Assembly: GCA_016906335.1 (NCBI GenBank)
Contig: JADEYG010000002.1
Span: 434,001 to 498,000 of the forward strand
DNA: 64,000 nucleotides
Direction of reading: 5' to 3'
From: Novakomyces olei
Taxonomy: Eukaryota
Below, one piece after another: positions 1-64,000 of the stretch; within the stretch, counting starts at the first letter, position 1; every line of letters begins with the position of its first letter. The notes under the pieces are model-generated. The model was not told where the DNA came from, did no database searches, and saw only the letters and a list, made by a program, of their open reading frames with translations. Position numbers and translations under genes: made by a program.

Positions 1-713
1 AACAAGATGTAAAAAAGTGACTGTTCTCAATCTTTTAGTCCTTGTTCGGCCTGTCTTTAATAGAAAAATATTACGTGTCGGTTTAATTCTAGGCATATTT
101 CTGATAATTAAGACCAATAAAAGATCAGCGTTTGATTTCTAGCTACTAATAGAGTCACGGCACGAAATAAAGGAACTTCGTCTTCGAAATTTACATTCTA
201 TTTGTTGATGTCTTCCATTCATTAAGACTTTTATTTCTGCGGAATGCGCTTCACAAGATTGTTTCCTGAGAAGCACTTTTTGTAATATCAGAGATTCAGC
301 CGTAATAATATTGATAAAGTCTCCAGAGATGTATGAGGTACTCATTTCTGAAAAGCCCAGCCTTTATTTTCAATGATGCCTGACCGGAGACAGAACGAAA
401 CTAAGGGAGATACCAATTGCTTTAATTAATTGATAGCAAAGCCAAATAGATTATTTCAACAAATGATGAAGCCACAATGCCATGGATTCCAATGATATAA
501 ATAAAAGAGGCCAATCTATATCATATCAATTTGCTCGTTGACAAAAAAAGTGAATTCAGGGAAAGTGAGCGCTGTATATTTGGATCGCAATTTAAAGGGA
601 TGCGTATATAAACAGGTTTGGGATGGGATGCAGAGAAATTTCCAGATATAAATATAGTCTAAGGGTGCATTATATCAAAATCTAATAGACTAATATTATT
701 ATTACTATTATTA

Positions 714-1028
714 TGTTAGTGGTCAATTCTTATCGCACTTCTAAGAGTATTAGGAATCGTAATTGAAATCGGTGATTGTAATTAAGAAGGCGGCCACCAG
801 GGCGCCGTAACAAATACTCGTAGTAAAACAGTTAATAACTCTGGCTTTCAAAAGCGGCGGAAGGCCGGCCTTTTATAGCCTTTAAGACAAAGAACAAAGA
901 ACAAAGAACAAAGAACAAAGAACAAAGAACAAAGAACAAAGACAAGGACAGAGAGCGAAGGCCCATACAATATTTCCCTTTTTAGAAACTACCTCTACAA
1001 GGGAGGTAAGGGGCCCCATAGTCTTATA
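714..1028 (-). mobile_element. Possible solo LTR (unassigned family) containing an (AGAACAA)n tract, embedded in ATT microsatellite
   Basis: On the minus strand it reads TATAAGAC...ACTAACA with internal CTATAAAAG; flanks tatta/tgtta are a near-TSD. No second copy in the window. Confidence 0.3.
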
Positions 1029-1030
1029 TG

Positions 1031-1060
1031 TTATTCTTAGTCTTATTCTTATTCTTATTC

Positions 1061-1108
<48 letters not shown>
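1031..1108. repeat. (TTATTC)n/(ATT)n microsatellite
   Basis: Directly visible tandem repeat. Confidence 0.95.
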
Positions 1109-1109
<1 letters not shown>

Positions 1110-1166
1110 GTAAGTATCCACCGTAAACTACATCTGAATCGTTCCCTTGTAGACCAAATAGGTAAT

Positions 1167-1872
1167 TGTAAGGTGGCCCTTAGAGGGGAGCACCGCGGTG
1201 TAAACTCGCGTGTCGCTACAGGCGAACACGGACTGTCCTTTGCGAGACCGCTCGACAAAGGAAGTTCAATCGGGTACCGCGCGAAGCGAGTACCGAGAAA
1301 CGGGAACGTAGACTTGCGCCCGGCGCAAGAACTAAGGAAAAGGAAAAGGACGTTGTCCTTGAAAAGGCGACGGCGCTTCTCTAAAGCTTACCTGCTACAA
1401 GGTTATGTAGCAACTTTGAGATTATAAGCCCGTGGAGAGAGTTCTCTCCATGGGCGACTATGTAGACTATCCTATGAGGCTTAGCGGCTCGCTTAGCCAC
1501 TTCGCGGCCTAAGCCTCATCCCACCACGATCTCAATGCGATGGTCCCAGACCATCCGCATTGGGAAAGCGGTGGCGAGCTATGAACTCTATGGATCGATC
1601 TATCTAGCTTCGTAGCGATGCGCGATCGCTACTACTACTGTCATGCGCCGCGACGTGCCTACGTCGCGCGGGCATGGACGTGGACCTGCTTCGCGCGAGC
1701 CAGGTCCAACCTGCTCGCGAGCTAGGCCACTTACGCGCTTCGCGCGAGTAATGTCCAACATTACCTCGCGCGAGCTATTTAGATCTATCTAGCCTGAAGT
1801 CATCGCCTTTGGCGCTACAGGACTTCAGGCGTCGTTCGCTGTCGTGGTTCACGCGAGGCGGGGATCATGACA
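1167..1872 (-). repeat. 3' LTR of element A
   Basis: Direct repeat of 7365-8070; preceded on the minus strand by PPT AGAAAGGGGGGATAG. Confidence 0.97.
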
Positions 1873-2036
1873 CTATCCCCCCTTTCTAGGGCGAGGTCTC
1901 CGCGCCTATGAAAACCACGTTAGCTACTAGACTGCTATATAAGTGCGCTTTCGGCAATAAAACTATCTAAGTAATATAAAGTAATTTGCGGATGCAAAAC
2001 AAGAATTTTCGCTCTGCGTTCCGGATCAACAACAAC

Positions 2037-2492
2037 ATGTCGCTTGCTCATGTCAGAGATGCTATCGTGCCCTGCGAGTATTGCGTGGCAAACTCTTTGC
2101 CGTGCCGCTTCGTTCTCGGCACTGCACCGTTTGTGCGTCGCTGTATGGTCTGCGCGGCACGTCGCACCCGTTGCGAAGGAGGCCGTTTTCTTCATGACAA
2201 TGAGGAGAACGAGCGCCTTGTTGCCGCGCGTGAAGAACAGCGTGTGAGAGAGCGCGAGGAGCTGCAGCGTCGCCGCGAAAGACGTCGCGCGCGACAGCGA
2301 GCGCAGGAGGAAAGACGTCAGGCACCATTCGAGGTGCATGTAATTGCCGATGACGGTCCTCCGTCAACAAATTCGATCGTCGGTTCGGTTTCGAGTGCGC
2401 TGGCCCAGCGCGATGCGACTATCGCTCGCCTCGAGCGCCGCAACCGTGCGTTGGAGCGCGAGATTCTTTCGCTCCGTGCCGCTCGTCCGTAA
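2037..2492 (+). CDS. Antisense accessory ORF of element A: Zn(II)2Cys6-like domain + charged helix + C-terminal coiled coil (151 aa)
   Basis: CEYC-X6-C-X12-CMVC-X6-C motif; homologous to 12220-12651 from the shared MSLA start; TATATAA at 1936-1942; AT-rich AATAAA-containing 3' region about 2530-2640. Confidence 0.85.
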   Translation: MSLAHVRDAIVPCEYCVANSLPCRFVLGTAPFVRRCMVCAARRTRCEGGRFLHDNEENERLVAAREEQRVREREELQRRRERRRARQRAQEERRQAPFEVHVIADDGPPSTNSIVGSVSSALAQRDATIARLERRNRALEREILSLRAARP

Positions 2493-2719
2493 TTGTGTGC
2501 GTGACTCAACAGCCATTCCTCCTTGCGTTGTCCCATATTATTTGTTCGACAAGTAATTGAATATGTTTTTGTATAATTTTCTCGTAATAATTTAAACAAT
2601 AATAATCGCGGTATAATCAATAAATCAATAAATCACTTTAAGAGTTGAGTCTTAGTTTCGCGTGGGTGACGAAAGTTGAAGGTCGTCGCCCGAATAGGGA
2701 GCTCGCTTAGCATTCCCAT

Positions 2720-5700
2720 TTAAGAACCAGGTTTGTTCGGGTGTGCACGGTGGAATTCGTTTACCAAATCCATGCAGTTGTGTAAATGTTTCGCAGGCTC
2801 CCACGTGCGGTCGGAGGCGTCGTAGCCTTTCCAATGCACATAATATTGAAGTTGCTTGCGTCGGATGCGCGAGTCTAGAACTTGCTCGACTTCCCATTCC
2901 GGGTTAGCATCCAATATAACTGGAGGTGGTGGCGCGATCTGTTCTCGCGCGATCTGCGACACTGCGTTATGTCGCTCTAGCAATGAAGCGTGGAAGACAG
3001 GATGTATACGCATTGCCTTCGATAGTTCCAAGCGATATGCACGCAAACCAACGCGTGCGATAATCCTAAACGGTCCCAGCTTCTTGGCATCCAGCTTATC
3101 GCATGGCCGCGTAGTGCTAATATTTTTTCGCACTAGCCAGACTTGATCGCCAATAGCAAAACTTTTGTCGACGCGATGCTCATTTGCAAAGCGCGCCTGG
3201 TCGCTGAGAGACTTTTCGATTTCGACTTTCAATAAGCGATGTAGATTCCGTAGGTATTCGATACGTTCATCCGCGGATGGGCATTGTCGCGAAGATGAAA
3301 TCGTAAAGCGACATTTCGGGTTGTAGCCGTAAAAAGCGTAAAACGGTGTTGTCTTTGTAGACGACTGCTCTGAATTGTTGTACGCGAATTGAGCAAAAGG
3401 TAACAAATTGACCCAATTGCTTTGCTGATAGTTGCTGTAGATCCTCAGATATTGCTCTAAGATCTGGTTAAGCCTCTCTGTTTGGCCGTCGCTCTGTGGG
3501 TGGTACGCGGTAGACAACTTCTGCTGTATATCGCATTGCGAAAGCAAGTGTCGTGTAAACTGCGATACAAATACCGAACCCCTGTCAGAGACTATTTCGT
3601 CTGGTAGGCCATAGTTGGCAAATACGCGATGGGCGTAAATCAAAGCTAGCTCAGTAGCCTTAATAGATTCGCGTATTGGTATAAATATTCCGATTTTCGT
3701 AAATCGACAGGTGATTACCCATATGGAGTCGTAGGTTTTTTGTGTAATCGCATCGCGCGACTCCGGTAATTTCACAATGAAGTCCATTGAGATACTTTCC
3801 CAGGGTCTCGCTGGTACTCTCAGTGGGTGTAGTAGTCCATACGGTGCATGTCGCGAAGGCTTGTTTCGCGCACAAGTATCGCACGACTCGACGTAGCTAA
3901 ATATCTCTTTTCGCATGCGTGGCCAATAGTAGTTTCGCATGACTAAGTCCAACGTTTTGGCCTGGCCAGGGTGACCCGCGACATGCGAATCATGGCATGT
4001 CTGTAGTATAGCTAATCGCAAACGATTGTCGTTTGGGATGTATAGCAAACCCGAAAACGTTAGAAGACCCTTTTCGTTTATACTGTAGTTTCGCAGATGT
4101 TCCGACACTGGCTGCTTGCCGAGGTCCTCCATGACAACCTTGCAAGTCTTGTCTTTGCCGTAACATTGTTTAATCTGATCATCAATGCCTGTATCTTCTA
4201 CGGTCGCGAACAGGAAGTGCGATCTGTCCAATAGTGCCATAGTTCGCTCTGGTTTCTCCTGTTCCTTATCGCCGACATAATCGCTTCGCCTAGACAAGGC
4301 ATCCGCTTTGTGATTTAGCTTTCCAGCACGGTATTCAATAACGAAATCATAGGAAGCGATCAATTGCGACCATCGCATCTGTCTACGGCTAAGTACTCTT
4401 GCTGTAAGAAAGTACATGAGATTGCGGTGATCCGTATAAATTGTAGTGCGATGTAACGGACTCTCCAGGTAAACTCGCCATTCGCGAAGACATGCGACAA
4501 TAGCTAACAGCTCTTTGTCGTAGATATCATAGTTTACTTCCGCGCTAGTCATTTTTCGCGAGTAGAACGCGATGGGTCTCATTTCGTCGCTGTTGTCTTT
4601 CTGCGAGAGAATCCCACCGATCGCGAAGTCCGATGCGTCGGTTTCCAAATAACTTGGCTTCTGCGGGTCGAAATGCGCAAGGATCGGCGCACCCAGAAAA
4701 GCGTTCTTCAGAGTTTGGAAAGAGTCAATGCACTCCTTGGAGAAATTAAACTGCGCATCCTTCTTCAGTAAGCGGGTGAGAGGGATGGTAATTTTGCTGT
4801 AGTTTGCAATAAATCTGCGATAGTAATTTGATAGGCCTAAGAACGACATAACGTCTTTCGCGTTCTTGGGTTCAGGCCATGTCTCAATAGAATCAACTTT
4901 CGCTTTCTCCATAGACACTCCTTTCGTAGAGACAACAAAGCCTAGGAACTCTGTCGTGTCTGTGTGGAACTCGCATTTCTCTAGTTTCACAAATAAGTTT
5001 GCTTTGCGAAGTCGTTTCAGTACTTCGCGAACATGCGTCACATGCTCCTCCTCGGTGTCCGAATAGATCAAGATGTCGTCCAAGTATACAACAGCAAAGC
5101 GATCCAGACAATCGCGTAATGTGTCGTTCGCAAGAGCTTGGAAAGATGCCGGGGCGTTCGTGAGCCCGAAAGGCATAACCTGATATTCGTAATGTCCATA
5201 ACGCGTACGGAAGGCGGTTTTCCACTCGTCGCCTTCGCGTATACGGACAAGATTATACGCGCCACGGAGATCTAATCGCGTAAATATCGTCGACTGACGA
5301 ATGCGATCCAATAGCTCCGATATGAGCGGCAGCGCATAGCGATTTTTGACAGTTACCGCGTTTAGCCCGCGATAATCTACGCACAGTCTCAGCGAACCGT
5401 CCTTCTTTTTCACAAAAAGAATTGGAGCCCCCGCGGGCGATGAAGACGGCCTAATGAATCCCTTCGCTAGATTGTCTTTAATGTAGTCGCGTAGTGTTTG
5501 TAGCTCGCGTTCGGCCAGAGGATATATAGGCCCGAACGGCGGCTTCGCGCCTTCTGTCAACGGTATTGCGTGATCCCACGCCTGATGCTGTGGTAGAATG
5601 TCTGCATTTCTTTTCTCAAAAAGATCGCGAAAGTCTGCATACTCGGGAGGTATAGCGACGTTTTTGTCCTCGCTTTTAGCGTCGGTCGCGTATACGCACA

Positions 5701-6271
5701 GCAATCCCGAGTCGTTGCCTCGCGATAGCTTAGCAAATTCCGTCGCACTGATTTGCGATGGTTCGTCTTGTGCCTCGGGCTTCTTGAGGCAGTTTGCTAA
5801 GCAATAGGAAGACTCGAATTCGACTTTTGCACGTCTCCATGCAATCCTTGGCTCATGTTTGTCGAGCCATGGCTTTCCTAAAATAACGTCGTGTCCAGAG
5901 AGCGGTATCACGTTAAACATCATAGTCTCGCGATGTTCGCCTATGGTGACCTCCATGTTTTCAGTCTGGAAGCGAACACCTCCGGTGCGAATCGCTCTTC
6001 CATCCACAACTCGTAGTGGCTCAATCTTCGCCTTCTTCGTTATATCGATTATGCTTCTCGTAGCAAGGCTCTGGCTGATAAAATTCGACGTCGCGCCTGA
6101 GTCGATCAGCGCCTTCGCGTCCAGCTGGCCCTTGCTAGTTCTCAAATTTGCAGTAACTGTGAGATGTATTCCTCTGTCAGGTTCGGGTACCACTGACATC
6201 ACCTCCGAAAGCCTCGTGTCATTAACGCCCAGATCAGGCCTTTCTTTTAGACCTGGGCTCTCGCTTTTCCC
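2720..6271 (-). CDS. pol: Pol of element A (protease, RT, RNase H, integrase, chromodomain), expressed by -1 frameshift from gag
   Basis: LIDSGAT protease; YLDD RT; ETDASD RNase H; HHCC and DDE integrase; GPF motif; WEVEQVLDSR...YYVHWKGY...TWEP chromodomain. Confidence 0.97.
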   Translation of the reverse strand, partial: GKSESPGLKERPDLGVNDTRLSEVMSVVPEPDRGIHLTVTANLRTSKGQLDAKALIDSGATSNFISQSLATRSIIDITKKAKIEPLRVVDGRAIRTGGVRFQTENMEVTIGEHRETMMFNVIPLSGHDVILGKPWLDKHEPRIAWRRAKVEFESSYCLANCLKKPEAQDEPSQISATEFAKLSRGNDSGLLCVYATDAKSEDKNVAIPPEYADFRDLFEKRNADILPQHQAWDHAIPLTEGAKPPFGPIYPLAERELQTLRDYIKDNLAKGFIRPSSSPAGAPILFVKKKDGSLRLCVDYRGLNAVTVKNRYALPLISELLDRIRQSTIFTRLDLRGAYNLVRIREGDEWKTAFRTRYGHYEYQVMPFGLTNAPASFQALANDTLRDCLDRFAVVYLDDILIYSDTEEEHVTHVREVLKRLRKANLFVKLEKCEFHTDTTEFLGFVVSTKGVSMEKAKVDSIETWPEPKNAKDVMSFLGLSNYYRRFIANYSKITIPLTRLLKKDAQFNFSKECIDSFQTLKNAFLGAPILAHFDPQKPSYLETDASDFAIGGILSQKDNSDEMRPIAFYSRKMTSAEVNYDIYDKELLAIVACLREWRVYLESPLHRTTIYTDHRNLMYFLTARVLSRRQMRWSQLIASYDFVIEYRAGKLNHKADALSRRSDYVGDKEQEKPERTMALLDRSHFLFATVEDTGIDDQIKQCYGKDKTCKVVMEDLGKQPVSEHLRNYSINEKGLLTFSGLLYIPNDNRLRLAILQTCHDSHVAGHPGQAKTLDLVMRNYYWPRMRKEIFSYVESCDTCARNKPSRHAPYGLLHPLRVPARPWESISMDFIVKLPESRDAITQKTYDSIWVITCRFTKIGIFIPIRESIKATELALIYAHRVFANYGLPDEIVSDRGSVFVSQFTRHLLSQCDIQQKLSTAYHPQSDGQTERLNQILEQYLRIYSNYQQSNWVNLLPFAQFAYNNSEQSSTKTTPFYAFYGYNPKCRFTISSSRQCPSADERIEYLRNLHRLLKVEIEKSLSDQARFANEHRVDKSFAIGDQVWLVRKNISTTRPCDKLDAKKLGPFRIIARVGLRAYRLELSKAMRIHPVFHASLLERHNAVSQIAREQIAPPPPVILDANPEWEVEQVLDSRIRRKQLQYYVHWKGYDASDRTWEPAKHLHNCMDLVNEFHRAHPNKPGS
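6227..6271 (-). promoter_or_regulatory. -1 ribosomal frameshift signal of element A
   Basis: Slippery G GGA AAA, 6-nt spacer, stem GCCCAGGTC/GATCTGGGC; -1 frame is open into pol; same signal in B. Confidence 0.85.
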
Positions 6272-7194
6272 GGTTCCGTGATACTGTCCATAACCACCGA
6301 GATGCGTTGCTCATAATTGCGTTGCTTCTGTTTGCAATCACGTGCGCGATGACCTTCGCGTCCGCACGTAAAACATCTGTTCTCTTTCTTTCGACGCTGG
6401 CGTTCGTCGCTGGTAATGCTCTTCTTTTCGTAACTGGTAGCATCTACCTCCATGGGAGTGTATCCTTTGTTCGCGATCGTCGCGCCCCTATAGCCTGAAG
6501 CGCCCTTGGCGTTCGTACGGCTAGCGCTTTCGTAGTAACGATCCGACAACCTTTCGTCCACGCGTACAGACTTCTCAATTAAGTCTGACAATGTACGCGA
6601 TTTTTCCAACCGAGATAATTCGTCCTTAATTCGATCTTTCAATCCTTGATAATATTCGTAGCGTAAACTGTGATCGCTAAAATCCAAGTGCGAAGTGATC
6701 TGCTGAAAACGCGAAGTATACTCAGCAACAGATCCTCGCTGTTTGAGCAATGCTAGCTCCCGCTCAGCCTGACTAATGCGGTCGACGCTCCCAAATGTCG
6801 TGGAGAGCTCGTCGCAAAACAGGGCAAAGTCACTGGTAATTAGGCTTTCATCGTGGTCGCGCAAGTGGGGTTCAAACCACGCAAAAGCGGCACCGCGCAG
6901 ATAAGATACCGCAAACAGGACCTTCGCTTCGTCGTTGCGAAACTCATGTGGCTTGAGTCTCACGTATAAGCGAACCTGTGCAAGGAAAGTATCCACCGAT
7001 CTGCGATCACCTCTGAATGTATCCGGCTTCGAAATGCTTGGCCCTTCGCTGACTCCTGATCGTCGAGATCCCCGGGATCCCATTTCCTGGCGAAGGCCTT
7101 CAATAACCGATTTGTCCTTAACGCGCTCCTCTTGGAGCGACGCGATCTGCGCCTGCAGCGTCTGCAGAAACGCGTTCAAGTCCTCTTGACTCAT
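6247..7194 (-). CDS. gag: Gag of element A
   Basis: PDTFRG, SYLRGAAFAW, LKQRGSVAEY, PMEVD motifs and CCHC knuckle CFTCGREGHRARDC. Confidence 0.95.
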   Translation of the reverse strand: MSQEDLNAFLQTLQAQIASLQEERVKDKSVIEGLRQEMGSRGSRRSGVSEGPSISKPDTFRGDRRSVDTFLAQVRLYVRLKPHEFRNDEAKVLFAVSYLRGAAFAWFEPHLRDHDESLITSDFALFCDELSTTFGSVDRISQAERELALLKQRGSVAEYTSRFQQITSHLDFSDHSLRYEYYQGLKDRIKDELSRLEKSRTLSDLIEKSVRVDERLSDRYYESASRTNAKGASGYRGATIANKGYTPMEVDATSYEKKSITSDERQRRKKENRCFTCGREGHRARDCKQKQRNYEQRISVVMDSITEPGKARAQV

Positions 7195-7364
7195 CGTAAT
7201 TCAATAATTCGTTTGTGCTGCTAAACCGTAGCAAAGCACCCTTCGTCGCAACAACTTAGTGCGAAATAAAACTTGTAAATCGAAATTTGTGTACGCCTCC
7301 GTGCGTGACACCTTTCAACGCCGTGTAAATCTGTAGCTTAGACGAGCTCACGGGCTTATAATAG

Positions 7365-8070
7365 TGTAAGGTGGCCCTTAGAGGGGAGCACCGCGGTGTA
7401 AACTCGCGTGTCGCTACAGGCGAACACGGACTGTCCTTTGCGAGACCGCTCGACAAAGGAAGTTCAATCGGGTACCGCGCGAAGCGAGTACCGAGAAACG
7501 GGAACGTAGACTTGCGCCCGGCGCAAGAACTAAGGAAAAGGAAAAGGACGTTGTCCTTGAAAAGGCGACGGCGCTTCTCTAAAGCTTACCTGCTACAAGG
7601 TTATGTAGCAACTTTGAGATTATAAGCCCGTGGAGAGAGTTCTCTCCATGGGCGACTATGTAGACTATCCTATGAGGCTTAGCGGCTCGCTTAGCCACTT
7701 CGCGGCCTAAGCCTCATCCCACCACGATCTCAATGCGATGGTCCCAGACCATCCGCATTGGGAAAGCGGTGGCGAGCTATGAACTCTATGGATCGATCTA
7801 TCTAGCTTCGTAGCGATGCGCGATCGCTACTACTACTGTCATGCGCCGCGACGTGCCTACGTCGCGCGGGCATGGACGTGGACCTGCTTCGCGCGAGCCA
7901 GGTCCAACCTGCTCGCGAGCTAGGCCACTTACGCGCTTCGCGCGAGTAATGTCCAACATTACCTCGCGCGAGCTATTTAGATCTATCTAGCCTGAAGTCA
8001 TCGCCTTTGGCGCTACAGGACTTCAGGCGTCGTTCGCTGTCGTGGTTCACGCGAGGCGGGGATCATGACA
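7365..8070 (-). repeat. 5' LTR of element A
   Basis: Direct repeat of 1167-1872; followed on the sense strand by the PBS 7349-7362. Confidence 0.97.
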
Positions 8071-8075
8071 GTAAT

Positions 8076-8600
8076 TCTCTTTGTTCAGTGAAGTATATAA
8101 GGGAAGAGCCCGAAGGCCTTGCTGGACAAGGTTTTCAACTGTTTTACTGTTACTGTTCGCTGTCCGTCTAACTACTGTCTCTACCGGTTCTTGTTGTTAT
8201 CGTTATCTATCCTTGGCATCCTTACGATTGCCCAGTGTCCTTAGTTAATTCATTATACAGAGTGCAAGATTAAGTTCAACCACTAACAGCTTTGAAAACC
8301 TTCCGCAGAGGCACTGCGCTAAGAAACGTGAAAAAAGAATACAAGAGAAGTTGTTGTATTTACAGCAATAAATTGAAACATGAATGTCAACGATCGAGTT
8401 CCTGAAAGAGACTCTACTGTGAGTTTGAGTCGAGAATCTGAAGGGGAATCGGAGTCTGAACCGTACCATCCCACGCAAGAGAGTGAATTGCTGACCGAAG
8501 TTCCACCGTCGGCAATGCGTCCTGTCAGAACTAGAGACTACATCACTTCATTTGAGAGCCGCGTGAATAGAATGCTTCAACGACAGGCTACGGAGATGCA
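8076..8600 (+). mobile_element. Remnant of an older LTR element that received element A (LTR probably 1109-1166 + 8076-~8259, then a gag-like ORF start at 8380)
   Basis: TGTAAG start at 1109; TATATAA at about 8094; ...ATACA at 8259; the ORF is cut by the LTR at 8601. Confidence 0.4.
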
Positions 8601-9312
8601 TGTAAGGTGGCCCTTAGAGGGGAGCACCGCGGTGTAAACTCGCGTGTCGCTACAGGCGAATACGGACCGTCCTTTGTTAGACCGCTCGACAAAGGAAGTT
8701 CAATCGGGTACCGCGCGAAGCGAGTACCGAAAAACGGGAACGTAGACTTGCGCCCGGCGCAAGAACTAAGAAAAAGGGAACAGACGTTGTCCTACAGGAA
8801 TACGACGGAGCTCCTCTAAAGCTTACCTGCTACAAGGCTATGTAGTGTCATGATCCCCGCCTCGCGCGAACCACGACAGCGAACGACGCCTGAAGTCCTG
8901 TAGCGCCAAAGGCGATGACTTCAGGCTAGATAGATCTAAATAGCTCGCGCGAGGTAATGTTGGACATTACTCGCGCGAAGCGCGTAAGTGGCCTAGCTCG
9001 CGAGCAGGTTGGACCTGGCTCGCGCGAAGCAGGTTCACGTCCATGCCCGCGCGACGTAGGCACGTCGCGGCGCATGACAGAACTAGTAGCGATCGCGCAT
9101 CGCTACGAGGCTAGATAGATCGATCCATAGGGTACATAGCTCGCCACCGCTTTCCCAATGCGGATGGTCTGGGACCATCGCATTGAGATCGTGGTGGGAT
9201 GAGGCTTAGGCCGCGAAGTGACTAAGCGAGCCGCTAAGCCTCATAGGATAGTCTACATAGTCGCCCATGGAGAGAACTCTCTCCACGGGCTTATAATCTC
9301 AAAGTTGCTACA
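8601..9312. mobile_element. Diverged family-A LTR with internal inversion (8601-8845 minus, 8846-9312 plus)
   Basis: Both pieces match LTR-A; TGTAG at 8841-8845 is duplicated in inverted form as CTACA at 9308-9312. Confidence 0.9.
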
Positions 9313-9812
9313 TGTAATGAACCGCGAAGTTCCATTCGCGAAGTTCCAATTTGGAACTTTTAACGGTTCTTCTCATAGTTGTTCGTAGGATCTTTTCATA
9401 GTTCCGTGCGGAAGCTGTATCTTCCGCACGAAGTGGAACTAGGCCCGACTGGGCAATTCAGCCACCGCGTGGCTGGACTTCGCCAGCCACGCAACAGTCA
9501 CGCCAAAGTTCTATAAATAGTTCCGCACCCGGGAAGAGATTTCTCTTCACGGGTTAACTCTCTCTTTAATACAAGAATAGAATTCAATCTACGAGTTCTA
9601 CGAACTCTCCTCCTTTTGCTGCGGCTACCTCCGCTGTTTTAGCAACAGTACCTGTAGAGGCAGGATAGGCTCCACCGAAGGTTCTTCGAACTTCGGCGAC
9701 CTTTCAGTTTCTCACAGAAGCGGTCAATTAGAGCCACACTCGATACGGGCTCCATGTGTAAGAAACTGGAAGGTCGCCGAAGTTCGAAGAACCTTCGGTG
9801 GAGCCTATCCTG
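9313..9812 (+). mobile_element. Truncated LTR of a third gypsy-like family (C)
   Basis: TGTAAT start; TATAAATA at 9512; hairpin ending ACGGGTT as in LTR-A/B; long inverted repeat 9661-9812. Confidence 0.6.
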
Positions 9813-10512
9813 TGTAAGGTGGCCCTTAGAGGGGAGCACCGCGGTGTAAACTCGCGTGTCGCTACAGGCGAACACGGACTGTCCTTTGCGAGACCGCTCG
9901 ACAAAGGAAGTTCAATCGGGTACCGCGCGAAGCGAGTACCGAGAAACGGGAACGTAGACTTGCGCCCGGCGCAAGAACTAAGGAAAAGGAAAAGGACGTT
10001 GTCCTTGAAAAGGCGACGGCGCTTCTCTAAAGCTTACCTGCTACAAGGCTATGTAGCAACTTTGAGATTATAAGCCCGTGGAGAGAGTTCTCTCCATGGG
10101 CGACTATGTAGACTATCCTATGAGGCTTAGCGGCTCGCTTAGCCACTTCGCGGCCTAAGCTTCATCCCACCACGATCTCAATGCGATGGTCCCAGACCAT
10201 CCGCATTGGGAAAGCGGTGGCGAGCTATGAACTCTATGGATCGATCTATCTAGCTTCGTAGCGATGCGCGATCGCTACTGTCATGCGCCGCGACGTGCCT
10301 ACGTCGCGCGGGCATGGACGTGGACCTGCTTCGCGCGAGCCAGGTCCAACCTGCTCGCGAGCTAGGCCACTTACGCGCTTCGCGCGAGTAATGTCCAACA
10401 TTACCTCGCGCGAGCTATTTAGATCTATCTAGCCTGAAGTCATCGCCTTTGGCGCTACAGGACTTCAGGCGTCGTTCGCTGTCGTGGTTCACGCGAGGCG
10501 GGGATCATGACA
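9813..10512 (-). mobile_element. Family-A solo LTR without TSD
   Basis: 700-bp near-identical LTR-A copy; flanks TCCTG/GCTTC differ. Confidence 0.95.
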
Positions 10513-11019
10513 GCTTCATGTTTTTACGGGACCTTACTGAGAAGGGCAGAATTATTATGGACTATATTTCCACAAAAGAACAAGTGGCGGATATACTTAC
10601 AAAGCCCTTGTGCAAAAAAATATTTAACTACCTACAACAAAAGATACTTAAAGGCGAAACACGTGAAAGTGACGACAACAAGCTTGAGAGGGAGTATAGG
10701 AATATGTCAAGCTTGGACGTCACAGAAAAAGAACAGGAAGGCTGGCTACAGAAAAGAGGAGGAATGGCTGGAGTGGCTGGAGTGGCTGGAGTGGCTGGAG
10801 TGGCTGGAGTGGCTGGAGTGGCTGGAGTGGCTGGAGTGGCTGGAGTGGCTGGAGTGGCTGGAGTGGCTGGAACTGAGTACAAAGAGGCTTGCGCTACCAA
10901 AGTGTAACTCGGTGGCTGGAACCAAAGAAACTATATAGTACAGCGTCAGTAGACTTAGAAAAGTAGCTAAAAGGAGATACAACACTATTCTCTACAACAA
11001 GCCAAATTAAATTTCTACA
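10513..11019 (+). mobile_element. 3' end of copia family E: RNase H C-terminus, PPT and 3' LTR (10695-11019)
   Basis: YISTKEQVADILTKPL motif; PPT GAGAGGGAG; LTR TATAGG...TTTCTACA with a 9-bp repeat. Confidence 0.92.
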
Positions 11020-12219
11020 CACTAGACAACAAACTCCCTCTTTTATCATCATGTGTGGAATATTGTCTTAATTCTTCCAATTAGAAATTTTCATTTTCAA
11101 AGAATTTAACATCCCTGGAGATAATTATTTTGTTGTTCACAGGATTCCATGATCGAAAGGATTTTGCATTCGACTGATAACCGACCATAGCATATTTTTC
11201 TCCCCTGACAATTAATTTGTTTGGCCTGTCGGGCTTGGGCTTCGAATAAACAATACAAAAAAAAGAACTCTCAAATGGTCCACTTGTGGTACATTTCCGT
11301 AAACCATCTCGTAAGGAGTGCGACCGTGTAAGACGGTCCTTACAGCTACAATCGCTGGAGGCCGGCCGTGTATAGTTTAAATAAAGTAAAGGAATAAGAA
11401 AGACCAGGAAAGCAGAAAGCGATTACTGTAAAGCTTACCAGGAGTAATATAATATATTACTCCCACTTTGAGATAATCAACCCGTGAAGGGCGAGAGGCC
11501 TTCACGGGCAACTATAAACTAAACTAAGTTGCGGAGGAGCGGATGCTCCTTCGCATTCTAAACTACTCTTCCCAAGCTAACTTATGCGAAGGTCGCACAA
11601 GTTAGAGAGGGAAGCTCTCAGCCTAAACTAATCTATGAAATAACTATGAATGTTCTCGCGCTAGCGGAGTGCGAAGGGTCGCACTCGCTAGCGTGCGAGA
11701 ATGAGAACGGGAAGCGAGGTCCGTGCACATTGTGCATGGAGCCCCTCGCTCCCGTGGGCCAAGCTGGCTTAGTGCGCGTACCTACATGCGCACTAAGACA
11801 ACTTCTACGTCCCAAGACCATCGCATTACGCGCCGACTGGTCTTGGGCCGCGTTGGCGAAGCTTGCGACGCGCGGACATCCCAAGTCCGACTACAGGCGT
11901 CGCCCCTCGCTTCCCAACGCGGTTGTCAGGGACTCGCCAAGGCGAGGATCATGACAGTATCCCCCCCTCCCTTGGGCGAGGTCCCCGCGCCCGCAAAACA
12001 TAAAATATTCCATAAAAATAGAAAGGCGAACAAAATAAACGCTAATTTCAATTGCCGCGTGTCACAATAATATTTTCTCCTCAGTAAACGCGTAAATAAA
12101 CATATAGAATAGCATGGGAAAATAAAAGGGGTGTTCGCGTTTTGTTGCAGAGGGGTAAAGAGGCAAAACGCGAAGATAAATAGTATCCAGTCGCGTTCGC
12201 AAAGACAGTTCTGAACGCG

Positions 12220-12651
12220 ATGTCGCTTGCACGTGTGACTGTGTCCGAGAAGCCGTGCGGCTATTGTGTTTCGCAGGGGAGGCGCTGTGAGTTCTTCATG
12301 ACAGCCATCCCTCGCGTCCGTCGCTGCTTAGCGTGTGCGGCGCGTAAAACCAAGTGCGAGGGCGCGATGTTTATGTCGCCGACCCTGTTGAATTCGCGCA
12401 TACGCGGGTCGATCGTCGAGCGCGAGTATCGTAAGTATGATAACGCTCGTAAGGCAAAGTTGGCCTCCACTGTTCCTCGCGTTGCGACGCCCGTTGTAGA
12501 AGTCGCCCAATGCGCGGCAACCGATTCGTCTGAGGGCCTCGGGGTTGCTGTTGAAAGAGCATTGGCCGCTAAAGATCGCGAAATCGATTCGCTCCGTCAG
12601 CAGGTCCTAGAGCTGAAAGCGGAAATTTCGGCTTTGCGCGGCTTGGAATGA
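12220..12651 (+). CDS. Antisense accessory ORF of element B: Zn(II)2Cys6-like domain + C-terminal coiled coil (143 aa)
   Basis: CGYC-X6-C-X12-CLAC-X6-C; 25/48 ungapped identities to the A ORF N-terminus; same position and orientation as in A. Confidence 0.85.
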   Translation: MSLARVTVSEKPCGYCVSQGRRCEFFMTAIPRVRRCLACAARKTKCEGAMFMSPTLLNSRIRGSIVEREYRKYDNARKAKLASTVPRVATPVVEVAQCAATDSSEGLGVAVERALAAKDREIDSLRQQVLELKAEISALRGLE

Positions 12652-12817
12652 GCGCCAAAATTCTTCAAATATGCGATACATCTTGTTTTGATTTTAATAA
12701 TTTTTAATACATTTTCAAAAAAAAATTTCCAAATAGCGATAAATAACTAGTGCGAATTGTGTATTATATCGCAGTCGTAAACAAAAATCAAGAGTTGAGT
12801 CTCGCGATTGCGTAAGA

Positions 12818-15800
12818 TTACGTGAGTTGAATGACGTAACCTGTATCGCGATTAACGTAAACATCATAGCTTCGGCTTAGCGGGTGTAATCTGTGAAATT
12901 CTTTCACTAAATCGTCGCAATTTGTCAAATTGCCTGCCGGCTCCCAAGTGCGATTAGCACTATCGTATCCCTTCCAATGTACAAAATATTCCAATTTATT
13001 TCTTCGCTTCCTGGAGTCCAACACTTTCTCTACCTCCCACTCTGGTGTATTCTCAATTATTATTGGTGGTGGTGGTGCTGTCTGCTGTCGCACAATCGTA
13101 GACGTAGACTTGTACGATTCCAATAAAGAAGCATGGAATACAGGAAGTATTTTCATCGTGTTCGGTAAATCCAACTTGTATGCACGTAAACCGATACGTT
13201 CCAAGATTGTAAAAGGTCCAATTTTCTTGTAATCCAACTTGTCGCTTGGCCTAGTGGTACTGATGTTCTTTCTCACTAGCCATACTTTTTGGCCGACTTC
13301 AAAATCCTTGTCGACACGGTGCGTATTAGCAAACCGTGCTTGATCGCTAATGGCGTGCTTGATCTCAATCTGTAAAAGGCGATGTAGTGTCCTCAAAAAA
13401 TCAATCCGATTGTCCGCCGATGGGCATTGCCGTGCTGTTGCTATCGTAAAACGGCATTTGGGGTGATACCCATACAAAGCATAACTAGGTGTCGCTTTTG
13501 TCGATGATTGCTCAGTATTGTTATATGCGAACTGTGCAAAAGGTAGCAAGTTTACCCAATTCGTTTGTTGGTAATTGCTGTAAATTCTCAAATATTGTTC
13601 GAGGCTCTGATTAAGCCTTTCCGTTTGTCCATCGCTCTGGGGATGGTACGCAGTTGATAACCTTTGCTTGATATCACAATGTGCGAGTAAATGCTTCGTA
13701 AAATGTGATACGAAAACTGATCCACGATCTGAGATAATTTCTTCTGGCAGTCCAAAGTTAGCAAATACTCTGTGAGCGTATAGCAATGCTAGTTCTTTCG
13801 CGCTCATGGTCTCGCATATTGGTACAAAGATGCCTATCTTCGTAAAGCGACATACTATAACCCAAATTGAGTCGTAGTCTTTGCCTGTGATGACATCTCT
13901 TGACACCGGGAGCTTCACAATGAAGTCCATAGCAATGCTTTCCCAAGGCTTTGTAGGTACTCGCAACGAATGTAATAGACCGTAGGGAGCATGATGCGAT
14001 GATTTACTTCGTGCGCAAGTGTCGCATGACTCCACATAGTTAAATACGTCCTTTCGCATCCTTGGCCAGTAATAGTTCCTTGTCACAAGCTCTAGCGTCT
14101 TAGCCTGTCCGGGGTGACCTGAAGTCTGCGAATCATGACATTCTTGCATGATTGATAATCGCAAATCGTTGTCTCTGGGTATGTAAATCAAACCCGAGAA
14201 CATTAAAAGACCTTCCTTGTCCATTGTATAATTCTCCAAATGAGCAGCATCGGGCTTGCTCTTTAACTCCTCAATGATATTCTTGCAAATGCTGTCCTTC
14301 TCGTAGCATTTCTTAACATCCTGTGCTAGCGTTTTGTTGTCCTCAATCGCAAACACAAATTGCGATTTGTCCAAAAGCACCATTGTTCGTTCTGGCTTTT
14401 CCTCCTCTTCGCTGCTAACGTAATCGCTTCTTCGCGATAAGGAGTCAGCCTTGTGGTTAAACTTTCCCGCACGATACACGATCACAAAATCGTAAGACGC
14501 AAGTAACTGCGACCAGCGCATTTGCCGTCTATTCAGGACACGCGCGGTCCAAAAGTACACAAGATTGCGATGATCCGTGTATATCGTGGTTTTGTGAAGG
14601 GGACTCTCCAAGTATACCCTCCATTCCCGAAGACATACAACAATAGCTAATAGCTCCTTGTCGTGAATGTCGTAGTTCGTCTCTGCGCTTGTCATCTTGC
14701 GCGAGTAAAATGCGATTGGTCTCATGTCGCCGTTTTCATCCTTTTGCGAAAGGATCCCGCCTATCGCAAAATCTGAGGCGTCCGTTTCCAAGAAGCTCGG
14801 CTTTTGTGGATCGAAGTGCACAAGAATAGGTGCGCCTAAGAATGCATCCTTCAACGCATTGAATGACTCCCTGCATTCGTCGCTAAACACGAACTTTGTA
14901 TCCTTCTTTAAAAGCCGGGTAAGAGGTGCCGTAATCTTGCTGTAGTTGGCGATGAATCTTCGGTAATAGTTCGCCAGTCCCAGGAACGACATAACCTCCT
15001 TAACATTCTTTGGCTCGGGCCATGTTTCAATCGATTTGACCTTCGTATTTTCCATCGACAGACCTTTCGTTGAAATCACGAAGCCAAGAAACTCCGTTGT
15101 GTCGGTATGGAATTCGCATTTCTCCAATTTGACAAATAAATTTGCCTTGCGAAGTCTCTCCAATACTCCGCGCACGTGCTCCACGTGTTCTTCCTCTGTA
15201 TTCGAGTAAATCAGTATATCGTCCAAGTAAACGACAACGTATCGATCAAGGCAATCTCGCAAAGTATCATTGGCGAGTGCTTGAAACGAAGCCGGGGCAT
15301 TCGTAAGCCCAAACGGCATGACTTGGTACTCGTAGTGGCCGTACCTTGTACGAAAGGCCGTTTTCCATTCGTCGCCTTTTCGTATCCTAACCAAATTATA
15401 TGCACCGCGAAGATCCAATCGCGTAAAAATAGTTGCTTGGCGAATGCGATCTAGAAGTTCCGAGATAAGCGGTAATGCATATCTGTTTTTGACAGTGATC
15501 GCGTTCAGACCGCGGTAATCGACGCATAATCTGAGCGATCCATCTTTCTTTTTGACAAATAAGATCGGCGCCCCCGCGGGCGACGACGACGGTCGTATAA
15601 AACCTTTAGCGAGGTTTTCCTTGATATAATCTCTCAGCGTTTGCAATTCGCGTTCGGCGAGCGGGTAGATCGGGCCAAAAGGCGGCTTCGCATTTTCGAC
15701 CAAGGGTATCGCATGATCCCAAGGTTGATGTTTCGGCAAAACGTCCGCGTTCTTCTTCTCAAATAGGTCGCGATATCCCTCGTAGAATCCAGGCAATGTA

Positions 15801-16411
15801 ACGCGAGGCTTGACATCTTGCTCGTCCATAGCGTACACACATAAAATACCTGATTCTCCAGAACGGGCCAATCTTGCAAATTCGGTTGCGCTGACTTGCA
15901 TGGATTCGGATAATGTACTGCACTTCAAACAGTTCGCCAAACAGTAGTTCGACTTGAACTCGACGTTTGCGCGACTCCATCCGATCGTAGGCTCATGCTT
16001 GTCCAACCATGGCTTGCCCAAGATAGCATCGTATCCACGAAGAGGTATGACATTGAAGGTCATCCTTTCTCGATGTTCGCCAATTGATATATCCATCTCG
16101 CTGGTGTGAAAGCGAATACCTCCTGACTTGATTGTCCTTCCATCAACGACTCTGATGGGCTCGGTCTCGCTCTTCTCCGTAAGCTTAATAAAAGCATGCG
16201 ATGCGAGCTTCTCGCTGATAAAATTAGAGGTAGCTCCTGAGTCAATCAGGGCTCTCGCGTTCAACTCTCCATCCTCTGTCTTGACTTTCACGACGACAGT
16301 CAGATGCTTTGCTTTGTCCGGTTCCGTAAAAACTGTCATAACTTCTGGTGGCCTAAATAGTTGTTTGCCCAGATCAGGCCTTTTCATTGGACCTGGGCGT
16401 TCGCTTTTCCC
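12818..16411 (-). CDS. pol: Pol of element B (PR, RT, RH, IN, chromodomain), via -1 frameshift
   Basis: Same motifs as pol A; GGGAAAA at 16405-16411 and stem-loop 16367-16398. Confidence 0.96.
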   Translation of the reverse strand, partial: GKSERPGPMKRPDLGKQLFRPPEVMTVFTEPDKAKHLTVVVKVKTEDGELNARALIDSGATSNFISEKLASHAFIKLTEKSETEPIRVVDGRTIKSGGIRFHTSEMDISIGEHRERMTFNVIPLRGYDAILGKPWLDKHEPTIGWSRANVEFKSNYCLANCLKCSTLSESMQVSATEFARLARSGESGILCVYAMDEQDVKPRVTLPGFYEGYRDLFEKKNADVLPKHQPWDHAIPLVENAKPPFGPIYPLAERELQTLRDYIKENLAKGFIRPSSSPAGAPILFVKKKDGSLRLCVDYRGLNAITVKNRYALPLISELLDRIRQATIFTRLDLRGAYNLVRIRKGDEWKTAFRTRYGHYEYQVMPFGLTNAPASFQALANDTLRDCLDRYVVVYLDDILIYSNTEEEHVEHVRGVLERLRKANLFVKLEKCEFHTDTTEFLGFVISTKGLSMENTKVKSIETWPEPKNVKEVMSFLGLANYYRRFIANYSKITAPLTRLLKKDTKFVFSDECRESFNALKDAFLGAPILVHFDPQKPSFLETDASDFAIGGILSQKDENGDMRPIAFYSRKMTSAETNYDIHDKELLAIVVCLREWRVYLESPLHKTTIYTDHRNLVYFWTARVLNRRQMRWSQLLASYDFVIVYRAGKFNHKADSLSRRSDYVSSEEEEKPERTMVLLDKSQFVFAIEDNKTLAQDVKKCYEKDSICKNIIEELKSKPDAAHLENYTMDKEGLLMFSGLIYIPRDNDLRLSIMQECHDSQTSGHPGQAKTLELVTRNYYWPRMRKDVFNYVESCDTCARSKSSHHAPYGLLHSLRVPTKPWESIAMDFIVKLPVSRDVITGKDYDSIWVIVCRFTKIGIFVPICETMSAKELALLYAHRVFANFGLPEEIISDRGSVFVSHFTKHLLAHCDIKQRLSTAYHPQSDGQTERLNQSLEQYLRIYSNYQQTNWVNLLPFAQFAYNNTEQSSTKATPSYALYGYHPKCRFTIATARQCPSADNRIDFLRTLHRLLQIEIKHAISDQARFANTHRVDKDFEVGQKVWLVRKNISTTRPSDKLDYKKIGPFTILERIGLRAYKLDLPNTMKILPVFHASLLESYKSTSTIVRQQTAPPPPIIIENTPEWEVEKVLDSRKRRNKLEYFVHWKGYDSANRTWEPAGNLTNCDDLVKEFHRLHPLSRSYDVYVNRDTGYVIQLT

Positions 16412-17315
16412 AAATCGGAAAATTCGTGCGTGAATGCAGCGACGTGTTGCTGATTGTACGTCTTCTTCTTCTGCTTGCATTCTCTTGCTCGATGACCCAC
16501 GCGTCCACAGTTAAAGCATTTGATGTTGCTTTTGCGATGGTTGTCATCTTCCTTTTCTAAACTAATCGCGTCCACATCCATAGGAGTAAAACTTGTACTC
16601 GCGTTTGCAGCCGGGCGGTTGTTGGAATATTTCACGGAACCGCGGCTTGCACTCTCGATGTGCCTGTCGGATATTCTTCCATCCACGCGAACTGATATCT
16701 CAATCATTTCATTCAAAGTGCGGGGTCTGTCCATCCTGGAAAGCTCATCCTTGATGCGATCCTTCAGCCCCTGATAATACATAAACGTCAGCGCACTGTC
16801 ATTGAAATCCAAATACGAAGCAATTCTTTGAAAAATGCTCGCATAAGATGCTGCTGATCCACGTTGTCTCAAGGCGGCTAACTCTCTTTGCGCCTGACTC
16901 ACCCTGTCGACCTTGCCGAAATTCGCGGCCAACGCTTCGCAAAAGGCTTCAAAAGTAGGTACTACCGAAGCGAAGTCGTTGTTGCGAAGGTGTGGTTCGA
17001 ACCACGCAAATGCGGCGTCCCGCAAATACGAAGCTGCGAACAAAACCTTCGAACGTCGTCGCGAAACTCGTGCGGTTTCAACATGATGTAAAGGCGAAGC
17101 TGCGCCAAAAAATTCTCGACCATTTTGCGGTCCCCACGAAACGCGTCGGGCTTCATCACCGCTGGTCCGTCACTCGTCGGGGCTCTCTTAGCTCGCGAAC
17201 CGATCTCCTGGGTCAGATGCGCAATGTGCGATCGCCCTTTCTCGTTCTCTGCCTTCAACTCGGCAATCTGAGTTTGCAGGGATTGCAAAAAGGTGTTAAG
17301 CTCCTCTTGCGACAT
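16384..17315 (-). pseudogene. gag: Gag of element B with a 1-bp deletion at about 17050
   Basis: MSQEELNTF...HEFRDD in one frame and KVLFAASYL...CFNCGRVGHRAREC in another; colinear with gag A. Confidence 0.85.
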
Positions 17316-20032
17316 CTTGTCCCTCGTACCGCAAATATCGTATCGTAATCGTTCTTCCAGAACCGTTCTTCGTAAATTGTTCACTCAATCGTCGACTATC
17401 CAAGCCGATACTCAATAACTCAAAATAACTGTGTTTCACCGGAACACTCGATAACTCAAAATTCTCAAACTCGAATCCACGTCGTTCACTCGACGCTTTA
17501 ACCGTTTTAACTTCCGTAAAAATCCGTAAAAATAAGTACCGAACCGCGTCTTTGACTCGACGTCCGAAACTCTCTCGAATCCGAAGGAAATAAAACACAA
17601 ACAATTCCAAAAAACTTCAAACTTCAACGACCGGGACGGGTTGATTATAGTGTAAGACGGTCCTTACAGCTACAATCGCTGGAGGCCGGCCGTGTATAGT
17701 TTAAATAAAGTAAAGGAATAAGAAAGACCAGGAAAGCAGAAAGCGATTACTGTAAAGCTTACCAGGAGTAATATAATATATTACTCCCACTTTGAGATAA
17801 TCAACCCGTGAAGGGCGAGAGGCCTTCACGGGCAACTATAAACTAAACTAAGTTGCGGAGGAGCGGATGCTCCTTCGCATTCTAAACTACTCTTCCCAAG
17901 CTAACTTATGCGAAGGTCGCACAAGTTAGAGAGGGAAGCTCTCAGCCTAAACTAATCTATGAAATAACTATGAATGTTCTCGCGCTAGCGGAGTGCGAAG
18001 GGTCGCACTCGCTAGCGTGCGAGAATGAGAACGGGAAGCGAGGTCCGTGCACATTGTGCATGGAGCCCCTCGCTCCCGTGGGCCAAGCTGGCTTAGTGCG
18101 CGTACCTACATGCGCACTAAGACAACTTCTACGTCCCAAGACCATCGCATTACGCGCCGACTGGTCTTGGGCCGCGTTGGCGAAGCTTGCGACGCGCGGA
18201 CATCCCAAGTCCGACTACAGGCGTCGCCCCTCGCTTCCCAACGCGGTTGTCAGGGACTCGCCAAGGCGAGGATCATGACAGACCGTGAACTCGCGTTGGA
18301 ACACGATTTTTTATGTAAACACTTGTGCGAACTGCTTCTGGCCAAAGGCATTCTGGAAGATTACTGCCGATAAGAGCGGTTCTGGCCTTGTTTAAAATTG
18401 TTCTGTTTGCGCGTTCAGCAACACCGTTTTGCTGAGGTGTATGTGGAATAGTTGTCTCAGAATTAATGCCTTTGTCTGTATAGAATTGTTTGAGCTCGTT
18501 ATTGACAAATTCACCGCCATTGTCAGTTCGAATAATTTTTACTCGCTTGTTAAATTGTGTTTCAATTAAATTGACAACCGTTTTAACGAGTTGACACACT
18601 TCGCTTTTATTTAGAAAAAAATATACGAATGTATAACCCGAGTAATCGTCGATAAAAGTCAAAAAATACCGCAATTTCTTTTGTGAATTTACACGAACTT
18701 CACACACATCACTGTGAATTCGTTCGAATAAACTTGTAGCGCGGTCGTGGCCTTTTTCAAATCGTAGACGCGTAAATTTTCCCTGTGCGCATTCGTGACA
18801 CGAAAATGTCGCTGGAATTTTAAGGTCATTCAATTTTCCATTCGCACATCCGTTAATTAATTTTGATAAATAATTCATGTTGACATGCATAAACCGATTA
18901 TGCCATTGTTCAGCACTGTTTTCTGGTGTTGTAATTAAGGCACTTTGATAATCATTATTTTTATTGTCTCTTACAAACGTGTAAAGACCTCGTTTAATTT
19001 TTCCAGTCGTGATAATACTTCCGTTTGCTCTATCAATTATTTTAACCGAATCTTCGGCGGTAAAACAGACATCAATTTTTTCTCGACCTAGTTTTCGAAT
19101 CGATAGCAAGTTAAATTCAAGTTCAGGAACCCACAGTGTTTCTTTTAAGTCAAGAACGATATTTGGCCCCAGTTGAATACTCGCCGTTCCAAATGCTTTA
19201 GCAAGCGTTGTATCTCCAGCAGCGGTTTTTATATTAATGTTGCAGGGATGCAGAGTACCTTTAAACATTGCTTTATTAAATGTGATGTGTTCTGTTGCTC
19301 CGCTGTCTAGTATCCATTCGTTGGATTTAATATTATCGATATTCATAAGAAGCGCACTGAAGTATGGTTGAACAATATTATTATTATTAAACTCCTTTTT
19401 GTTGCATGTTGCAACACGATGACCAGGCTTCCCACATCTGAGGCATATTCTGTTTTTTCCAGCACACGTCTTCCGTATGTCCAGATTTATTACAGAACTT
19501 GCAATTCATATTGGACGTCGCAACGTTTGCAGTTGCAATGTTTGCAGTTGCCTTAACACATTTTCGCGCAAATGACCGGACCCAAAACATTGCTTCTGCC
19601 AAACTCATCTTTATACATTCCTCTGGGGAACGTTGAGAGACAAAAGACTCGATTCCAGCACAATTCTCAATCGCATTAAAATAAGCCGTGACAAATAAGC
19701 CGTGACAAATAAGCCGTGACAAAGAACTTTTCCAATTTTCCATAGTCGCGTGACATGGAATCAAACGTAAGGGGAAGTTGGTCGGAACTTAGCATTTTTG
19801 TGTGAAACGACATAAAGCAATTGGCCAAATTTGTAAAGTTATTGTTGAAAGTGGTGATGTTTTCGGGATCTTCCAGCTTTAATGAGGCTAGCTCGGCCGC
19901 TGTTTGAAAGACATAAGATGCAATATCTTTCTCAATAACCACTTCGATCTCCAGGAGAAGCTCTGTAGGACTGCGATATGCGCTATTGACGTAAGGCAAG
20001 TATTCCTTCGTCGCGTTGCAGGGTGACAAGAA

Positions 20033-20738
20033 TGTCATGATCCCCGCCTCGCGTGAACCACGACAGCGAACGACGCCTGAAGTCCTGTAGCGCCAAAGGC
20101 GATGACTTCAGGCTAGATAGATCTAAATAGCTCGCGCGAGGTAATGTTGGACATTACTCGCGCGAAGCGCGTAAGTGGCCTAGCTCGCGAGCAGGTTGGA
20201 CCTGGCTCGCGCGAAGCAGGTTCACGTCCATGCCCGCGCGACGTAGGCACGTCGCGGCGCATGACAGTAGTAGTAGCGATCGCGCATCGCTACGAAGCTA
20301 GATAGATCGATCCATAGAGTTCATAGCTCGCCACCGCTTTCCCAATGCGGATGGTCTGGGACCATCGCATTGAGATCGTGGTGGGATGAAGCTTAGGCCG
20401 CGAAGTGGCTAAGCGAGCCGCTAAGCCTCATAGGATAGTCTACATAGTCGCCCATGGAGAGAACTCTCTCCACGGGCTTATAATCTCAAAGTTGCTACAT
20501 AGCCTTGTAGCAGGTAAGCTTTAGAGAAGCGCCGTCGCCTTTTCAAGGACAACGTCCTTTTCCTTTTCCTTAGTTCTTGCGCCGGGCGCAAGTCTACGTT
20601 CCCGTTTCTCGGTACTCGCTTCGCGCGGTAACCGATTGAACTTCCTTTGTCGAGCGGTCTCGCAAAGGACAGTCCGTGTTCGCCTGTAGTGACACGCGAG
20701 TTTACACCGCGGTGCTCCCCTCTAAGGGCCACCTTACA
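20033..20738 (+). mobile_element. Family-A solo LTR with TSD
   Basis: 706 bp; TSD AAGAA at 20028-20032 and 20739-20743; inserted in gag of copia D. Confidence 0.96.
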
Positions 20739-21092
20739 AAGAAATACTTTCGTTTCTTTGTTACCGGCGATTTCGAGGTTTTCGAGCTTTTCTTTGAATG
20801 GCACAACTTTCGACAAATGCCAACGGTTCAAAAGGCGGTACAGTTCTCCCTTCCAAGACGGATAGTAAATCAACCCTTTGAGCTGGGGAATTTTGATTAT
20901 TGGCTGCTCTCTGGAATTAATTACTTTCATTTTGTTCTCCGCCGGATTTTCAACTTGTTCCATTTCAGACTCTTAATCTGTAGTTGTGAGCAATTTATGA
21001 TTGTTAATATTGTTAATTAATTTGTTGTTCGACTATTTATTTATAAACGTTTCCCCCACTGTGGCTTAGATGTATTTATCAGAGTATTTTGA

Positions 21093-21195
21093 GAATGTGC
21101 CAAGAGTAGTTTGGAATGTTCCAAGAGTAGTTTGGGAATGTGCCAAGAATAGTTTGGGAATGTGCCAAGAGTAGCTTGGGAATGTGCCAAGAGTG
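21093..21195. repeat. About five 21-22 bp tandem units (GAATGTGCCAAGAGTAGTTTGG) in U3 of LTR-D
   Basis: Directly visible. Confidence 0.9.
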
Positions 21196-21246
21196 CGATA
21201 AGAAAATTGAGTAGGTTGGCAGCCAATCAGAAAACACGTTACAACA

Positions 21247-23165
21247 AGTAAATCAAGCTTGTGCAGCGGCTAATTACTAATTATAGAAATATAATTTATC
21301 GTGAGAGGTGGGATAAATTTTACCGTGAGAAATGCGATGGCAAACCGGCAGACTATAAATAGACTTAGCTAGAATCACTATGATTTATAGGAATATGTCA
21401 AGCTTGGACGTCACAGAAAAAGAACAGGAAGGCTGGCTACAGAAAAGAGGAGGAAAGGCTGGAAGAGTCAAAGTGGCTGGAGTGGCTGGAACTGAGTACA
21501 AAGAGGCTTGCACTACCAAGTGTAACTCGGTGGCTGGAACCAAAGAAACTATATAGTACAGCGTCAGTAGACTTACAAAAGTAGCTAAAGGGAGATACAA
21601 TATTATTCTCTACAAGCAGCCAAATTAAATTTCTACATAATTAACGAAAATTGAATACAACATTTATTCTATTTAACACGTTCGAAACAAACTTACAAGA
21701 TTCAACAGATTAAGAGTCTGAACAAAATGAGCAGCACGGGAGTGGTTTTCAAACCTCATGGAAACGGAGATTTGCCGTTTCTTGCTATACCAAGATTGAA
21801 TAACTTGGTCGAGTATCCGCATTGGAAATCGAAATTGACCGGAATTCTTGAAACTTACAGACTGGCACACGTGATGCCAAACGTCACGAATGAAAGAAAT
21901 ATAATCGATGATGTTAGCTACAAGTCCACATCGGCTATGCTTTTTCTTACTCTTAAAGAAGTAATTTCGGTACCAGTTCTTAACGATATTTGCCAAAATG
22001 CACTGACACCAAAATCACTTCTTTCCGCCATTGATGGCGTCTTCTTAGAGAGAAGATATCGCTTAATTGTTCAAATTACTGGGGAACTTTATGGACTGCA
22101 AGCGCAAGGATTAGGACAAATAGCGGTATTAAACTCGAAATTTAACAGTCTTATCTTGAGCTTACGTGAATTGCGCAAAGACCTTCATGCAGAAGAAATT
22201 TACCAAATATATCTCAATATGATAAAGGGATGTGAGGTGCTTAGAAGTGAAATACGCATCTGGGAGCGTTCAAAAAATATAAATCTGGAAGAAGTACAAG
22301 AAATTGTTCTTGAAGCGATGCAAGGAGATAATGGAGATAATTTTGGGTCAGAAATGGCGTTGACAACATATTGTGTTCCGATATGCAAATATTGCAAGAA
22401 AAAAGGTCATACGGAAATTAACTGCAGATTTAAAAATCGCAGCTGTTTTATATGTGGTGAAAAAGGTCATTTCAAAGCTGAGTGTGACAAAAATCTGAGA
22501 AGAACTAATAGTAATAAATCAAGTGAACATTACTATCGTGTGGCATTTATAAATTCTTCGGTTAAATCTAAAAGCATCAGTATAAAATGGATCGTTGACT
22601 GTGGAGCATCGCAACATATGACGGAGAATGAGGTAGCTTTTAGCAGTCTAAGACGTTATAATAATGATCAACATCATCTTGTAATTGCTGCGGGGAAAGA
22701 AAAATTAAGAGCAATGGGATATGGAGAAATACGTTTGAGTCTCTCTGACGATAATCAGGTTTATTAAAAAATGTCTTGTGGGTACCATCGCTCGGTTTTA
22801 ATTTAATTTCACTTGGTTCACTTGCTAGTGAACATTTATCAGTTTATTTCACAAGAGGAAAAGCAGCACTTTACGACCCAACGGGAAAAAGCTAGGAGAC
22901 TTTAATAAAGAAAATAACTTGTATCCTGTCGAAACAAAAACTGTTGGCTATGCTTCTAAAAAAAAGATGCTCGCGTTGGTTGCTTCAAAATTTTACAAAC
23001 AGAATCTTTGGCACGAGCGACTAATGCATCTTAATGAGAAATATACGACTGAACTCGTCAAAGGACTCGGTGCTGGGAGAATACAACATGAACTTAATAA
23101 AATCAATTTAAATATTGATTGTGAAAGTTGCATTGAAGGTAAAATGGCACGCCAGCCATTTCCAG
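21247..23165 (+). mobile_element. Truncated, frameshifted copia element G (close relative of F): partial 5' LTR, gag, PR, start of IN
   Basis: ORFs 21727-22767 and 22919-23165 closely resemble F; two CCHC knuckles; WIVDCGAS; PBS at about 21708. Confidence 0.88.
21386..21637 (+). mobile_element. Older family-E solo LTR inside LTR-G
   Basis: Matches LTR-E with unexpanded 9-mer; near-TSD TGATT/TAATT. Confidence 0.88.
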
Positions 23166-26100
23166 TATAGGAAAGTATATCAAGCTTGTGCAGCAGCTGA
23201 TTACTTAGAAAAAAAAATGAAGTTTACCCTGGTAATTGTGACTGTCATTGAGAAGACTATAAATAGATCTAGATAGAACTATGTTGGCCAACGAAATTGA
23301 ATACAACACGTTTCAAATTAACACGTTCGAAATTATAGATTCAACAGATTAAGAGTCTGAAACATGAGCAGCACGGGAGTGGTTTTCAAACCTCATGGAA
23401 ATGGAGATTTGCCGTTCCTGGTTATTCCAAGGTTGACTAACTTGATCGAGTATCCTCAGTGGAAATCGAAATTGGGCGGAATTCTTGAGACTTACGGACT
23501 GGCACACGTGATGCCAAATGCCTCAGTTGAAGGGAATTTTACCGACGATATCGGCTACAAATCTACGTCGGCTATGCTTCTCCTTACTCTTAAGGAGATA
23601 ATTTCGGTTCCAGTCCTTGACGATGTTTGTCAAAAGGCATTGACACCGAAATCACTGCTCTCCAGCATTGATGCCGTCTTCTTGGATAGAAGATACCGCT
23701 TAATCGTTCAAGTTACAGGCGAACTGTATGGACTGCATACACAAGGTTTGGGACAAATTGCGGAACTGAATACACGATTTAACAGTCTCATCCTGAGTTT
23801 ACGCGAGTTGCGAAAGGACCTACATGCTGAAGAAGTTTGTCAAATATACCTAAATATGATAAAAGGTTGCGAGTCGCTCAAAAGTGAGATACGTATCTGG
23901 GAGCGTTCGAAGAATATTAATCTCAAAGAAGTACAAGAAATTGTACTTGAAGCAATGCTAGGGGATAATGGAGATAACTTAAGCTCGGAAATGGCGTTGG
24001 CAGCCTCTCGTGTTGCGATATGCAAATATTGCAAGAAAAAGGGTCATACCGAAACTAACTGCAGATTCAAAAATCGCAGCTGTTTTATTTGTGGTGAGAA
24101 AGGTCATTTCAGAGCGGACTGTGACAAAAATTTGAGAAGAACTGATAGTAATAAATTGTCTGAACATTACTATCGTGTGGCATTTATAAAGTCTTCAAGC
24201 ATTTCCAAAAGTATCAGCACAAAATGGATTCTTGACTGTGGAGCATCGCAGCACATGACGGACAATGAATTGGCCTTCACCAATCTAAAACGTTATAATA
24301 GTGATGAACATCATTTTGTACTTGCTGCGGGAAAAGAAAAATTAAGAGCATTGGGATACGGAAATATAAGTTTAAATTTGTCTGAGGATAACCAAGTTTT
24401 ATTGAAAAATGTCTTGTGGGTACCATCGCTTGGTTTCAATTTAATCTCACTTGGCGCACTCGATAATGAGCATATATCGGTTTATTTCACAAAAGGCAAA
24501 GCTGTACTTTATGACACAACTGGAAGAAAGCTTGGAGACTTTGATAAAGAAAATAATTTGTATCCTGTTGATACAAAAATTGTTGACCATGCCCCTAAAA
24601 AAAAGATGCTTGCACTATATGCTACAAAAAAAGGACAGACAAAATCTTTGGCATGAACGATTAATGCATTTAAATGAGAGATATATGGTTGAACTCGCCA
24701 AAGGACTTGGTGCTGGGAAAATACAACACGAAGTTAATAGAAGCAACTTAAATGTTGGTTGTGAAAGTTGCGTTGGTTGTGAAAGTTGCATTGAAGGAAA
24801 AATGGCGCGCCAGCCATTCCCAGAAGGACGAATGAGAGCAACCGACAAATTTGAATTATTGTACAGTGATGTTTGTGGGCCGTTTCCAGTATCAGCGCTT
24901 GGTCATCGTTATTTTGTCACTTTTATTGATGATAACAGTGGGTACACTTTTGTCAACACAATCAATAATAAATTCGAAGTGAATGATTGTTTTCAGAACT
25001 TGATCAAAATGATTTACACGCAATTTGGAATTAAGGTCAAAAGATTTCGGAGTGACAATGGAGGCGAGTATATTAATAAATCTTTCGAAAAGTTTACAAA
25101 CGAAAATGGCATTGTTCATGAAAAATCCGCACCTTATACGCCGCAGCAAAATGGAGTTGCAGAAAGGGCGAATAGAACAATTCTTGACAGGGTCAGGTCT
25201 ACAATGATTCAAAGGAAGACTCCACAAAAGCTATGGGATGAGGCGGTCAATGCCTGTGTGTATTTGAAAAATCGGAGCCCAAGCAGAATAATTAATAAAA
25301 CACCATATGAGATGATATTTGGAAAGCCTCCGTTATTAGATCATTTGAGAGTGTTTGGATGCATTGCATATGTCCTGAACAAACATAACGATATAAGAAA
25401 ATTGGATGCTAGAAGTGAACCCCATATCTTTGTAGGGTATCAATCCAATGCTAAAGCTTATCGACTTTGGAATATGTCAAGGAACAAAATTGTTGTTTCA
25501 AGGGATGTAATATTTAAAGAAATAGAATTTTATGAAACTGTGGAAAATAAATCCATCAACAGCTCTGAAAATACAACATTTATTCCAGCACTTGGAAATG
25601 ATATTTCTACTGTCAATAATTTGCAACAGTCAAATGTGTCTGAATTTCAGCAGGGTATACAAATTGAAAATAACGAGGAAAATAACGAGCAAAATGACGA
25701 GCAAAATGACGAGCAAAATGACGAGCAAATTGACGAGGAAATTGACGAGGAAATTGAAAATTATTCGGACGCATCGGAACAAAGTTTTGAAGATACTCTA
25801 GAAAATATGAGTCCAAAAATTAATGACAATTCTGAATTATCCGAATTGCAAACGGAGGAGCTTGGAACTAAATGGACCGACGATGGTAAAAGACGCTCAA
25901 CCCGAATACGTAGTTTGCCAGGACCATACGATCATGCGCATATTAGTATTGACAGTATAATTGAGCCTACCAATACGAAACAAGCTAGAGAAAGCGTGCA
26001 AGCATCAGAATGGGAATTAGCGATGAAGACAGAATTGGATGCAATGAAAGAAAATGACGCTTGGGTACTAGTGAGCGCGCCAGAGGGAGCTAATGTCATT

Positions 26101-27691
26101 GGAAATCGATGGGTCTTTAAAGCTAAAGCAAATGTTGATGGGGAAGTTGGACGTTACCGAGCACGATTGGTTGCAAAGGGATTTGGTCAGCGTGAGGGAG
26201 TAGATTATCAAGCGACATACGCCCCGACCATGTCCTTAGAATCATTTCGCACTTTACTGGCTTATGGAGCAATGCAAAAATGGAATATTCATCAGATGGA
26301 TGTTACAACTGCATTCTTAAACGGCGAATTAGAAGAATGCGTTTATATGAAACAACCAGAAGGATTCGACGACGGAACAGGAAAAGTATGCAAATTGAAA
26401 AGATCGCTCTACGGTTTAAAACAGGCCCCTAGATGTTGGTACAAAAAGCTTTTACAGTGTTAATGGAAATTGGATTTATGGAATCGAAGGTCGAAGACTG
26501 TATACTATACAGCTTCCAAGGTAATTTATTTTTGCTTATTTATGTTGATGACATTATTATTATGGGCGAGAATTTAAATGAAATGAAACGAACAAAGGAA
26601 AAATTACAAAGAGCATTTAAGGTCAAAGATTTGGGTAAGATTCATCAATTTCTTGGGATGGAATTTTGTTATGATCAGAAAATTGGAAATTTGAAAATAA
26701 GTCAGAAGGCAGCAATTACAAAAATAATTAAAGAATTCGATTGCTACGACTTGCCTAAAAAACGAATTCCCATAAGGAATTACGTGGAATTGAATGGGAA
26801 ACCTATAAACAATGAAAAGTACCGCAAATGGATTGGCATGCTACTTTGGATAAGCAGATGCACTCGGCCAGATATATCCTTCGCTGTATCCCACGCAGCA
26901 AGATATCAAGAAAAGCCTACAGATGAATGTCTCGAACTGGTTCAATGTATCACGGCTTATTTAAGGGATACAAAAGACAAGGGACTGGAATATCAAAGCA
27001 ATTCGGTTGAACCAGTCATGAAAGTTTATTGCGATGCCGACTACGCAAGTGATAGAGACGAAAGGAAATCCACTTCGGGAATGGCATTGTTTCTGGGTAA
27101 TTCATTAATTCATTGGATGTCAACAAAACAAAAAGTTGTTGCGTTATCGACATGCGAGGCTGAATATATAAGTGCTTGTACGGCGATTGTGCATACATTA
27201 GGTCTCTACAACCTGGCCAAGGAGCTTTTAAAAATTGAGTCTCCAATTCGTGTTTGCTCCGACAACAAAAGCGCAATTTGTATTGCGCATAAAACAAGCC
27301 CAATGAGACGACTAAAGCACCTTGATGTACGATATATGTTTTTGCGCAATTTAACGGAAAACGGCACAGTAATTGTTGATTATATATCTACAAAAGAACA
27401 GCTTGCGGATATTTTAACAAAGCCTTTGTGTAAAAAGATTTTTATACATTTGCGACAAAAACTGGTGAAAGGGGACTCTAGAATTGAATCATTACAAGCT
27501 TGAGAGGGAGTATAGGAAAGTATATCAAGCTTGTGCAGCAGCTGATTACTTAGAAAAAAAAATGAAGTTTACCCTGGTAATTGTGACTGTCATTGAGAAG
27601 ACTATAAATAGATCTAGATAGAACTATGTTGGCCAACGAAATTGAATACAACACGTTTCAAATTAACACGTTCGAAATTATAGATTCAACA
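23166..27691 (+). mobile_element. Full-length Ty1/copia element F (181-bp LTRs 23166-23346 and 27511-27691)
   Basis: LTRs identical by eye; PBS GATTAAGAGTCTG; PPT GAGAGGGAG; gag-PR-IN-RT-RH order; no TSD (TCCAG/CACTT). Confidence 0.95.
23364..27503 (+). pseudogene. Copia F gag-pol polyprotein with two frameshifts (about 24625 and 26450)
   Basis: CCHC x2, WILDCGAS, WHERLMH, YRARLVAKG, MDVTTAFLNG, YVDD, YCDAD, ADILTK; both breaks lie in homopolymer runs. Confidence 0.88.
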
Positions 27692-29335
27692 CACTTATCG
27701 CAAGAGCTTTGTTTTCTGCAATATAACCAATTTGTTTTGTCCGAAGGGGATAAAGGTTATTTTCTTTCTCAAATGTTTCAAGCACTTCTTTATTCTGTGT
27801 CTTAAACAGTGTAGCTTTTCCATTATCAAATGTGACAGAAATTAATTCTGTGTCTAATGCGCCAAGTGAAATTAAATTGTACCCCAGTTGGGGAACCCAC
27901 AGCACATTTTTCAAAATAAGTTGTTTGTTTTGGGACGTCGTAAGTGAAATATCCCCACTGCCCAGTACTCTCAACTTTTCTTTTCCGGCAGCTATGACAA
28001 AATGATTTTCATGGCTATTGTATTTTTTAAAATTGGTTAAGCCGGTTTTATTATAAGTCATGTGTTGCGACGCACCACAATCGAGAATCCAATTTTTATT
28101 AATGGTGTTTGGTGTAATGGCATTAATAAAGGCATCCTGATAAAATTGTTCACCGAGTTTATTACTATTCATCTGGTTTGTTGCTTTAGGACAATTATTT
28201 TTAAAATGGCCCTTTGCTCCACAGGCAAAACAAGTATTATTTTTAAGTCTGCAGCGTTCCTCTGTATGGCCTCTTTTTTTGCAGTAATGACAAGTAGAGG
28301 CGCGGAACGTTGTCAGCGCAGTTTCGGCGCTTTCGCCGTGGCTTTGCGTAGCTTCAACGACAATTTCTTGTATATCCTTCAGAAGGACATTTTTTGCTCG
28401 TTCCCAAACACGAATTTCCGAATTCAAAGAGTTGCAATTTCGTATCATGTTGAGATAAATTTGGAGAACTTCCTCTTGACAAAGGTCGTTTCGCAGCTCT
28501 CCCAAGCTGGTCACCAGACTATTAAATTTTGTGTGGAGTCCTGCCACCTCCCCCAAGCTCTGTGCTTTTAGTCCATACAGCTCGCTACTGACTTGGACTA
28601 AAAGGCGGTATTTTCGTTCCTGAAATGCGTTGCTGACATTTGCCAACAGAATTTCCGGATTTGGCGCCTTTTGGCACAGGTCGTCAAGTACTGGCACAGA
28701 GATAGCTTCCTTTAGTGTAAGCAGAAGTATGGCCATCGTTGACTGGTAAGCCACATCCTCGGTCGCAGCTTTTTCTCCCTTGTAATCGGGCATGACGTGC
28801 TGAAGCCCGTACGTGGTCAACACCTCCGACAATTTCTGTTTCCATTGGGGAAACTCGATTAAATTCCCCAATCGCGGAATTGCGAGGTACGGCAGGTCTG
28901 CCTGCCCGTGGAGCTTGAGTGATATCCCGAGTTTGCTCATATTGACTGAACTCAGACTCTTAATCTGTAGAAATTTAATTTGGCTTGTTGTAGAGAATAG
29001 TGTTGTATCTCCTTTTAGCTACTTTTCTAAGTCTACTGACGCTGTACTATATAGTTTCTTTGGTTCCAGCCGCCGAGTTACACTTTGGTAGCGCAAGCCT
29101 CTTTGTACTCAGTTCCAGCCACTCCAGCCACTCCAGCCACTCCAGCCACTCCAGCCACTCCAGCCACTCCAGCCACTCCAGCCACTCCAGCCACTCCAGC
29201 CACTCCAGCCACTCCAGCCACTCCAGCCACTCCAGCCACTCCAGCCACTCCAGCCACTCCAGCCATTCCTCCTCTTTTCTGTAGCCAGCCTTCCTGTTCT
29301 TTTTCTGTGACGTCCAAGCTTGACATATTCCTATA
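27692..29335 (-). mobile_element. 5' part of copia E (LTR 28966-29335, gag-PR 28940-27692), truncated by LTR-F
   Basis: Near-identical inverted copy of 30426-31704. Confidence 0.93.
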
Positions 29336-30374
29336 ACAACAAACCGTTGATTCGATTGAAAATACAGAATAATATATTATCATTTCAGGCAAAGTCGCTT
29401 AACATTAATCAACAAATTAATTCAATTACTCCACAAGAATCCTTTGAAAAATGGCATGAACGTCTCGGTCATGCAAATAGGAAATATCTAATTGAATTAA
29501 AAAATGGAAAAGCTGCTGGAAATATTCAGAATTTATCTACAGATGAACAAAATACCTGTACTATATGCAAACTATCAAACATCTCAAAACAACCATTTCC
29601 CACAGATGGTAGATCAAGACCAACAGAATTATTTGGTCTTGTTCATAGTGATGTTTGTGGCCCGATTAATTTAAATTCCGAATTTAATTACAAATATTTT
29701 GTGACATTTACTGAAGATTTGTCTGGATATACCTTTGTCTTTCTGATGAAAAATAAGAACGAAGTTCCTAACATATTCTCTGAATTTTGTCCTTTTGTTA
29801 AAACTCAGTTTGGAAAAAGAATAAAAATCCTACGAACTGACAATGGACTTGAATATATTAATTCAGAAATGTCTCAAACGATCAGAAAATTAGGTATAAT
29901 TCATCAAACTTCAATCATCTATACACCGCAACAGAATGGAGTAGCTGAAAGAGCAAATAGAACTCTCGTTTCTAAAGCTCGCGCTCTATTGCTAAATCGA
30001 CAAGTACCGATGAAATTCTGGGGAGATGCAGTTCTGACAAGCTGCTATCTCAAAAACAGATTACCATCGAGATCTTGCAGTACAACCCCCTTCGAAATAT
30101 TATATAATACAAAGCCAAATTTAGACAATTTACGAATTTTTGGATGTCTAGTTGTTGCTAAGAATAAGCAAACTGATAACAATTCTAAATTTGAACAGAA
30201 AGGCAAACAATATATATTTCTCGGTTATTCAGAAAGTCAGAAAGGGTACATTTTATCAGATTTGAAAAATGGAAAAAGAATTGTTTCACGTGACGTCGTT
30301 TTCTTTGAGGATGAATACTACAATGAATCAAAAAATAATAATGATGACAAATATCTACAAGAGAATATGAATTA
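29336..30374 (+). pseudogene. Copia integrase fragment (AT-rich family I)
   Basis: WHERLGH, CTIC, HSDVCGP, RTDNGLEY, TPQQNGVAERANR, SRDVVF. Confidence 0.9.
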
Positions 30375-33300
30375 TATAGGAATATGTCAAGCTTGGACGT
30401 CACAGAAAAAGAACAGGAAGGCTGGCTACAGATTAAGAGTCTGAGTTCAGTCAATATGAGCAAACTCGGGATATCACTCAAGCTCCACGGGCAGGCAGAC
30501 CTGCCGTACCTCGCAATTCCGCGATTGGGGAATTTAATCGAGTTTCCCCAATGGAAACAGAAATTGTCGGAGGTGTTGACCACGTACGGGCTTCAGCACG
30601 TCATGCCCGATTACAAGGGAGAAAAAGCTGCGACCGAGGATGTGGCTTACCAGTCAACGATGGCCATACTTCTGCTTACACTAAAGGAAGCTATCTCTGT
30701 GCCAGTACTTGACGACCTGTGCCAAAAGGCGCCAAATCCGGAAATTCTGTTGGCAAATGTCAGCAACGCATTTCAGGAACGAAAATACCGCCTTTTAGTC
30801 CAAGTCAGTAGCGAGCTGTATGGACTAAAAGCACAGAGCTTGGGGGAGGTGGCAGGACTCCACACAAAATTTAATAGTCTGGTCACCAGCTTGGGAGAGC
30901 TGCGAAACGACCTTTGTCAAGAGGAAGTTCTCCAAATTTATCTCAACATGATACGAAATTGCAACTCTTTGAATTCGGAAATTCGTGTTTGGGAACGAGC
31001 AAAAAATGTCCTTCTGAAGGATATACAAGAAATTGTCGTTGAAGCTACGCAAAGCCACGGCGAAAGCGCCGAAACTGCGCTGACAACGTTCCGCGCCTCT
31101 ACTTGTCATTACTGCAAAAAAAGAGGCCATACAGAGGAACGCTGCAGACTTAAAAATAATACTTGTTTTGCCTGTGGAGCAAAGGGCCATTTTAAAAATA
31201 ATTGTCCTAAAGCAACAAACCAGATGAATAGTAATAAACTCGGTGAACAATTTTATCAGGATGCCTTTATTAATGCCATTACACCAAACACCATTAATAA
31301 AAATTGGATTCTCGATTGTGGTGCGTCGCAACACATGACTTATAATAAAACCGGCTTAACCAATTTTAAAAAATACAATAGCCATGAAAATCATTTTGTC
31401 ATAGCTGCCGGAAAAGAAAAGTTGAGAGTACTGGGCAGTGGGGATATTTCACTTACGACGTCCCAAAACAAACAACTTATTTTGAAAAATGTGCTGTGGG
31501 TTCCCCAACTGGGGTACAATTTAATTTCACTTGGCGCATTAGACACAGAATTAATTTCTGTCACATTTGATAATGGAAAAGCTACACTGTTTAAGACACA
31601 GAATAAAGAAGTGCTTGAAACATTTGAGAAAGAAAATAACCTTTATCCCCTTCGGACAAAACAAATTGGTTATATTGCAGAAAACAAAGCTCTTGCGATA
31701 AGTGTTCCTGAGAAACAAAAATTATGGCACGACCGCTTAATGCACTTGAACGAAAATTATATGATAAAACTCGCTAAAGGCCTTGGAGCAGGAAAAATAC
31801 AACAAGACCTTGACAAGACAAATATAAAAGTTAAATGCGAAAGTTGTATCAAAGGAAAAATGGCACGCCAACCATTTCCAGAAGGACGCCTAAGAGCAGA
31901 AACAAAGTTTGAATTACTGCACAGTGATGTATGTGGACCATTTCCAGTTTCAGCTTCAGGGAAATGTTACTTTGTTACGTTGATTGATGATTTAACCGGA
32001 TATACATTTTTATTCACAATCGCCAATAAATTTGACGTTAACAATTGCATACAAAATTTGGTTAATTTGATTAAAACTCAGTTTGGAATATCTGTCAAAA
32101 GAATTCGAAGCGACAACGGGGGAGAATTTGTTAATCAAGCTCTTAAATCCTACATGCAAGAAAAGGGAATTATTCACGAACTGACTGCGCCCTACACTCC
32201 ACAACAAAATGGTGTTGCAGAAAGGGCAAACAGAACAATACTCAACAGAGTCAGGGCTACAATGAGTGAAAGAAACGTCCCCGAATACTTGTGGGACGAA
32301 GCAGTAAACGCTTGTGTATACATTAAAAATCGTAGCCCGACGAGAATTAACGACTACACGCCCTACGAAATGGTATTTGACAAGGCTCCGATACTAGACC
32401 ACTTAAGGGTATTTGGATGCAAAGCCTTTGTCTTGAAAAAACAAGGAGGAATTAAAAAACTCGACACTCGTAGTGAACCACATGTATTTGTTGGCTACCA
32501 AACAAATGCCAAGGCTTATCGACTATGGAACCCTTTGACGAGAAAAGTGGTTATTTCGCGTGATGTGGTATTTAATGAATCTGAATTTTATGACGCAAAC
32601 AAACAAGAAAAGAATTTAGAGAGAAGAGAAATGCCTTTAACTATGGGAGGAGGAAATATATTTGTCTCAGAAAATTTACAAACTGAACAAACACCCGAAT
32701 ATTCTTCTAATTCTGATGAAAATGAGGAAGAATGTATCACCTCATCAGATGGCACGTCAGAAGACTCGGAGCAATTTTTTCAAGACACGACTGACTCAAT
32801 TAATGTTAATGACGATATACTAGAGGACGAAAATCAGGACAATCACGAAACACAGCAGCAGAATGATACACAAGAATTAGGAACAACCATTTCAAACGAC
32901 GGAATCAGACGCTCAACCAGAATTCGTCATGCTCCAGGAATTTATGATAGAGCGCATGTGGCAATAAATGAAATTATAGAGCCAAACAATACAAAGCAGG
33001 CGCGCAACAGTTTGCACGCTCGGGAATGGGAAGAGGCTATGGAGACTGAATTAAATGCAATGAAGGAAAACAATGCGTGGAAATTGGTACATGCTCCAGA
33101 GGGAGCTAATATAATTGGAAACCGGTGGGTTTTTAAAGCGAAAGCCAATAATCAAGGAGAAGTTGAACGATATAGAGCAAGGCTGGTTGCAAAGGGATTT
33201 TCGCAACGCGAGGGTATTGATTATCAGGCAACTTACGCACCAACTATGGCCCTTGAATCACTACGCACACTTCTTGCCTTTGCCGTTTCAAAGAAATGGC

Positions 33301-34163
33301 ATATCCATCAAATGGACGTAACAACGGCGTTTCTAAATGGAGACCTGGAAGAATGTGTCTTTATGAGACAGCCCGAAGGCTTTGATGATGGAACCGGAAG
33401 AGTTTGCAAACTACTACGGTCACTTTATGGACTAAAGCAGGCCCCGAGATGCTGGTACAAAAAATTATTTACAACATTATCAGCTTTAGGATTTTTGGAA
33501 TCCACAACAGAAAACTGCATTTTACACAATGCAAAACGAAATTCGTTTTTGTTAATTTATGTTGACGATATAATTATTATTGGTGAAGAAATGTACGAAA
33601 TCGATAACACGAAAACAAAACTCGGGCAGGCTTTTAAAATTAAAGACCTTGGACAAATTCACCAATTCCTTGGTATGGAATTCAGTTATGACAGAAAAAT
33701 CTGCAACATGAAAATTACCCAAAAAGCTGCCATTTCAAAGGCAGTAAAAGAAATTAACTGTCAAGATACACCAAGAAAAAAGACGTCAATTAAAAATTAC
33801 GTTGTGTTAAATGGAAAACCGATTGAGCAGACGGAATACCGAAAATGCGTTGGAATGCTACTATGTATAGGAATATGTCAAGCTTGGACGTCACAGAAAA
33901 AGAACAGGAAGGCTGGCTACAGAAAAGAGGAGGAATGGCTGGAGTGGCTGGAGTGGCTGGAGTGGCTGGAGTGGCTGGAGTGGCTGGAGTGGCTGGAGTG
34001 GCTGGAGTGGCTGGAACTGAGTACAAAGAGGCTTGCGCTACCAAAGTGTAACTCGGCGGCTGGAACCAAAGAAACTATATAGTACAGCGTCAGTAGACTT
34101 AGAAAAGTAGCTAAAAGGAGATACAACACTATTCTCTACAACAAGCCAAATTAGATTTCTACA
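30375..34163 (+). mobile_element. Copia E with internally deleted 56-bp 5' LTR and 3' LTR 33866-34163 replacing RNase H
   Basis: LTR-E termini; PBS at 30431; single open gag-pol frame to 33865; no PPT before the 3' LTR. Confidence 0.92.
30456..33865 (+). CDS. Copia E Gag-Pol (single ORF; truncated at the end of RT)
   Basis: CCHC x2, DCGAS, HHCC/DDE, YVDD; stops at YRKCVGMLL where the LTR begins. Confidence 0.9.
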
Positions 34164-35455
34164 CGATATGCAGTCAGTATGCTCAGTAAACACACCAAGT
34201 ATCAAAGCGAAGATCACTTATTGGCATTGAATCATACGATGCGATATCTAAACTCAACAATTGACTATGGTATAACGTATCTGAAAGCGCCTAAACTGGA
34301 AATTCTTGCGTGGGGAGACGCAGATTTTGCTGGCGACACTACAGACAGGAAATCAAGATCTGGATATGTTCTATCTATTGGAGAAAACAATGGCCCTATA
34401 TCTTGGAATTCACAAAAACAGAAAATAGTTACTCCAAATACCATGATGGCAGAATTTGAAGCATTGAAAATAACAATCAATCTGTTAGGCCATAGTGTAG
34501 ATAGTAAAATTAAAATTAAAAATGACATAATTAAATTAAATTAATTCACTCCAAATACGGAATCTAACCGATTTGGAGGAATATTTAATTACTAATCATT
34601 AAATCAAGCCACTGATCGGGTATCTGTATCCTATCAATGATAAGGTGATTACTAATTGATCGGTTACTTCTGATCCTATCTGATTACTAATTGATAGGAA
34701 AGTCTTAATCCTATCTCTTGGCAAATTACGAAGATAAGAGCTGAGCCTTGACGTCTAGAAAAGGACAAGGTTTTCCATAGTTTAAGGGTAGATTTAATTA
34801 ATCTAAAAGTTATAACAGTGAGTAATTTCCACAGTTATAACACAATCAATCACTTTACTTCAAATATTTATTGGAAGAGTTGAATTATCCCACGCTATAT
34901 AAACCAAAAGTGTATTGCGATAACAATGCATGCATACTACTAGCTAATACTGGAGGAAATTATCAAGGATCCAAACATTTAAGCAATACAAGCTACTATG
35001 TTATGGATTATATAAGAAAAGAATTAATTGAATTACAGAGATGTCCTACACAAATGATGAGAGCTGACGGTTTAACAAAGAATTTAATTGGAAACAAATT
35101 CACGAAATTTATTCAATTATTATTCTATGGGATCTAACCTCTAGCAGTATCATTTATTTATTTATCATAAGTTCTAAGAGTCATGGGGAGTGTTGAGAAG
35201 TTGACTCTATATAACTTATATTTAACTCTATTATTTGAAATAATTACTGTCTTTACATGAATAATTCTGTCTCTACTTTACTTACTGAAATCTCCTCTAA
35301 TTTCTACATTCTGTCTTTACCAGATCTATTATTGAATAATATATATATATCCCTGACAGCGCCTCTGAGCCTTGGGAGACCTTTAACATTCTTTTCTACA
35401 GTCAGATAGTAATATCAACCGTTCGAACTTCAACATAACTTCAATTAATTCAACA
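34164..35455 (+). mobile_element. 3' part of copia family I: RT end/RNase H (to 35137), PPT, 3' LTR 35191-35455
   Basis: WGDADFAGD...RKSRSG, YCDN, ADGLTK; PPT GGGGAG; LTR TGTTGA...TCAACA. Confidence 0.88.
34483..34842. mobile_element. Solo LTR (family J) inserted in RNase H
   Basis: TGTTA...TAACA with TSD CAATC; removal restores the frame ALKITINQSLYFKYLLEEL. Confidence 0.88.
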
Positions 35456-35598
35456 GATAATAGTGACACATGAAGTGTTGTATAATGTTATACATTTACT
35501 ATGATTATTAGAAATTTAATCAATCGCTAATTAGAAATGAACCTTTTGAACCAAAATCACATAATAATATTACTATTGTTATATTACTATTGTTAATT

Positions 35599-36190
35599 TG
35601 TTGAGAAGAGGCTCTATATAACTTACATTTGTCTTCATTCCTTTAAAATAATCCTGTCTCTACAATACTCACCGAAATCTCCTCCGAATTCCATATTCTG
35701 TTGTTGTGCATCCAACATTTTTGAAACCAATACAAATACTCAGATATAGTTGTTTAGTGCTCCTAGTAATATAAGCGGATATGATAGAACCAGCATATTC
35801 TGTCTTTATCACATGTATTTTATATTCATATTTATTGAATAATATGTACATCTCTGACTGCGCTTCTGAGCCTTGGGGGACACTTACCATTCTTTACTAC
35901 AGTCAGATAGTTAATATCATCTGTTCGAACGTCAAACAGTATTAATGTTGAAATATGGACTCTGTACTTTTCTAAATACTCTCATTCTTTTAGCCTAATT
36001 TGAAACTATAACGATCTGTCTTTACCTCTTATTTACTTACCTTCTTATGAATATATATATCCATTCATGAATCCCTTTGACCTTGAGGAATTTTGCTGTC
36101 TTTTGCTGCAGCAAGATTGTTAATATTAGCCGTTCGAGCAATCTATCCAACAATATTTACATTAAAAGTTCAACAATTAATAATTCAACA
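35599..36190 (+). mobile_element. Diverged family-I-like LTR containing a nested related solo LTR (35946-36175, TSD ATTAA)
   Basis: Shared blocks with 35191-35455 (CTGAGCCTTGGG, CAGTCAGATAGT, GTTCGAA); TG...CA ends. Confidence 0.7.
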
Positions 36191-37283
36191 ATACTTATAA
36201 TAAATTAAATAACAGACATAATGTATTTAAATGAGGTATATTTATACATGCTAGCTGGCATACTCCAAGAGATCTACTAATAGTGATAAGCTCTGATGGT
36301 AACTGAGAATAATATATTAATTGTAACAGTAGAGACAATAAAACAACTACGACAGTCTCTGTCCAAGAGCAGGCCAGTGTTTATATTCACTAATGAACTA
36401 CGTACTTCCTTCACCGGCTAGTTGACGAGGGTAAGTTACCTAATTAGGAACAATAAACTACTGGGTTATCGTCCCAAGGGAGCTGTGATATATTAATATA
36501 CTGAATCGTGCGACCGTAGATCTCTAAATACAAAGTAAACGCATTGATGATCTTTGAGAAAGCTTTAAAAGGCCAATCTCTTTCTTTTTTGAAGATCAAA
36601 CGGGGCTAGCGGTTTTCGGGCTTGTAAAGAACAAAACAATAGAGTAACTGTTTTCTACTTTAAGCGTAGCCCTCGTCTGAACAGCGACGAACAAATTAGC
36701 CTTATGATATGATCAGCAGAAGATACGACCGTCAAAATTCCTAAAACGCGCGTGTTATAATAGATTTGATGAATTTGTTTTTTCGGTCTTCGACAGCCAT
36801 TGGCCTACTTAAGCTGTCGACTCTCCATTTTTGATCTCTTCTTAGACCTGGTTCCTGCCAATTGACAGTCTTAGCATCTTAGCATTGTGCTATAATCGAG
36901 CACACTTCGCGCCATGGATATGGGCGGTGGCTATATACTCTTCATAAACCCATTTCTCTCATTACTCTGTGCAGAATTCTGAAAAGATTGCTTGTCGAAA
37001 AAGAATTCCATTAATATAATATTATCGTATGGTTGAGTACAAACACTTTCACCATTATATTTATAGATTATTGTACTCATATTACTTACGATTTATATAA
37101 TACTTATTCTTATGTCTTTATTTATGACTGAATACTTGTTTGTTTGAACAATCAACCATATTGATGAATAAAACCATACGAGACTCAGTTCCCAGTAACG
37201 CTTCTTCTGCTGCTATATTTGTTCTACTATTATCAAATTGAGGCGTGGTTGGGTTTCACGGTCGACATAGCGACGCAGCAAAT

Positions 37284-38678
37284 ATGCGATGGCTTTCACT
37301 TCTCTCTTTGGCTTTTATGCCGCTGGTGGAGGCAATCGACATGAACCCCGATTCTAGGGACTCAGTCGACTATGCGACGTCTTTGATGATCGATGGTATG
37401 CTCGACTATTACGAGGGCTTCCGACCTGGAGGAGTCATTGGTACGTTTGCAAACCCTATATACTGGTGGGAAGGAGGAGCAGCATGGGGAGTAAGTGAAT
37501 CTCGCGTTTTTGAAAGATGTTTTCGGGACTAATACTCGTAGGCAATGGTCGATAATTGGCGACTTACCGGTAACAGAACGTATGAGGGAGTGACCAAGCA
37601 GGCCATGGAATGGCAGAAGGGCGAGAACAATGACTTTTTGCCTAGAAATTACTCCCTTTCACAAGGTAACGACGATCAAGGATTTTGGGCTCTGGCTGGT
37701 TTAAGTGCCATTGAATCAGGTTTCCCGGAACCGGACAATGAGAGCATTAGCTGGCTCGGTCTCGTGCAGGCGGTCTTTAACGAGTACGTTATGCGATGGG
37801 ACAATGCCACTTGCGGTGGTGGTTTGCGTTGGCAGATTTTTACGTTTAACAACGGATACGATTATAAAAATACAGTGTCGAATGGTTGCTTTTTTCAGGT
37901 CGCGGCTAGATTAGCTCGTTATACCCAAAATGAGACGTATGCAGATTGGGCGGAGACGGTTTATGAATGGACATTTAACATCGGATTTATCGAGAGAGAT
38001 TCCTTCACAACATGGGATGGTTCTGGCATCACTGATAACTGCCAAGACATAGATCACACGCAATGGACTTACAACTTGGGCCTCTATCTTGCCGGTTGCG
38101 CGTATATGTACAATTACACGAACGGATCTGATCTGTGGCTTAGACGTACTCAAGGGTTCCTTGACCGTGCCAGGGACATATTCTATTTGAACAATGTTAT
38201 TTATGAGCCTCAATGCGAGCCTTTCGATTCTTGTTCAACGAACGCTCTTTCATTCAAGGGCTACTTGAGCCGATTTATGGGATACACTTGGGTTCTTGTT
38301 CCTAGCTTACGTGAGCAAATCATGACTTTGCTTCGGACCAGTTCGTCCGCAGCCGCTCTCGCTTGTAGTGGTGGCTCTGACGGTCACACGTGCGGAAATC
38401 GGTGGACATGGCAAAATGGAACCTGGTCAGGAGATTGGAGTATGTCAATACAATTGGCAGCGATTGAGACGACGCAGACAGTTTTGTACAATGAAAGTTC
38501 AAATTTCTTGACTGCGCATACTGGAGGAAATAGTACAAGCATGCCCAATGCAGGCTCTTCAGACAGCTCATCAGACAATGTTGCTGCGCCCAGTACCTCG
38601 GATAGAGGCTGGGCTGGATTTCTTACTGCAGTGGCGGCCATTGCCACAATAGGTTTGACTGTTTGGATGTTACTGTAG
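37284..38678 (+). CDS. DCW1: GPI-anchored GH76 alpha-1,6-mannanase, DCW1/DFG5 family (intron 37491-37541)
   Basis: Signal peptide; YWWEGG; GNDDQGFW; CGGGLRWQIF; hydrophobic C-tail. Cannot distinguish DCW1 from DFG5. Confidence 0.9.
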
Positions 38679-39499
38679 TACTGTTCTGTAAGAATAATGC
38701 TATAAGGGACGGAAATTGTTTTAGTACTAGATTTGGAACCTGTGTCTATGTTTTTCTGATCTAGTTATGCTTTTTTCTTTTTGACTGATTTATTTGTGTA
38801 TTCTATACATAATGTTATACTTTACTTTATTTTAGTCATTGATTCAAACTCCCATATTGCTTTAGTTATGTGAAGTATTAGCGAGTTGACCTTGTTTTAT
38901 TTAACTAAAAAAGGCCCATTACCTGCAAATGGAGATTGGGGTTATGCATTTGTACGACAGGCAGCAAATGAAGGTCTCGCCTGAAAGCATAAACACGGTT
39001 TCACAATTTATTAAGTTGTTGTCAATCAGGCATTTTTCTTTTGGATCGTCTGTTCATCATGTGCCTCAGTATATATTGCAATCAAATATTTTGCCATGAG
39101 CGAGATTACTTATTGATGATGGCGTGAGGGGTTGGCAATTTCCCAATACGTCTGTCGTATTTACATATATGTGTTATCACTATAGTATGTCCTTTCTCGT
39201 ACGAAATTCCTATGCACTAAAGTAAATCGTCACGTAAACAATCCCTCGCCTATTGACGAGCCTAATAGGGTTCCAGACTCTAAAGTTCATAAAGAATGAA
39301 TCAAGGCGTACCGCACGCAAAACAAAGCAAAAATAAAGCGGTACCGGCTTACTAGCTTCCATCTTCATTTTCATTCCTTCGTGTTCTTCGTGAACACGTC
39401 CACTCTTTTCATTGAGCTTACACAGTCTCTTTGCTTCGGTTATTCTCTCTTTAGGCCACTTGACATTAATTTGCAGCCATATCTTTGTTTGTTTCCATC

Positions 39500-40631
39500 A
39501 TGTTTCTTGCTATTATACCCCTTGCTGCCTTCGCTCTTGCGGCCAATGCGTCACGTAAGTTTCGATGATTAACAAATTGCACTGTTCTAAACTTCCAAAC
39601 TAGCGCTCGGACATGTTCATCATCGTCAACATAGACGCGACGTGGTCACCGAATACGCTACGGCCTACGTGACTGTATACCAAAACCAGTCGCCCGTCGC
39701 GACGCCCGTTTCTGAGGCACCAGTCTTTGGAGGATATGACGATAACAAATGGTCTGCTGATTCTTCTGCTGAAGTTCCTGCCTCTCCAGTCGCTCCTGCC
39801 TCAACTACCGCGGTTCCCACCAGTGAAAGCCCCATTAGTGGGTCCACCGACACCGCTGACCCGGTTGAATCTCCTTTTGCGGTGGCCTCATCGCCTGCCC
39901 CTCCTAGCACGGGCGGAAAGCGAGGAATTGCCTGGGATCCAGCAAACCCTGACAGTGCTTTTAGCACAATTGCTGAAGGTGGCAGTTGGTTTTACAACTG
40001 GAACGCGCAGCCATGGGGTCTTGCTGGCTCTTCTTTGCCCTACATTCCGACTATTCGTACAGCGGGCGATATTGGTGTCGTGACTAATATTCCTGACGGA
40101 TCTACTTTATTAACTTTTAACGAGCCAGACAATGCTGGTCAGGCAGCTATGGACGTATCAACTGCTGTTTCGCTTATCAAAGGCAATATTACCCCGCTCA
40201 AGGGAAGCAAAATTTCAAACCTTGGAACGCCTTCCGTTACTAATGGCCCTGGTGGTCTGGATTGGCTTCGTCAATTCATGAACGAATGCAAGGACTGCGG
40301 TATTGATTTCATCAATTTGCATTGGTACGGAACAGATGCCCAATCTTTCATCTCATACTTGCAACAGGTCCATGCAGAATATCCCGACAAGCCTATTTGG
40401 GTCACTGAATTTGCTTGCACAAACTGGGATCCGTCTACTCTCCCATCTTACGACCAAGTCAAATCTTTCTTAGAAAGTGCTCTTTCTTTCCTCGATAGCG
40501 CTAGCTATGTAGCAAAATACGCTTGGTTTGGAACCTCGCTCAACTTTCCCCCTAATGTTGGATCGAATAATCAGCTTATCAGCGGCAATGGTGGTCTCAC
40601 AAGCCTTGGACATATTTATGCCAATTCTTAG
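39500..40631 (+). CDS. Secreted GH128-type beta-1,3-glucanase (Asl1-like); intron 39555-39603
   Basis: Signal peptide in exon 1; S/P/T linker; KRGIAW, WFYNW, FNEPD, HWY, IWVTEF motifs. Confidence 0.85.
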
Positions 40632-41041
40632 GCTCACGATCAGATGCTACGCATTTTGATATTACGTATGCGTGTGCGTTTGCCTAGTGCATGCAAACAT
40701 TTTCTCGAGTAACTCAGACCAATTGTGTTTCAACGTTTGGTTCGTTTGTACTCATTTATATTGGATTTGATTTCAATTTGTTTTGTTTTTCAGAGTCAGA
40801 AATTGCTCGTGCGGTCATGTCTTTATTACATTCTATATATGTACAATCAATCGGGAAAGCACATATTTTAAAAAAAAAACGTTGTGAGATTACTGCTCTA
40901 ATCCATATATCCAAATGTAAAACCCTAAAGATGGCTCCATGTCCGCCTACTTCAGCTCAATAAAATTGCGTTGTGGTAACTTGAAAAGCAGCTATAAAGA
41001 GGACTGAATCCTCGTTTCCTAAGCAAATATAATCCAATTGT

Positions 41042-42042
41042 TCAAGAGATAAAACGAAGGTATGCCAGGTAAAGACCTGCAAGAGTCGCAAGCAAACCTC
41101 CCATGTATTGCCAGGTTGATTGACGTGATTGATGCATAAAAGCTTTAAGATTGTTGATCTCTGTATCAATGCGGGTATCAGTATCTTTAATTTTGAGCTC
41201 TTGCGCACTCGCTTCTTCTCTGATCCGGGCCCTTTCTAGGTTCAAATCCAATCTCACATCGGCCTGCGATTTCGCAATATCATTTTTGAACCGGTTCTTG
41301 AGCTTTTCTAGTTCTGCAAGCATTCGCTCATTGGAGTCGCGAATGAGACTAAAATCGTTACGTTCCAAAACCATCAGATCTGTCCGCAAATTGGCAAAGT
41401 CTACCTTCTGTTTGTGCCAGTTCTAAAAACCAATTAATGATTTATTTTGTTTAATGTTATAGTGAGTATACCTTTTCCTGTTCTTCCATCGTTACCATGT
41501 ACCGCCGTAAACCATTAACCCTACCAGTTAGTATAGCAAAATCCAAGTCATATTGACACAGATCAGCAAAAAAGTTATAAAATATATTGATTTAAACAAT
41601 ATTGGCAATGTACAGCTCTCAAAAATGTTCGAAAACCGCCAGATCTATCTTACGATTCATCCACAATATCTCCAAATAATTCCATCAATGCCTCGCTTTG
41701 CTGTTTCGTGAAGCCTTGCACTTCGAGGTCTTTCACAAGCTTAAAAGTATCAAACGAATATTCCTTTTTCGAACTCTGTGACGTTGTGAAAGCGCGTTCA
41801 ACAATCAATTTAGCGATCTGGGAAGACAGTAATGATCCCGCGTCTTTGGCGTGTAAAGGCGAAGCACTAGGCCTTTGTAGAGTAGTCGTTCTGGTCGATA
41901 CTTTGCGTGTCGCTAAAGGGCTCATAGCGATAGAATCTGGGCCAGGCGTATGAAGCCTCCGTGCGCTAGACACCACCGGTCTAGAAAATAGTGTAAGTGT
42001 AGATTGCCTCGCTATTGCCGGCGAGAACCAAAGCGCGTTCAT
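41042..42042 (-). CDS. Mitochondrial DUF1640/CCDC90 (Fmp32-like) protein, two introns
   Basis: FDTFKLVKDLE..GFT..QSEALM; DVRLDLNLER; C-terminal TM; presequence-like N-terminus. Confidence 0.85.
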
Positions 42043-42528
42043 TGCTTTCGTCGATTGGCTCAATAGGAAGCAAAGATAGTTTCGATATACAGCCTGTTCG
42101 AACTTCACGACACTACTTATACTTGGCCCCCTTGACAAGCTATAGCTATATTTACTATGCGGCAATACATTAATGTATATATAATACTTGTAAGTGTGAT
42201 GATGGTTGACAGTTATTATCAATTTCATTCATCGCCTGTGAAGAAATTAATTCATTGCTGTTTCAAAATTTTGCTTGATTTCAATCTATTTGGAACAAAA
42301 ACAGAGCTATGCTTTATTTTGATTAGAGTCGGTATTTTTTTTCAGAGCTCAATGTACCCATTATCCGGATTATCCATAATTATTTTCCATGTATGATTTA
42401 ATCTCAGCCTATTTTAATCAAATATAATGATAATGCGAGCGAGGTACTTTATTATCATATGCACGAATAGCTGCCTATATTAACGGCTTTCATATAGTAT
42501 GATAGGGAATTGAAGGCTTGCCGATGGG

Positions 42529-45500
42529 ATGCAATATAGATCGGCAAATGCGTTTCTCGATGCGCTTTTTGGTCCGGATGGCCGGCGGTACCGCAGAATA
42601 CGGGATCTTCTGACGCAGCTGCAGACAAACAGCAGTCAAATTGTACTCTTATTGCCGCAGGCTGAGTGCTTTTTACGAAACGAAAGAGATTCGGGACAGC
42701 CATGGACGAATCTTATGAACGAGGATTTTCTCGCTAGTCATTTGGTCAAGGTCTCTTACTCTTCCAAAGATGCGGCAGACATAGATAAACCGCTCCAGTT
42801 GGTCTGCTTGAATGGACAAACGCTTATCGTGCGCGATGGGCTCGTTTATCCTCACAAAGGTATTTGATGTTAAGTATTTGTTCCCATTAATGACAATTAT
42901 AGGTTTCAAAAATTCGTACCACATACGTTTGTCAAACGACAGATTGTTCTACTATGAAAATTGCGCTCTTCTAGTATACCATATTGATCGTCCTCTGGTC
43001 GGTAATATGGTGAAGGAAGAACGAAGGTTCGCAGCGCTGACGAATCCTCTGTCGTCTGTCGAGAGCACCACTAATTTGCCTCCAAAACTGGCCACTTTCA
43101 CAATCCTGCTAGGCATGTTCCCTAAAGTCTCCAAGGTGGTTGAAGACGATCTCAAGAAACTATTAAAAGCATTCAATGAACGGCAAATATCCCTCAATGA
43201 TGCGAGCACAGAACGGATTGAAAATGAGATTGAAATTGCACTAAACGCGGCTGTAGAAATATTTTTGCGAGTTCCGGATCAAGAAAAAAGAGCAATTGCG
43301 ACGCGTACAGGAATGAATGGAGATGATGTCACAGATCTAATTGAATCGTACGTGATGCAAAATATATATGATATTGTTTTTTACCGCTATTCAATTGCAT
43401 ACATGGAGCAGGACAGAGCTCTAGAACGCGCTGTTTCTTCCTCAAAAGCCGTAAATGCAATGCAAGTTGGCTTACCTTTTGAGCTACCCGACATTAACAG
43501 CCGTCTTCACCGTGGCATATCTCTCTTTAAAGAACTTGTTAGCGAACGGACGCCTTTTTTAAAGCTCAAAAAGCTCATCGATTTAGTCAATACAATGATT
43601 GAGAATGTAGAAAGTGAAGCAAAAGTTGTTCAAGGCCAAGTACGACAGAACGGGACCTCCTTAGGGGGGGATTTTCTGATTCCATTACTCCTAATGGTTA
43701 TACTTCGTGCGGAAACGACTAATATTTACAGCAACATTGCTTACATGAAGCTTTGTCAGCGAGATATGGATAATGGTGAAGGTGCTTATGCGCTTAGCAG
43801 CTTAGAAGCTGTTGCAACCTACATTGTACAAAACGGCCCTCGGTTGAAATCAGTGAGTGATGACAATATAAAGTTTACGGATCTTTTGAAAACCGGAAGT
43901 ACGAAGGACGTTGAAGACTATATGGAAACGATGAATTTAAAACTTCAAGGCAATCCAACTGATTTGGAGGAACAATATCGTGGCATGATTCTCGGTGGCT
44001 CTGCTGTTCGTTATGGTGATGCTTTTGGCAGTAACGAATCCTGTCTGATGACTTGCGTTAAACTTGGTGATATAGATAAGGTCTGTCTTCTCCTGAAATG
44101 CGCATTTGTTACCCAAAACTTTGTTTTACACGACGTCGACGCGGATGGAAAGACGTTGGTTTTGACTGCAATGCTACTTTCACGGGCAGATATGGCAACC
44201 AAAATATTAAAATTTTTAAAGGGAACAAGTTCCCATTTGATACGCAAGTATCTTGCCATTCAAGATATTGATGACAAGCGGAGCGCTGCACATTATGTTC
44301 ACTTAGCTCCCTCATTAATGCGAACTGTTGGAAACCTTATGCAGTGGACGGAAAAAGATAGAACCGGTCTTACTGGATTCATGACTCTTTGTCGTGTTTA
44401 CGATCATCCACAGTATCAGAGTCTGGTGCTTCTAGCAATTGATTTGGTCGAGTCTTCGACAAGGCAGCCGCTAAACCTTGAGCAGCATATGGACGATCGC
44501 AAAAACACTGCGCTTCATATATTGACGGACGTACAATGTGTTGGTAGACTTTTGCAGACCTGTACGGATCCAAATGTACCGAATGCAAAAGGCATGTATC
44601 CCCTTCATGTGCATACAAAATTCACTAGGGTTGAGATTGTCAAAACACTGCTAGCTTCTGATAGGGTAAACCCACTGGCGATGGATTTGTACGGTGCAAC
44701 AGCACTTCACTTGTCTGTGCGATATGCTCTACCAGCTTTAATTGACGAACTTTTATCGAAGATTGATGTCAATGTAAGGTCGCTTTACTCTGCTGCTACT
44801 CCGCTTCATTGTGCTTGTCGAGAACGGTCGATAGATGCTGTACAATTGCTTATAAATCGGGGCTCAGACCCAGCATTACAAGATTTTTCTGGCAATACGG
44901 CTCATTCATACACGCAAGATCGTAGCATTCTCGATCTATTGGACAAGCAGCAGTTATCGTCAATTATGGCTGCTGAAAGTTCGAATAATGGTCAAAACCA
45001 TGCATTTGCCATTAATCGGACAGAAGTTAATTCTGATCTGCAAGTCGTATTCAATATAGTGTATAGCAATTTCGCTAGCGCAGATAGAATGGGCGAAAAG
45101 GACACATTTTCACAAGGTGGGATTGTACAACGAACAATGGCAGAGTTCTCCGAACTTTATCATTGCATTCAACGGGCCAATAAGGACTCTTGGTACCCTT
45201 TTTTCAGTATAGTTCTTCCTCACCCTTGCTCGATACCTTCCTATCCTTCTATAGCAGTCAGGAACAGAATGTGCCTTCATGCCGAAGAATTCCTGGTGTC
45301 GTGCTCGGAAAACCCAACGAATTATCCACTTTTAAGGGTCTTTTTACGGCCAGATTTGAAGCATTTCGATCAGGTGCAAATCGATCGCTTAGACGGTGTA
45401 CAGCGTTCTGCCGACACCAATGGGTTCAATGCAAGCACAGTCGGAAATACAAAGTCTGGCTCTGATGAACATGCAAATCAGACTTTAGATGAACAGCAAA

Positions 45501-46354
45501 CAGATCAAAGCACCGAAATCACTAACGGAACATTTAAAGACGAGAGTTTCACGCTTTCTGTTGACACAGAATCCCTAAATGGACTGAATGCTTTTTTTCA
45601 GCAAGCCAGTGCTACCATAGTATTTATGCAGGAGCATTATACAACCTTGAAGCGAGCCGTTGAGCAGACTATGCAAATGCTGAATGAACTTCCGATCGCA
45701 TATAAAATGCTGCATGCCGATATAGCAGACGCTAAAAATGAAGCTTTCTTTTCGTCGAATTCCGGTTCTGCTTTAAATGTAAATGAAAATTCTGAAAAGG
45801 AGCGAGAGATTCTACTCGGAGCAATATTTCACCAGGCCATGCGGCTATACCCGCGTGAACCGAGTGAGATGATGGTCCTTTATGCTCATGTCATGGGCGT
45901 CATTTCTAAGCTACAGGGGCTGCAAATGGCACTAGTAAAACCTCACAAGCTTCAAGATGACATCCTGAAGCATTTGTCTGAGTCAGCTCGGCATGAAGCA
46001 ACGCTTCGACGACACGATCGTTGGTCTGGATCTTTTGGAAGCCTTTTACCCGAAGGAAGTTCTAAAGCAATGACAAGTATCTCCCTGTTTGGTGATGCGA
46101 CCAGCCGTATTCAGGCCAGTACAGCAGAACTGCTCACAATGGAGCAGAAAGAGATTGCTCGAAAATCCCGGAAGCTACAAAAGCTTCAGACCCGGCTTGC
46201 AAACGAGGTTGCGGCTTTTCAGGATCATCATGCAATTGCGCAGAAAAAGAATTTGCTTGCTTTTGCACGAAGTCAGCTAGTTGCTCAACGAGCAAGGCTC
46301 AAGGACTTGCGTGATGCAATACCCGACTATATGCGCGAGTCGAATCTTAGGTGA
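42529..46354 (+). CDS. VPS9-domain ankyrin-repeat PX-like protein (Vrl1/VARP-like); intron about 42859-42902
   Basis: GGDFLIPLL and GEGAYALSSLEA (VPS9); TALH/TPLH ankyrin repeats; C-terminal coiled coil. Confidence 0.8.
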
Positions 46355-46785
46355 TCAAGGTATGATTTTTTGGTTTGCATAAGAACTGCATACAATAGAT
46401 TAATATTTTCAAATTTTCATGTAAATACAATATCCCTCCCCCCAAAAATAAAGAATAAAATAAATCAAAGCATGGAGCTTTCTCGTCTGCGTAGACCAGT
46501 CCACTCGGATGTGTAACGAGTCCTTCTGTGATTCAAAAAACGGCTTCACTGAAATTATTTGATTGGCCGTTTGCTACAAATGATCTTCCATCGCATGTAA
46601 TACAACTTTATAATCGGTACATAATACGAAGTTCTAAGGTCTATAATCAAAAATTTCAGTTTACAGCCATATTCGCTGCTTTCAGCTCATGTTATACAAG
46701 ACTTATTAAATATGATGTAATTAGTTGCTCAATCAAATCGATTATACCGATTACTGGAACACTTATTGTCGGGAAAAGCGACCAT

Positions 46786-47901
46786 TTACAGAGTATTTGT
46801 GCAGTTGAAGTCATCAAGCGCGACTTCAACACGAGCACGCATAGTCTCTTCGCCCTTGCGCACCCAGACACGAGGATCATAGAACTTCTTATTCGGGTTG
46901 TGCTCACCATCAGGGTTACCGGTCTGAGTGAGTAGATAATCCTTCTTGCTAAGCATGTAGTCGCGGATACCACAAGTGTAGGCGAATTGCAGATCGGTAT
47001 CAAGGTTGACCTTGACTACACCGTGGCTGATCGCATCAAGGTACTCTTGTTTGCCAGAGCCGGAGCCACCGTGGAAAACAAAGAATACAGGCTTTGTGTT
47101 GTCCGTCTCAAGCTGTCCCTGAACATACTTTTGATGCTTGCCCAGCAGCTCCGGATGCAAACGCACGTTACCTGCCTTGTAAACACCATGTACGTTTCCA
47201 AAGGCAGCAGCAATAGAAAAGTTCTTGGAAACTTTAGACAGAGTGCTCTGAATGTCCCAGATATCCTCAGGCTGAGTGTAGAGAGAGTTGTTGTCTACGC
47301 TGGTGTTGTCAACACCGTCCTCCTCACCGCCAGTGATTCCAATCTCCATCTCGAGCCATTGGCCCATCTTAGAAGCACGCTCGAAGTAGGCCTTGGTATG
47401 GCGGATGTTCTCCTCCTTGGGCTCTTCTGAGAGATCAATCATGTGAGAGCTGAAGAGGGGCTCGTTGTGCAATCTGTAATAAGCCTCGTCTGCTTCAAGC
47501 ATTCCGTCCAACCATGGTAGCAATTTCTTGGCGCAATGGTCAGTGTGCAATACGACGGGAATGCCATAAGAAGGAGCAATTGAGCGAATATAATGCGCAG
47601 CCGCAATGGCTCCAGCAATTGAAGCTTTTTGGCCGTCATTGCTCAGGCCTTTTCCAGCGAAAAACTGAGCACCACCCTGAGATGTTTGCAGAATGATGGG
47701 AGAGCGCTTGTTGCGCGCTGCTTCCATTGCAGCTACAGCAGTGCTGCTGGACGTTACGTTGATTGCTGGTAGAGCAAAGCCCTTCTCTTGGCAGTAAAGG
47801 AAGAGTTTGCGAACATCTTCGCCAGTGATAACACCGGCCGGTACAATCTGGTGGTTGAGTACAAGACAGGCACTTTATCATCTTACGTCGAGGACACCCA
47901 T
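46786..47901 (-). CDS. FBA1: Class II fructose-bisphosphate aldolase (intron 47848-47886)
   Basis: HTDHCAKK, EMEIGITGGEEDG, FGNVHG, FHGGSGS, VNLDTD motifs. Confidence 0.97.
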
Positions 47902-49181
47902 TGTTTTTGGAATGAAAGTTCAGCAAGGTAGAAGCAGGTTCAAAGTTGATTCGGCCTCGAGGAAGGTATGGAATAAACTAATTCTAATTGAGGGGCTAAA
48001 CATGTATTATATATATTTCTTAGTATCGAAATACAAAGTGGTTCGGGGAAACGAGTATGATTTTCTTTCTCGTTCTGCGGCGGAATGAATGACATATGTG
48101 TGTGATATGATTGGGATGACACATGAGATTACACAGATCCCCATGAACAATCGTTATTGGCGCATTCAGCGTGTAAAAAAGGAATAAGGAGTGATTCTGT
48201 CCAGGCGGAATATTAAAATTTATGTAATGTTATATGTGTAATAGTTTATATGTAATGGAGTAAGTATCGCACCCATTATAATAATCCATACAAATCGTGT
48301 CCACAAATCGTTGCCTTATTTACAGCTGCACGTGCAGATTTACAATTAAAATTCAGTAAAGGCCAATGCGCAGTTTGCGAGTAGTAATTCCGTATCGATG
48401 CTTGAAATTTTAGAAGCGAATTAAAAAGCTATGCTTTGTGCATATTATATAGGATTTTTAGTCGACATCAGTTACCAAAAATAGGGCTTTTGTGTTAGCA
48501 GTGTTGTGAAATTATAAAAAGGTTCATGTACTACTTCAAGGATGAGATTTCTAATGCTTTTTGGTGGAAGCGGTAATACTTTTATTGCTACATCGAGCAT
48601 TCATAGTCGGCGAGAGAGCGGAGTCAACAATCGTTCCATACTTTCTGCCTAATAATGTTACATTATTTTATTTAATGCTCATTAGCGCAGTTTTATTAAT
48701 TCGTACCTGGCTCGATGCGTGGGAGCTATTGAGCACGTGTGTATCGATCTGACTATAGGAAGGGCTTGCTTTTTCTTCGCACGGTGACTGAGGCCTGGAA
48801 AGGCCAACAAGCCAGATTATTAACGTCTATTTATAACAGGAAGTACATATGTTTCGGGTTAGGGTTAGATACCGCAATCCATTTGTGCGAGAGGATGATC
48901 ATCACGCTGATGCAATACTGTAAGATCAAATTGACCGCTATCTCCTACTACCATCACGTCTTTGCACAGAGCAATCTACCATCATAGTTAATCACCATAC
49001 AATACAGGTTTGGTTTATTAATAGCATTCCCCTGACAATGCTGATAATACAATGCTCTCTTGTGTGGAACACTTTAAATTTTCGCTTTTTTTCAAGCATC
49101 AGCCGTGAAATCGTAATTTGATTCAGTTTAGCAACTTTGACACACACATTACGAGTTGAGCTCCTTAATGAGTCGGGCAAT

Positions 49182-49983
49182 CTACAGCAAAACAACCGAT
49201 ATATCTTGTATCCGTCCGCTTCCCAGCGAGATCTGCACATTATGCTCACCAGCCGATTTGATCATGTCACTTCCATCCGTAAATTTTAGCCGTGAAGGAT
49301 CAATGTGTGGTACGCCATAATCCTGTTCTAATACGCTGCTTAGCATAGCTGCGTCCAAGCCGGCCGCCTGTGCTTCATGGAGCCGTTCCATTCCAAAATA
49401 TAGTGTTTTAGGTAAATTGTCAAACTGCTTATCATTGATGTTTAAAGACTTATTTGGGGTCTTTGCCTGGGCGGTCGTCCCTTTCAATTGTTTTTCGGAT
49501 TTCGACTTTGTTCCTTGTGCCTCCGCTTTCTGCGAAACAGTTTCACCTGCATCATGGCGTACGGCAGCAACAACAGCCGATGTTCGAGTCGAAATGATCG
49601 CTTCAGCCGGTAGAGGTTTTCGTTTGTCATAGAACACAGCTTTACCTGATGCCATGAGACGAGACCGATAAAAGCCACGCGCTACCGAGACGATCTCACC
49701 TAAAAAAGGTCAGAGTAAATTACGGTCTTGAATTTTAAAATAAAATAACATGGCAACATGATATTTTAAAAGCAACTAACCTCGCCGACCGATTTGAGGA
49801 ATCGCATCAGAAGTCACTACAACTTTTATCTTGCCGGAGCCTCGTCTCATGCAGCGCCGAGATAAAATCGCCTAAATCCCTTTAGTATTAATACAACATG
49901 GATCAAAATACCGATGAGGTGAAGGACCGAAATTGGGGCAGTTCAGTTCCAATGGCCGAAGCCAACCGGGAGAAACTCGCCAT
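49182..49983 (-). CDS. Probable mitochondrial ribosomal protein bL9m, spliced
   Basis: Presequence MASFSRL...; spliced IKVVVTSDAIPQIGRRGEIVSVARGFYRSRL resembles the L9 N-domain; 3' end uncertain. Confidence 0.55.
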
Positions 49984-50175
49984 GGCCACGAGACCGCTCT
50001 CTAAGTTTTCCTTGCTTTATATTATTTTTATTATAAACTCCTTCCTATCAAGTCTTTTCACGAGATGCGCTTTAGCCAAGCAATCATACCTGGAAATATG
50101 AGACTGGATATTTTATATCCAAGTAACATTATCATCAACGACATGGCATCGTTGAGGTTATAATAAATTGGCATC

Positions 50176-50647
50176 AATTTTCGTTCATACAAGTCGATGA
50201 GTAATCAGTCCACTACGATACGCTTAGTGTATAATAAACGATGTTAAACCTATAAAAGTCTAATGTATGTATTTAAAAGTCATTTTCCACCTTCCAATAA
50301 GTTTGTACTAGCGCTGTCTTTCTTCTTGCTGATATCGATTGAAAGAAGATTTTACTTGATTAGCATCGTGACAAAGTTGTATTCTAATATTAAATCAAAG
50401 CAGTGCCAACTCAAGCTCTTTAATACTGCTCTCTGGAGCATAAGTAAAACTGTAAAATAGATGAAACTCAAACTGGTCCATTCTTTTGGAACCATTCCCT
50501 AAAGGTTGATCGCTCCCACGCAGTAAATCCTCGCGTTTTATTCGTCTTCGATTAAGACCATTGATTATCGTCCATGCAATCTTCGTAACTTGTATAGTCT
50601 GCTACCGGAATTTTACCGACTGCTCTCGCGTCTTTGGCAGAGGTCAA
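50176..50647. repeat. About 470-bp duplication shared with 63186-63655 (3' flank of the secreted-precursor paralogs)
   Basis: Near-identical sequence by eye. Confidence 0.93.
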
Positions 50648-50654
50648 TCTGTTT

Positions 50655-51251
50655 TCAGGCTTTCATTGCGATAGACATTTCATAGACACGTGAAGATATA
50701 CATTTCAAATAATCAGCGATAGGTTTTCGACCCGTTACTTTTTTGAGATGGTGAGTGAAGCAGAAATCCTCATAGTGATTTATCATCGTAACGAAGTCTT
50801 CTCTACTTAAGGTGATCCCGGATTCAGGATAAACTGGCTCCTTGGAAATATGGGTACTGGCCTTTCCATGTTGTCTTTGAGGAAAAACTGGCCCATGGAT
50901 ACTGGCCGTTCCACGTTCTCTCTTACGAAGCTCTGACTCAAATCCCTTTTTGCCTTTCCCTCCTCTATTTTCTCCATACTGACGAATGATATCAATGTAT
51001 TCTCCGGAGGAGACTCCGCTTGTATCCTCTGCATCTCCTCTCTTATGAAGCTCTGACTCAAATCCCCTTTTGCCTTCCCCTCCTCTGTTTTCTCCATACT
51101 GACGAATAATGTCAACGTATTCTCCGGAGGAGACCTCGCTTATAGGAAGCGATAGAGCTGATACCAACCCACGAGATCCAGGATGGAGAGTAAAGGCATT
51201 TTGCGAGACCGCAAGGAACAAAAAATATGCAATTTTTGCGGGTGCGTGCAT
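50655..51251 (-). CDS. Secreted precursor with two 40-aa repeats ending in KR and a Cys-containing C-terminal domain
   Basis: Hydrophobic N-terminus; 120-bp tandem duplication; ELHKR/ELRKR Kex2-like sites; TATATA upstream at about 51343. Confidence 0.7.
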   Translation of the reverse strand: MHAPAKIAYFLFLAVSQNAFTLHPGSRGLVSALSLPISEVSSGEYVDIIRQYGENRGGEGKRGFESELHKRGDAEDTSGVSSGEYIDIIRQYGENRGGKGKKGFESELRKRERGTASIHGPVFPQRQHGKASTHISKEPVYPESGITLSREDFVTMINHYEDFCFTHHLKKVTGRKPIADYLKCISSRVYEMSIAMKA

Positions 51252-52209
51252 TTCTTGTAAAAGACTGATCGTCGACCACCTTTAATTGAGACTAGCAACG
51301 ATGGAAAATATTTGTGGGCTTAAGGTGAGCGCAAAGGAACGGTATATATACAGGGACAGAGAGATACCCTCTCAAGCACAATACAGAGACCGTATTATTC
51401 AACGGAGGTTTCATTCAATGCTCTCACGCTTCTTTTCTGGTTTCCGAAACTGAGCACCAATCCCAACTGGTTGCAAACTTGAGTATTGCATTGATGGATG
51501 AGAGCCAAGGCAATTTAAAACATGTACTACTTCACCATGCTTCTGTGTGACTGATACAAAATTCAACATTACCAAAAAAATAAAAATGATAGGGAACGAA
51601 TGTACGTCAGGGTCCGGACTAGGCCATAAATGTAGAAGTATCTATTGATTGCGAGACTCGATAAGGAATAGACCCATAATAGTCTGCAATCTGAGAAAAT
51701 GGGTTGCATTGCGTTGGCTGTCACGTACATGTATGAGAATATTAAATCTTTCTTGCTTGCACCTTGCTCTAAAACAGACGATTCCGCAATTCGTGTCCGC
51801 TCTCTTTGTAGCACATCATGCAATCAGGGAGCTCCCTACCATTTTGTTTGTCTGATAATGATTCGATTAAGCAGATCGGTTAGAACGTTTCGTTTAGTGT
51901 CGGTCAAGCATCTGATAAAAGTAGCTCCGATAGGATCAATGTTCTCGAGAGCATCCAACGGTTCATGGCTCTTAAATAATATAGAACCTACAGCTTATAT
52001 ATTACGGGAAGTATGCTTGATTTTATTTGTCCAAACTCTGTCGCCGACCAAATTCATAGTCTACCTTTTTTGGTAACACGTGCACTTTTTACTTTGTACT
52101 TGTAAAACACGACCACGTGAAATACTACGACAACACATTCGCGGAGTAACGTCATGTTTGTCCATGTTGTATACCAGATAATTTTGATTGTGATGCATCG
52201 TATTTGGTT

Positions 52210-52490
52210 AGAGTTGAATAATTATAGCTCTTGTTAAGTTCGGACGGTCGAAATTAACTATCTGACTGTGTAATAGAGAATGATAATGGTCTCTCTCCTA
52301 AGGCTCAGAGGAGCGAACAGGGATAAATATTTAAATATTCAATATAAATATGGTAGTACCAGAATATAGATTTTGTAGGAGATTTCAATAAGTGAGTTCC
52401 ATTTCGCAACAGATATATATATTCTATAAATGTAAATGATTTAGACAAGACAATAATTAATTAACTGAGCAACTGTGCCTTATATACTAA
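52210..52490 (-). mobile_element. Degenerate family-I-like solo LTR in intergenic DNA
   Basis: Reverse complement shares CTCTGAGCCTT, ACAGTCAGATAGT, CGAACTT and GAAATCTCCT with LTR 35191-35455; ends uncertain. Confidence 0.6.
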
Positions 52491-52900
52491 TTGCACGTGC
52501 TTGAGAGTCCTTTCATCCCAAAAGGTTCCTTCTATGTACATCCTAATAATTATTTACTGGACGTAACAATACCTCTTATTCTATTATTCTAAGGAAAACT
52601 GCTCAATTTATCTTTAGAAATCTGCAGAAAGTTGAGCGCACGTGGCAATGGCGTAGTCCATATATCAGTGACATTTATTCAAATGCAAATTGCAAATTAT
52701 TGATTCTCCATCCTGTAACAAATATATATATATATATATATATTTATTTATATATGGTTTGATGATTACATGACTTTTGTTTATATGTACGCACACCTTT
52801 AACGCGAAAAACATGACTATATTCATAATAATACGAAAGATCAAAAATTACACAAAAGAATCCGTATCATATGCGCCACTAACGCGAGCATATCGAGACA

Positions 52901-54156
52901 ATGGCTATGAAATCGGGAACTCAGGTGAGCAGCGCGCCATTTATGCCTTACGTCGCCCTTGCTATATTGCTTGGTGCGACAGCTGCGGCAATTGGGTCTA
53001 TCGCTTTCCCAGAAAGCGTATTTGTAAGTTTTGAAGCTCATCTCATTGATCGAGAGTTCAAGGTGGCCAGTTCAAATCCCGTGGTCTTTATTTAACACGT
53101 TTCTAGGATACACATTTGATTGACCGGATCCATGGATATGCCGCAAACTATTTTCACAATCCTGGAAAATCGGACCTGTCCATCTTCTCTCGCGTTAACG
53201 CGTATCTGTTCCCAGGATCGGCTGCCACAAATGCTCTATTGGCAACAGCCTACATTTCAGGGCCACCAAATTTTTTGCTCTATCTAATCCCTGCTGATTT
53301 GGATCCGCACAAGCTGAATTACCTTGTTGCATTTGCCGCGGGTGGGCTGCTTGGAGATGTCTTTCTCCATCTTCTACCCCAGACTTTTCTAGGTGAGGCC
53401 ACTGATGGAGTTTACACGTTCCGTGCTATGGGATCCTCTGATACTATACTACAAGGTGCCGCCTTGATGCTGGGCTTCGTTAGCTTTTTCATTATGGACA
53501 AAGTCATGCGCGTTCTTACGGGATCAGTTCATTCTCATTCCCACTCCCCTTCTGAACATGAATCCTCTGGTCATACGCACGGCGGTGACAAGGACGGGAA
53601 AACAGAAAAGGATCAAGGCTCAGAAAAAGTTAAACCAACTGCGTATTTAAATTTGGTGGCTGATTTTTGTCACAATATTACAGACGGCCTGGCTATCGCT
53701 GCATCGTTTTATGTGTCTACATCTATTGGTGCTACAACGACTGCTGCAGTATTTTTGCACGAAATACCAGCAGAAATGGGAGATTGCTCTATTCTTATTC
53801 GGGCGGGCTACTCTAAATTTCGTGCAGCCGGACTGCAATTCGTTACTGCTCTCGGAGCACTTTCTGGAACATTGATCGGAATCGCTATCAATGCTGCTGC
53901 ACGTGACGCTGCTGCTCACATGGATTCTGTTGATAATGGCAGCAGTAATTTATTTGGTTTAGCCACAAATATTGGTGCGGAAGATTTAGTACTGCCTTTT
54001 ACTGCGGGCTCTTTTCTGTATATTGCATGTTTGGGCGTTGTGCCTGAACTTTTGGAAATCGAAGCCGGTTCACCCCGGACGGTGGAGTTACGAAGAGCGG
54101 GTCTTCAAGTCGTGGCTATGCTATTGGGTGTTTCACTTATTGGGTCTCTGAGCTGA
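52901..54156 (+). CDS. YKE4: ZIP-family zinc transporter (Yke4/ZIP7-like), one intron
   Basis: FAAGGLLGDVFLHLLP; His-rich loop; ADFCHNITDG; LHEIP. Confidence 0.88.
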
Positions 54157-54581
54157 CAAATGAGCCGCAACAAAATATAGTCAAGGAAAATAAAGATAGA
54201 ATTTGAAAAGGGCATAAACGTTCAACACAATCATTTTGGTAAATATATGTTTGAAATGAATAGTCAACGTCCTGTGACAGGGTTGCCAGAATAAGCGTGA
54301 AGACAGACACAAATAAATATATAAATATATATATACACAAATATATGCCATTACGTTTTCTCGAATAATGTCAGACCAGTTTCCATTGACTCATTACCAT
54401 TTTCCTCTTCTTTACAACAACGGCTTATGCAATATAACATTCATCATTACTAACCATTGCTCAAATGAACACGCTATTTTAAAATTAAAAAGAACTGAAT
54501 AAAAGTGATGTAAAAATAAAAATGAAACCAATACAAAAATAATCAAAAGTTAACCCACCTTCTAATTGTCTCGTTTTTTTA

Positions 54582-57503
54582 TTACCCCGCTTCATTAACT
54601 ACGATCATATAATCACCAAATAAATCGACATGTTCGTCTAGTGCCGCATTATCAGAAGACGCCGAATTGCTGGCTCCGATCGAGCGAGTAGGTGACCCCT
54701 GTACGAAAAATCTTGAGCTGAAAGGCGCCTCTTGCAAGCATTTACCACCGTTTGACCCACTATCATTGCCAGACCCGCCTGTACGACTCGGGGTCACTGC
54801 AGAAGTGGGCTCCCAAAGCGAAGTCTCACTGACTGCAGCTTGTAGGGTGGGTGGTGAAGACGGCATTGACGGGTTCACATGACGCAGGAGGTCCTCTTTT
54901 TCAGGGCCCGCCATTTGTTCCAGCAAGTTTCTCAATTGCCTTCGAGGAGTGAGCAAGAGCAAATCGTCAGCAACTCCACGCAAAAACCCTGGAGCAGTTG
55001 CCTCAAACATGCCATGGCGCCAGGGAGACGGACTCGTTGTGAAGAGCTTTTCTGCACTGCCAATTGCTGCATGACCAGAGCCAGAGCCTGAGCCAGAACC
55101 TGAGTTTGATTTTGATCTTTTCGGTGTTGAAAAAATGCCACTATGTTCTCGCATTTCAAAGATAGGATCGGGCTCAGATAACAGTTGCTCTGAAAAAGAC
55201 AAATCGCGTTTCTCCTGCTTCGATTTCGATCTATTATACAAAGACGATGAAGATGGCGTCTCCTCACCCTGCTTATTCGCCTTCGTTTTAAATAGAGATG
55301 CTTTATGAGGTCTGGCGTTGTTATTGCGTTCTATTCTGTCCATAACGCTTTCAGTTCTCTTGCGACGCCCTCCAGATCGCTCTTGCTCAGTAGCTTCCTT
55401 TTCAACACAATCTGAATAGATCGTTCCAGAAAGATTCTGCGACAATTGAGACGGTTTAAGTGCATGACTCTGGCCAACTGCAGTCGCATTTGGAGGACTG
55501 CTTAGGCATCGTCGAAGAGAGGTGAAGGCTTCCGATGTTGCTGCATCAGATTTGGTAAGATCTTCAGAGAACATTGATCTTTTTCCACTTCTGACCTTGC
55601 GCTTTTTCTTTGGCTCAATGTTTTCCGACCAGTACTTTTGTGGGCGCATTTTTTTATGCTGCCGCCAGTATACTCCGCAAGCTGAATGTTTAGTCGTTGA
55701 AGGAGGAAAAAAATAAGTATAAGTTCTTACCGTTGCACACTGTAACGCTGGCAGATCCTTCGCTCTCTTGAACTTGCCGCCAAACGGTTGTCTTTATTGC
55801 TCCACAATTAGCACAATATGTGGGTATCTTTCCCTGGCTTAAAGACGTCATTAGAACCTGTTCCACTCTCTCTCGACTCGTCATTGGTAGTGCCTGCTTT
55901 TTATTTTCCATGGTGTATCCCATGTCAGACATGGGCAAATTAGCGAGCAATGGCGTTGCACAAGACATGGAAGCCTGTGTCTCTGGCAATGCACTATACG
56001 GTACTCGAGCCTCGTAGGTGTGGGAATCCATGTCTTCCTTGTGTATGCTCTTTAATTCTTCATGATCAAGTTTGCTCATTTTAGGCAAAGTTAACGTATT
56101 CTCGTCCAGGCTCGAAAGAGGCTGACGTCCGCCACAATCTTCATTGTCAGTACTGTCCGGCGAAATATCTGTATTTGATTCGCTTGTGGGTATATCAGTT
56201 TCAGACGTTTGATCAGCATTTTGCAAACCTCCGTGTTCCAGTATATCTCCATTTTGCAGAATTGCGCTGCTTTCTAATCCAGTTTGCCTCCTACTAAAAC
56301 ATGAGCCAGACTGCTCAATCTCTGTGGGCAAGTGTAAAGCCGGTGGAGAAGAGGCCATATCTGGCGGCTGAATAGCTGGTGAAGAGGGTGACGGCTGAGG
56401 GAGTGAGATCCCGGTACTTTCTTGCCCTAATCTATTTGGTGCAAAAGATAAGTCGAACCCAGGGTTGCTTCTGGGCAATAAAGGGGCTGGCTTTTTGTCT
56501 CCAGTGTGTACGATATTTCGGGTATTGTCTTCAAGCGTTGCTTGCATTGAAGACTGGGGCTCTGACGATTGAGAGCAAATTTGAGGGAAAGCTATTAGTC
56601 TCTGCATTTTCGAAGAATTTCGAGGCCTTCCGCGTTGCCTTGGTTTCCTGTCAGGAGCGGCTGGGCCGCTATTAACAGAAAGCTGGCGTTTCTTAACTCC
56701 AGCACTGCCAATAGGATTGTTTGGGGGTATCATATGAGGGGCACCAATACTAACCTGAAAGGCCAAGTATGCGGCAGAGGAGGACGAAGTCTCTTGCAAG
56801 GTACCGGGGATAGCACTCAGGCGCACCCTGACCTCTAAGCATTTATGCACAGACGCCGATCTTATTTTTCCCGAAGTAAGTTCGCTCGTGCAAGTAAGAC
56901 CATTGTCTGATAAATTTTCGTCAGGCGTGTCAATTATCCGGGTCAAAGCACCCTGGCCAACGTAGGGTTCGCCTGTCTCTAAATAATCCACGCTGTAAAC
57001 ACTCCAATCATGCTGGGAAGGGTGCACCAGCTCCGGGCTGTATATATTAGAAAGGAAGCTGGAAACGAGAGTTGATTCGAATAAAGGGAAAATGGATTGG
57101 TTCGAAAAGGAAAATAAAGGGGAACGAGGAGAAGAATAAATCCAAAACAAAACGAGACGAAATGATGCTAATGGTAAAGGGAACAGCAAGTCAACCACCC
57201 CTCCCCCCCATTCATTGTTCATCGTTACCTAGATTTTGCAATGATCTGTAGGCAAAAGCGTAAAGAGACTAGACCAACCGGCTCGTCTGTGCCGGCATTT
57301 TCAACAAGTTGAACACTAGTGCGCTCACTCGATCTCGCAAGATAGACAGAAGTGTGTTTATCATCAAAAGTGTACAACACTTTGATTGGAATCACAACGA
57401 CTTGGGACGATGGTGATGCTAGTGCTGTACTCGCCCGTGTCCTCGAGCTAGAATTGACCTCGGCGGGGCCAATTGCCCCCGACTCGTCAGTGTTGACGAC
57501 CAT
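54582..57503 (-). CDS. Ams2/Spt21-family GATA zinc-finger protein, two introns
   Basis: IKVLYTFD...YLAR and DWSVYSVDYLE...VGQG N-domain; spliced CANC...VCNACGVYW...MRP GATA finger. Confidence 0.78.
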
Positions 57504-58958
57504 CAGCGCCCTTTTAAATTATCAGCAGAGTTAGAGTTCATGGACTTTTTATATTGATTGTGCAGGCACAGATGCAGTCGAGTTTGAGGGAAGTCTGTGG
57601 CTTTTCGTTTTGCAGAGTGTACAAAATGGTGAGTGTATCCGAGACGGGAAGTCGGACTTTGACGTGACGCGATTTTCTCGTTGCCACTATAGAACGCGTC
57701 GTTTAATGTATATTTATGCAATAATATAATATGTATATAGATTATTTATTGGCTGCGATTTATGAACATCTCGCCAACGTAAAAGAAAGCCATTATGTCA
57801 TATTCCGCATCATTTACCAAATAAAATACAAGTATACAACAGAATTGTTTATATCGCGAAATTGTGTACGTGTACGCGTTATAAACAAACAACCGGCGTA
57901 CTTGGTTTTACGTAAAGTGGAAGCTACTAGTCTAGTAGAAGATTAAAGGCTCGTGTGGTTCGCTCGTTCTATTATTAAATCAATGCAGTGCACTAAACTG
58001 ATTAGATCGTGAGGTGCTAAGAGTGCCATTCAAGGTTTCTAGTTCAGGTTTTGAATTGAAAAAAGTACCAAAGTTTCCTCACGCATTTACATTTGTAGGA
58101 CACGAATTACGGTTAGGTATATTATTGGACATTGACTTCATATTTAATATATAATTATCACTCCAATTGTATAGTAAATTTACGGTTTCACTACGGTTGG
58201 CTGGCTGTTCACTTGTCATGGCCTATACTCCCCTGGTGAATAAACACTACAGCACGAATGTGCAGTTTAGTGTAAAAACATGTTAGCTCTAGCTATGAGC
58301 CTGACTATCTTGCTGAATAGAATTTACATTACTATATAGTCAAGACGCAAGTACAGAGACGTGTATAAGGGGGCAAATCCTCGATAATGCGGGAAGCATG
58401 TAGGAGACAGTTTTACGTGGTTTTTGTTTTGCAAAGTAACAAATATATACTACGGTGTGAATAAGGAGAATGGATGCCAAGTGCCATGCGCTGCATGGGC
58501 AAACATTGAATTGTTTCCATTCAGATACCGTCCCCCGTATTTGGCAGACATCCGAGATAAAATAAAGTTTAAGCGTCGCTTCGATTAACCGTATGCACTC
58601 ACAAAATCGCGGCATGTTTGGACAAATGTACACGGTAGTTTGTTTATAAATTGAAACACTCCTATTAATTCACGCGACGCGCAAGGTTACGACAGCTTGG
58701 CTCGATAATTACTATGTAATGATGCAAGACATAATGAATTAAAAATATATTATGGTACGTGTAAGTCGTTAAAGCGTGGATAACAATCGGAGTAAACGAG
58801 CTATTCTATTTTTCCTTGTTACTTTTGCGGATTGTACTTTATATTCGTTCAACTGTACATTTTCCGAGTTGTGCAGACAAATTTGGATCTAACGGAATAT
58901 CCGAATTTCTTCAAACACGCTAGTTTTGAAGTAGCGGGCGTCGAGCCCAGAGTGAAGC

Positions 58959-60842
58959 ATGGCTCATACTGACACAGGATCTGTAAATACAAGTCGCTCA
59001 AACTCTTTAACGCGACGCTTCTTACAACGCGTTAAAGGATCGCGATCAAGATCGCCGTCACGGTCGCCTTCGCCAGCACCATCAAGCGAACGTAATTCGC
59101 CTAATAAAAATTTGGCCGATCAAGCTATAATTGCTAAATTATCGGCAAATAAGACACCTCCGCCGAGGGCGAACTCTGCGGAAACGGTTACAAGGAAGCC
59201 GCCTCAGTCTGAAGAGCGGCTAAATAAAGAGGCGTTCAGTAAGCAGCCGCAGAGTATTGACAAGGCCGATCTCAAAACCGACTCCAAAGATTCAAAAGAG
59301 CAATTGGCGTCGACTGCGCAGGCTCAAGTTTCACCAGATGATAAAGGTTCCCTGGGCACAAAGTCCCTGGACAATGCGAATGCGCCTGCTGCCTTGCCAG
59401 TCGGAAACAAAATATCCAGTCATGACCAGAAAGGGCCGACTCTGTCTCCCACACTTGAACCTAGCAATACATTAACTAGTATAGAGAGCAAGTTTACCGA
59501 CAAGACTGGGGAGACTCGTTCACAGACGGGAAGCCAGGATATTGTCGCAAGTCAAGCTTCCGGCCAGAGTGGAAAGATTCTTACTTCACAAGACGGGTCA
59601 GAAACAGCGTCAGAAAACAAAGATACAGGCGACAGGGCAGATGACGGCAAATACGAACAAAACTTACCATTTGAGTATCCATCTGCTTCGAGCGCGTGGC
59701 CTAAAGGCCCGAGCCATGCTACTCTCACGCAAGATCAAGAGCAGAAATACAATCAAGTCCTGCAGCATTGCTCTTGCTTGAAAGACGTGGCGGTTCAACG
59801 TAACGGAAGTCGACGGGAACCCATACAAGATAGGGAACGAATGTGGATGACCCGTGAATGTATTTTACGGTATTTAAGGGCAACTAAGTGGAACGTTGCA
59901 CAGGCAAAAGAACGTATAGATGGCACTTTAACGTGGCGACGAGAGTTTGGGACTTGGGACCTGTCTGATGATGATGTAGCAGTAGAAAATGAGACTGGCA
60001 AACAGATTCTTTTTGGGTACGATAGGCATTCAAGACCCTGCCTGTATCTTTTACCCTCTAGACAAAACACCAAGCCTTCTAGGCGGCAGATACAAAATTT
60101 GGTCTTCTTTTTGGAGTGTGCTACTGCCACAATGCCACCGGGCGTAGAAATGTTGGCTCTGCTCGTTGATTTTAAATCCTCTTCGTCCTCCAAAAATCCG
60201 AGTGTTGGTCAAGCTCGTGAAGTGTTATACATCTTACAGAATCATTATTGTGAGCGATTGGGCCGAGCGTGTGTGATTAATGTTCCATTTTTTGTATGGA
60301 CATTCTTCAAGCTTATTCAGCCTTTTATTGACCCCGTGACCCGGGAAAAACTCAAATTTAACGAGTATATGCCGGAACACGTGCCGCCGGAACAATTAAT
60401 CCGTGAATTTGGAGGCGATTGCCCATTTGTGTATGATTTTAAAGTAATGTTTCCGGCCACTGTGGAGCTCGTAAGGCAAAGGCGTCAGGCTATGTTCGAG
60501 CGATGGCAGACATTGGAAGGAAGTCGTGTTGGAGCCAGTGAATGGGTTCTCCGTGGGGGAGATGAGTATTGGGCGCGGGCGGCTAAAGCTGCTCGTGAAG
60601 AAGAGGCAAAGGAAAATGAGAGGAAAAAACATTATATTAATGGATCTGGACAGGATGAGATTGGCGCAGAGCAGGAGCTAGATCATCATAGTCATCATCA
60701 CCATCACCATTACCATCTGAATCATCACCATAATCTGTCACGTTTCTTGTCCGGCTGGAACCACAAGGATGAGGACGATGTGCTTAGCGATTCACAAAGT
60801 TTTGTGACGGCCAAGGAAGGACCAGAGCCGGCGAATATGTGA
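58959..60842 (+). CDS. Sec14/CRAL-TRIO lipid transfer protein (Pdr16/Pdr17-like)
   Basis: TRECILRYLRATKW; ENETGKQ; LQNHYCERLG; PFIDPVTREK. Confidence 0.9.
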   Translation: MAHTDTGSVNTSRSNSLTRRFLQRVKGSRSRSPSRSPSPAPSSERNSPNKNLADQAIIAKLSANKTPPPRANSAETVTRKPPQSEERLNKEAFSKQPQSIDKADLKTDSKDSKEQLASTAQAQVSPDDKGSLGTKSLDNANAPAALPVGNKISSHDQKGPTLSPTLEPSNTLTSIESKFTDKTGETRSQTGSQDIVASQASGQSGKILTSQDGSETASENKDTGDRADDGKYEQNLPFEYPSASSAWPKGPSHATLTQDQEQKYNQVLQHCSCLKDVAVQRNGSRREPIQDRERMWMTRECILRYLRATKWNVAQAKERIDGTLTWRREFGTWDLSDDDVAVENETGKQILFGYDRHSRPCLYLLPSRQNTKPSRRQIQNLVFFLECATATMPPGVEMLALLVDFKSSSSSKNPSVGQAREVLYILQNHYCERLGRACVINVPFFVWTFFKLIQPFIDPVTREKLKFNEYMPEHVPPEQLIREFGGDCPFVYDFKVMFPATVELVRQRRQAMFERWQTLEGSRVGASEWVLRGGDEYWARAAKAAREEEAKENERKKHYINGSGQDEIGAEQELDHHSHHHHHHYHLNHHHNLSRFLSGWNHKDEDDVLSDSQSFVTAKEGPEPANM

Positions 60843-61525
60843 GTTTTGTATAGATATAGAGGCTGAGCAATATATTCAATCGTACTTTTTCCCATTTTCT
60901 TCCAGGTCTCTAATTGGATTTGGCCTGTGCATGGAAATTGTACCCAAAAAATGGCATGGCAGGTAGTTTTAAGAAGCTACTTGGGTATGTATATAATTAA
61001 TTAATCAACTTTGACTAAATTATTTTTATTTATAAGGATGTTTATAATGTAGGTACTTATTTAATGTGTTTAAAACTACGTAGATCGGACGGTTGTTTTG
61101 CATCCATCAAAACGAAGCCAAACCAGGGCGCATATTAATGAAATAGACTTTGGAGCACAGAGACATCGAGCAGGAAAAGGCTTAGGCGAGACACACAATG
61201 ATACAATGAAGAATATATATAACAGTAAAGATATAGCACAATATACAGAAAAAATACAACGGAAAAGAATAAACTGAATGTATGCCATCAGGACAATGTA
61301 TAGTTTAATCAGCTGGGAGCTTGGGAAGACATAAACAATACTCAAGGCTAGACTGTGATACAAAGCAACGTGTAATCTGACATATTATGTATAGTAAAAA
61401 GTGAAAAAAGAGAGCATTACAATATTGAACAGCCCAAGATAGAACACAATAGTGTCTGGCTGGCAAAATACATAAATCCATAAGAAGTATTCTGTACATT
61501 AAACCGTAGTATACAGCACAGCTCC

Positions 61526-62429
61526 TCACGCACTAGCCTCCCATGCCTTGGAGAACTGTCCGAGGGCGGCAACTGTTCCAAAGACACCTACTGCCCCCTC
61601 GGAAAGAAGGCCTCTTGGTACAGACCAGTGCAAAGCCAGAGCAAAATAAGCCAAATTTACAACAACTTGACGTGTCCACTTCTTTGTCGCCGGGCTTGAA
61701 ACCTCCTTTTCATCTAATGGCTTTTCATTTTTTGAAGAATCGTCCTTTCTGCCGTGTCTAAACAGTGCAACCAACCGATTCCGCACGTCCACTGGGCACT
61801 CTATACCATCAAGAATTATAGACGAGAGCACATCAACCGCCCAAAACCGGCAGGACCAAATTGCCATATATTGTGACGATTCAGGCGCTAGATTGTAAAC
61901 ACCATGATAACTCAAATATGCTGCGTGTTCAAGGGGAAAATAACCAAAAAGGCTTGCGATCCTGACCCAAGTTAGAGTGTTGACTGCGTGATCGCTCCAG
62001 GAACTGGGCTTGTTTTTGCTTGCCATGGCAGCACGATGATTAATAGCCCACTGCACCATATCCAACAGCCCCGCAAACCTCATTGCTGTCCGCGCTTCTG
62101 AGCAGACCTCAGAAACGCGCCTTATCGCTGTTGCGAAGGCCAGTAGACGTGTAGCCGCGGCCGTCCAGGTCTTTTGTGTTACCACTATACTAGAGGTATT
62201 GCTAAAGAGCAAAGAAATTGCTGCTGACCGCTGGAGTTGGGGGCGTGTGGCAGCGCGTGAAACAACGGCAGCTAACAGCCGCAGAACGTAAGATATCACC
62301 ATAAGGACCCTGTCATAGCCATTGAGGGTCGAGCATAGTCTACAGTTAGTCTCTGGTAAGCAATGATTTGTAGGCATACCGAATACAATGCTGCAGTGTT
62401 TGCGGTGACACGAGTCTGCTTTGAATCAT
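61526..62429 (-). CDS. Pex11-family peroxisomal membrane protein, one intron
   Basis: GYDRVLM, SEARTAMRF, YFPLEH, WSCRFW, LALHWS motifs. Confidence 0.75.
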
Positions 62430-63598
62430 GGCTGGCTGGCTAGCTTCAAATTGGGATCCAATGTTAGAGGAGGTAATACAGCTAGCTGTCAAGGACGAAT
62501 GCGGGAATACTTGTGGGAACTAGGCATTGTTAATATTATTATTCTTTCGCTAAATTTTTGTTTGGGTGGAATTGGTTTCTAAGCCGATAAGATATGTACG
62601 CGAGTTTCATATATAAAGTATGCGAGCAGCAAAAGTAATATTGACAAAGATTTGAGGTGTACCAAAACCTGATTATGCACTTGTAAATTCGCGTCTTTGG
62701 CCTTATTTGATTGGCAGGCATGGAGAACAAGCGGTAGGCAGCAAGTAGGCTCCTCCAACATTAGAGACTTTTTCAAATGCCAGTCTCATATATCATATAT
62801 TATATTTACAAATTCTCCTCGTTTATTTTGCAAGTACGCCAAGTTAAAGCTATTTTGCACTTGCCTCTGTAAATTGCTCGAAACACAGCATATTAGCGCT
62901 CTTGCTTGCAAATGCCCACGGTAAAAGTGTGCTGAAGAAGGCGGCGTATTTGCTATGCAACTACTCGTGAAACTTTTTGTCAGCTTTGCACAGCTGATGC
63001 AATATTACTGGTCTCATTACTGGCTGATTTTATAAGCGGACGGGGCCCGTCCGTGTAGTGGCAGCCATGTTGCTCCGATTCAGCGTATCTCACAGCGATT
63101 TTCATTTTATAATTTGACGTCTTTCCAATATTTGGAATATTTCCTGTATGCAATGCAATGTATCTTATCTGCCTTCTTGCATATAAATTTTCATTTCATA
63201 CAAGTCGATGAGTAATCAGTCTACTACGATACGCTTAGTGTATAATAAACGATGTTAAACCTATAAAAGTCTAATGTATGTATTTAAAAGTCATTTTCCA
63301 CCTTCCAATAAGTTTGTACTAGCGCTGTCTTTCTTCTTGCTGATATCGATTGAAAGAAGATTTTACTTGATTAGCATCGTGACAAAGTTGTATTCTAATA
63401 TTGAATCAAAGCAGTGCCAACTCAAGCTCTTTAATACTGCTCTCTGGAGCATAAGTAAAACTGTAAAATAGATGAAACTCAAACTGGTCCATTCTTTTGG
63501 AACCATTCCCTAAAGGTTGATCGCTCCCACGCAGTAAATCCTCGCGTTTTATTCGTCTTCGATTGAGACCATTGATTATCGCATGCAATCTTCGTAAC

Positions 63599-64000
63599 TT
63601 AATAGTCTGCTACCGGAATTTTACCGACTGCTCTCGCGTCTTTGGCAGAGGTCAAGCTGCTTTCTTTTTTTTTAAGTCTCGGTAATAATTTAAGAACTAA
63701 ATCATTCATACAATCAAGATAATAAGGGACAGATTTATTCTTTGGATTATCGAGATAGGTAAGGGAGCAGAACGTCCCACATTCGTTTAACAACGAAGTA
63801 ATGTTCATATTTGAGTTGATTAGAGGACAATATAGCGCTTGGGAAGCATTAGCATAGGCCTCAGCTTTTCCCTCTCCTCTCTTATGGAGCTCTGAATTAA
63901 ATCCCTTTTTGCCTTCCCCTCCTCTATTTTCTCCATACTGACGGATAATGTCAATGTATTCTCCGGAGGAGACCTCGCTTATAGGAAGCTATAGAGCTGA
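63599..64000 (-). pseudogene. Paralog of the 50655-51251 precursor (5' end outside the window), in-frame TAG at 63989-63991
   Basis: SAL*LPISEVSSGEYIDIIRQYGENRGGEGKKGFNSELHKR followed by a different Cys-containing domain. Confidence 0.75.

Follow-up and report, generated by a model that had tools for sequence, protein, structure and literature searches.

A stretch of 64,000 nt from Novakomyces olei (GCA_016906335.1 JADEYG010000002.1:434001-498000), called the window here and used for all coordinates, raises the question of why a retrotransposon should carry an intact open reading frame on the strand opposite to its own genes, and what the encoded protein might do. The carriers are two chromoviruses, elements A and B (Table 1), with the characters of the group: gag, PR-RT-RNase H-IN, a C-terminal chromodomain, TG..CA LTR ends and a 5-bp target-site duplication. 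The pol of element A has Pfam matches to RVT_1, RNase H, integrase and the chromodomain, its two LTRs are 706 bp long and 100% identical, and the duplication is GTAAT (at 1162-1166 and 8071-8075); in element B it is GACCG. Both elements are intact and inserted very recently: the LTRs of each are identical, and 5-bp target-site duplications flank both.

Table 1. Features of elements A and B and of their antisense reading frames, in window coordinates
Feature	Position	Strand	Remarks
Element A, complete chromovirus (Ty3/gypsy with chromodomain)	1167-8070	minus	6904 bp
Element A 3' LTR	1167-1872	minus	TG...CA ends
Element A polypurine tract	1873-1889	minus	AGAAAGGGGGGATAG on minus strand
AT-rich region 5' of aORF-A	1890-2036	plus	TATATAA at 1936-1942
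aORF-A	2037-2492	plus	151 aa + stop, no internal stop
Six-cysteine domain of aORF-A, C13-C46	2073-2174	plus	Zn2Cys6-like
Charged Arg/Glu-rich helix of aORF-A, residues 55-94	2199-2318	plus	AF2 helix 55-94, pLDDT 88-96
C-terminal helix of aORF-A, leucine-zipper heptads	2367-2480	plus	AF2 helix 111-148
AT-rich 3' region between convergent stops of aORF-A and pol	2493-2719	plus	
Element A pol	2720-6202	minus	protease, RT, RNase H, integrase, SH3_Tf2-1, chromodomain (Pfam)
Element A gag	6247-7194	minus	Retrotrans_gag, Ty3_capsid, zf-CCHC (Pfam)
Element A 5' LTR	7365-8070	minus	
Element B, second chromovirus	11327-18280	minus	6954 bp
Element B LTRs	11327-11956 + 17651-18280		identical pair
aORF-B	12220-12651	plus	143 aa; same six Cys and same zipper heptads as aORF-A
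Element B pol	12818-16480	minus	

The antisense frame of element A, aORF-A, runs opposite to gag-pol between the pol stop and the polypurine tract/3' LTR. A preliminary description of this DNA had reported it as intact, with Gal4-fitting cysteine spacing, basic residues in the second cysteine loop, a C-terminal heptad repeat, a TATATAA upstream, an AT-rich 3' region with AATAAA and a homologue at the same place in element B, and each of these observations was reproduced. The frame translates without a stop, and its cysteines at positions 13, 16, 23, 36, 39 and 46 are spaced C-X2-C-X6-C-X12-C-X2-C-X6-C and occupy the same columns in aORF-B. This is followed by the charged helix, which contains RRRERRRARQR, a stretch that is NLS-like by eye, and then by the zipper helix. 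Here, L122, I129, N136 and I143 fill the a positions and V118, R125, L132, L139 and L146 the d positions; residues 129-146 read IARLERRNRALEREILSL, and the heptad positions are kept in element B. With 55-66% GC, aORF-A forms a GC-rich island flanked by AT-rich DNA. Upstream, the region with the TATATAA is a putative promoter of the antisense gene; downstream, AATAAA occurs at 2619-2624 and again at 2627-2632, within a stretch of 22-32% GC. A scan for bacterial-type promoters and terminators, whose models do not apply to a eukaryote, stayed at chance level. Three RNA-seq runs under the same species label place 0 reads on 1167-7364, and as the LTR and gag-pol are equally blank, these runs are uninformative on expression. 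A DNA sequencing run covers the whole of this stretch.

Between the two elements, the antisense ORF is conserved at the protein level only. The proteins align by BLASTP at E 4e-20 with 34-36% identity and share MSLA, the six cysteines, RRC..CAAR.T.CEG and the a/d residues of the heptads; identity is 50% over the N-terminal 52 codons and 27% over the remainder. In contrast, the DNA of the two 850-nt spacers can be aligned by blastn in only three blocks: the polypurine tract (30 nt, 87% identity), a block of 17 nt at the ATG, and the 13-mer AAGAGTTGAGTCT, found at 2640-2652 and common to both elements. A dN/dS near 1 between A and B had been named beforehand as evidence against a selected gene. 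The NG86 estimates are dN 0.82 and dS 2.43, a ratio of at most about 0.34, which speaks for selection as an upper bound only, since synonymous sites are saturated, the ratio is not properly measurable and several estimators failed. For comparison, dN between A and B is 0.17 for pol and 0.35 for gag.

To place the gene outside the window, 80 metagenomic chromovirus loci retrieved with the pol C-terminus were used. The six-cysteine pattern occurs in an ORF antisense to and just downstream of pol in 8 of the 80, while one more match lies elsewhere; in two further loci the contig ends within such an ORF, leaving its C-terminal part. An antisense six-Cys/coiled-coil ORF is thus found at the equivalent place in 10 of the 80 loci, 2 of them partial, and the intact ones have the cysteine domain and the coiled coil together. 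The ORFs of L012, L014, L034-36 and L005 are mutually homologous (among 3382 ORFs searched, profile E 1.9e-9 to 6e-4), where L034, L035 and L036 represent a single repeated unit of about 8.3 kb in circularly permuted form. None of five metagenomic loci examined for LTRs has a pair of them. Public protein data contain at least 15 more members of the L012 type, 44-66% identical, and in the ESM Atlas this type has 30 cluster matches at 0.9 or more; the three clusters listed have 122, 99 and 77 members from Ascomycota, and one of the three is automatically named 'Zn(2)-C6 fungal-type domain-containing protein'.

The pol tree joins some of these loci to the elements of the window. In this unrooted tree, winA, winB, L005, L012, L014 and L034-36 fall on one side of a branch with support of 95/94 in the careful 29-row tree and of 95 in the quick 82-row tree. 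All 8 rows of the clade of winA and winB carry the antisense ORF, with no ORF-less row inside. At the level of protein sequence, the two groups do not meet: hhalign of aORF-A/B against the metagenomic ORFs gives a probability of 0.6%, the two profiles do not match each other at E <= 10, and a cysteine-domain profile built without the window sequences does not retrieve A or B at E <= 10. The case for a common origin is consequently built on position and architecture, together with the pol tree. Homologues of aORF-A/B were likewise not found by a word-indexed search of 5.8 billion proteins (with the protein and with the A+B alignment) or by a metagenome scan with the aORF patterns, and the ESM Atlas search with aORF-A/B gave scores of at most 0.78. 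A phmmer search of 1.84 billion representative proteins gave none that is genuine; its single match, a repetitive, cysteine-rich protein of 460 aa, was rejected as spurious. As genes of this kind are present in both A and B and similar genes in related elements of other fungi, the antisense six-Cys/zipper gene looks like a lineage-wide, element-encoded accessory protein with a putative function.

Could the frame be open by chance, its cysteine pattern equally accidental and its product without a function, or could the antisense RNA be what matters rather than the protein? GC-rich sequence does keep frames open, and three minus-strand ORFs of 100-134 aa lie opposite aORF-A itself. These overlapping ORFs, however, have no counterpart in element B, which does have a homologue of aORF-A. 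Furthermore, mononucleotide shuffles of the pol-LTR spacer reach an ATG-ORF of the observed length in only 5 of 2000 trials for element A and 8 of 2000 for element B, the six-cysteine pattern singles out exactly aORF-A and aORF-B from the 324 stop-to-stop ORFs of at least 60 aa in the window, and the layout recurs in related elements. The chance reading is very improbable and close to refuted. An effect of the RNA would suit a gene that is convergent with pol, the more so in L012 and L014, where the antisense ORF overlaps the pol 3' end by about 50-60 nt, and antisense non-coding transcripts of retrotransposons are reported from Blumeria hordei in the accessible text of PMC10648671. What was kept between A and B, however, is the protein and not the DNA of the region: frame, start context, six cysteines and heptads persist across saturated synonymous divergence. 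Similarly, dN/dS of the antisense ORF between L053 and L058 is 0.2-0.4 (0.41 and 0.18-0.29, with 0.17-0.18 for pol of the same pair), and an RNA-based role is accordingly rated improbable. The antisense ORF is a real, selected, element-borne accessory gene.

Ty3/Tf-type elements had initially been said to encode normally only gag and pol. This needs qualifying, as extra antisense ORFs between pol and the 3' LTR are described in plant and Boty-like elements; plant LTR retrotransposons have provided examples for decades and those of Botrytis since 2011, and according to PMC7264820 what these ORFs do is unknown. The fungal example is brtn, the antisense gene of Boty-like Ty3/gypsy elements in Botrytis cinerea and Sclerotinia (Zhao et al. 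2011, Virology 417:248; as cited in excerpts of PMC7264820, PMC8365987, PMC4227169 and PMC5987419). It resembles the present gene, by its description in these excerpts, in being an additional gene of a fungal chromodomain gypsy element that runs against gag-pol and sits between pol and the 3' LTR. Boty primers (PMC3197504) have no match in the window with up to 3 mismatches allowed, which gives no indication that elements A and B are Boty. In plants, ORFs named aORF-3R are carried by Grande, RIRE2, Retand, PvRetro13 and Tat lineages with PMD or Tr28 domains (PMC7264820, PMC4408406, in the parts available). The gene described here has the position of an aORF-3R, inside the element, on the opposite strand and between pol and the polypurine tract/3' LTR, and also its conservation, seen between A and B, in related loci and in the pol-tree clade. 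The plant ORFs share position, orientation and conservation within families, and some have a C-terminal coiled coil; they differ in kingdom, in belonging to non-chromovirus lineages and in their PMD/transposase 28 domains, and the available parts of these papers report no zinc cluster. A literature search covering few subscription journals turned up no report of a zinc cluster in connection with an antisense ORF of a fungal retrotransposon. The architecture has a published precedent in brtn, and a zinc-cluster identity was found in no paper of this search.

The likeness to a zinc cluster concerns the N-terminal domain. Its spacing falls within C-X2-C-X6-C-X5-12-C-X2-C-X6-8-C of the Zn2Cys6 family, with a C3-C4 loop of 12 residues at the long end of the family range. 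The comparison with Zn_clus proposed in the preliminary description came out divided: Pfam fails, while the profile and fold comparisons point to the family with weak scores. Against PF00172, aORF-A scores 11.0 bits (E 0.5) and aORF-B 16.5 bits (E 0.0095), both below the gathering score of 21 bits, and both alignments are partial, with the second cysteine triad matching the first half of the profile; 6 of the 6 metagenomic ORFs tested also stay under the cut-off. Conversely, a profile of 8 cysteine domains searched against 177,635 PDB sequences gave 14 matches at E <= 10, all of them Zn2Cys6 proteins, the best being Cep3 (0.0043), LAC9 (0.011) and GAL4 (0.06). In the AF2 models, which are of moderate confidence (mean pLDDT 74.4 and 72.6), a short helix stands at each CxxC. 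Foldseek places Zn2Cys6 DNA-binding domains at all of ranks 1-22 for the full model and 1-16 for the domain model, with weak scores and with ZZ and RING zinc modules among the lower ranks. Further support came from VIA-align wide, a fold search independent of Foldseek, which has only Zn2Cys6 DNA-binding domains on top, again with a weak score. The zinc-cluster look of the AF2 models may be an echo of the cysteine pattern. Taken with the cysteine spacing, these comparisons make the domain look most like a Gal4-type Zn2Cys6 cluster, at weak scores.

The likeness to the Gal4 type has limits. Gal4, Lac9, Ppr1, Put3, Leu3, Hap1, Pho7 and Cep3 share with aORF-A the six-Cys spacing, a dimerising coiled coil (predicted for aORF-A) and a fungal host, and the Zn2Cys6 DNA-binding class as a rule pairs its zinc cluster with a coiled coil that dimerises. 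In contrast to these factors, aORF-A is below the Pfam cut-off, has the 12-residue central loop, has no middle-homology or activation region in its 151 aa, and is encoded by a mobile element. In Gal4, basic residues of the C2-C3 loop contact DNA at CGG half-sites. The corresponding loop lacks these residues here (VANSLP in A, VSQGRR in B), and the basic residues lie instead between C5 and C6 (AARRTR in A, AARKTK in B). CGG/CCG pairs at 0-15 nt spacing are not enriched in the LTRs, with 5 in element A against a shuffle mean of 21.5 and 6 in element B against 12.5.

The coiled coil lies C-terminal to the cluster as in the Gal4 type, but at a distance of about 70 residues instead of adjacent to it. 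It is predicted to form an in-register parallel homodimer. Two copies of residues 100-151 score 0.46 in the dimer prediction, compared with 0.15 as the highest value among 3 controls; the mark of this tool is reached by 21 of 30 proteins whose solved structure is a pair of one chain and by none of 23 whose solved structure is a single chain, and for eukaryotes by 17 of 29 and none of 30, respectively. Contacts agree between runs at 86% or more, partner pLDDT is at least 75, and the predicted contacts are in register at residues 118, 122, 125, 129, 132, 136, 139, 143 and 146. This pass may reflect the model's memory of solved zippers. The layout is not that of a bZIP factor: residues 96-118, which precede the zipper, are acidic or neutral and form no basic region, and aORF-A has no bZIP Pfam match at E <= 10.

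How might such a protein serve its carrier? That the antisense ORF matters to the element is suggested by its recurrence across a pol-defined clade and by its intact state in two elements that have just transposed. Its proposed expression would be from a transcription unit of its own, running from the AT-rich stretch beside the polypurine tract towards the pol 3' end. The product would be a small protein of three parts, a Gal4-like six-Cys module, a charged central helix that is probably nuclear-targeting, and a C-terminal leucine zipper that would make a parallel homodimer. The protein lacks any activation or ligand-sensing domain; it would most likely be a bare dimeric DNA-binding module acting in trans for the element, with zinc binding, dimerisation in the cell, DNA binding and target all putative. 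Such a module might adjust LTR-driven transcription, or it might tether or direct the DNA of the element. The product is probably a dimeric DNA-binding protein, as predicted from these parts; the full account, with a gene that belongs to the retrotransposon as an accessory and a product that serves the element in trans as such a module, is given about an even chance. Of the dimeric DNA-binding regulator suggested at the outset, the element-borne gene stands, the zipper homodimer stands as a prediction, and the Zn2Cys6 likeness stands with weak scores, while the roles put forward with it, as LTR transactivator, anti-silencing factor, copy-number control or targeting cofactor, are conjectural.

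Two other accounts of the protein compete with this model. It could be the DNA-binding and dimerisation part of a host Zn2Cys6 factor, captured by an ancestor of these chromoviruses, that acts as a decoy, competing or heterodimerising with the host factor and so blunting, for example, silencing or stress regulation instead of acting on the LTR directly. Consistent with this, the protein is made up of a DNA-binding-like module and dimerisation helices without a regulatory domain, GC and GC3 of the antisense ORF (0.58-0.62) exceed those of pol (0.49-0.52), the LTRs have no excess of CGG/CCG pairs, and the confinement of the ORF to two parts of the pol tree fits capture events. A host protein related to aORF-A/B, however, was found in no search and no related host gene lies in the window, so that a decoy is judged rather unlikely. 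Alternatively, the zinc module could have a role away from DNA, as a structural or adaptor factor for element RNA, Gag, integrase, nuclear import or the choice of integration site, with the six cysteines doing no more than holding a small fold together. The sub-threshold Pfam scores and atypical charge distribution of the domain, the weak fold scores, the presence at lower Foldseek ranks of ZZ and RING modules, which bind proteins, and the long, highly charged Arg/Glu helix would all be compatible with such a role. It is given an equally small share, as the top matches by three methods are all DNA-binding Zn2Cys6 domains and the combination of zinc cluster and dimerising coiled coil is the layout of the DNA-binding class.

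The working model for an element-encoded DNA-binding protein is a putative analogy of function, with HBZ of HTLV-1 and other antisense proteins of retroviruses. HBZ is a nuclear protein with a leucine zipper whose gene lies near the 3' LTR on the antisense strand, and it modulates transcription of its own element; it differs from aORF-A/B in belonging to an animal retrovirus, in being a bZIP and not a zinc-cluster protein, and in having no sequence relation. Extended to the family, and put forward only tentatively, the whole fungal chromovirus clade might carry its own putative Gal4-type, zipper-dimerised DNA-binding protein, a fungal counterpart of the HTLV-1 antisense bZIP, with hundreds unrecognised in Ascomycota. 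If so, copies would go by the name of 'hypothetical' or 'Zn(2)-C6 domain' protein in the genomes of Ascomycota, the element would come with a transcription factor of its own that sets LTR activity or integration sites, and genes would have flowed, in either direction, between mobile elements and the largest family of fungal transcription factors. The layout of zinc cluster and zipper gives a concrete biochemical prediction, namely zinc, a dimer and a DNA motif. Should the proteins bind DNA, these elements would be spreading ready-made DNA-binding proteins through fungal genomes, which would bear on the regulation or targeting of the elements and on where members are exchanged in the very large Zn2Cys6 family of fungi.

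An intact antisense gene, conserved at the protein level, is carried by two just-transposed chromoviruses (Ty3/gypsy), elements A and B, and has counterparts in their relatives. Both lie in a nest of LTR retrotransposons that makes up the left third of the window, with gag-pol on the minus strand. The pol of element A comprises protease, RT, RNase H, integrase, an SH3_Tf2-1 domain and a chromodomain (Pfam), and it is this domain set, together with gag, that identifies the element as a chromovirus. The pol of element B is 74-75% identical to that of A. Insertion of both elements is very recent. In each, about 850 nt separate the pol stop from the polypurine tract, a surplus to ordinary chromovirus needs, and this space is accounted for by a plus-strand ORF (aORF-A and aORF-B).

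Coordinates of features in the window
Feature	Position	Strand	Remarks
Element A	1167-8070	minus	two 706-bp LTRs, 100% identical; TG..CA ends; 5-bp duplication GTAAT on flanks
gag of element A	6247-7194	minus	
aORF-A	2037-2492	plus	151 aa
Element B	11327-18280	minus	same build as A; identical 630-bp LTRs; duplication GACCG
gag of element B	16384-17384	minus	two overlapping ORFs, 16962-17384 and 16384-17043
aORF-B	12220-12651	plus	143 aa
13-mer shared by A and B	2640-2652; 12790-12802		
Further family-A LTR copies	9813-10512; 20033-20738; 8846-9313; 8601-8845		98.9%; 99.3%, inverted; partial, inverted; 92.7%
LTR palindromes	1714, 1765, 7912, 7963, 8944, 8997, 10354, 10405, 20131, 20184		
84-aa LTR ORF	1173-1427; 7371-7625; 9798-10073; 20478-20963	plus	
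Ty1/copia elements and fragments	18273-34082		several; some are inverted duplicates of one another (27678-28940 minus vs 30384-34082 plus)
9-bp tandem repeat	10685-10880; 33856-34024		3' ends of Ty1/copia elements

The preliminary description had reported an antisense ORF in A with a homologue at the equivalent site in B. This observation is confirmed, and its details (the Cys spacing, the heptad string, a TATATAA at 1936 and two AATAAA in a tail of 22-32% GC) are correct. The ORF region is an island of 55-66% GC with AT-rich flanks. The alignment of the two products covers both from end to end (E 4e-20, identity 34-36%); they have in common the initial MSLA, all six Cys residues, the segment RRC..CAAR.T.CEG and, in the C-terminal heptads, the a/d positions. 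As the only spacer DNA common to A and B consists of a 13-mer, 17 nt around the ATG and the block of the polypurine tract, this conservation is at the level of the protein. Third codon positions differ by 0.69 and are saturated, and therefore the dN/dS that had been proposed as a check is a bound only (NG86, whole ORF, 0.82/2.43 = 0.34). Between A and B, dN is 0.51 for the Cys domain, 0.35 for gag and 0.17 for pol; the antisense ORF evolves more quickly than gag and pol. A rival reading is that the frame is open by chance. When the spacer was shuffled, the observed ORF length was reached in 5 of 2000 cases for A and in 8 of 2000 for B. The six-Cys pattern is present in 2 of the 324 window ORFs of at least 60 aa, which are aORF-A and aORF-B themselves, and the minus-strand ORFs that overlap aORF-A have no counterpart in B. 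We regard the ORF as very probably a real protein-coding gene.

Several further features of the elements were recorded. The identical 13-mer, AAGAGTTGAGTCT, is followed by CGCG-rich sequence. It stands where the antisense ORF and pol converge, between their two stops (227 nt apart in A, 166 nt in B), in otherwise unalignable spacer DNA; it may act in cis, to mark the 3' end of one or the other transcript or as an RNA element. The gag of element B is split despite the identical LTRs, which means that either this very young copy has acquired a frameshift or the shift is programmed. The region 8601-10512, together with 20033-20738, has been hit repeatedly by LTR family A. Every copy of this LTR contains the palindromes CTCGCGAG and CTCGCGCGAG twice; they are absent from the rest of the 64 kb and are not conserved in the element B LTR. 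Every family-A LTR also contains an 84-aa ORF (MALRGEHRGVNSRV...), which is probably an incidental open frame. The tandem repeat of the Ty1/copia elements is GGAGTGGCT-like and reads WLEWLE... In X1, a DNA sequencing run covering element A, one contig over aORF-A shows C>T at 2047 (codon 4, second base) and diverges from the window at 2303 into unrelated sequence; LTR word depth in this run is ~3x that of the internal region. Truncated or variant copies of the element seem to be present in the strain. The right half of the window (36000-64000) is ordinary gene-dense fungal sequence, where GH76/Dfg5-like, class II fructose-bisphosphate aldolase, ZIP transporter, GATA-finger and CRAL-TRIO proteins were seen by eye only.

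The N-terminal domain appears Zn2Cys6-like by its pattern and its best resemblances, at a level below the curated threshold of the family. The Pfam Zn_clus model, against which the preliminary description had proposed to check it, matches both proteins under its 21-bit cut-off (A, 11.0 bits; B, 16.5 bits), and in these partial matches it is the second, basic Cys triad that falls on the profile's first half. When eight Cys domains, two of the window and six of related elements, were combined into a profile and searched against all PDB sequences, 14 matches were obtained at E <= 10, all 14 of them Zn2Cys6 proteins and led by Cep3 (0.0043), LAC9 (0.011) and GAL4 (0.06). AlphaFold2 with the A+B alignment (mean pLDDT 74.4) places a short helix at each CxxC (14-18 and 37-42) and two long confident helices at 55-94 and 111-148; a second model, of the domain alone and built on the alignment of eight sequences (mean pLDDT 72.6), repeats both short helices. 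Neither model has a significant match in a Foldseek search of the PDB; Zn2Cys6 DNA-binding domains fill ranks 1-22 for the full model (E 0.49-6.1) and ranks 1-16 for the domain model (E 1.6-5.4, TM 0.45-0.58 on query). In absolute terms, the scores are those of a tiny domain.

In the C-terminal helix of aORF-A, the zipper heptads have L122, I129, N136 and I143 at a and V118, R125, L132, L139 and L146 at d, and they are kept in B. Two copies of residues 100-151 are predicted to pair in register, with a score of 0.46 vs 0.15 for the best of three controls, agreement between runs in at least 86% of contacts and pLDDT of at least 75. The mark of this tool is passed by 21 of 30 solved homodimers and by none of 23 proteins solved single (for eukaryotes, 17 of 29 homodimers and 0 of 30 single chains), and the pass may echo the tool's memory of solved zippers. 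A bZIP identity was rejected because no basic region adjoins the zipper. A Zn2Cys6-like dimer is a rather likely form of the protein.

With the aORF-A/B protein as query, no relatives were found in public protein, ESM Atlas and metagenome searches, and therefore metagenome contigs were searched with the integrase-chromodomain end of pol. This gave 80 loci. Sequence downstream of pol amounts to 500 nt or more in 52 of them and to 1200 nt or more in 33; many cannot be judged because too little sequence follows. The six-Cys pattern is present in nine. In eight (L005, L012, L014, L034, L035, L036, L053 and L058) the ORF that contains it is antisense to pol and begins shortly downstream of pol, and the ninth is a loose match at another position. 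The intact ORFs (173-250 aa) have an N-terminal Cys domain and a coiled coil, as in A and B, while L062 and L077 hold the C-terminal part of an L058-type ORF, running to the contig ends. L034-L036 are permutations of one repeated unit, and therefore the ORF belongs to the repeat. None of the metagenomic six-Cys ORFs tested reaches the Pfam cut-off. Against a database of 3382 ORFs, an L012-type profile finds L014 (1.9e-9), L034-36 (6e-4) and L005 (6e-4), with noise from 0.33 up. L053 and L058 (88% DNA identity) differ with dN/dS of 0.41 in the Cys part, 0.18-0.29 in the coiled-coil part and 0.17-0.18 in pol. An alignment of the eight ORFs finds 21 proteins in public protein data, all unannotated and in two subfamilies; twelve L012-type members and L012's own ORF are 44-66% identical. 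For one L012-type member there are 30 ESM-Atlas cluster matches at >=0.9, and the three clusters among those listed, of 122, 99 and 77 members, are from Ascomycota; one of the three bears the automatic name 'Zn(2)-C6 fungal-type domain-containing protein'. In L012 (3877-4485) and L014 (5124-5645), the antisense ORF and pol share about 50-60 nt at their 3' ends. Weak Pfam matches were seen to DUF5651 in L014 (5127-5645, minus; residues 19-44, immediately ahead of the Cys domain; E 0.0027, 18 bits, cut-off 27) and to DUF3716 in one L012-type member (E 0.077).

No sequence method tried detected a direct link between aORF-A/B and the metagenomic ORFs; position, orientation, architecture and pol clade point to a common origin. 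In a careful pol tree of 29 rows, restricted to loci with one stop-free HSP of at least 330 aa (53 loci excluded), A, B, L005, L012, L014 and L034-36 form eight rows set apart from the rest by a branch of support 95/94, all carrying the six-Cys antisense ORF. A quick tree that takes in all 82 rows recovers this group (SH-aLRT 95), made up entirely of rows with the ORF. A second group, in another part of the tree, consists of L053, L058, L062 and L077. Neither group contains any of the 31 loci that lack a six-Cys antisense ORF despite having at least 1200 nt of downstream sequence. The trait needs two changes on the pol tree, which is unrooted, so that gains and losses are not distinguished.

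Plant elements and the Boty-like chromoviruses of Botrytis and Sclerotinia (gene brtn) are known to have antisense ORFs in the interval from pol to the 3' LTR, with their function given as unknown (PMC7264820, PMC8365987, PMC4227169, PMC5987419). By description alone, brtn resembles aORF-A/B in being antisense at this site of a fungal chromovirus; Boty primers printed in PMC3197504 have no match in the window. Searches of full-text papers, as distinct from the Botrytis supplementary figures, which may show extra-ORF domains, found no paper tying a zinc cluster to an antisense ORF of a fungal retrotransposon. The location is thus known, and the Zn2Cys6-like identity would be new unless the brtn product, BRTN, belongs to the same family.

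The preliminary description had proposed an element-encoded dimeric DNA-binding regulator. This interpretation is partly supported: the gene stands, and a zinc-cluster-like fold, a parallel zipper dimer and a long Arg-rich helix have support in silico. Compared with Gal4, the basic residues are in the other Cys loop and CGG/CCG pairs are not enriched in the A/B LTRs, both of which count against a canonical Gal4-like mode. Beside a DNA-binding role stand three further rivals: the protein could be a decoy for a host factor, it could be a zinc adaptor that does not bind DNA, or the effect could be exerted through RNA only.

Antisense regulators of retroviruses are the source of the regulator model. 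By this analogy, the product would be a nuclear, dimeric DNA-binding module free of effector domains, and its role as a DNA-binding regulator or targeting factor is a tentative reading, at even chances or somewhat less. Such a protein would serve the element, acting on its LTR or on target DNA.

Follow-up and report, generated by a model that had tools for sequence, protein, structure and literature searches.

It was asked whether an open reading frame lying antisense to gag-pol in a retrotransposon of Novakomyces olei is a gene maintained by selection, and which kind of protein it encodes. The window, i.e., the whole stretch of DNA analysed (64 kb), contains two families of Ty3/gypsy chromoviruses, represented by elements A and B. 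Element B, which carries the reading frame in question (ORF B), is bounded by TG..CA and flanked on both sides by the 5-bp TSD GACCG; its two LTRs, 630 bp each, are 100% identical. Contigs of one independent DNA run bearing another organism label (designated X2) have loose ends at 11956, in agreement with the boundary of the 3' LTR. The domains of pol are arranged in the order PR-RT-RNaseH-IN-SH3-chromo. The interval 11957-12818 extends exactly from the first internal base past the LTR to the pol stop. Both elements are young, with identical LTRs and intact TSDs, and both appear to be self-priming and Tf1-like. Coordinates of the features are given in Table 1.

Table 1. Features of elements A and B, with positions in the window
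Feature	Coordinates	Strand	Remarks
Element A, second chromovirus family	1167-8070	-	LTRs 706 bp (1167-1872, 7365-8070); TSD GTAAT
Element A, pol	2720-6199	-	
Element A, gag	6247-7194	-	
ORF A	2037-2492	+	151 aa counted from the conserved MSLA start; counterpart of ORF B
Element B, complete Ty3/gypsy chromovirus insertion	11327-18280	-	LTR pair, TG..CA boundaries, TSD
Element B, 3' LTR	11327-11956	-	630 bp; 5' copy at 17651-18280
Element B, PPT and adjoining block	11957-11995	-	Kept between families A and B (alignment, sense-strand reading)
Leader 5' of ORF B	11996-12219	+	Lower G+C than the ORF; TATA-like ATAAAT at 12176; candidate internal antisense promoter
ORF B	12220-12651	+	143 aa; antisense to gag-pol
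Six-Cys domain of ORF B, residues 13-46	12256-12357	+	Zn2Cys6-like spacing CX2CX6CX12CX2CX6C; Pfam, AF2, fold matches
C-terminal helix of ORF B, residues 105-143	12532-12648	+	AF2 helix; predicted parallel in-register homodimeric coiled coil
AT-rich spacer, ORF B stop to pol stop	12652-12817	.	G+C 0.30; holds 13-mer AAGAGTTGAGTCT at 12790-12802
Element B, pol	12818-16480	-	Domain search; 1 base at 12880, present in all X2 contig depth, missing from the window copy
Element B, gag	16384-17384	-	Two frames in the window copy; X2 contigs have +1 base at 17055 and +1 at 17341

An antisense ORF of similar length was found at the same site and on the same strand in both chromovirus families of the window (2/2), with ORF B located between the LTR end at 11956 and the pol stop at 12818, and ORF A, likewise antisense to gag-pol, between the LTR end at 1872 and the pol stop at 2720. 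The start of ORF B was set at 12220, because an in-frame stop is present at 12181, with no ATG upstream; in ORF A a further in-frame ATG is present upstream, at 1992. The products are small and basic (143-151 aa, pI 9.5-10.7), with a linker rich in Arg, most so in A. Both ORFs stand out as islands of G+C, at 0.57 and 0.61, from flanks with 0.30-0.44; in element B, G+C rises from 0.43 in 11958-12219 to 0.57 in the ORF.

When ORF B was used as a tblastn query against the window, a single real relative was recovered in addition to the query itself; it is located at 2037-2219 and shows 45.9% identity over 61 aa (E 2.8e-14). The four remaining matches have E-values of at least 0.56, and the top two of these are CCHC knuckles of Copia gag. 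The original prediction had reported an N-terminal region with 25 of 48 residues identical between the ORFs without gaps, and this was reproduced in the invariant columns, including MSLA, all six Cys, VRRC, CAAR and CEG, as well as by BLASTP (28/61 identical, gapless, E 2e-17). The start ATGTCGCTTGC is common to both ORFs, and the C-terminal pattern ALAxxDxxIxxLxxxxxxLxxEIxxLR, also part of that prediction, is present in both. Variable residues, described in that prediction as clustered in the first loop and the linker, were indeed found in the loop C16-C23 (1/6 identical) and in the middle of the protein, and additionally in the N-terminal arm. Specificity may, according to the original prediction, have diverged together with the LTR of each family; the segment CAAR[KR]T[KR]CEG, putatively reading DNA, is in fact kept between A and B, whereas the linker differs. 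Both conserved blocks coincide with predicted structural units, namely, the six-Cys domain and the zipper interface.

Similarity of the two ORFs is specific to one frame. Identity by codon position in the block of 61 codons is 0.59/0.61/0.33, with 73/122 conserved sites at positions 1 and 2 and 20/61 at position 3 (Fisher p = 9e-4). In the ORF frame this block reaches an ungapped BLOSUM62 score of 149, compared with 1, 11, 23, 55 and 15 in the other five frames, all of which contain stops in at least one copy; this is the opposite of the equal similarity in all frames and flanks that had been named as evidence against a conserved protein. The flanking DNA had been described as not alignable. 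This holds for the spacer outside the ORFs, for which no blastn alignment between A and B was obtained at 1e-10, but not for two short blocks shared despite the divergence of the spacer: one of about 50 nt, comprising the end of the LTR with the PPT, and one formed by the 13-mer, located at 2640-2652 in element A. Between A and B, the pol genes show 75% identity; identity at their third positions is 0.40, and NG86 yields no computable dS. Therefore, neutral sites are saturated between the two elements. For the N-terminal part of the ORFs, dN is only 0.49-0.59, a value derived from a comparison of just two copies, in which dN/dS is not properly estimable at saturated dS. Since the similarity is frame-specific at saturated silent sites, ORF B and ORF A very probably represent a selected protein-coding gene. 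Purifying selection on a two-domain protein, as originally proposed, is accordingly supported by the similarity in a single frame, the background identity of third positions and the diverged spacer. For the broader claim that the gene is maintained in the lineage, support extends only as far as the two families of one window and X2: the X2 contigs, in which rare variants are dropped, show high word depth over ORF B of the multi-copy family B and, among the differences listed, no substitution or indel at 12220-12651.

An open frame that arose by chance, or one left over from a host zinc-cluster gene that was captured and is now decaying without present function, would be compatible with the shortness of the ORFs, their representation by two copies only, the lack of relatives in databases, and the single-base differences in gag and pol between the window copy of element B and X2. 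Such an origin is very improbable, since frame, length, start and the 25 of 48 residues persist although neutral DNA is saturated, stop-free runs as long as the ORF occurred in just 26 of 2000 spacer shuffles for B and 13 of 2000 for A, and both elements are young. Equally improbable is an explanation in which the antisense RNA is the functional product, pairing with genomic RNA or feeding RNA interference, and the open frame is incidental. Regulatory antisense transcripts are discussed for several retroelements in part of a review (PMC7264820), but constraint on RNA would not spare position 3 only, keep one frame open in both elements, or preserve six Cys and heptads.

The N-terminal domain is characterised by Cys at residues 13, 16, 23, 36, 39 and 46 in both ORFs, i.e., CX2CX6CX12CX2CX6C, which falls within the pattern CX2CX6CX5-12CX2CX6-8C given for the Zn2Cys6 family in a passage of PMC5542705. 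The top Pfam match of ORF B is Zn_clus (16.5 bits, E 0.0095), and the same family was matched by ORF A (11 bits, E 0.5); both scores are below the gathering cutoff of 21, and a Pfam scan of the 30-residue halves taken separately gave no match. The secondary structure predicted by AF2 is H14-19/E24-26/H37-42, with mediocre confidence (pLDDT 62-76 in the model of the complete protein, 50 for the domain modelled by itself). In a Foldseek search against PDB, 17 among the best 24 of 29 matches (E <= 10) are Zn2Cys6 DNA-binding domains, with Pho7, Put3, Ppr1, Hap1, Leu3, Gal4, AlcR and Cep3 among the matches listed and all E-values at 0.28 or worse. Two chains of Put3 were the sole matches of the N-terminal profile to PDB sequences. 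In the weakly scoring HMMER alignment with Put3, residues 36-49 of the ORF correspond to the first half and residues 11-26 to the second half; the best Pfam stretches, also weak in score, are swapped in the same manner (B 36-48 to profile positions 3-15, A 12-25 to 18-32). The domain is internally symmetric. The label "zinc cluster" of the original prediction is a reasonable reading of the six-Cys domain, although the assignment is weak by each of the measures used, and both ORFs remain under the Pfam cutoff.

The C-terminal part is represented by a helix at residues 105-142 (AF2, pLDDT 81-92). Homodimer prediction for this helix gave a score of 0.40 against 0.01 for the best control, with a parallel, in-register arrangement, at least 96% of contacts shared by three runs, and a partner pLDDT of at least 72. 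Of 30 proteins solved as pairs of one chain, 21 attained the score mark used, compared with none of 23 solved as single chains (17/29 and 0/30, respectively, for eukaryotes). A coiled coil passing in complex prediction may reflect likeness to solved zippers. The predicted interface contains 11 of the 12 residues of 111-143 that are invariant between A and B (hypergeometric p 6e-4). Coiled-coil dimerisation C-terminal to the cluster is predicted in silico only, and the predicted zipper lies about 65 residues past the last Cys, whereas in solved Zn2Cys6 dimers it directly follows the cluster.

With the fungal Zn(II)2Cys6 factors (Gal4, Ppr1, Put3, Hap1, Leu3, Pho7; PF00172) the ORFs share the spacing of six Cys, the basic segment K/R-x-K/R-C-E/D-G and, as predicted features in the case of the ORFs, two short helices, one past each CX2C, and a coiled coil for dimerisation that follows the cluster. 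They differ from these factors in scores below the Pfam cutoff, in halves that align swapped at weak scores, with the Pro-Cys half first and the basic half second, in an inter-half loop of 12 residues, the maximum for the family, in the distance of the zipper, in the lack of a regulatory or activation region, and in being encoded by a retrotransposon rather than the host.

Antisense genes of the aORF-3R type in Ty3/gypsy elements include gene23 of maize Grande and those of rice RIRE2, Silene Retand and Phaseolus PvRetro13, as described in part of a 2020 review, which in the same part gives their functions as unknown and reports no product with clear similarity to other proteins (PMC7264820). 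Similar to ORFs A and B, these plant genes are located between pol and the 3' LTR, antisense, and are conserved within families (PMC7264820, in the same treatment). The elements listed there are from plants, while ORFs A and B belong to a fungus and encode a zinc-cluster-like domain combined with a predicted zipper; an own promoter is known for Grande, according to that account (PMC7264820), and is only a candidate for ORFs A and B. Retand is assigned to a non-chromovirus lineage in a passage of PMC11963269, whereas elements A and B are chromoviruses. We read ORFs A and B as a variant of this known kind of antisense gene located between pol and the 3' LTR, new in its predicted transcription-factor-like architecture.

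The best explanation of these data, with even chances of being correct, is a selected antisense accessory gene encoding a dimeric self-regulator of chromoviruses, of the zinc-cluster type. We infer its expression, zinc binding, DNA binding, target sites and direction of regulation as follows. Antisense transcription would most likely start in the leader of lower G+C that adjoins the 3' LTR on its internal side, or within the LTR. In the product, an N-terminal six-Cys domain of the Zn2Cys6 type would be joined by a charged linker of variable sequence to a C-terminal leucine zipper, through which a parallel homodimer would form; this dimer may bind DNA at CG-rich sites that are repeated or arranged as dyads. 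Its most likely target would be the U3 of the LTR of the same element, where binding would determine how strongly the element is transcribed. That the product is a dimeric DNA binder of the zinc-cluster type is rather probable; that it acts on its own LTR is doubtful. A more specific version is quite unlikely: a minimal, sequence-specific homodimeric transcription factor of the Zn2Cys6 type with swapped (circularly permuted) half-motifs, encoded antisense beside the 3' LTR, would control transcription of the element by binding palindrome arrays in the U3 of that element's LTR, with the divergent linker setting family-specific site geometry, as a counterpart of retroviral antisense regulators, e.g., HBZ. 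If such a self-regulator with swapped halves is correct, a function would for the first time be assigned to an antisense aORF-3R gene. The readable architecture offers a direct and cheap hypothesis, namely, that the element encodes its own DNA-binding regulator. If this is true, LTR retrotransposons other than retroviruses can encode a transcription factor of their own, the matched protein-LTR pairs A and B are available for the study of specificity divergence, and a class of small genes missed by gene callers and repeat masking is flagged, with none found in 1.84 billion representatives.

Searches of proteins and metagenomes gave no relatives. The profile search of those representative proteins gave no match of the Cys domain at E <= 0.001 and two spurious hits; word-based protein searches gave no relative at E <= 10; a very distant relative (about 30 bits) would escape these searches; and the five matches in metagenome contigs are all bacterial false ones. 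Three RNA runs labelled as the same species gave 0 reads over the whole of element B, so that they are no test of expression. There is a real, if minority, chance that the ORF is a local member of brtn, the known antisense gene of Boty-like elements (Botrytis, Sclerotinia), which is a rival view on classification and not on mechanism. The brtn gene was reportedly described in a 2011 paper in Virology. Boty and elements A and B presumably belong to one Tf1-like, self-priming group. Boty, similar to elements A and B, is a fungal Ty3/gypsy gag-pol element with a chromodomain and an additional antisense gene, namely, brtn, according to passages of PMC4227169 and PMC7264820, the latter of which counts brtn as an antisense aORF located between pol and the 3' LTR. 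The nearest language-model cluster of the N-terminal 55 residues consists of hypothetical Ascomycota proteins of about 105 aa (0.83, below the lead-exceeding level). BRTN proteins are present in NCBI, as mentioned in part of PMC5987419, yet neither the profile nor the word-based searches, both expected to contain BRTN, detected similarity, within the same 30-bit limit; BRTN was compared by description only.

It is unlikely that the selected protein is no sequence-specific DNA-binding regulator and that its Cys domain binds RNA or protein, with the dimer serving particle assembly, nuclear import or integration-site choice, as proposed for the nuclear-localised antisense aORF proteins of plants. 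The evidence of selection fits this function equally, the scores for a zinc cluster stay below threshold, the protein is strongly basic, above all in the Arg-rich linker of A, and plant aORF proteins are described as nuclear-localised and without known function in part of PMC7264820. However, the Cys spacing, the top Pfam family, the top PDB sequence and most of the best fold matches point to Zn2Cys6 and to no other zinc fold, and DNA binders of this family typically pair a zinc cluster with a coiled coil through which they dimerise, as in solved dimers.

HBZ is an antisense bZIP factor of HTLV-1, a retrovirus of people. The bZIP family was absent from Pfam matches of the ORFs at E <= 10, and no sequence or domain relationship connects HBZ (bZIP) with ORFs A and B (zinc-cluster-like). 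The antisense promoter of HBZ is located in the 3' LTR, as stated in part of PMC7264820. The likeness is in layout alone, and comprises an antisense gene adjoining the 3' LTR and a small dimerising protein of the transcription-factor type, predicted in the case of the ORFs.

The two complete Ty3/gypsy chromoviruses of the window, elements A and B, belong to diverged families, and each contains a small gene, ORF A and ORF B, respectively, directed antisense to gag-pol and located between the pol stop and the 3' LTR. The paired LTRs are identical within element A and likewise within element B, and both elements match the protease, RT, RNase H, integrase, SH3 and chromodomain of pol. Their internal regions share 68.5% identity, confined to gag-pol (2738–7030 with 12881–17154).

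Complete elements and their antisense ORFs
Feature	Position	Strand	Description
Element A	1167–8070	-	complete Ty3/gypsy chromovirus; LTRs 1167–1872 and 7365–8070; TSD GTAAT
Element B	11327–18280	-	complete Ty3/gypsy chromovirus; LTRs 11327–11956 and 17651–18280; TSD GACCG
ORF A	2037–2492	+	151 aa counted from the MSLA start shared with ORF B; its place in element A corresponds to that of ORF B in element B
ORF B	12220–12651	+	143 aa; within the 860-bp spacer of element B that separates the LTR end (11956) from the pol stop (12818)

With ORF B as the query, tblastn of the entire window returned ORF B itself, ORF A and four other matches, all with E of at least 0.56; the best two of the four (28182–28319 and 31077–31214) were rejected as relatives, being CCHC knuckles of Copia gag. 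BLASTP aligned ORF B with ORF A without gaps (28/61 identities, E 2e-17). Since an in-frame stop lies 13 codons upstream of the ORF B start and both ORFs open with the identical ATGTCGCTTGC, the start codon can be considered fixed. On the sense strand, no gene overlaps the ORF. The alignment reproduced the original prediction of 25 identical residues among the first 48, including six cysteines and the motifs MSLA, VRRC, CAAR and CEG, as well as the C-terminal pattern ALAxxDxxIxxLxxxxxxLxxEIxxLR in both ORFs. Variation was indeed concentrated in the first loop and the linker, which differ between A and B, while CAAR[KR]T[KR]CEG is nearly invariant. The noted lack of alignment in the flanks held for the pol-to-LTR spacers and the LTRs, between which blastn found no alignment, but not for the 13-mer AAGAGTTGAGTCT, identical in both families. 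This 13-mer (12790–12802 and 2640–2652) occurs in the AT-rich stretch separating the pol stop from the antisense ORF end, where the DNA cannot otherwise be aligned, and a looser AGTTGAA repeat comes after it. A cis-acting signal for one strand or the other is a possible role.

In the ungapped block of 61 codons, the nucleotide identity of the two ORFs was 0.59 at the first, 0.61 at the second and 0.33 at the third codon position (first and second versus third, Fisher p = 9e-4). The BLOSUM62 score was 149 in the ORF frame; 55 in the antisense frame sharing the wobble position of the ORF, with stops in both copies; and 23 or less in the other four frames, all of them interrupted by stops in one copy or both. 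Similarity was, therefore, not equal in all frames or in the non-coding flanks. Calibration was provided by pol, which is 75% identical between the elements, with a third-position identity of 0.40 and a dS that could not be computed, so neutral sites are saturated between the families; this saturation is consistent with the unalignable non-coding spacer. Despite it, the frame, length and start of the ORF are retained, as are two conserved blocks. Its replacement-site rate (dN 0.49–0.59, against 0.17 for pol) is about three times faster, yet far from random. The frame-specific similarity, the greater conservation of codon positions 1 and 2 and the two conserved blocks bear out the proposed selection on a two-domain protein. 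The dN/dS value of 0.236, obtained for A versus B from concatenated blocks, was discarded because dS is saturated and the NG86 and YN00 estimates are unreliable.

An equally long open run occurred in 26 of 2000 shuffles of the spacer of element B and 13 of 2000 for element A. Both ORFs are G+C islands (0.57 and 0.61) in flanks of 0.30–0.44. Upstream of the ORFs are TATA-like motifs, TATATAA at position 1936 for ORF A and ATAAAT at position 12176 for ORF B, and AATAAA or ATAAAT motifs follow downstream, so that each ORF with its flanking motifs looks, at the level of sequence, like a self-contained transcription unit. Three RNA runs with the same species label contained 0 reads on 11100–17649 and are uninformative on expression.

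The ORF-bearing spacer sequence was found in three DNA runs from two studies under two organism labels. In X2, an independent DNA run with another organism label, contigs covered all 30 of the 30 bins of 11100–17649 at very high word depth. Among the differences listed, the X2 contigs showed no substitution or indel within ORF B, contigs being prone to drop rare variants; one contig of 385 nt (12291–12675) was identical to the window. The Poisson p of 0.047 (0 listed variants in the ORF versus 26 in pol) was not counted as evidence, since the variants come in clusters from a few diverged contigs, and rare variants are lost from contigs. One extra base relative to the window was present in all X2 contig depth at each of positions 12880, near the pol C-terminus, and 17055 and 17341, both in gag. 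Either the window copy, whose LTRs are identical, has privately lost 1 nt at each of these places, or the assembly contains indel errors. Position 17055 coincides with the gag frame change of the window copy, and the extra X2 base there indicates that the broken gag is not a trait of the family.

The cysteine spacing of both ORFs, CX2CX6CX12CX2CX6C, conforms to the Zn(II)2Cys6 pattern CX2CX6CX5-12CX2CX6-8C as worded in the text of PMC5542705. In Pfam, Zn_clus was the top match of ORF B (E 0.0095, 16.5 bits), with 11 bits for ORF A, both below the cutoff of 21; the 30-residue halves scanned alone gave no Pfam match. AlphaFold2 with the two-sequence alignment (mean pLDDT 66) predicted short helices at residues 14–19 and 37–42, directly after each CX2C, a strand at 24–26, a helix at 54–84 and a confident helix at 105–142. 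A Foldseek search of this model against the PDB gave no match at E of 0.001 or less and 29 matches at E of 10 or less. Zn2Cys6 DNA-binding domains, namely those of Pho7, Put3, Ppr1, Hap1, Leu3, Gal4, AlcR and Cep3, made up 17 of the best 24 of these 29, the remaining seven being a replisome subunit. For the N-terminal domain folded alone (pLDDT 50), five of seven Foldseek matches were Zn2Cys6 domains, all weak (E 1.1–9). The profile of the N-terminal 55 residues, searched against 177,635 PDB sequences, matched only two Put3 chains (E 2.4 and 2.7). In the Put3 match the halves are swapped: ORF residues 36–49 align with the first, basic half and residues 11–26 with the second half, preceded by proline. 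The best Pfam stretches give the same order, a weak but consistent hint in the sequence of a possibly permuted arrangement. The zinc-cluster assignment is thus probable, though sub-threshold, and given the Pfam score below the cutoff and the weak fold and sequence matches, the domain is termed Zn2Cys6-like rather than a member of PF00172.

Residues 94–143 folded as two copies scored 0.40 (0.40, 0.40 and 0.41 in separate runs) against 0.01 for the best control; among proteins of solved structure, 21 of 30 that are pairs of one chain attained the mark for a dimer, compared with 0 of 23 that are single chains (17 of 29 and 0 of 30, respectively, among eukaryotes). A pass may reflect familiarity with known coiled-coil structures. 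Contact agreement among the three runs was at least 96%, with a partner pLDDT of at least 72. The predicted interface pairs the chains in parallel and in register, from 111:111 to 139:139, and includes 11 of the 12 residues of 111–143 that do not vary between A and B (p 6e-4). Homodimerisation of the C-terminal zipper is, accordingly, supported in silico.

The products of both ORFs are small basic proteins (predicted pI 9.5 and 10.7) in which a charged linker, divergent between A and B, joins a zinc-cluster-type domain to a zipper predicted to be homodimeric. As modelled, this would be a dimeric DNA-binding factor reduced to its minimal layout; a regulatory or activation region is absent. The basic half is represented by CAAR[KR]T[KR]CEG, aligned by HMMER with the first half of Put3. 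Such a dimer would be expected to bind dyad or repeated sites, for which the U3 of the element's own LTR is a candidate location. The U3 of LTR A contains five CTCGCGCGAG-type palindromic units spaced by 22–27 nt (1662–1779), and eleven short inverted repeats, different in sequence, are present in LTR B at 11426–11850; either set may represent protein sites or RNA hairpins.

No protein relatives of ORF B were found at E of 0.01 or less among 37 candidates, nor at E of 10 or less among 2694 candidates with alignment A1 as the query. An exhaustive profile search of 1.84 billion representatives yielded no match to the Cys domain, a search that a distant relative could escape; its two other matches, located on the linker or coiled coil, were rejected as a repetitive or unrelated protein. 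Five metagenome loci, all on bacterial contigs, were also rejected, since what matches is a glucanotransferase-like gene read in an alternative frame. Among PDB sequences, the matches of the whole-protein profile were limited to designed coiled coils and one ribosomal protein (E of at least 0.33). The best ESM Atlas scores, 0.77 for the whole protein and 0.83 for the N-terminal 55 residues, are below 0.9 and serve as leads only. The cluster nearest to residues 1–55 of ORF B (12220–12384) comprises 52 hypothetical proteins of Ascomycota of about 105 aa, and a lower-scoring cluster has DUF3716 on 28% of its members; these clusters might be unannotated relatives of ORF B.

Additional antisense ORFs between pol and the 3' LTR (aORF-3R) are described in the relevant passages of PMC7264820 for the plant elements Grande, RIRE2, Retand and PvRetro13 and for the fungal element Boty (brtn), with function given as unknown and no reported similarity to known proteins. 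Boty-like elements are outlined in PMC4227169 as having gag-pol with a chromodomain plus brtn, and BRTN proteins are stated in PMC5987419 to be deposited in NCBI; the readable supplements of PMC8365987 do not contain the brtn sequence. Though BRTN is in NCBI, the exhaustive profile search, which could miss a distant relative, gave no match to the Cys domain. In the passages searched, neither of two surveys of fungal LTR elements (PMC3248453 and PMC2864245) mentions an antisense ORF. A literature search for fungal LTR retrotransposons with an antisense gene for a zinc-cluster protein returned no such case. HBZ of HTLV-1, an antisense gene adjoining the 3' LTR whose product is a dimerising factor, resembles ORF A and ORF B in layout, without homology. 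ORF A and ORF B are best filed with the known aORF-3R kind, to which they give its first readable, testable architecture, and are possibly related to brtn.

The window is fungal, with Ty3/gypsy and Copia elements clustered in its left 34 kb and host genes in the right half (37–64 kb), where GH76, Glyco_hydro_cc, class II aldolase, ZIP, CRAL-TRIO, PEX11 and Ams2/SPT21 domains were found. The gag and pol frames of each element differ and overlap (6247–6310, 64 nt, in A and 16384–16510 in B), pointing to a programmed frameshift and not to one continuous gag-pol ORF. The expected primer binding sites of both elements show no obvious match to a tRNA end and contain stretches of 13–14 nt complementary to the LTR. 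Just after the 5' LTR, positions 7349–7362 of element A are complementary to 7619–7632 within the LTR (CACGGGCTTATAAT), and positions 17636–17648 of element B to the LTR-internal 11473–11485 or its 5' LTR equivalent (ACGGGTTGATTAT). By analogy, this complementarity would fit reverse transcription of the Tf1 type, which is self-primed.

Whole or partial copies of LTR A, 92–99% identical and some of them inverted, are present between and beyond the elements (8601–9313, 9812–10513 and 20033–20741) and are solo LTRs or rearranged remnants. A repeat unit of about 330 bp with a hexanucleotide microsatellite occurs at 10694–11020, 21386–21637, 28966–29335 and 33865–34164; depending on the frame, the microsatellite is translated as GVAGVAGV.., WLEWLEWLE.. 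or PATPATPAT... The repeat is located at the ends of Copia-type elements, the ORFs of which extend into it, and is probably part of a Copia LTR.
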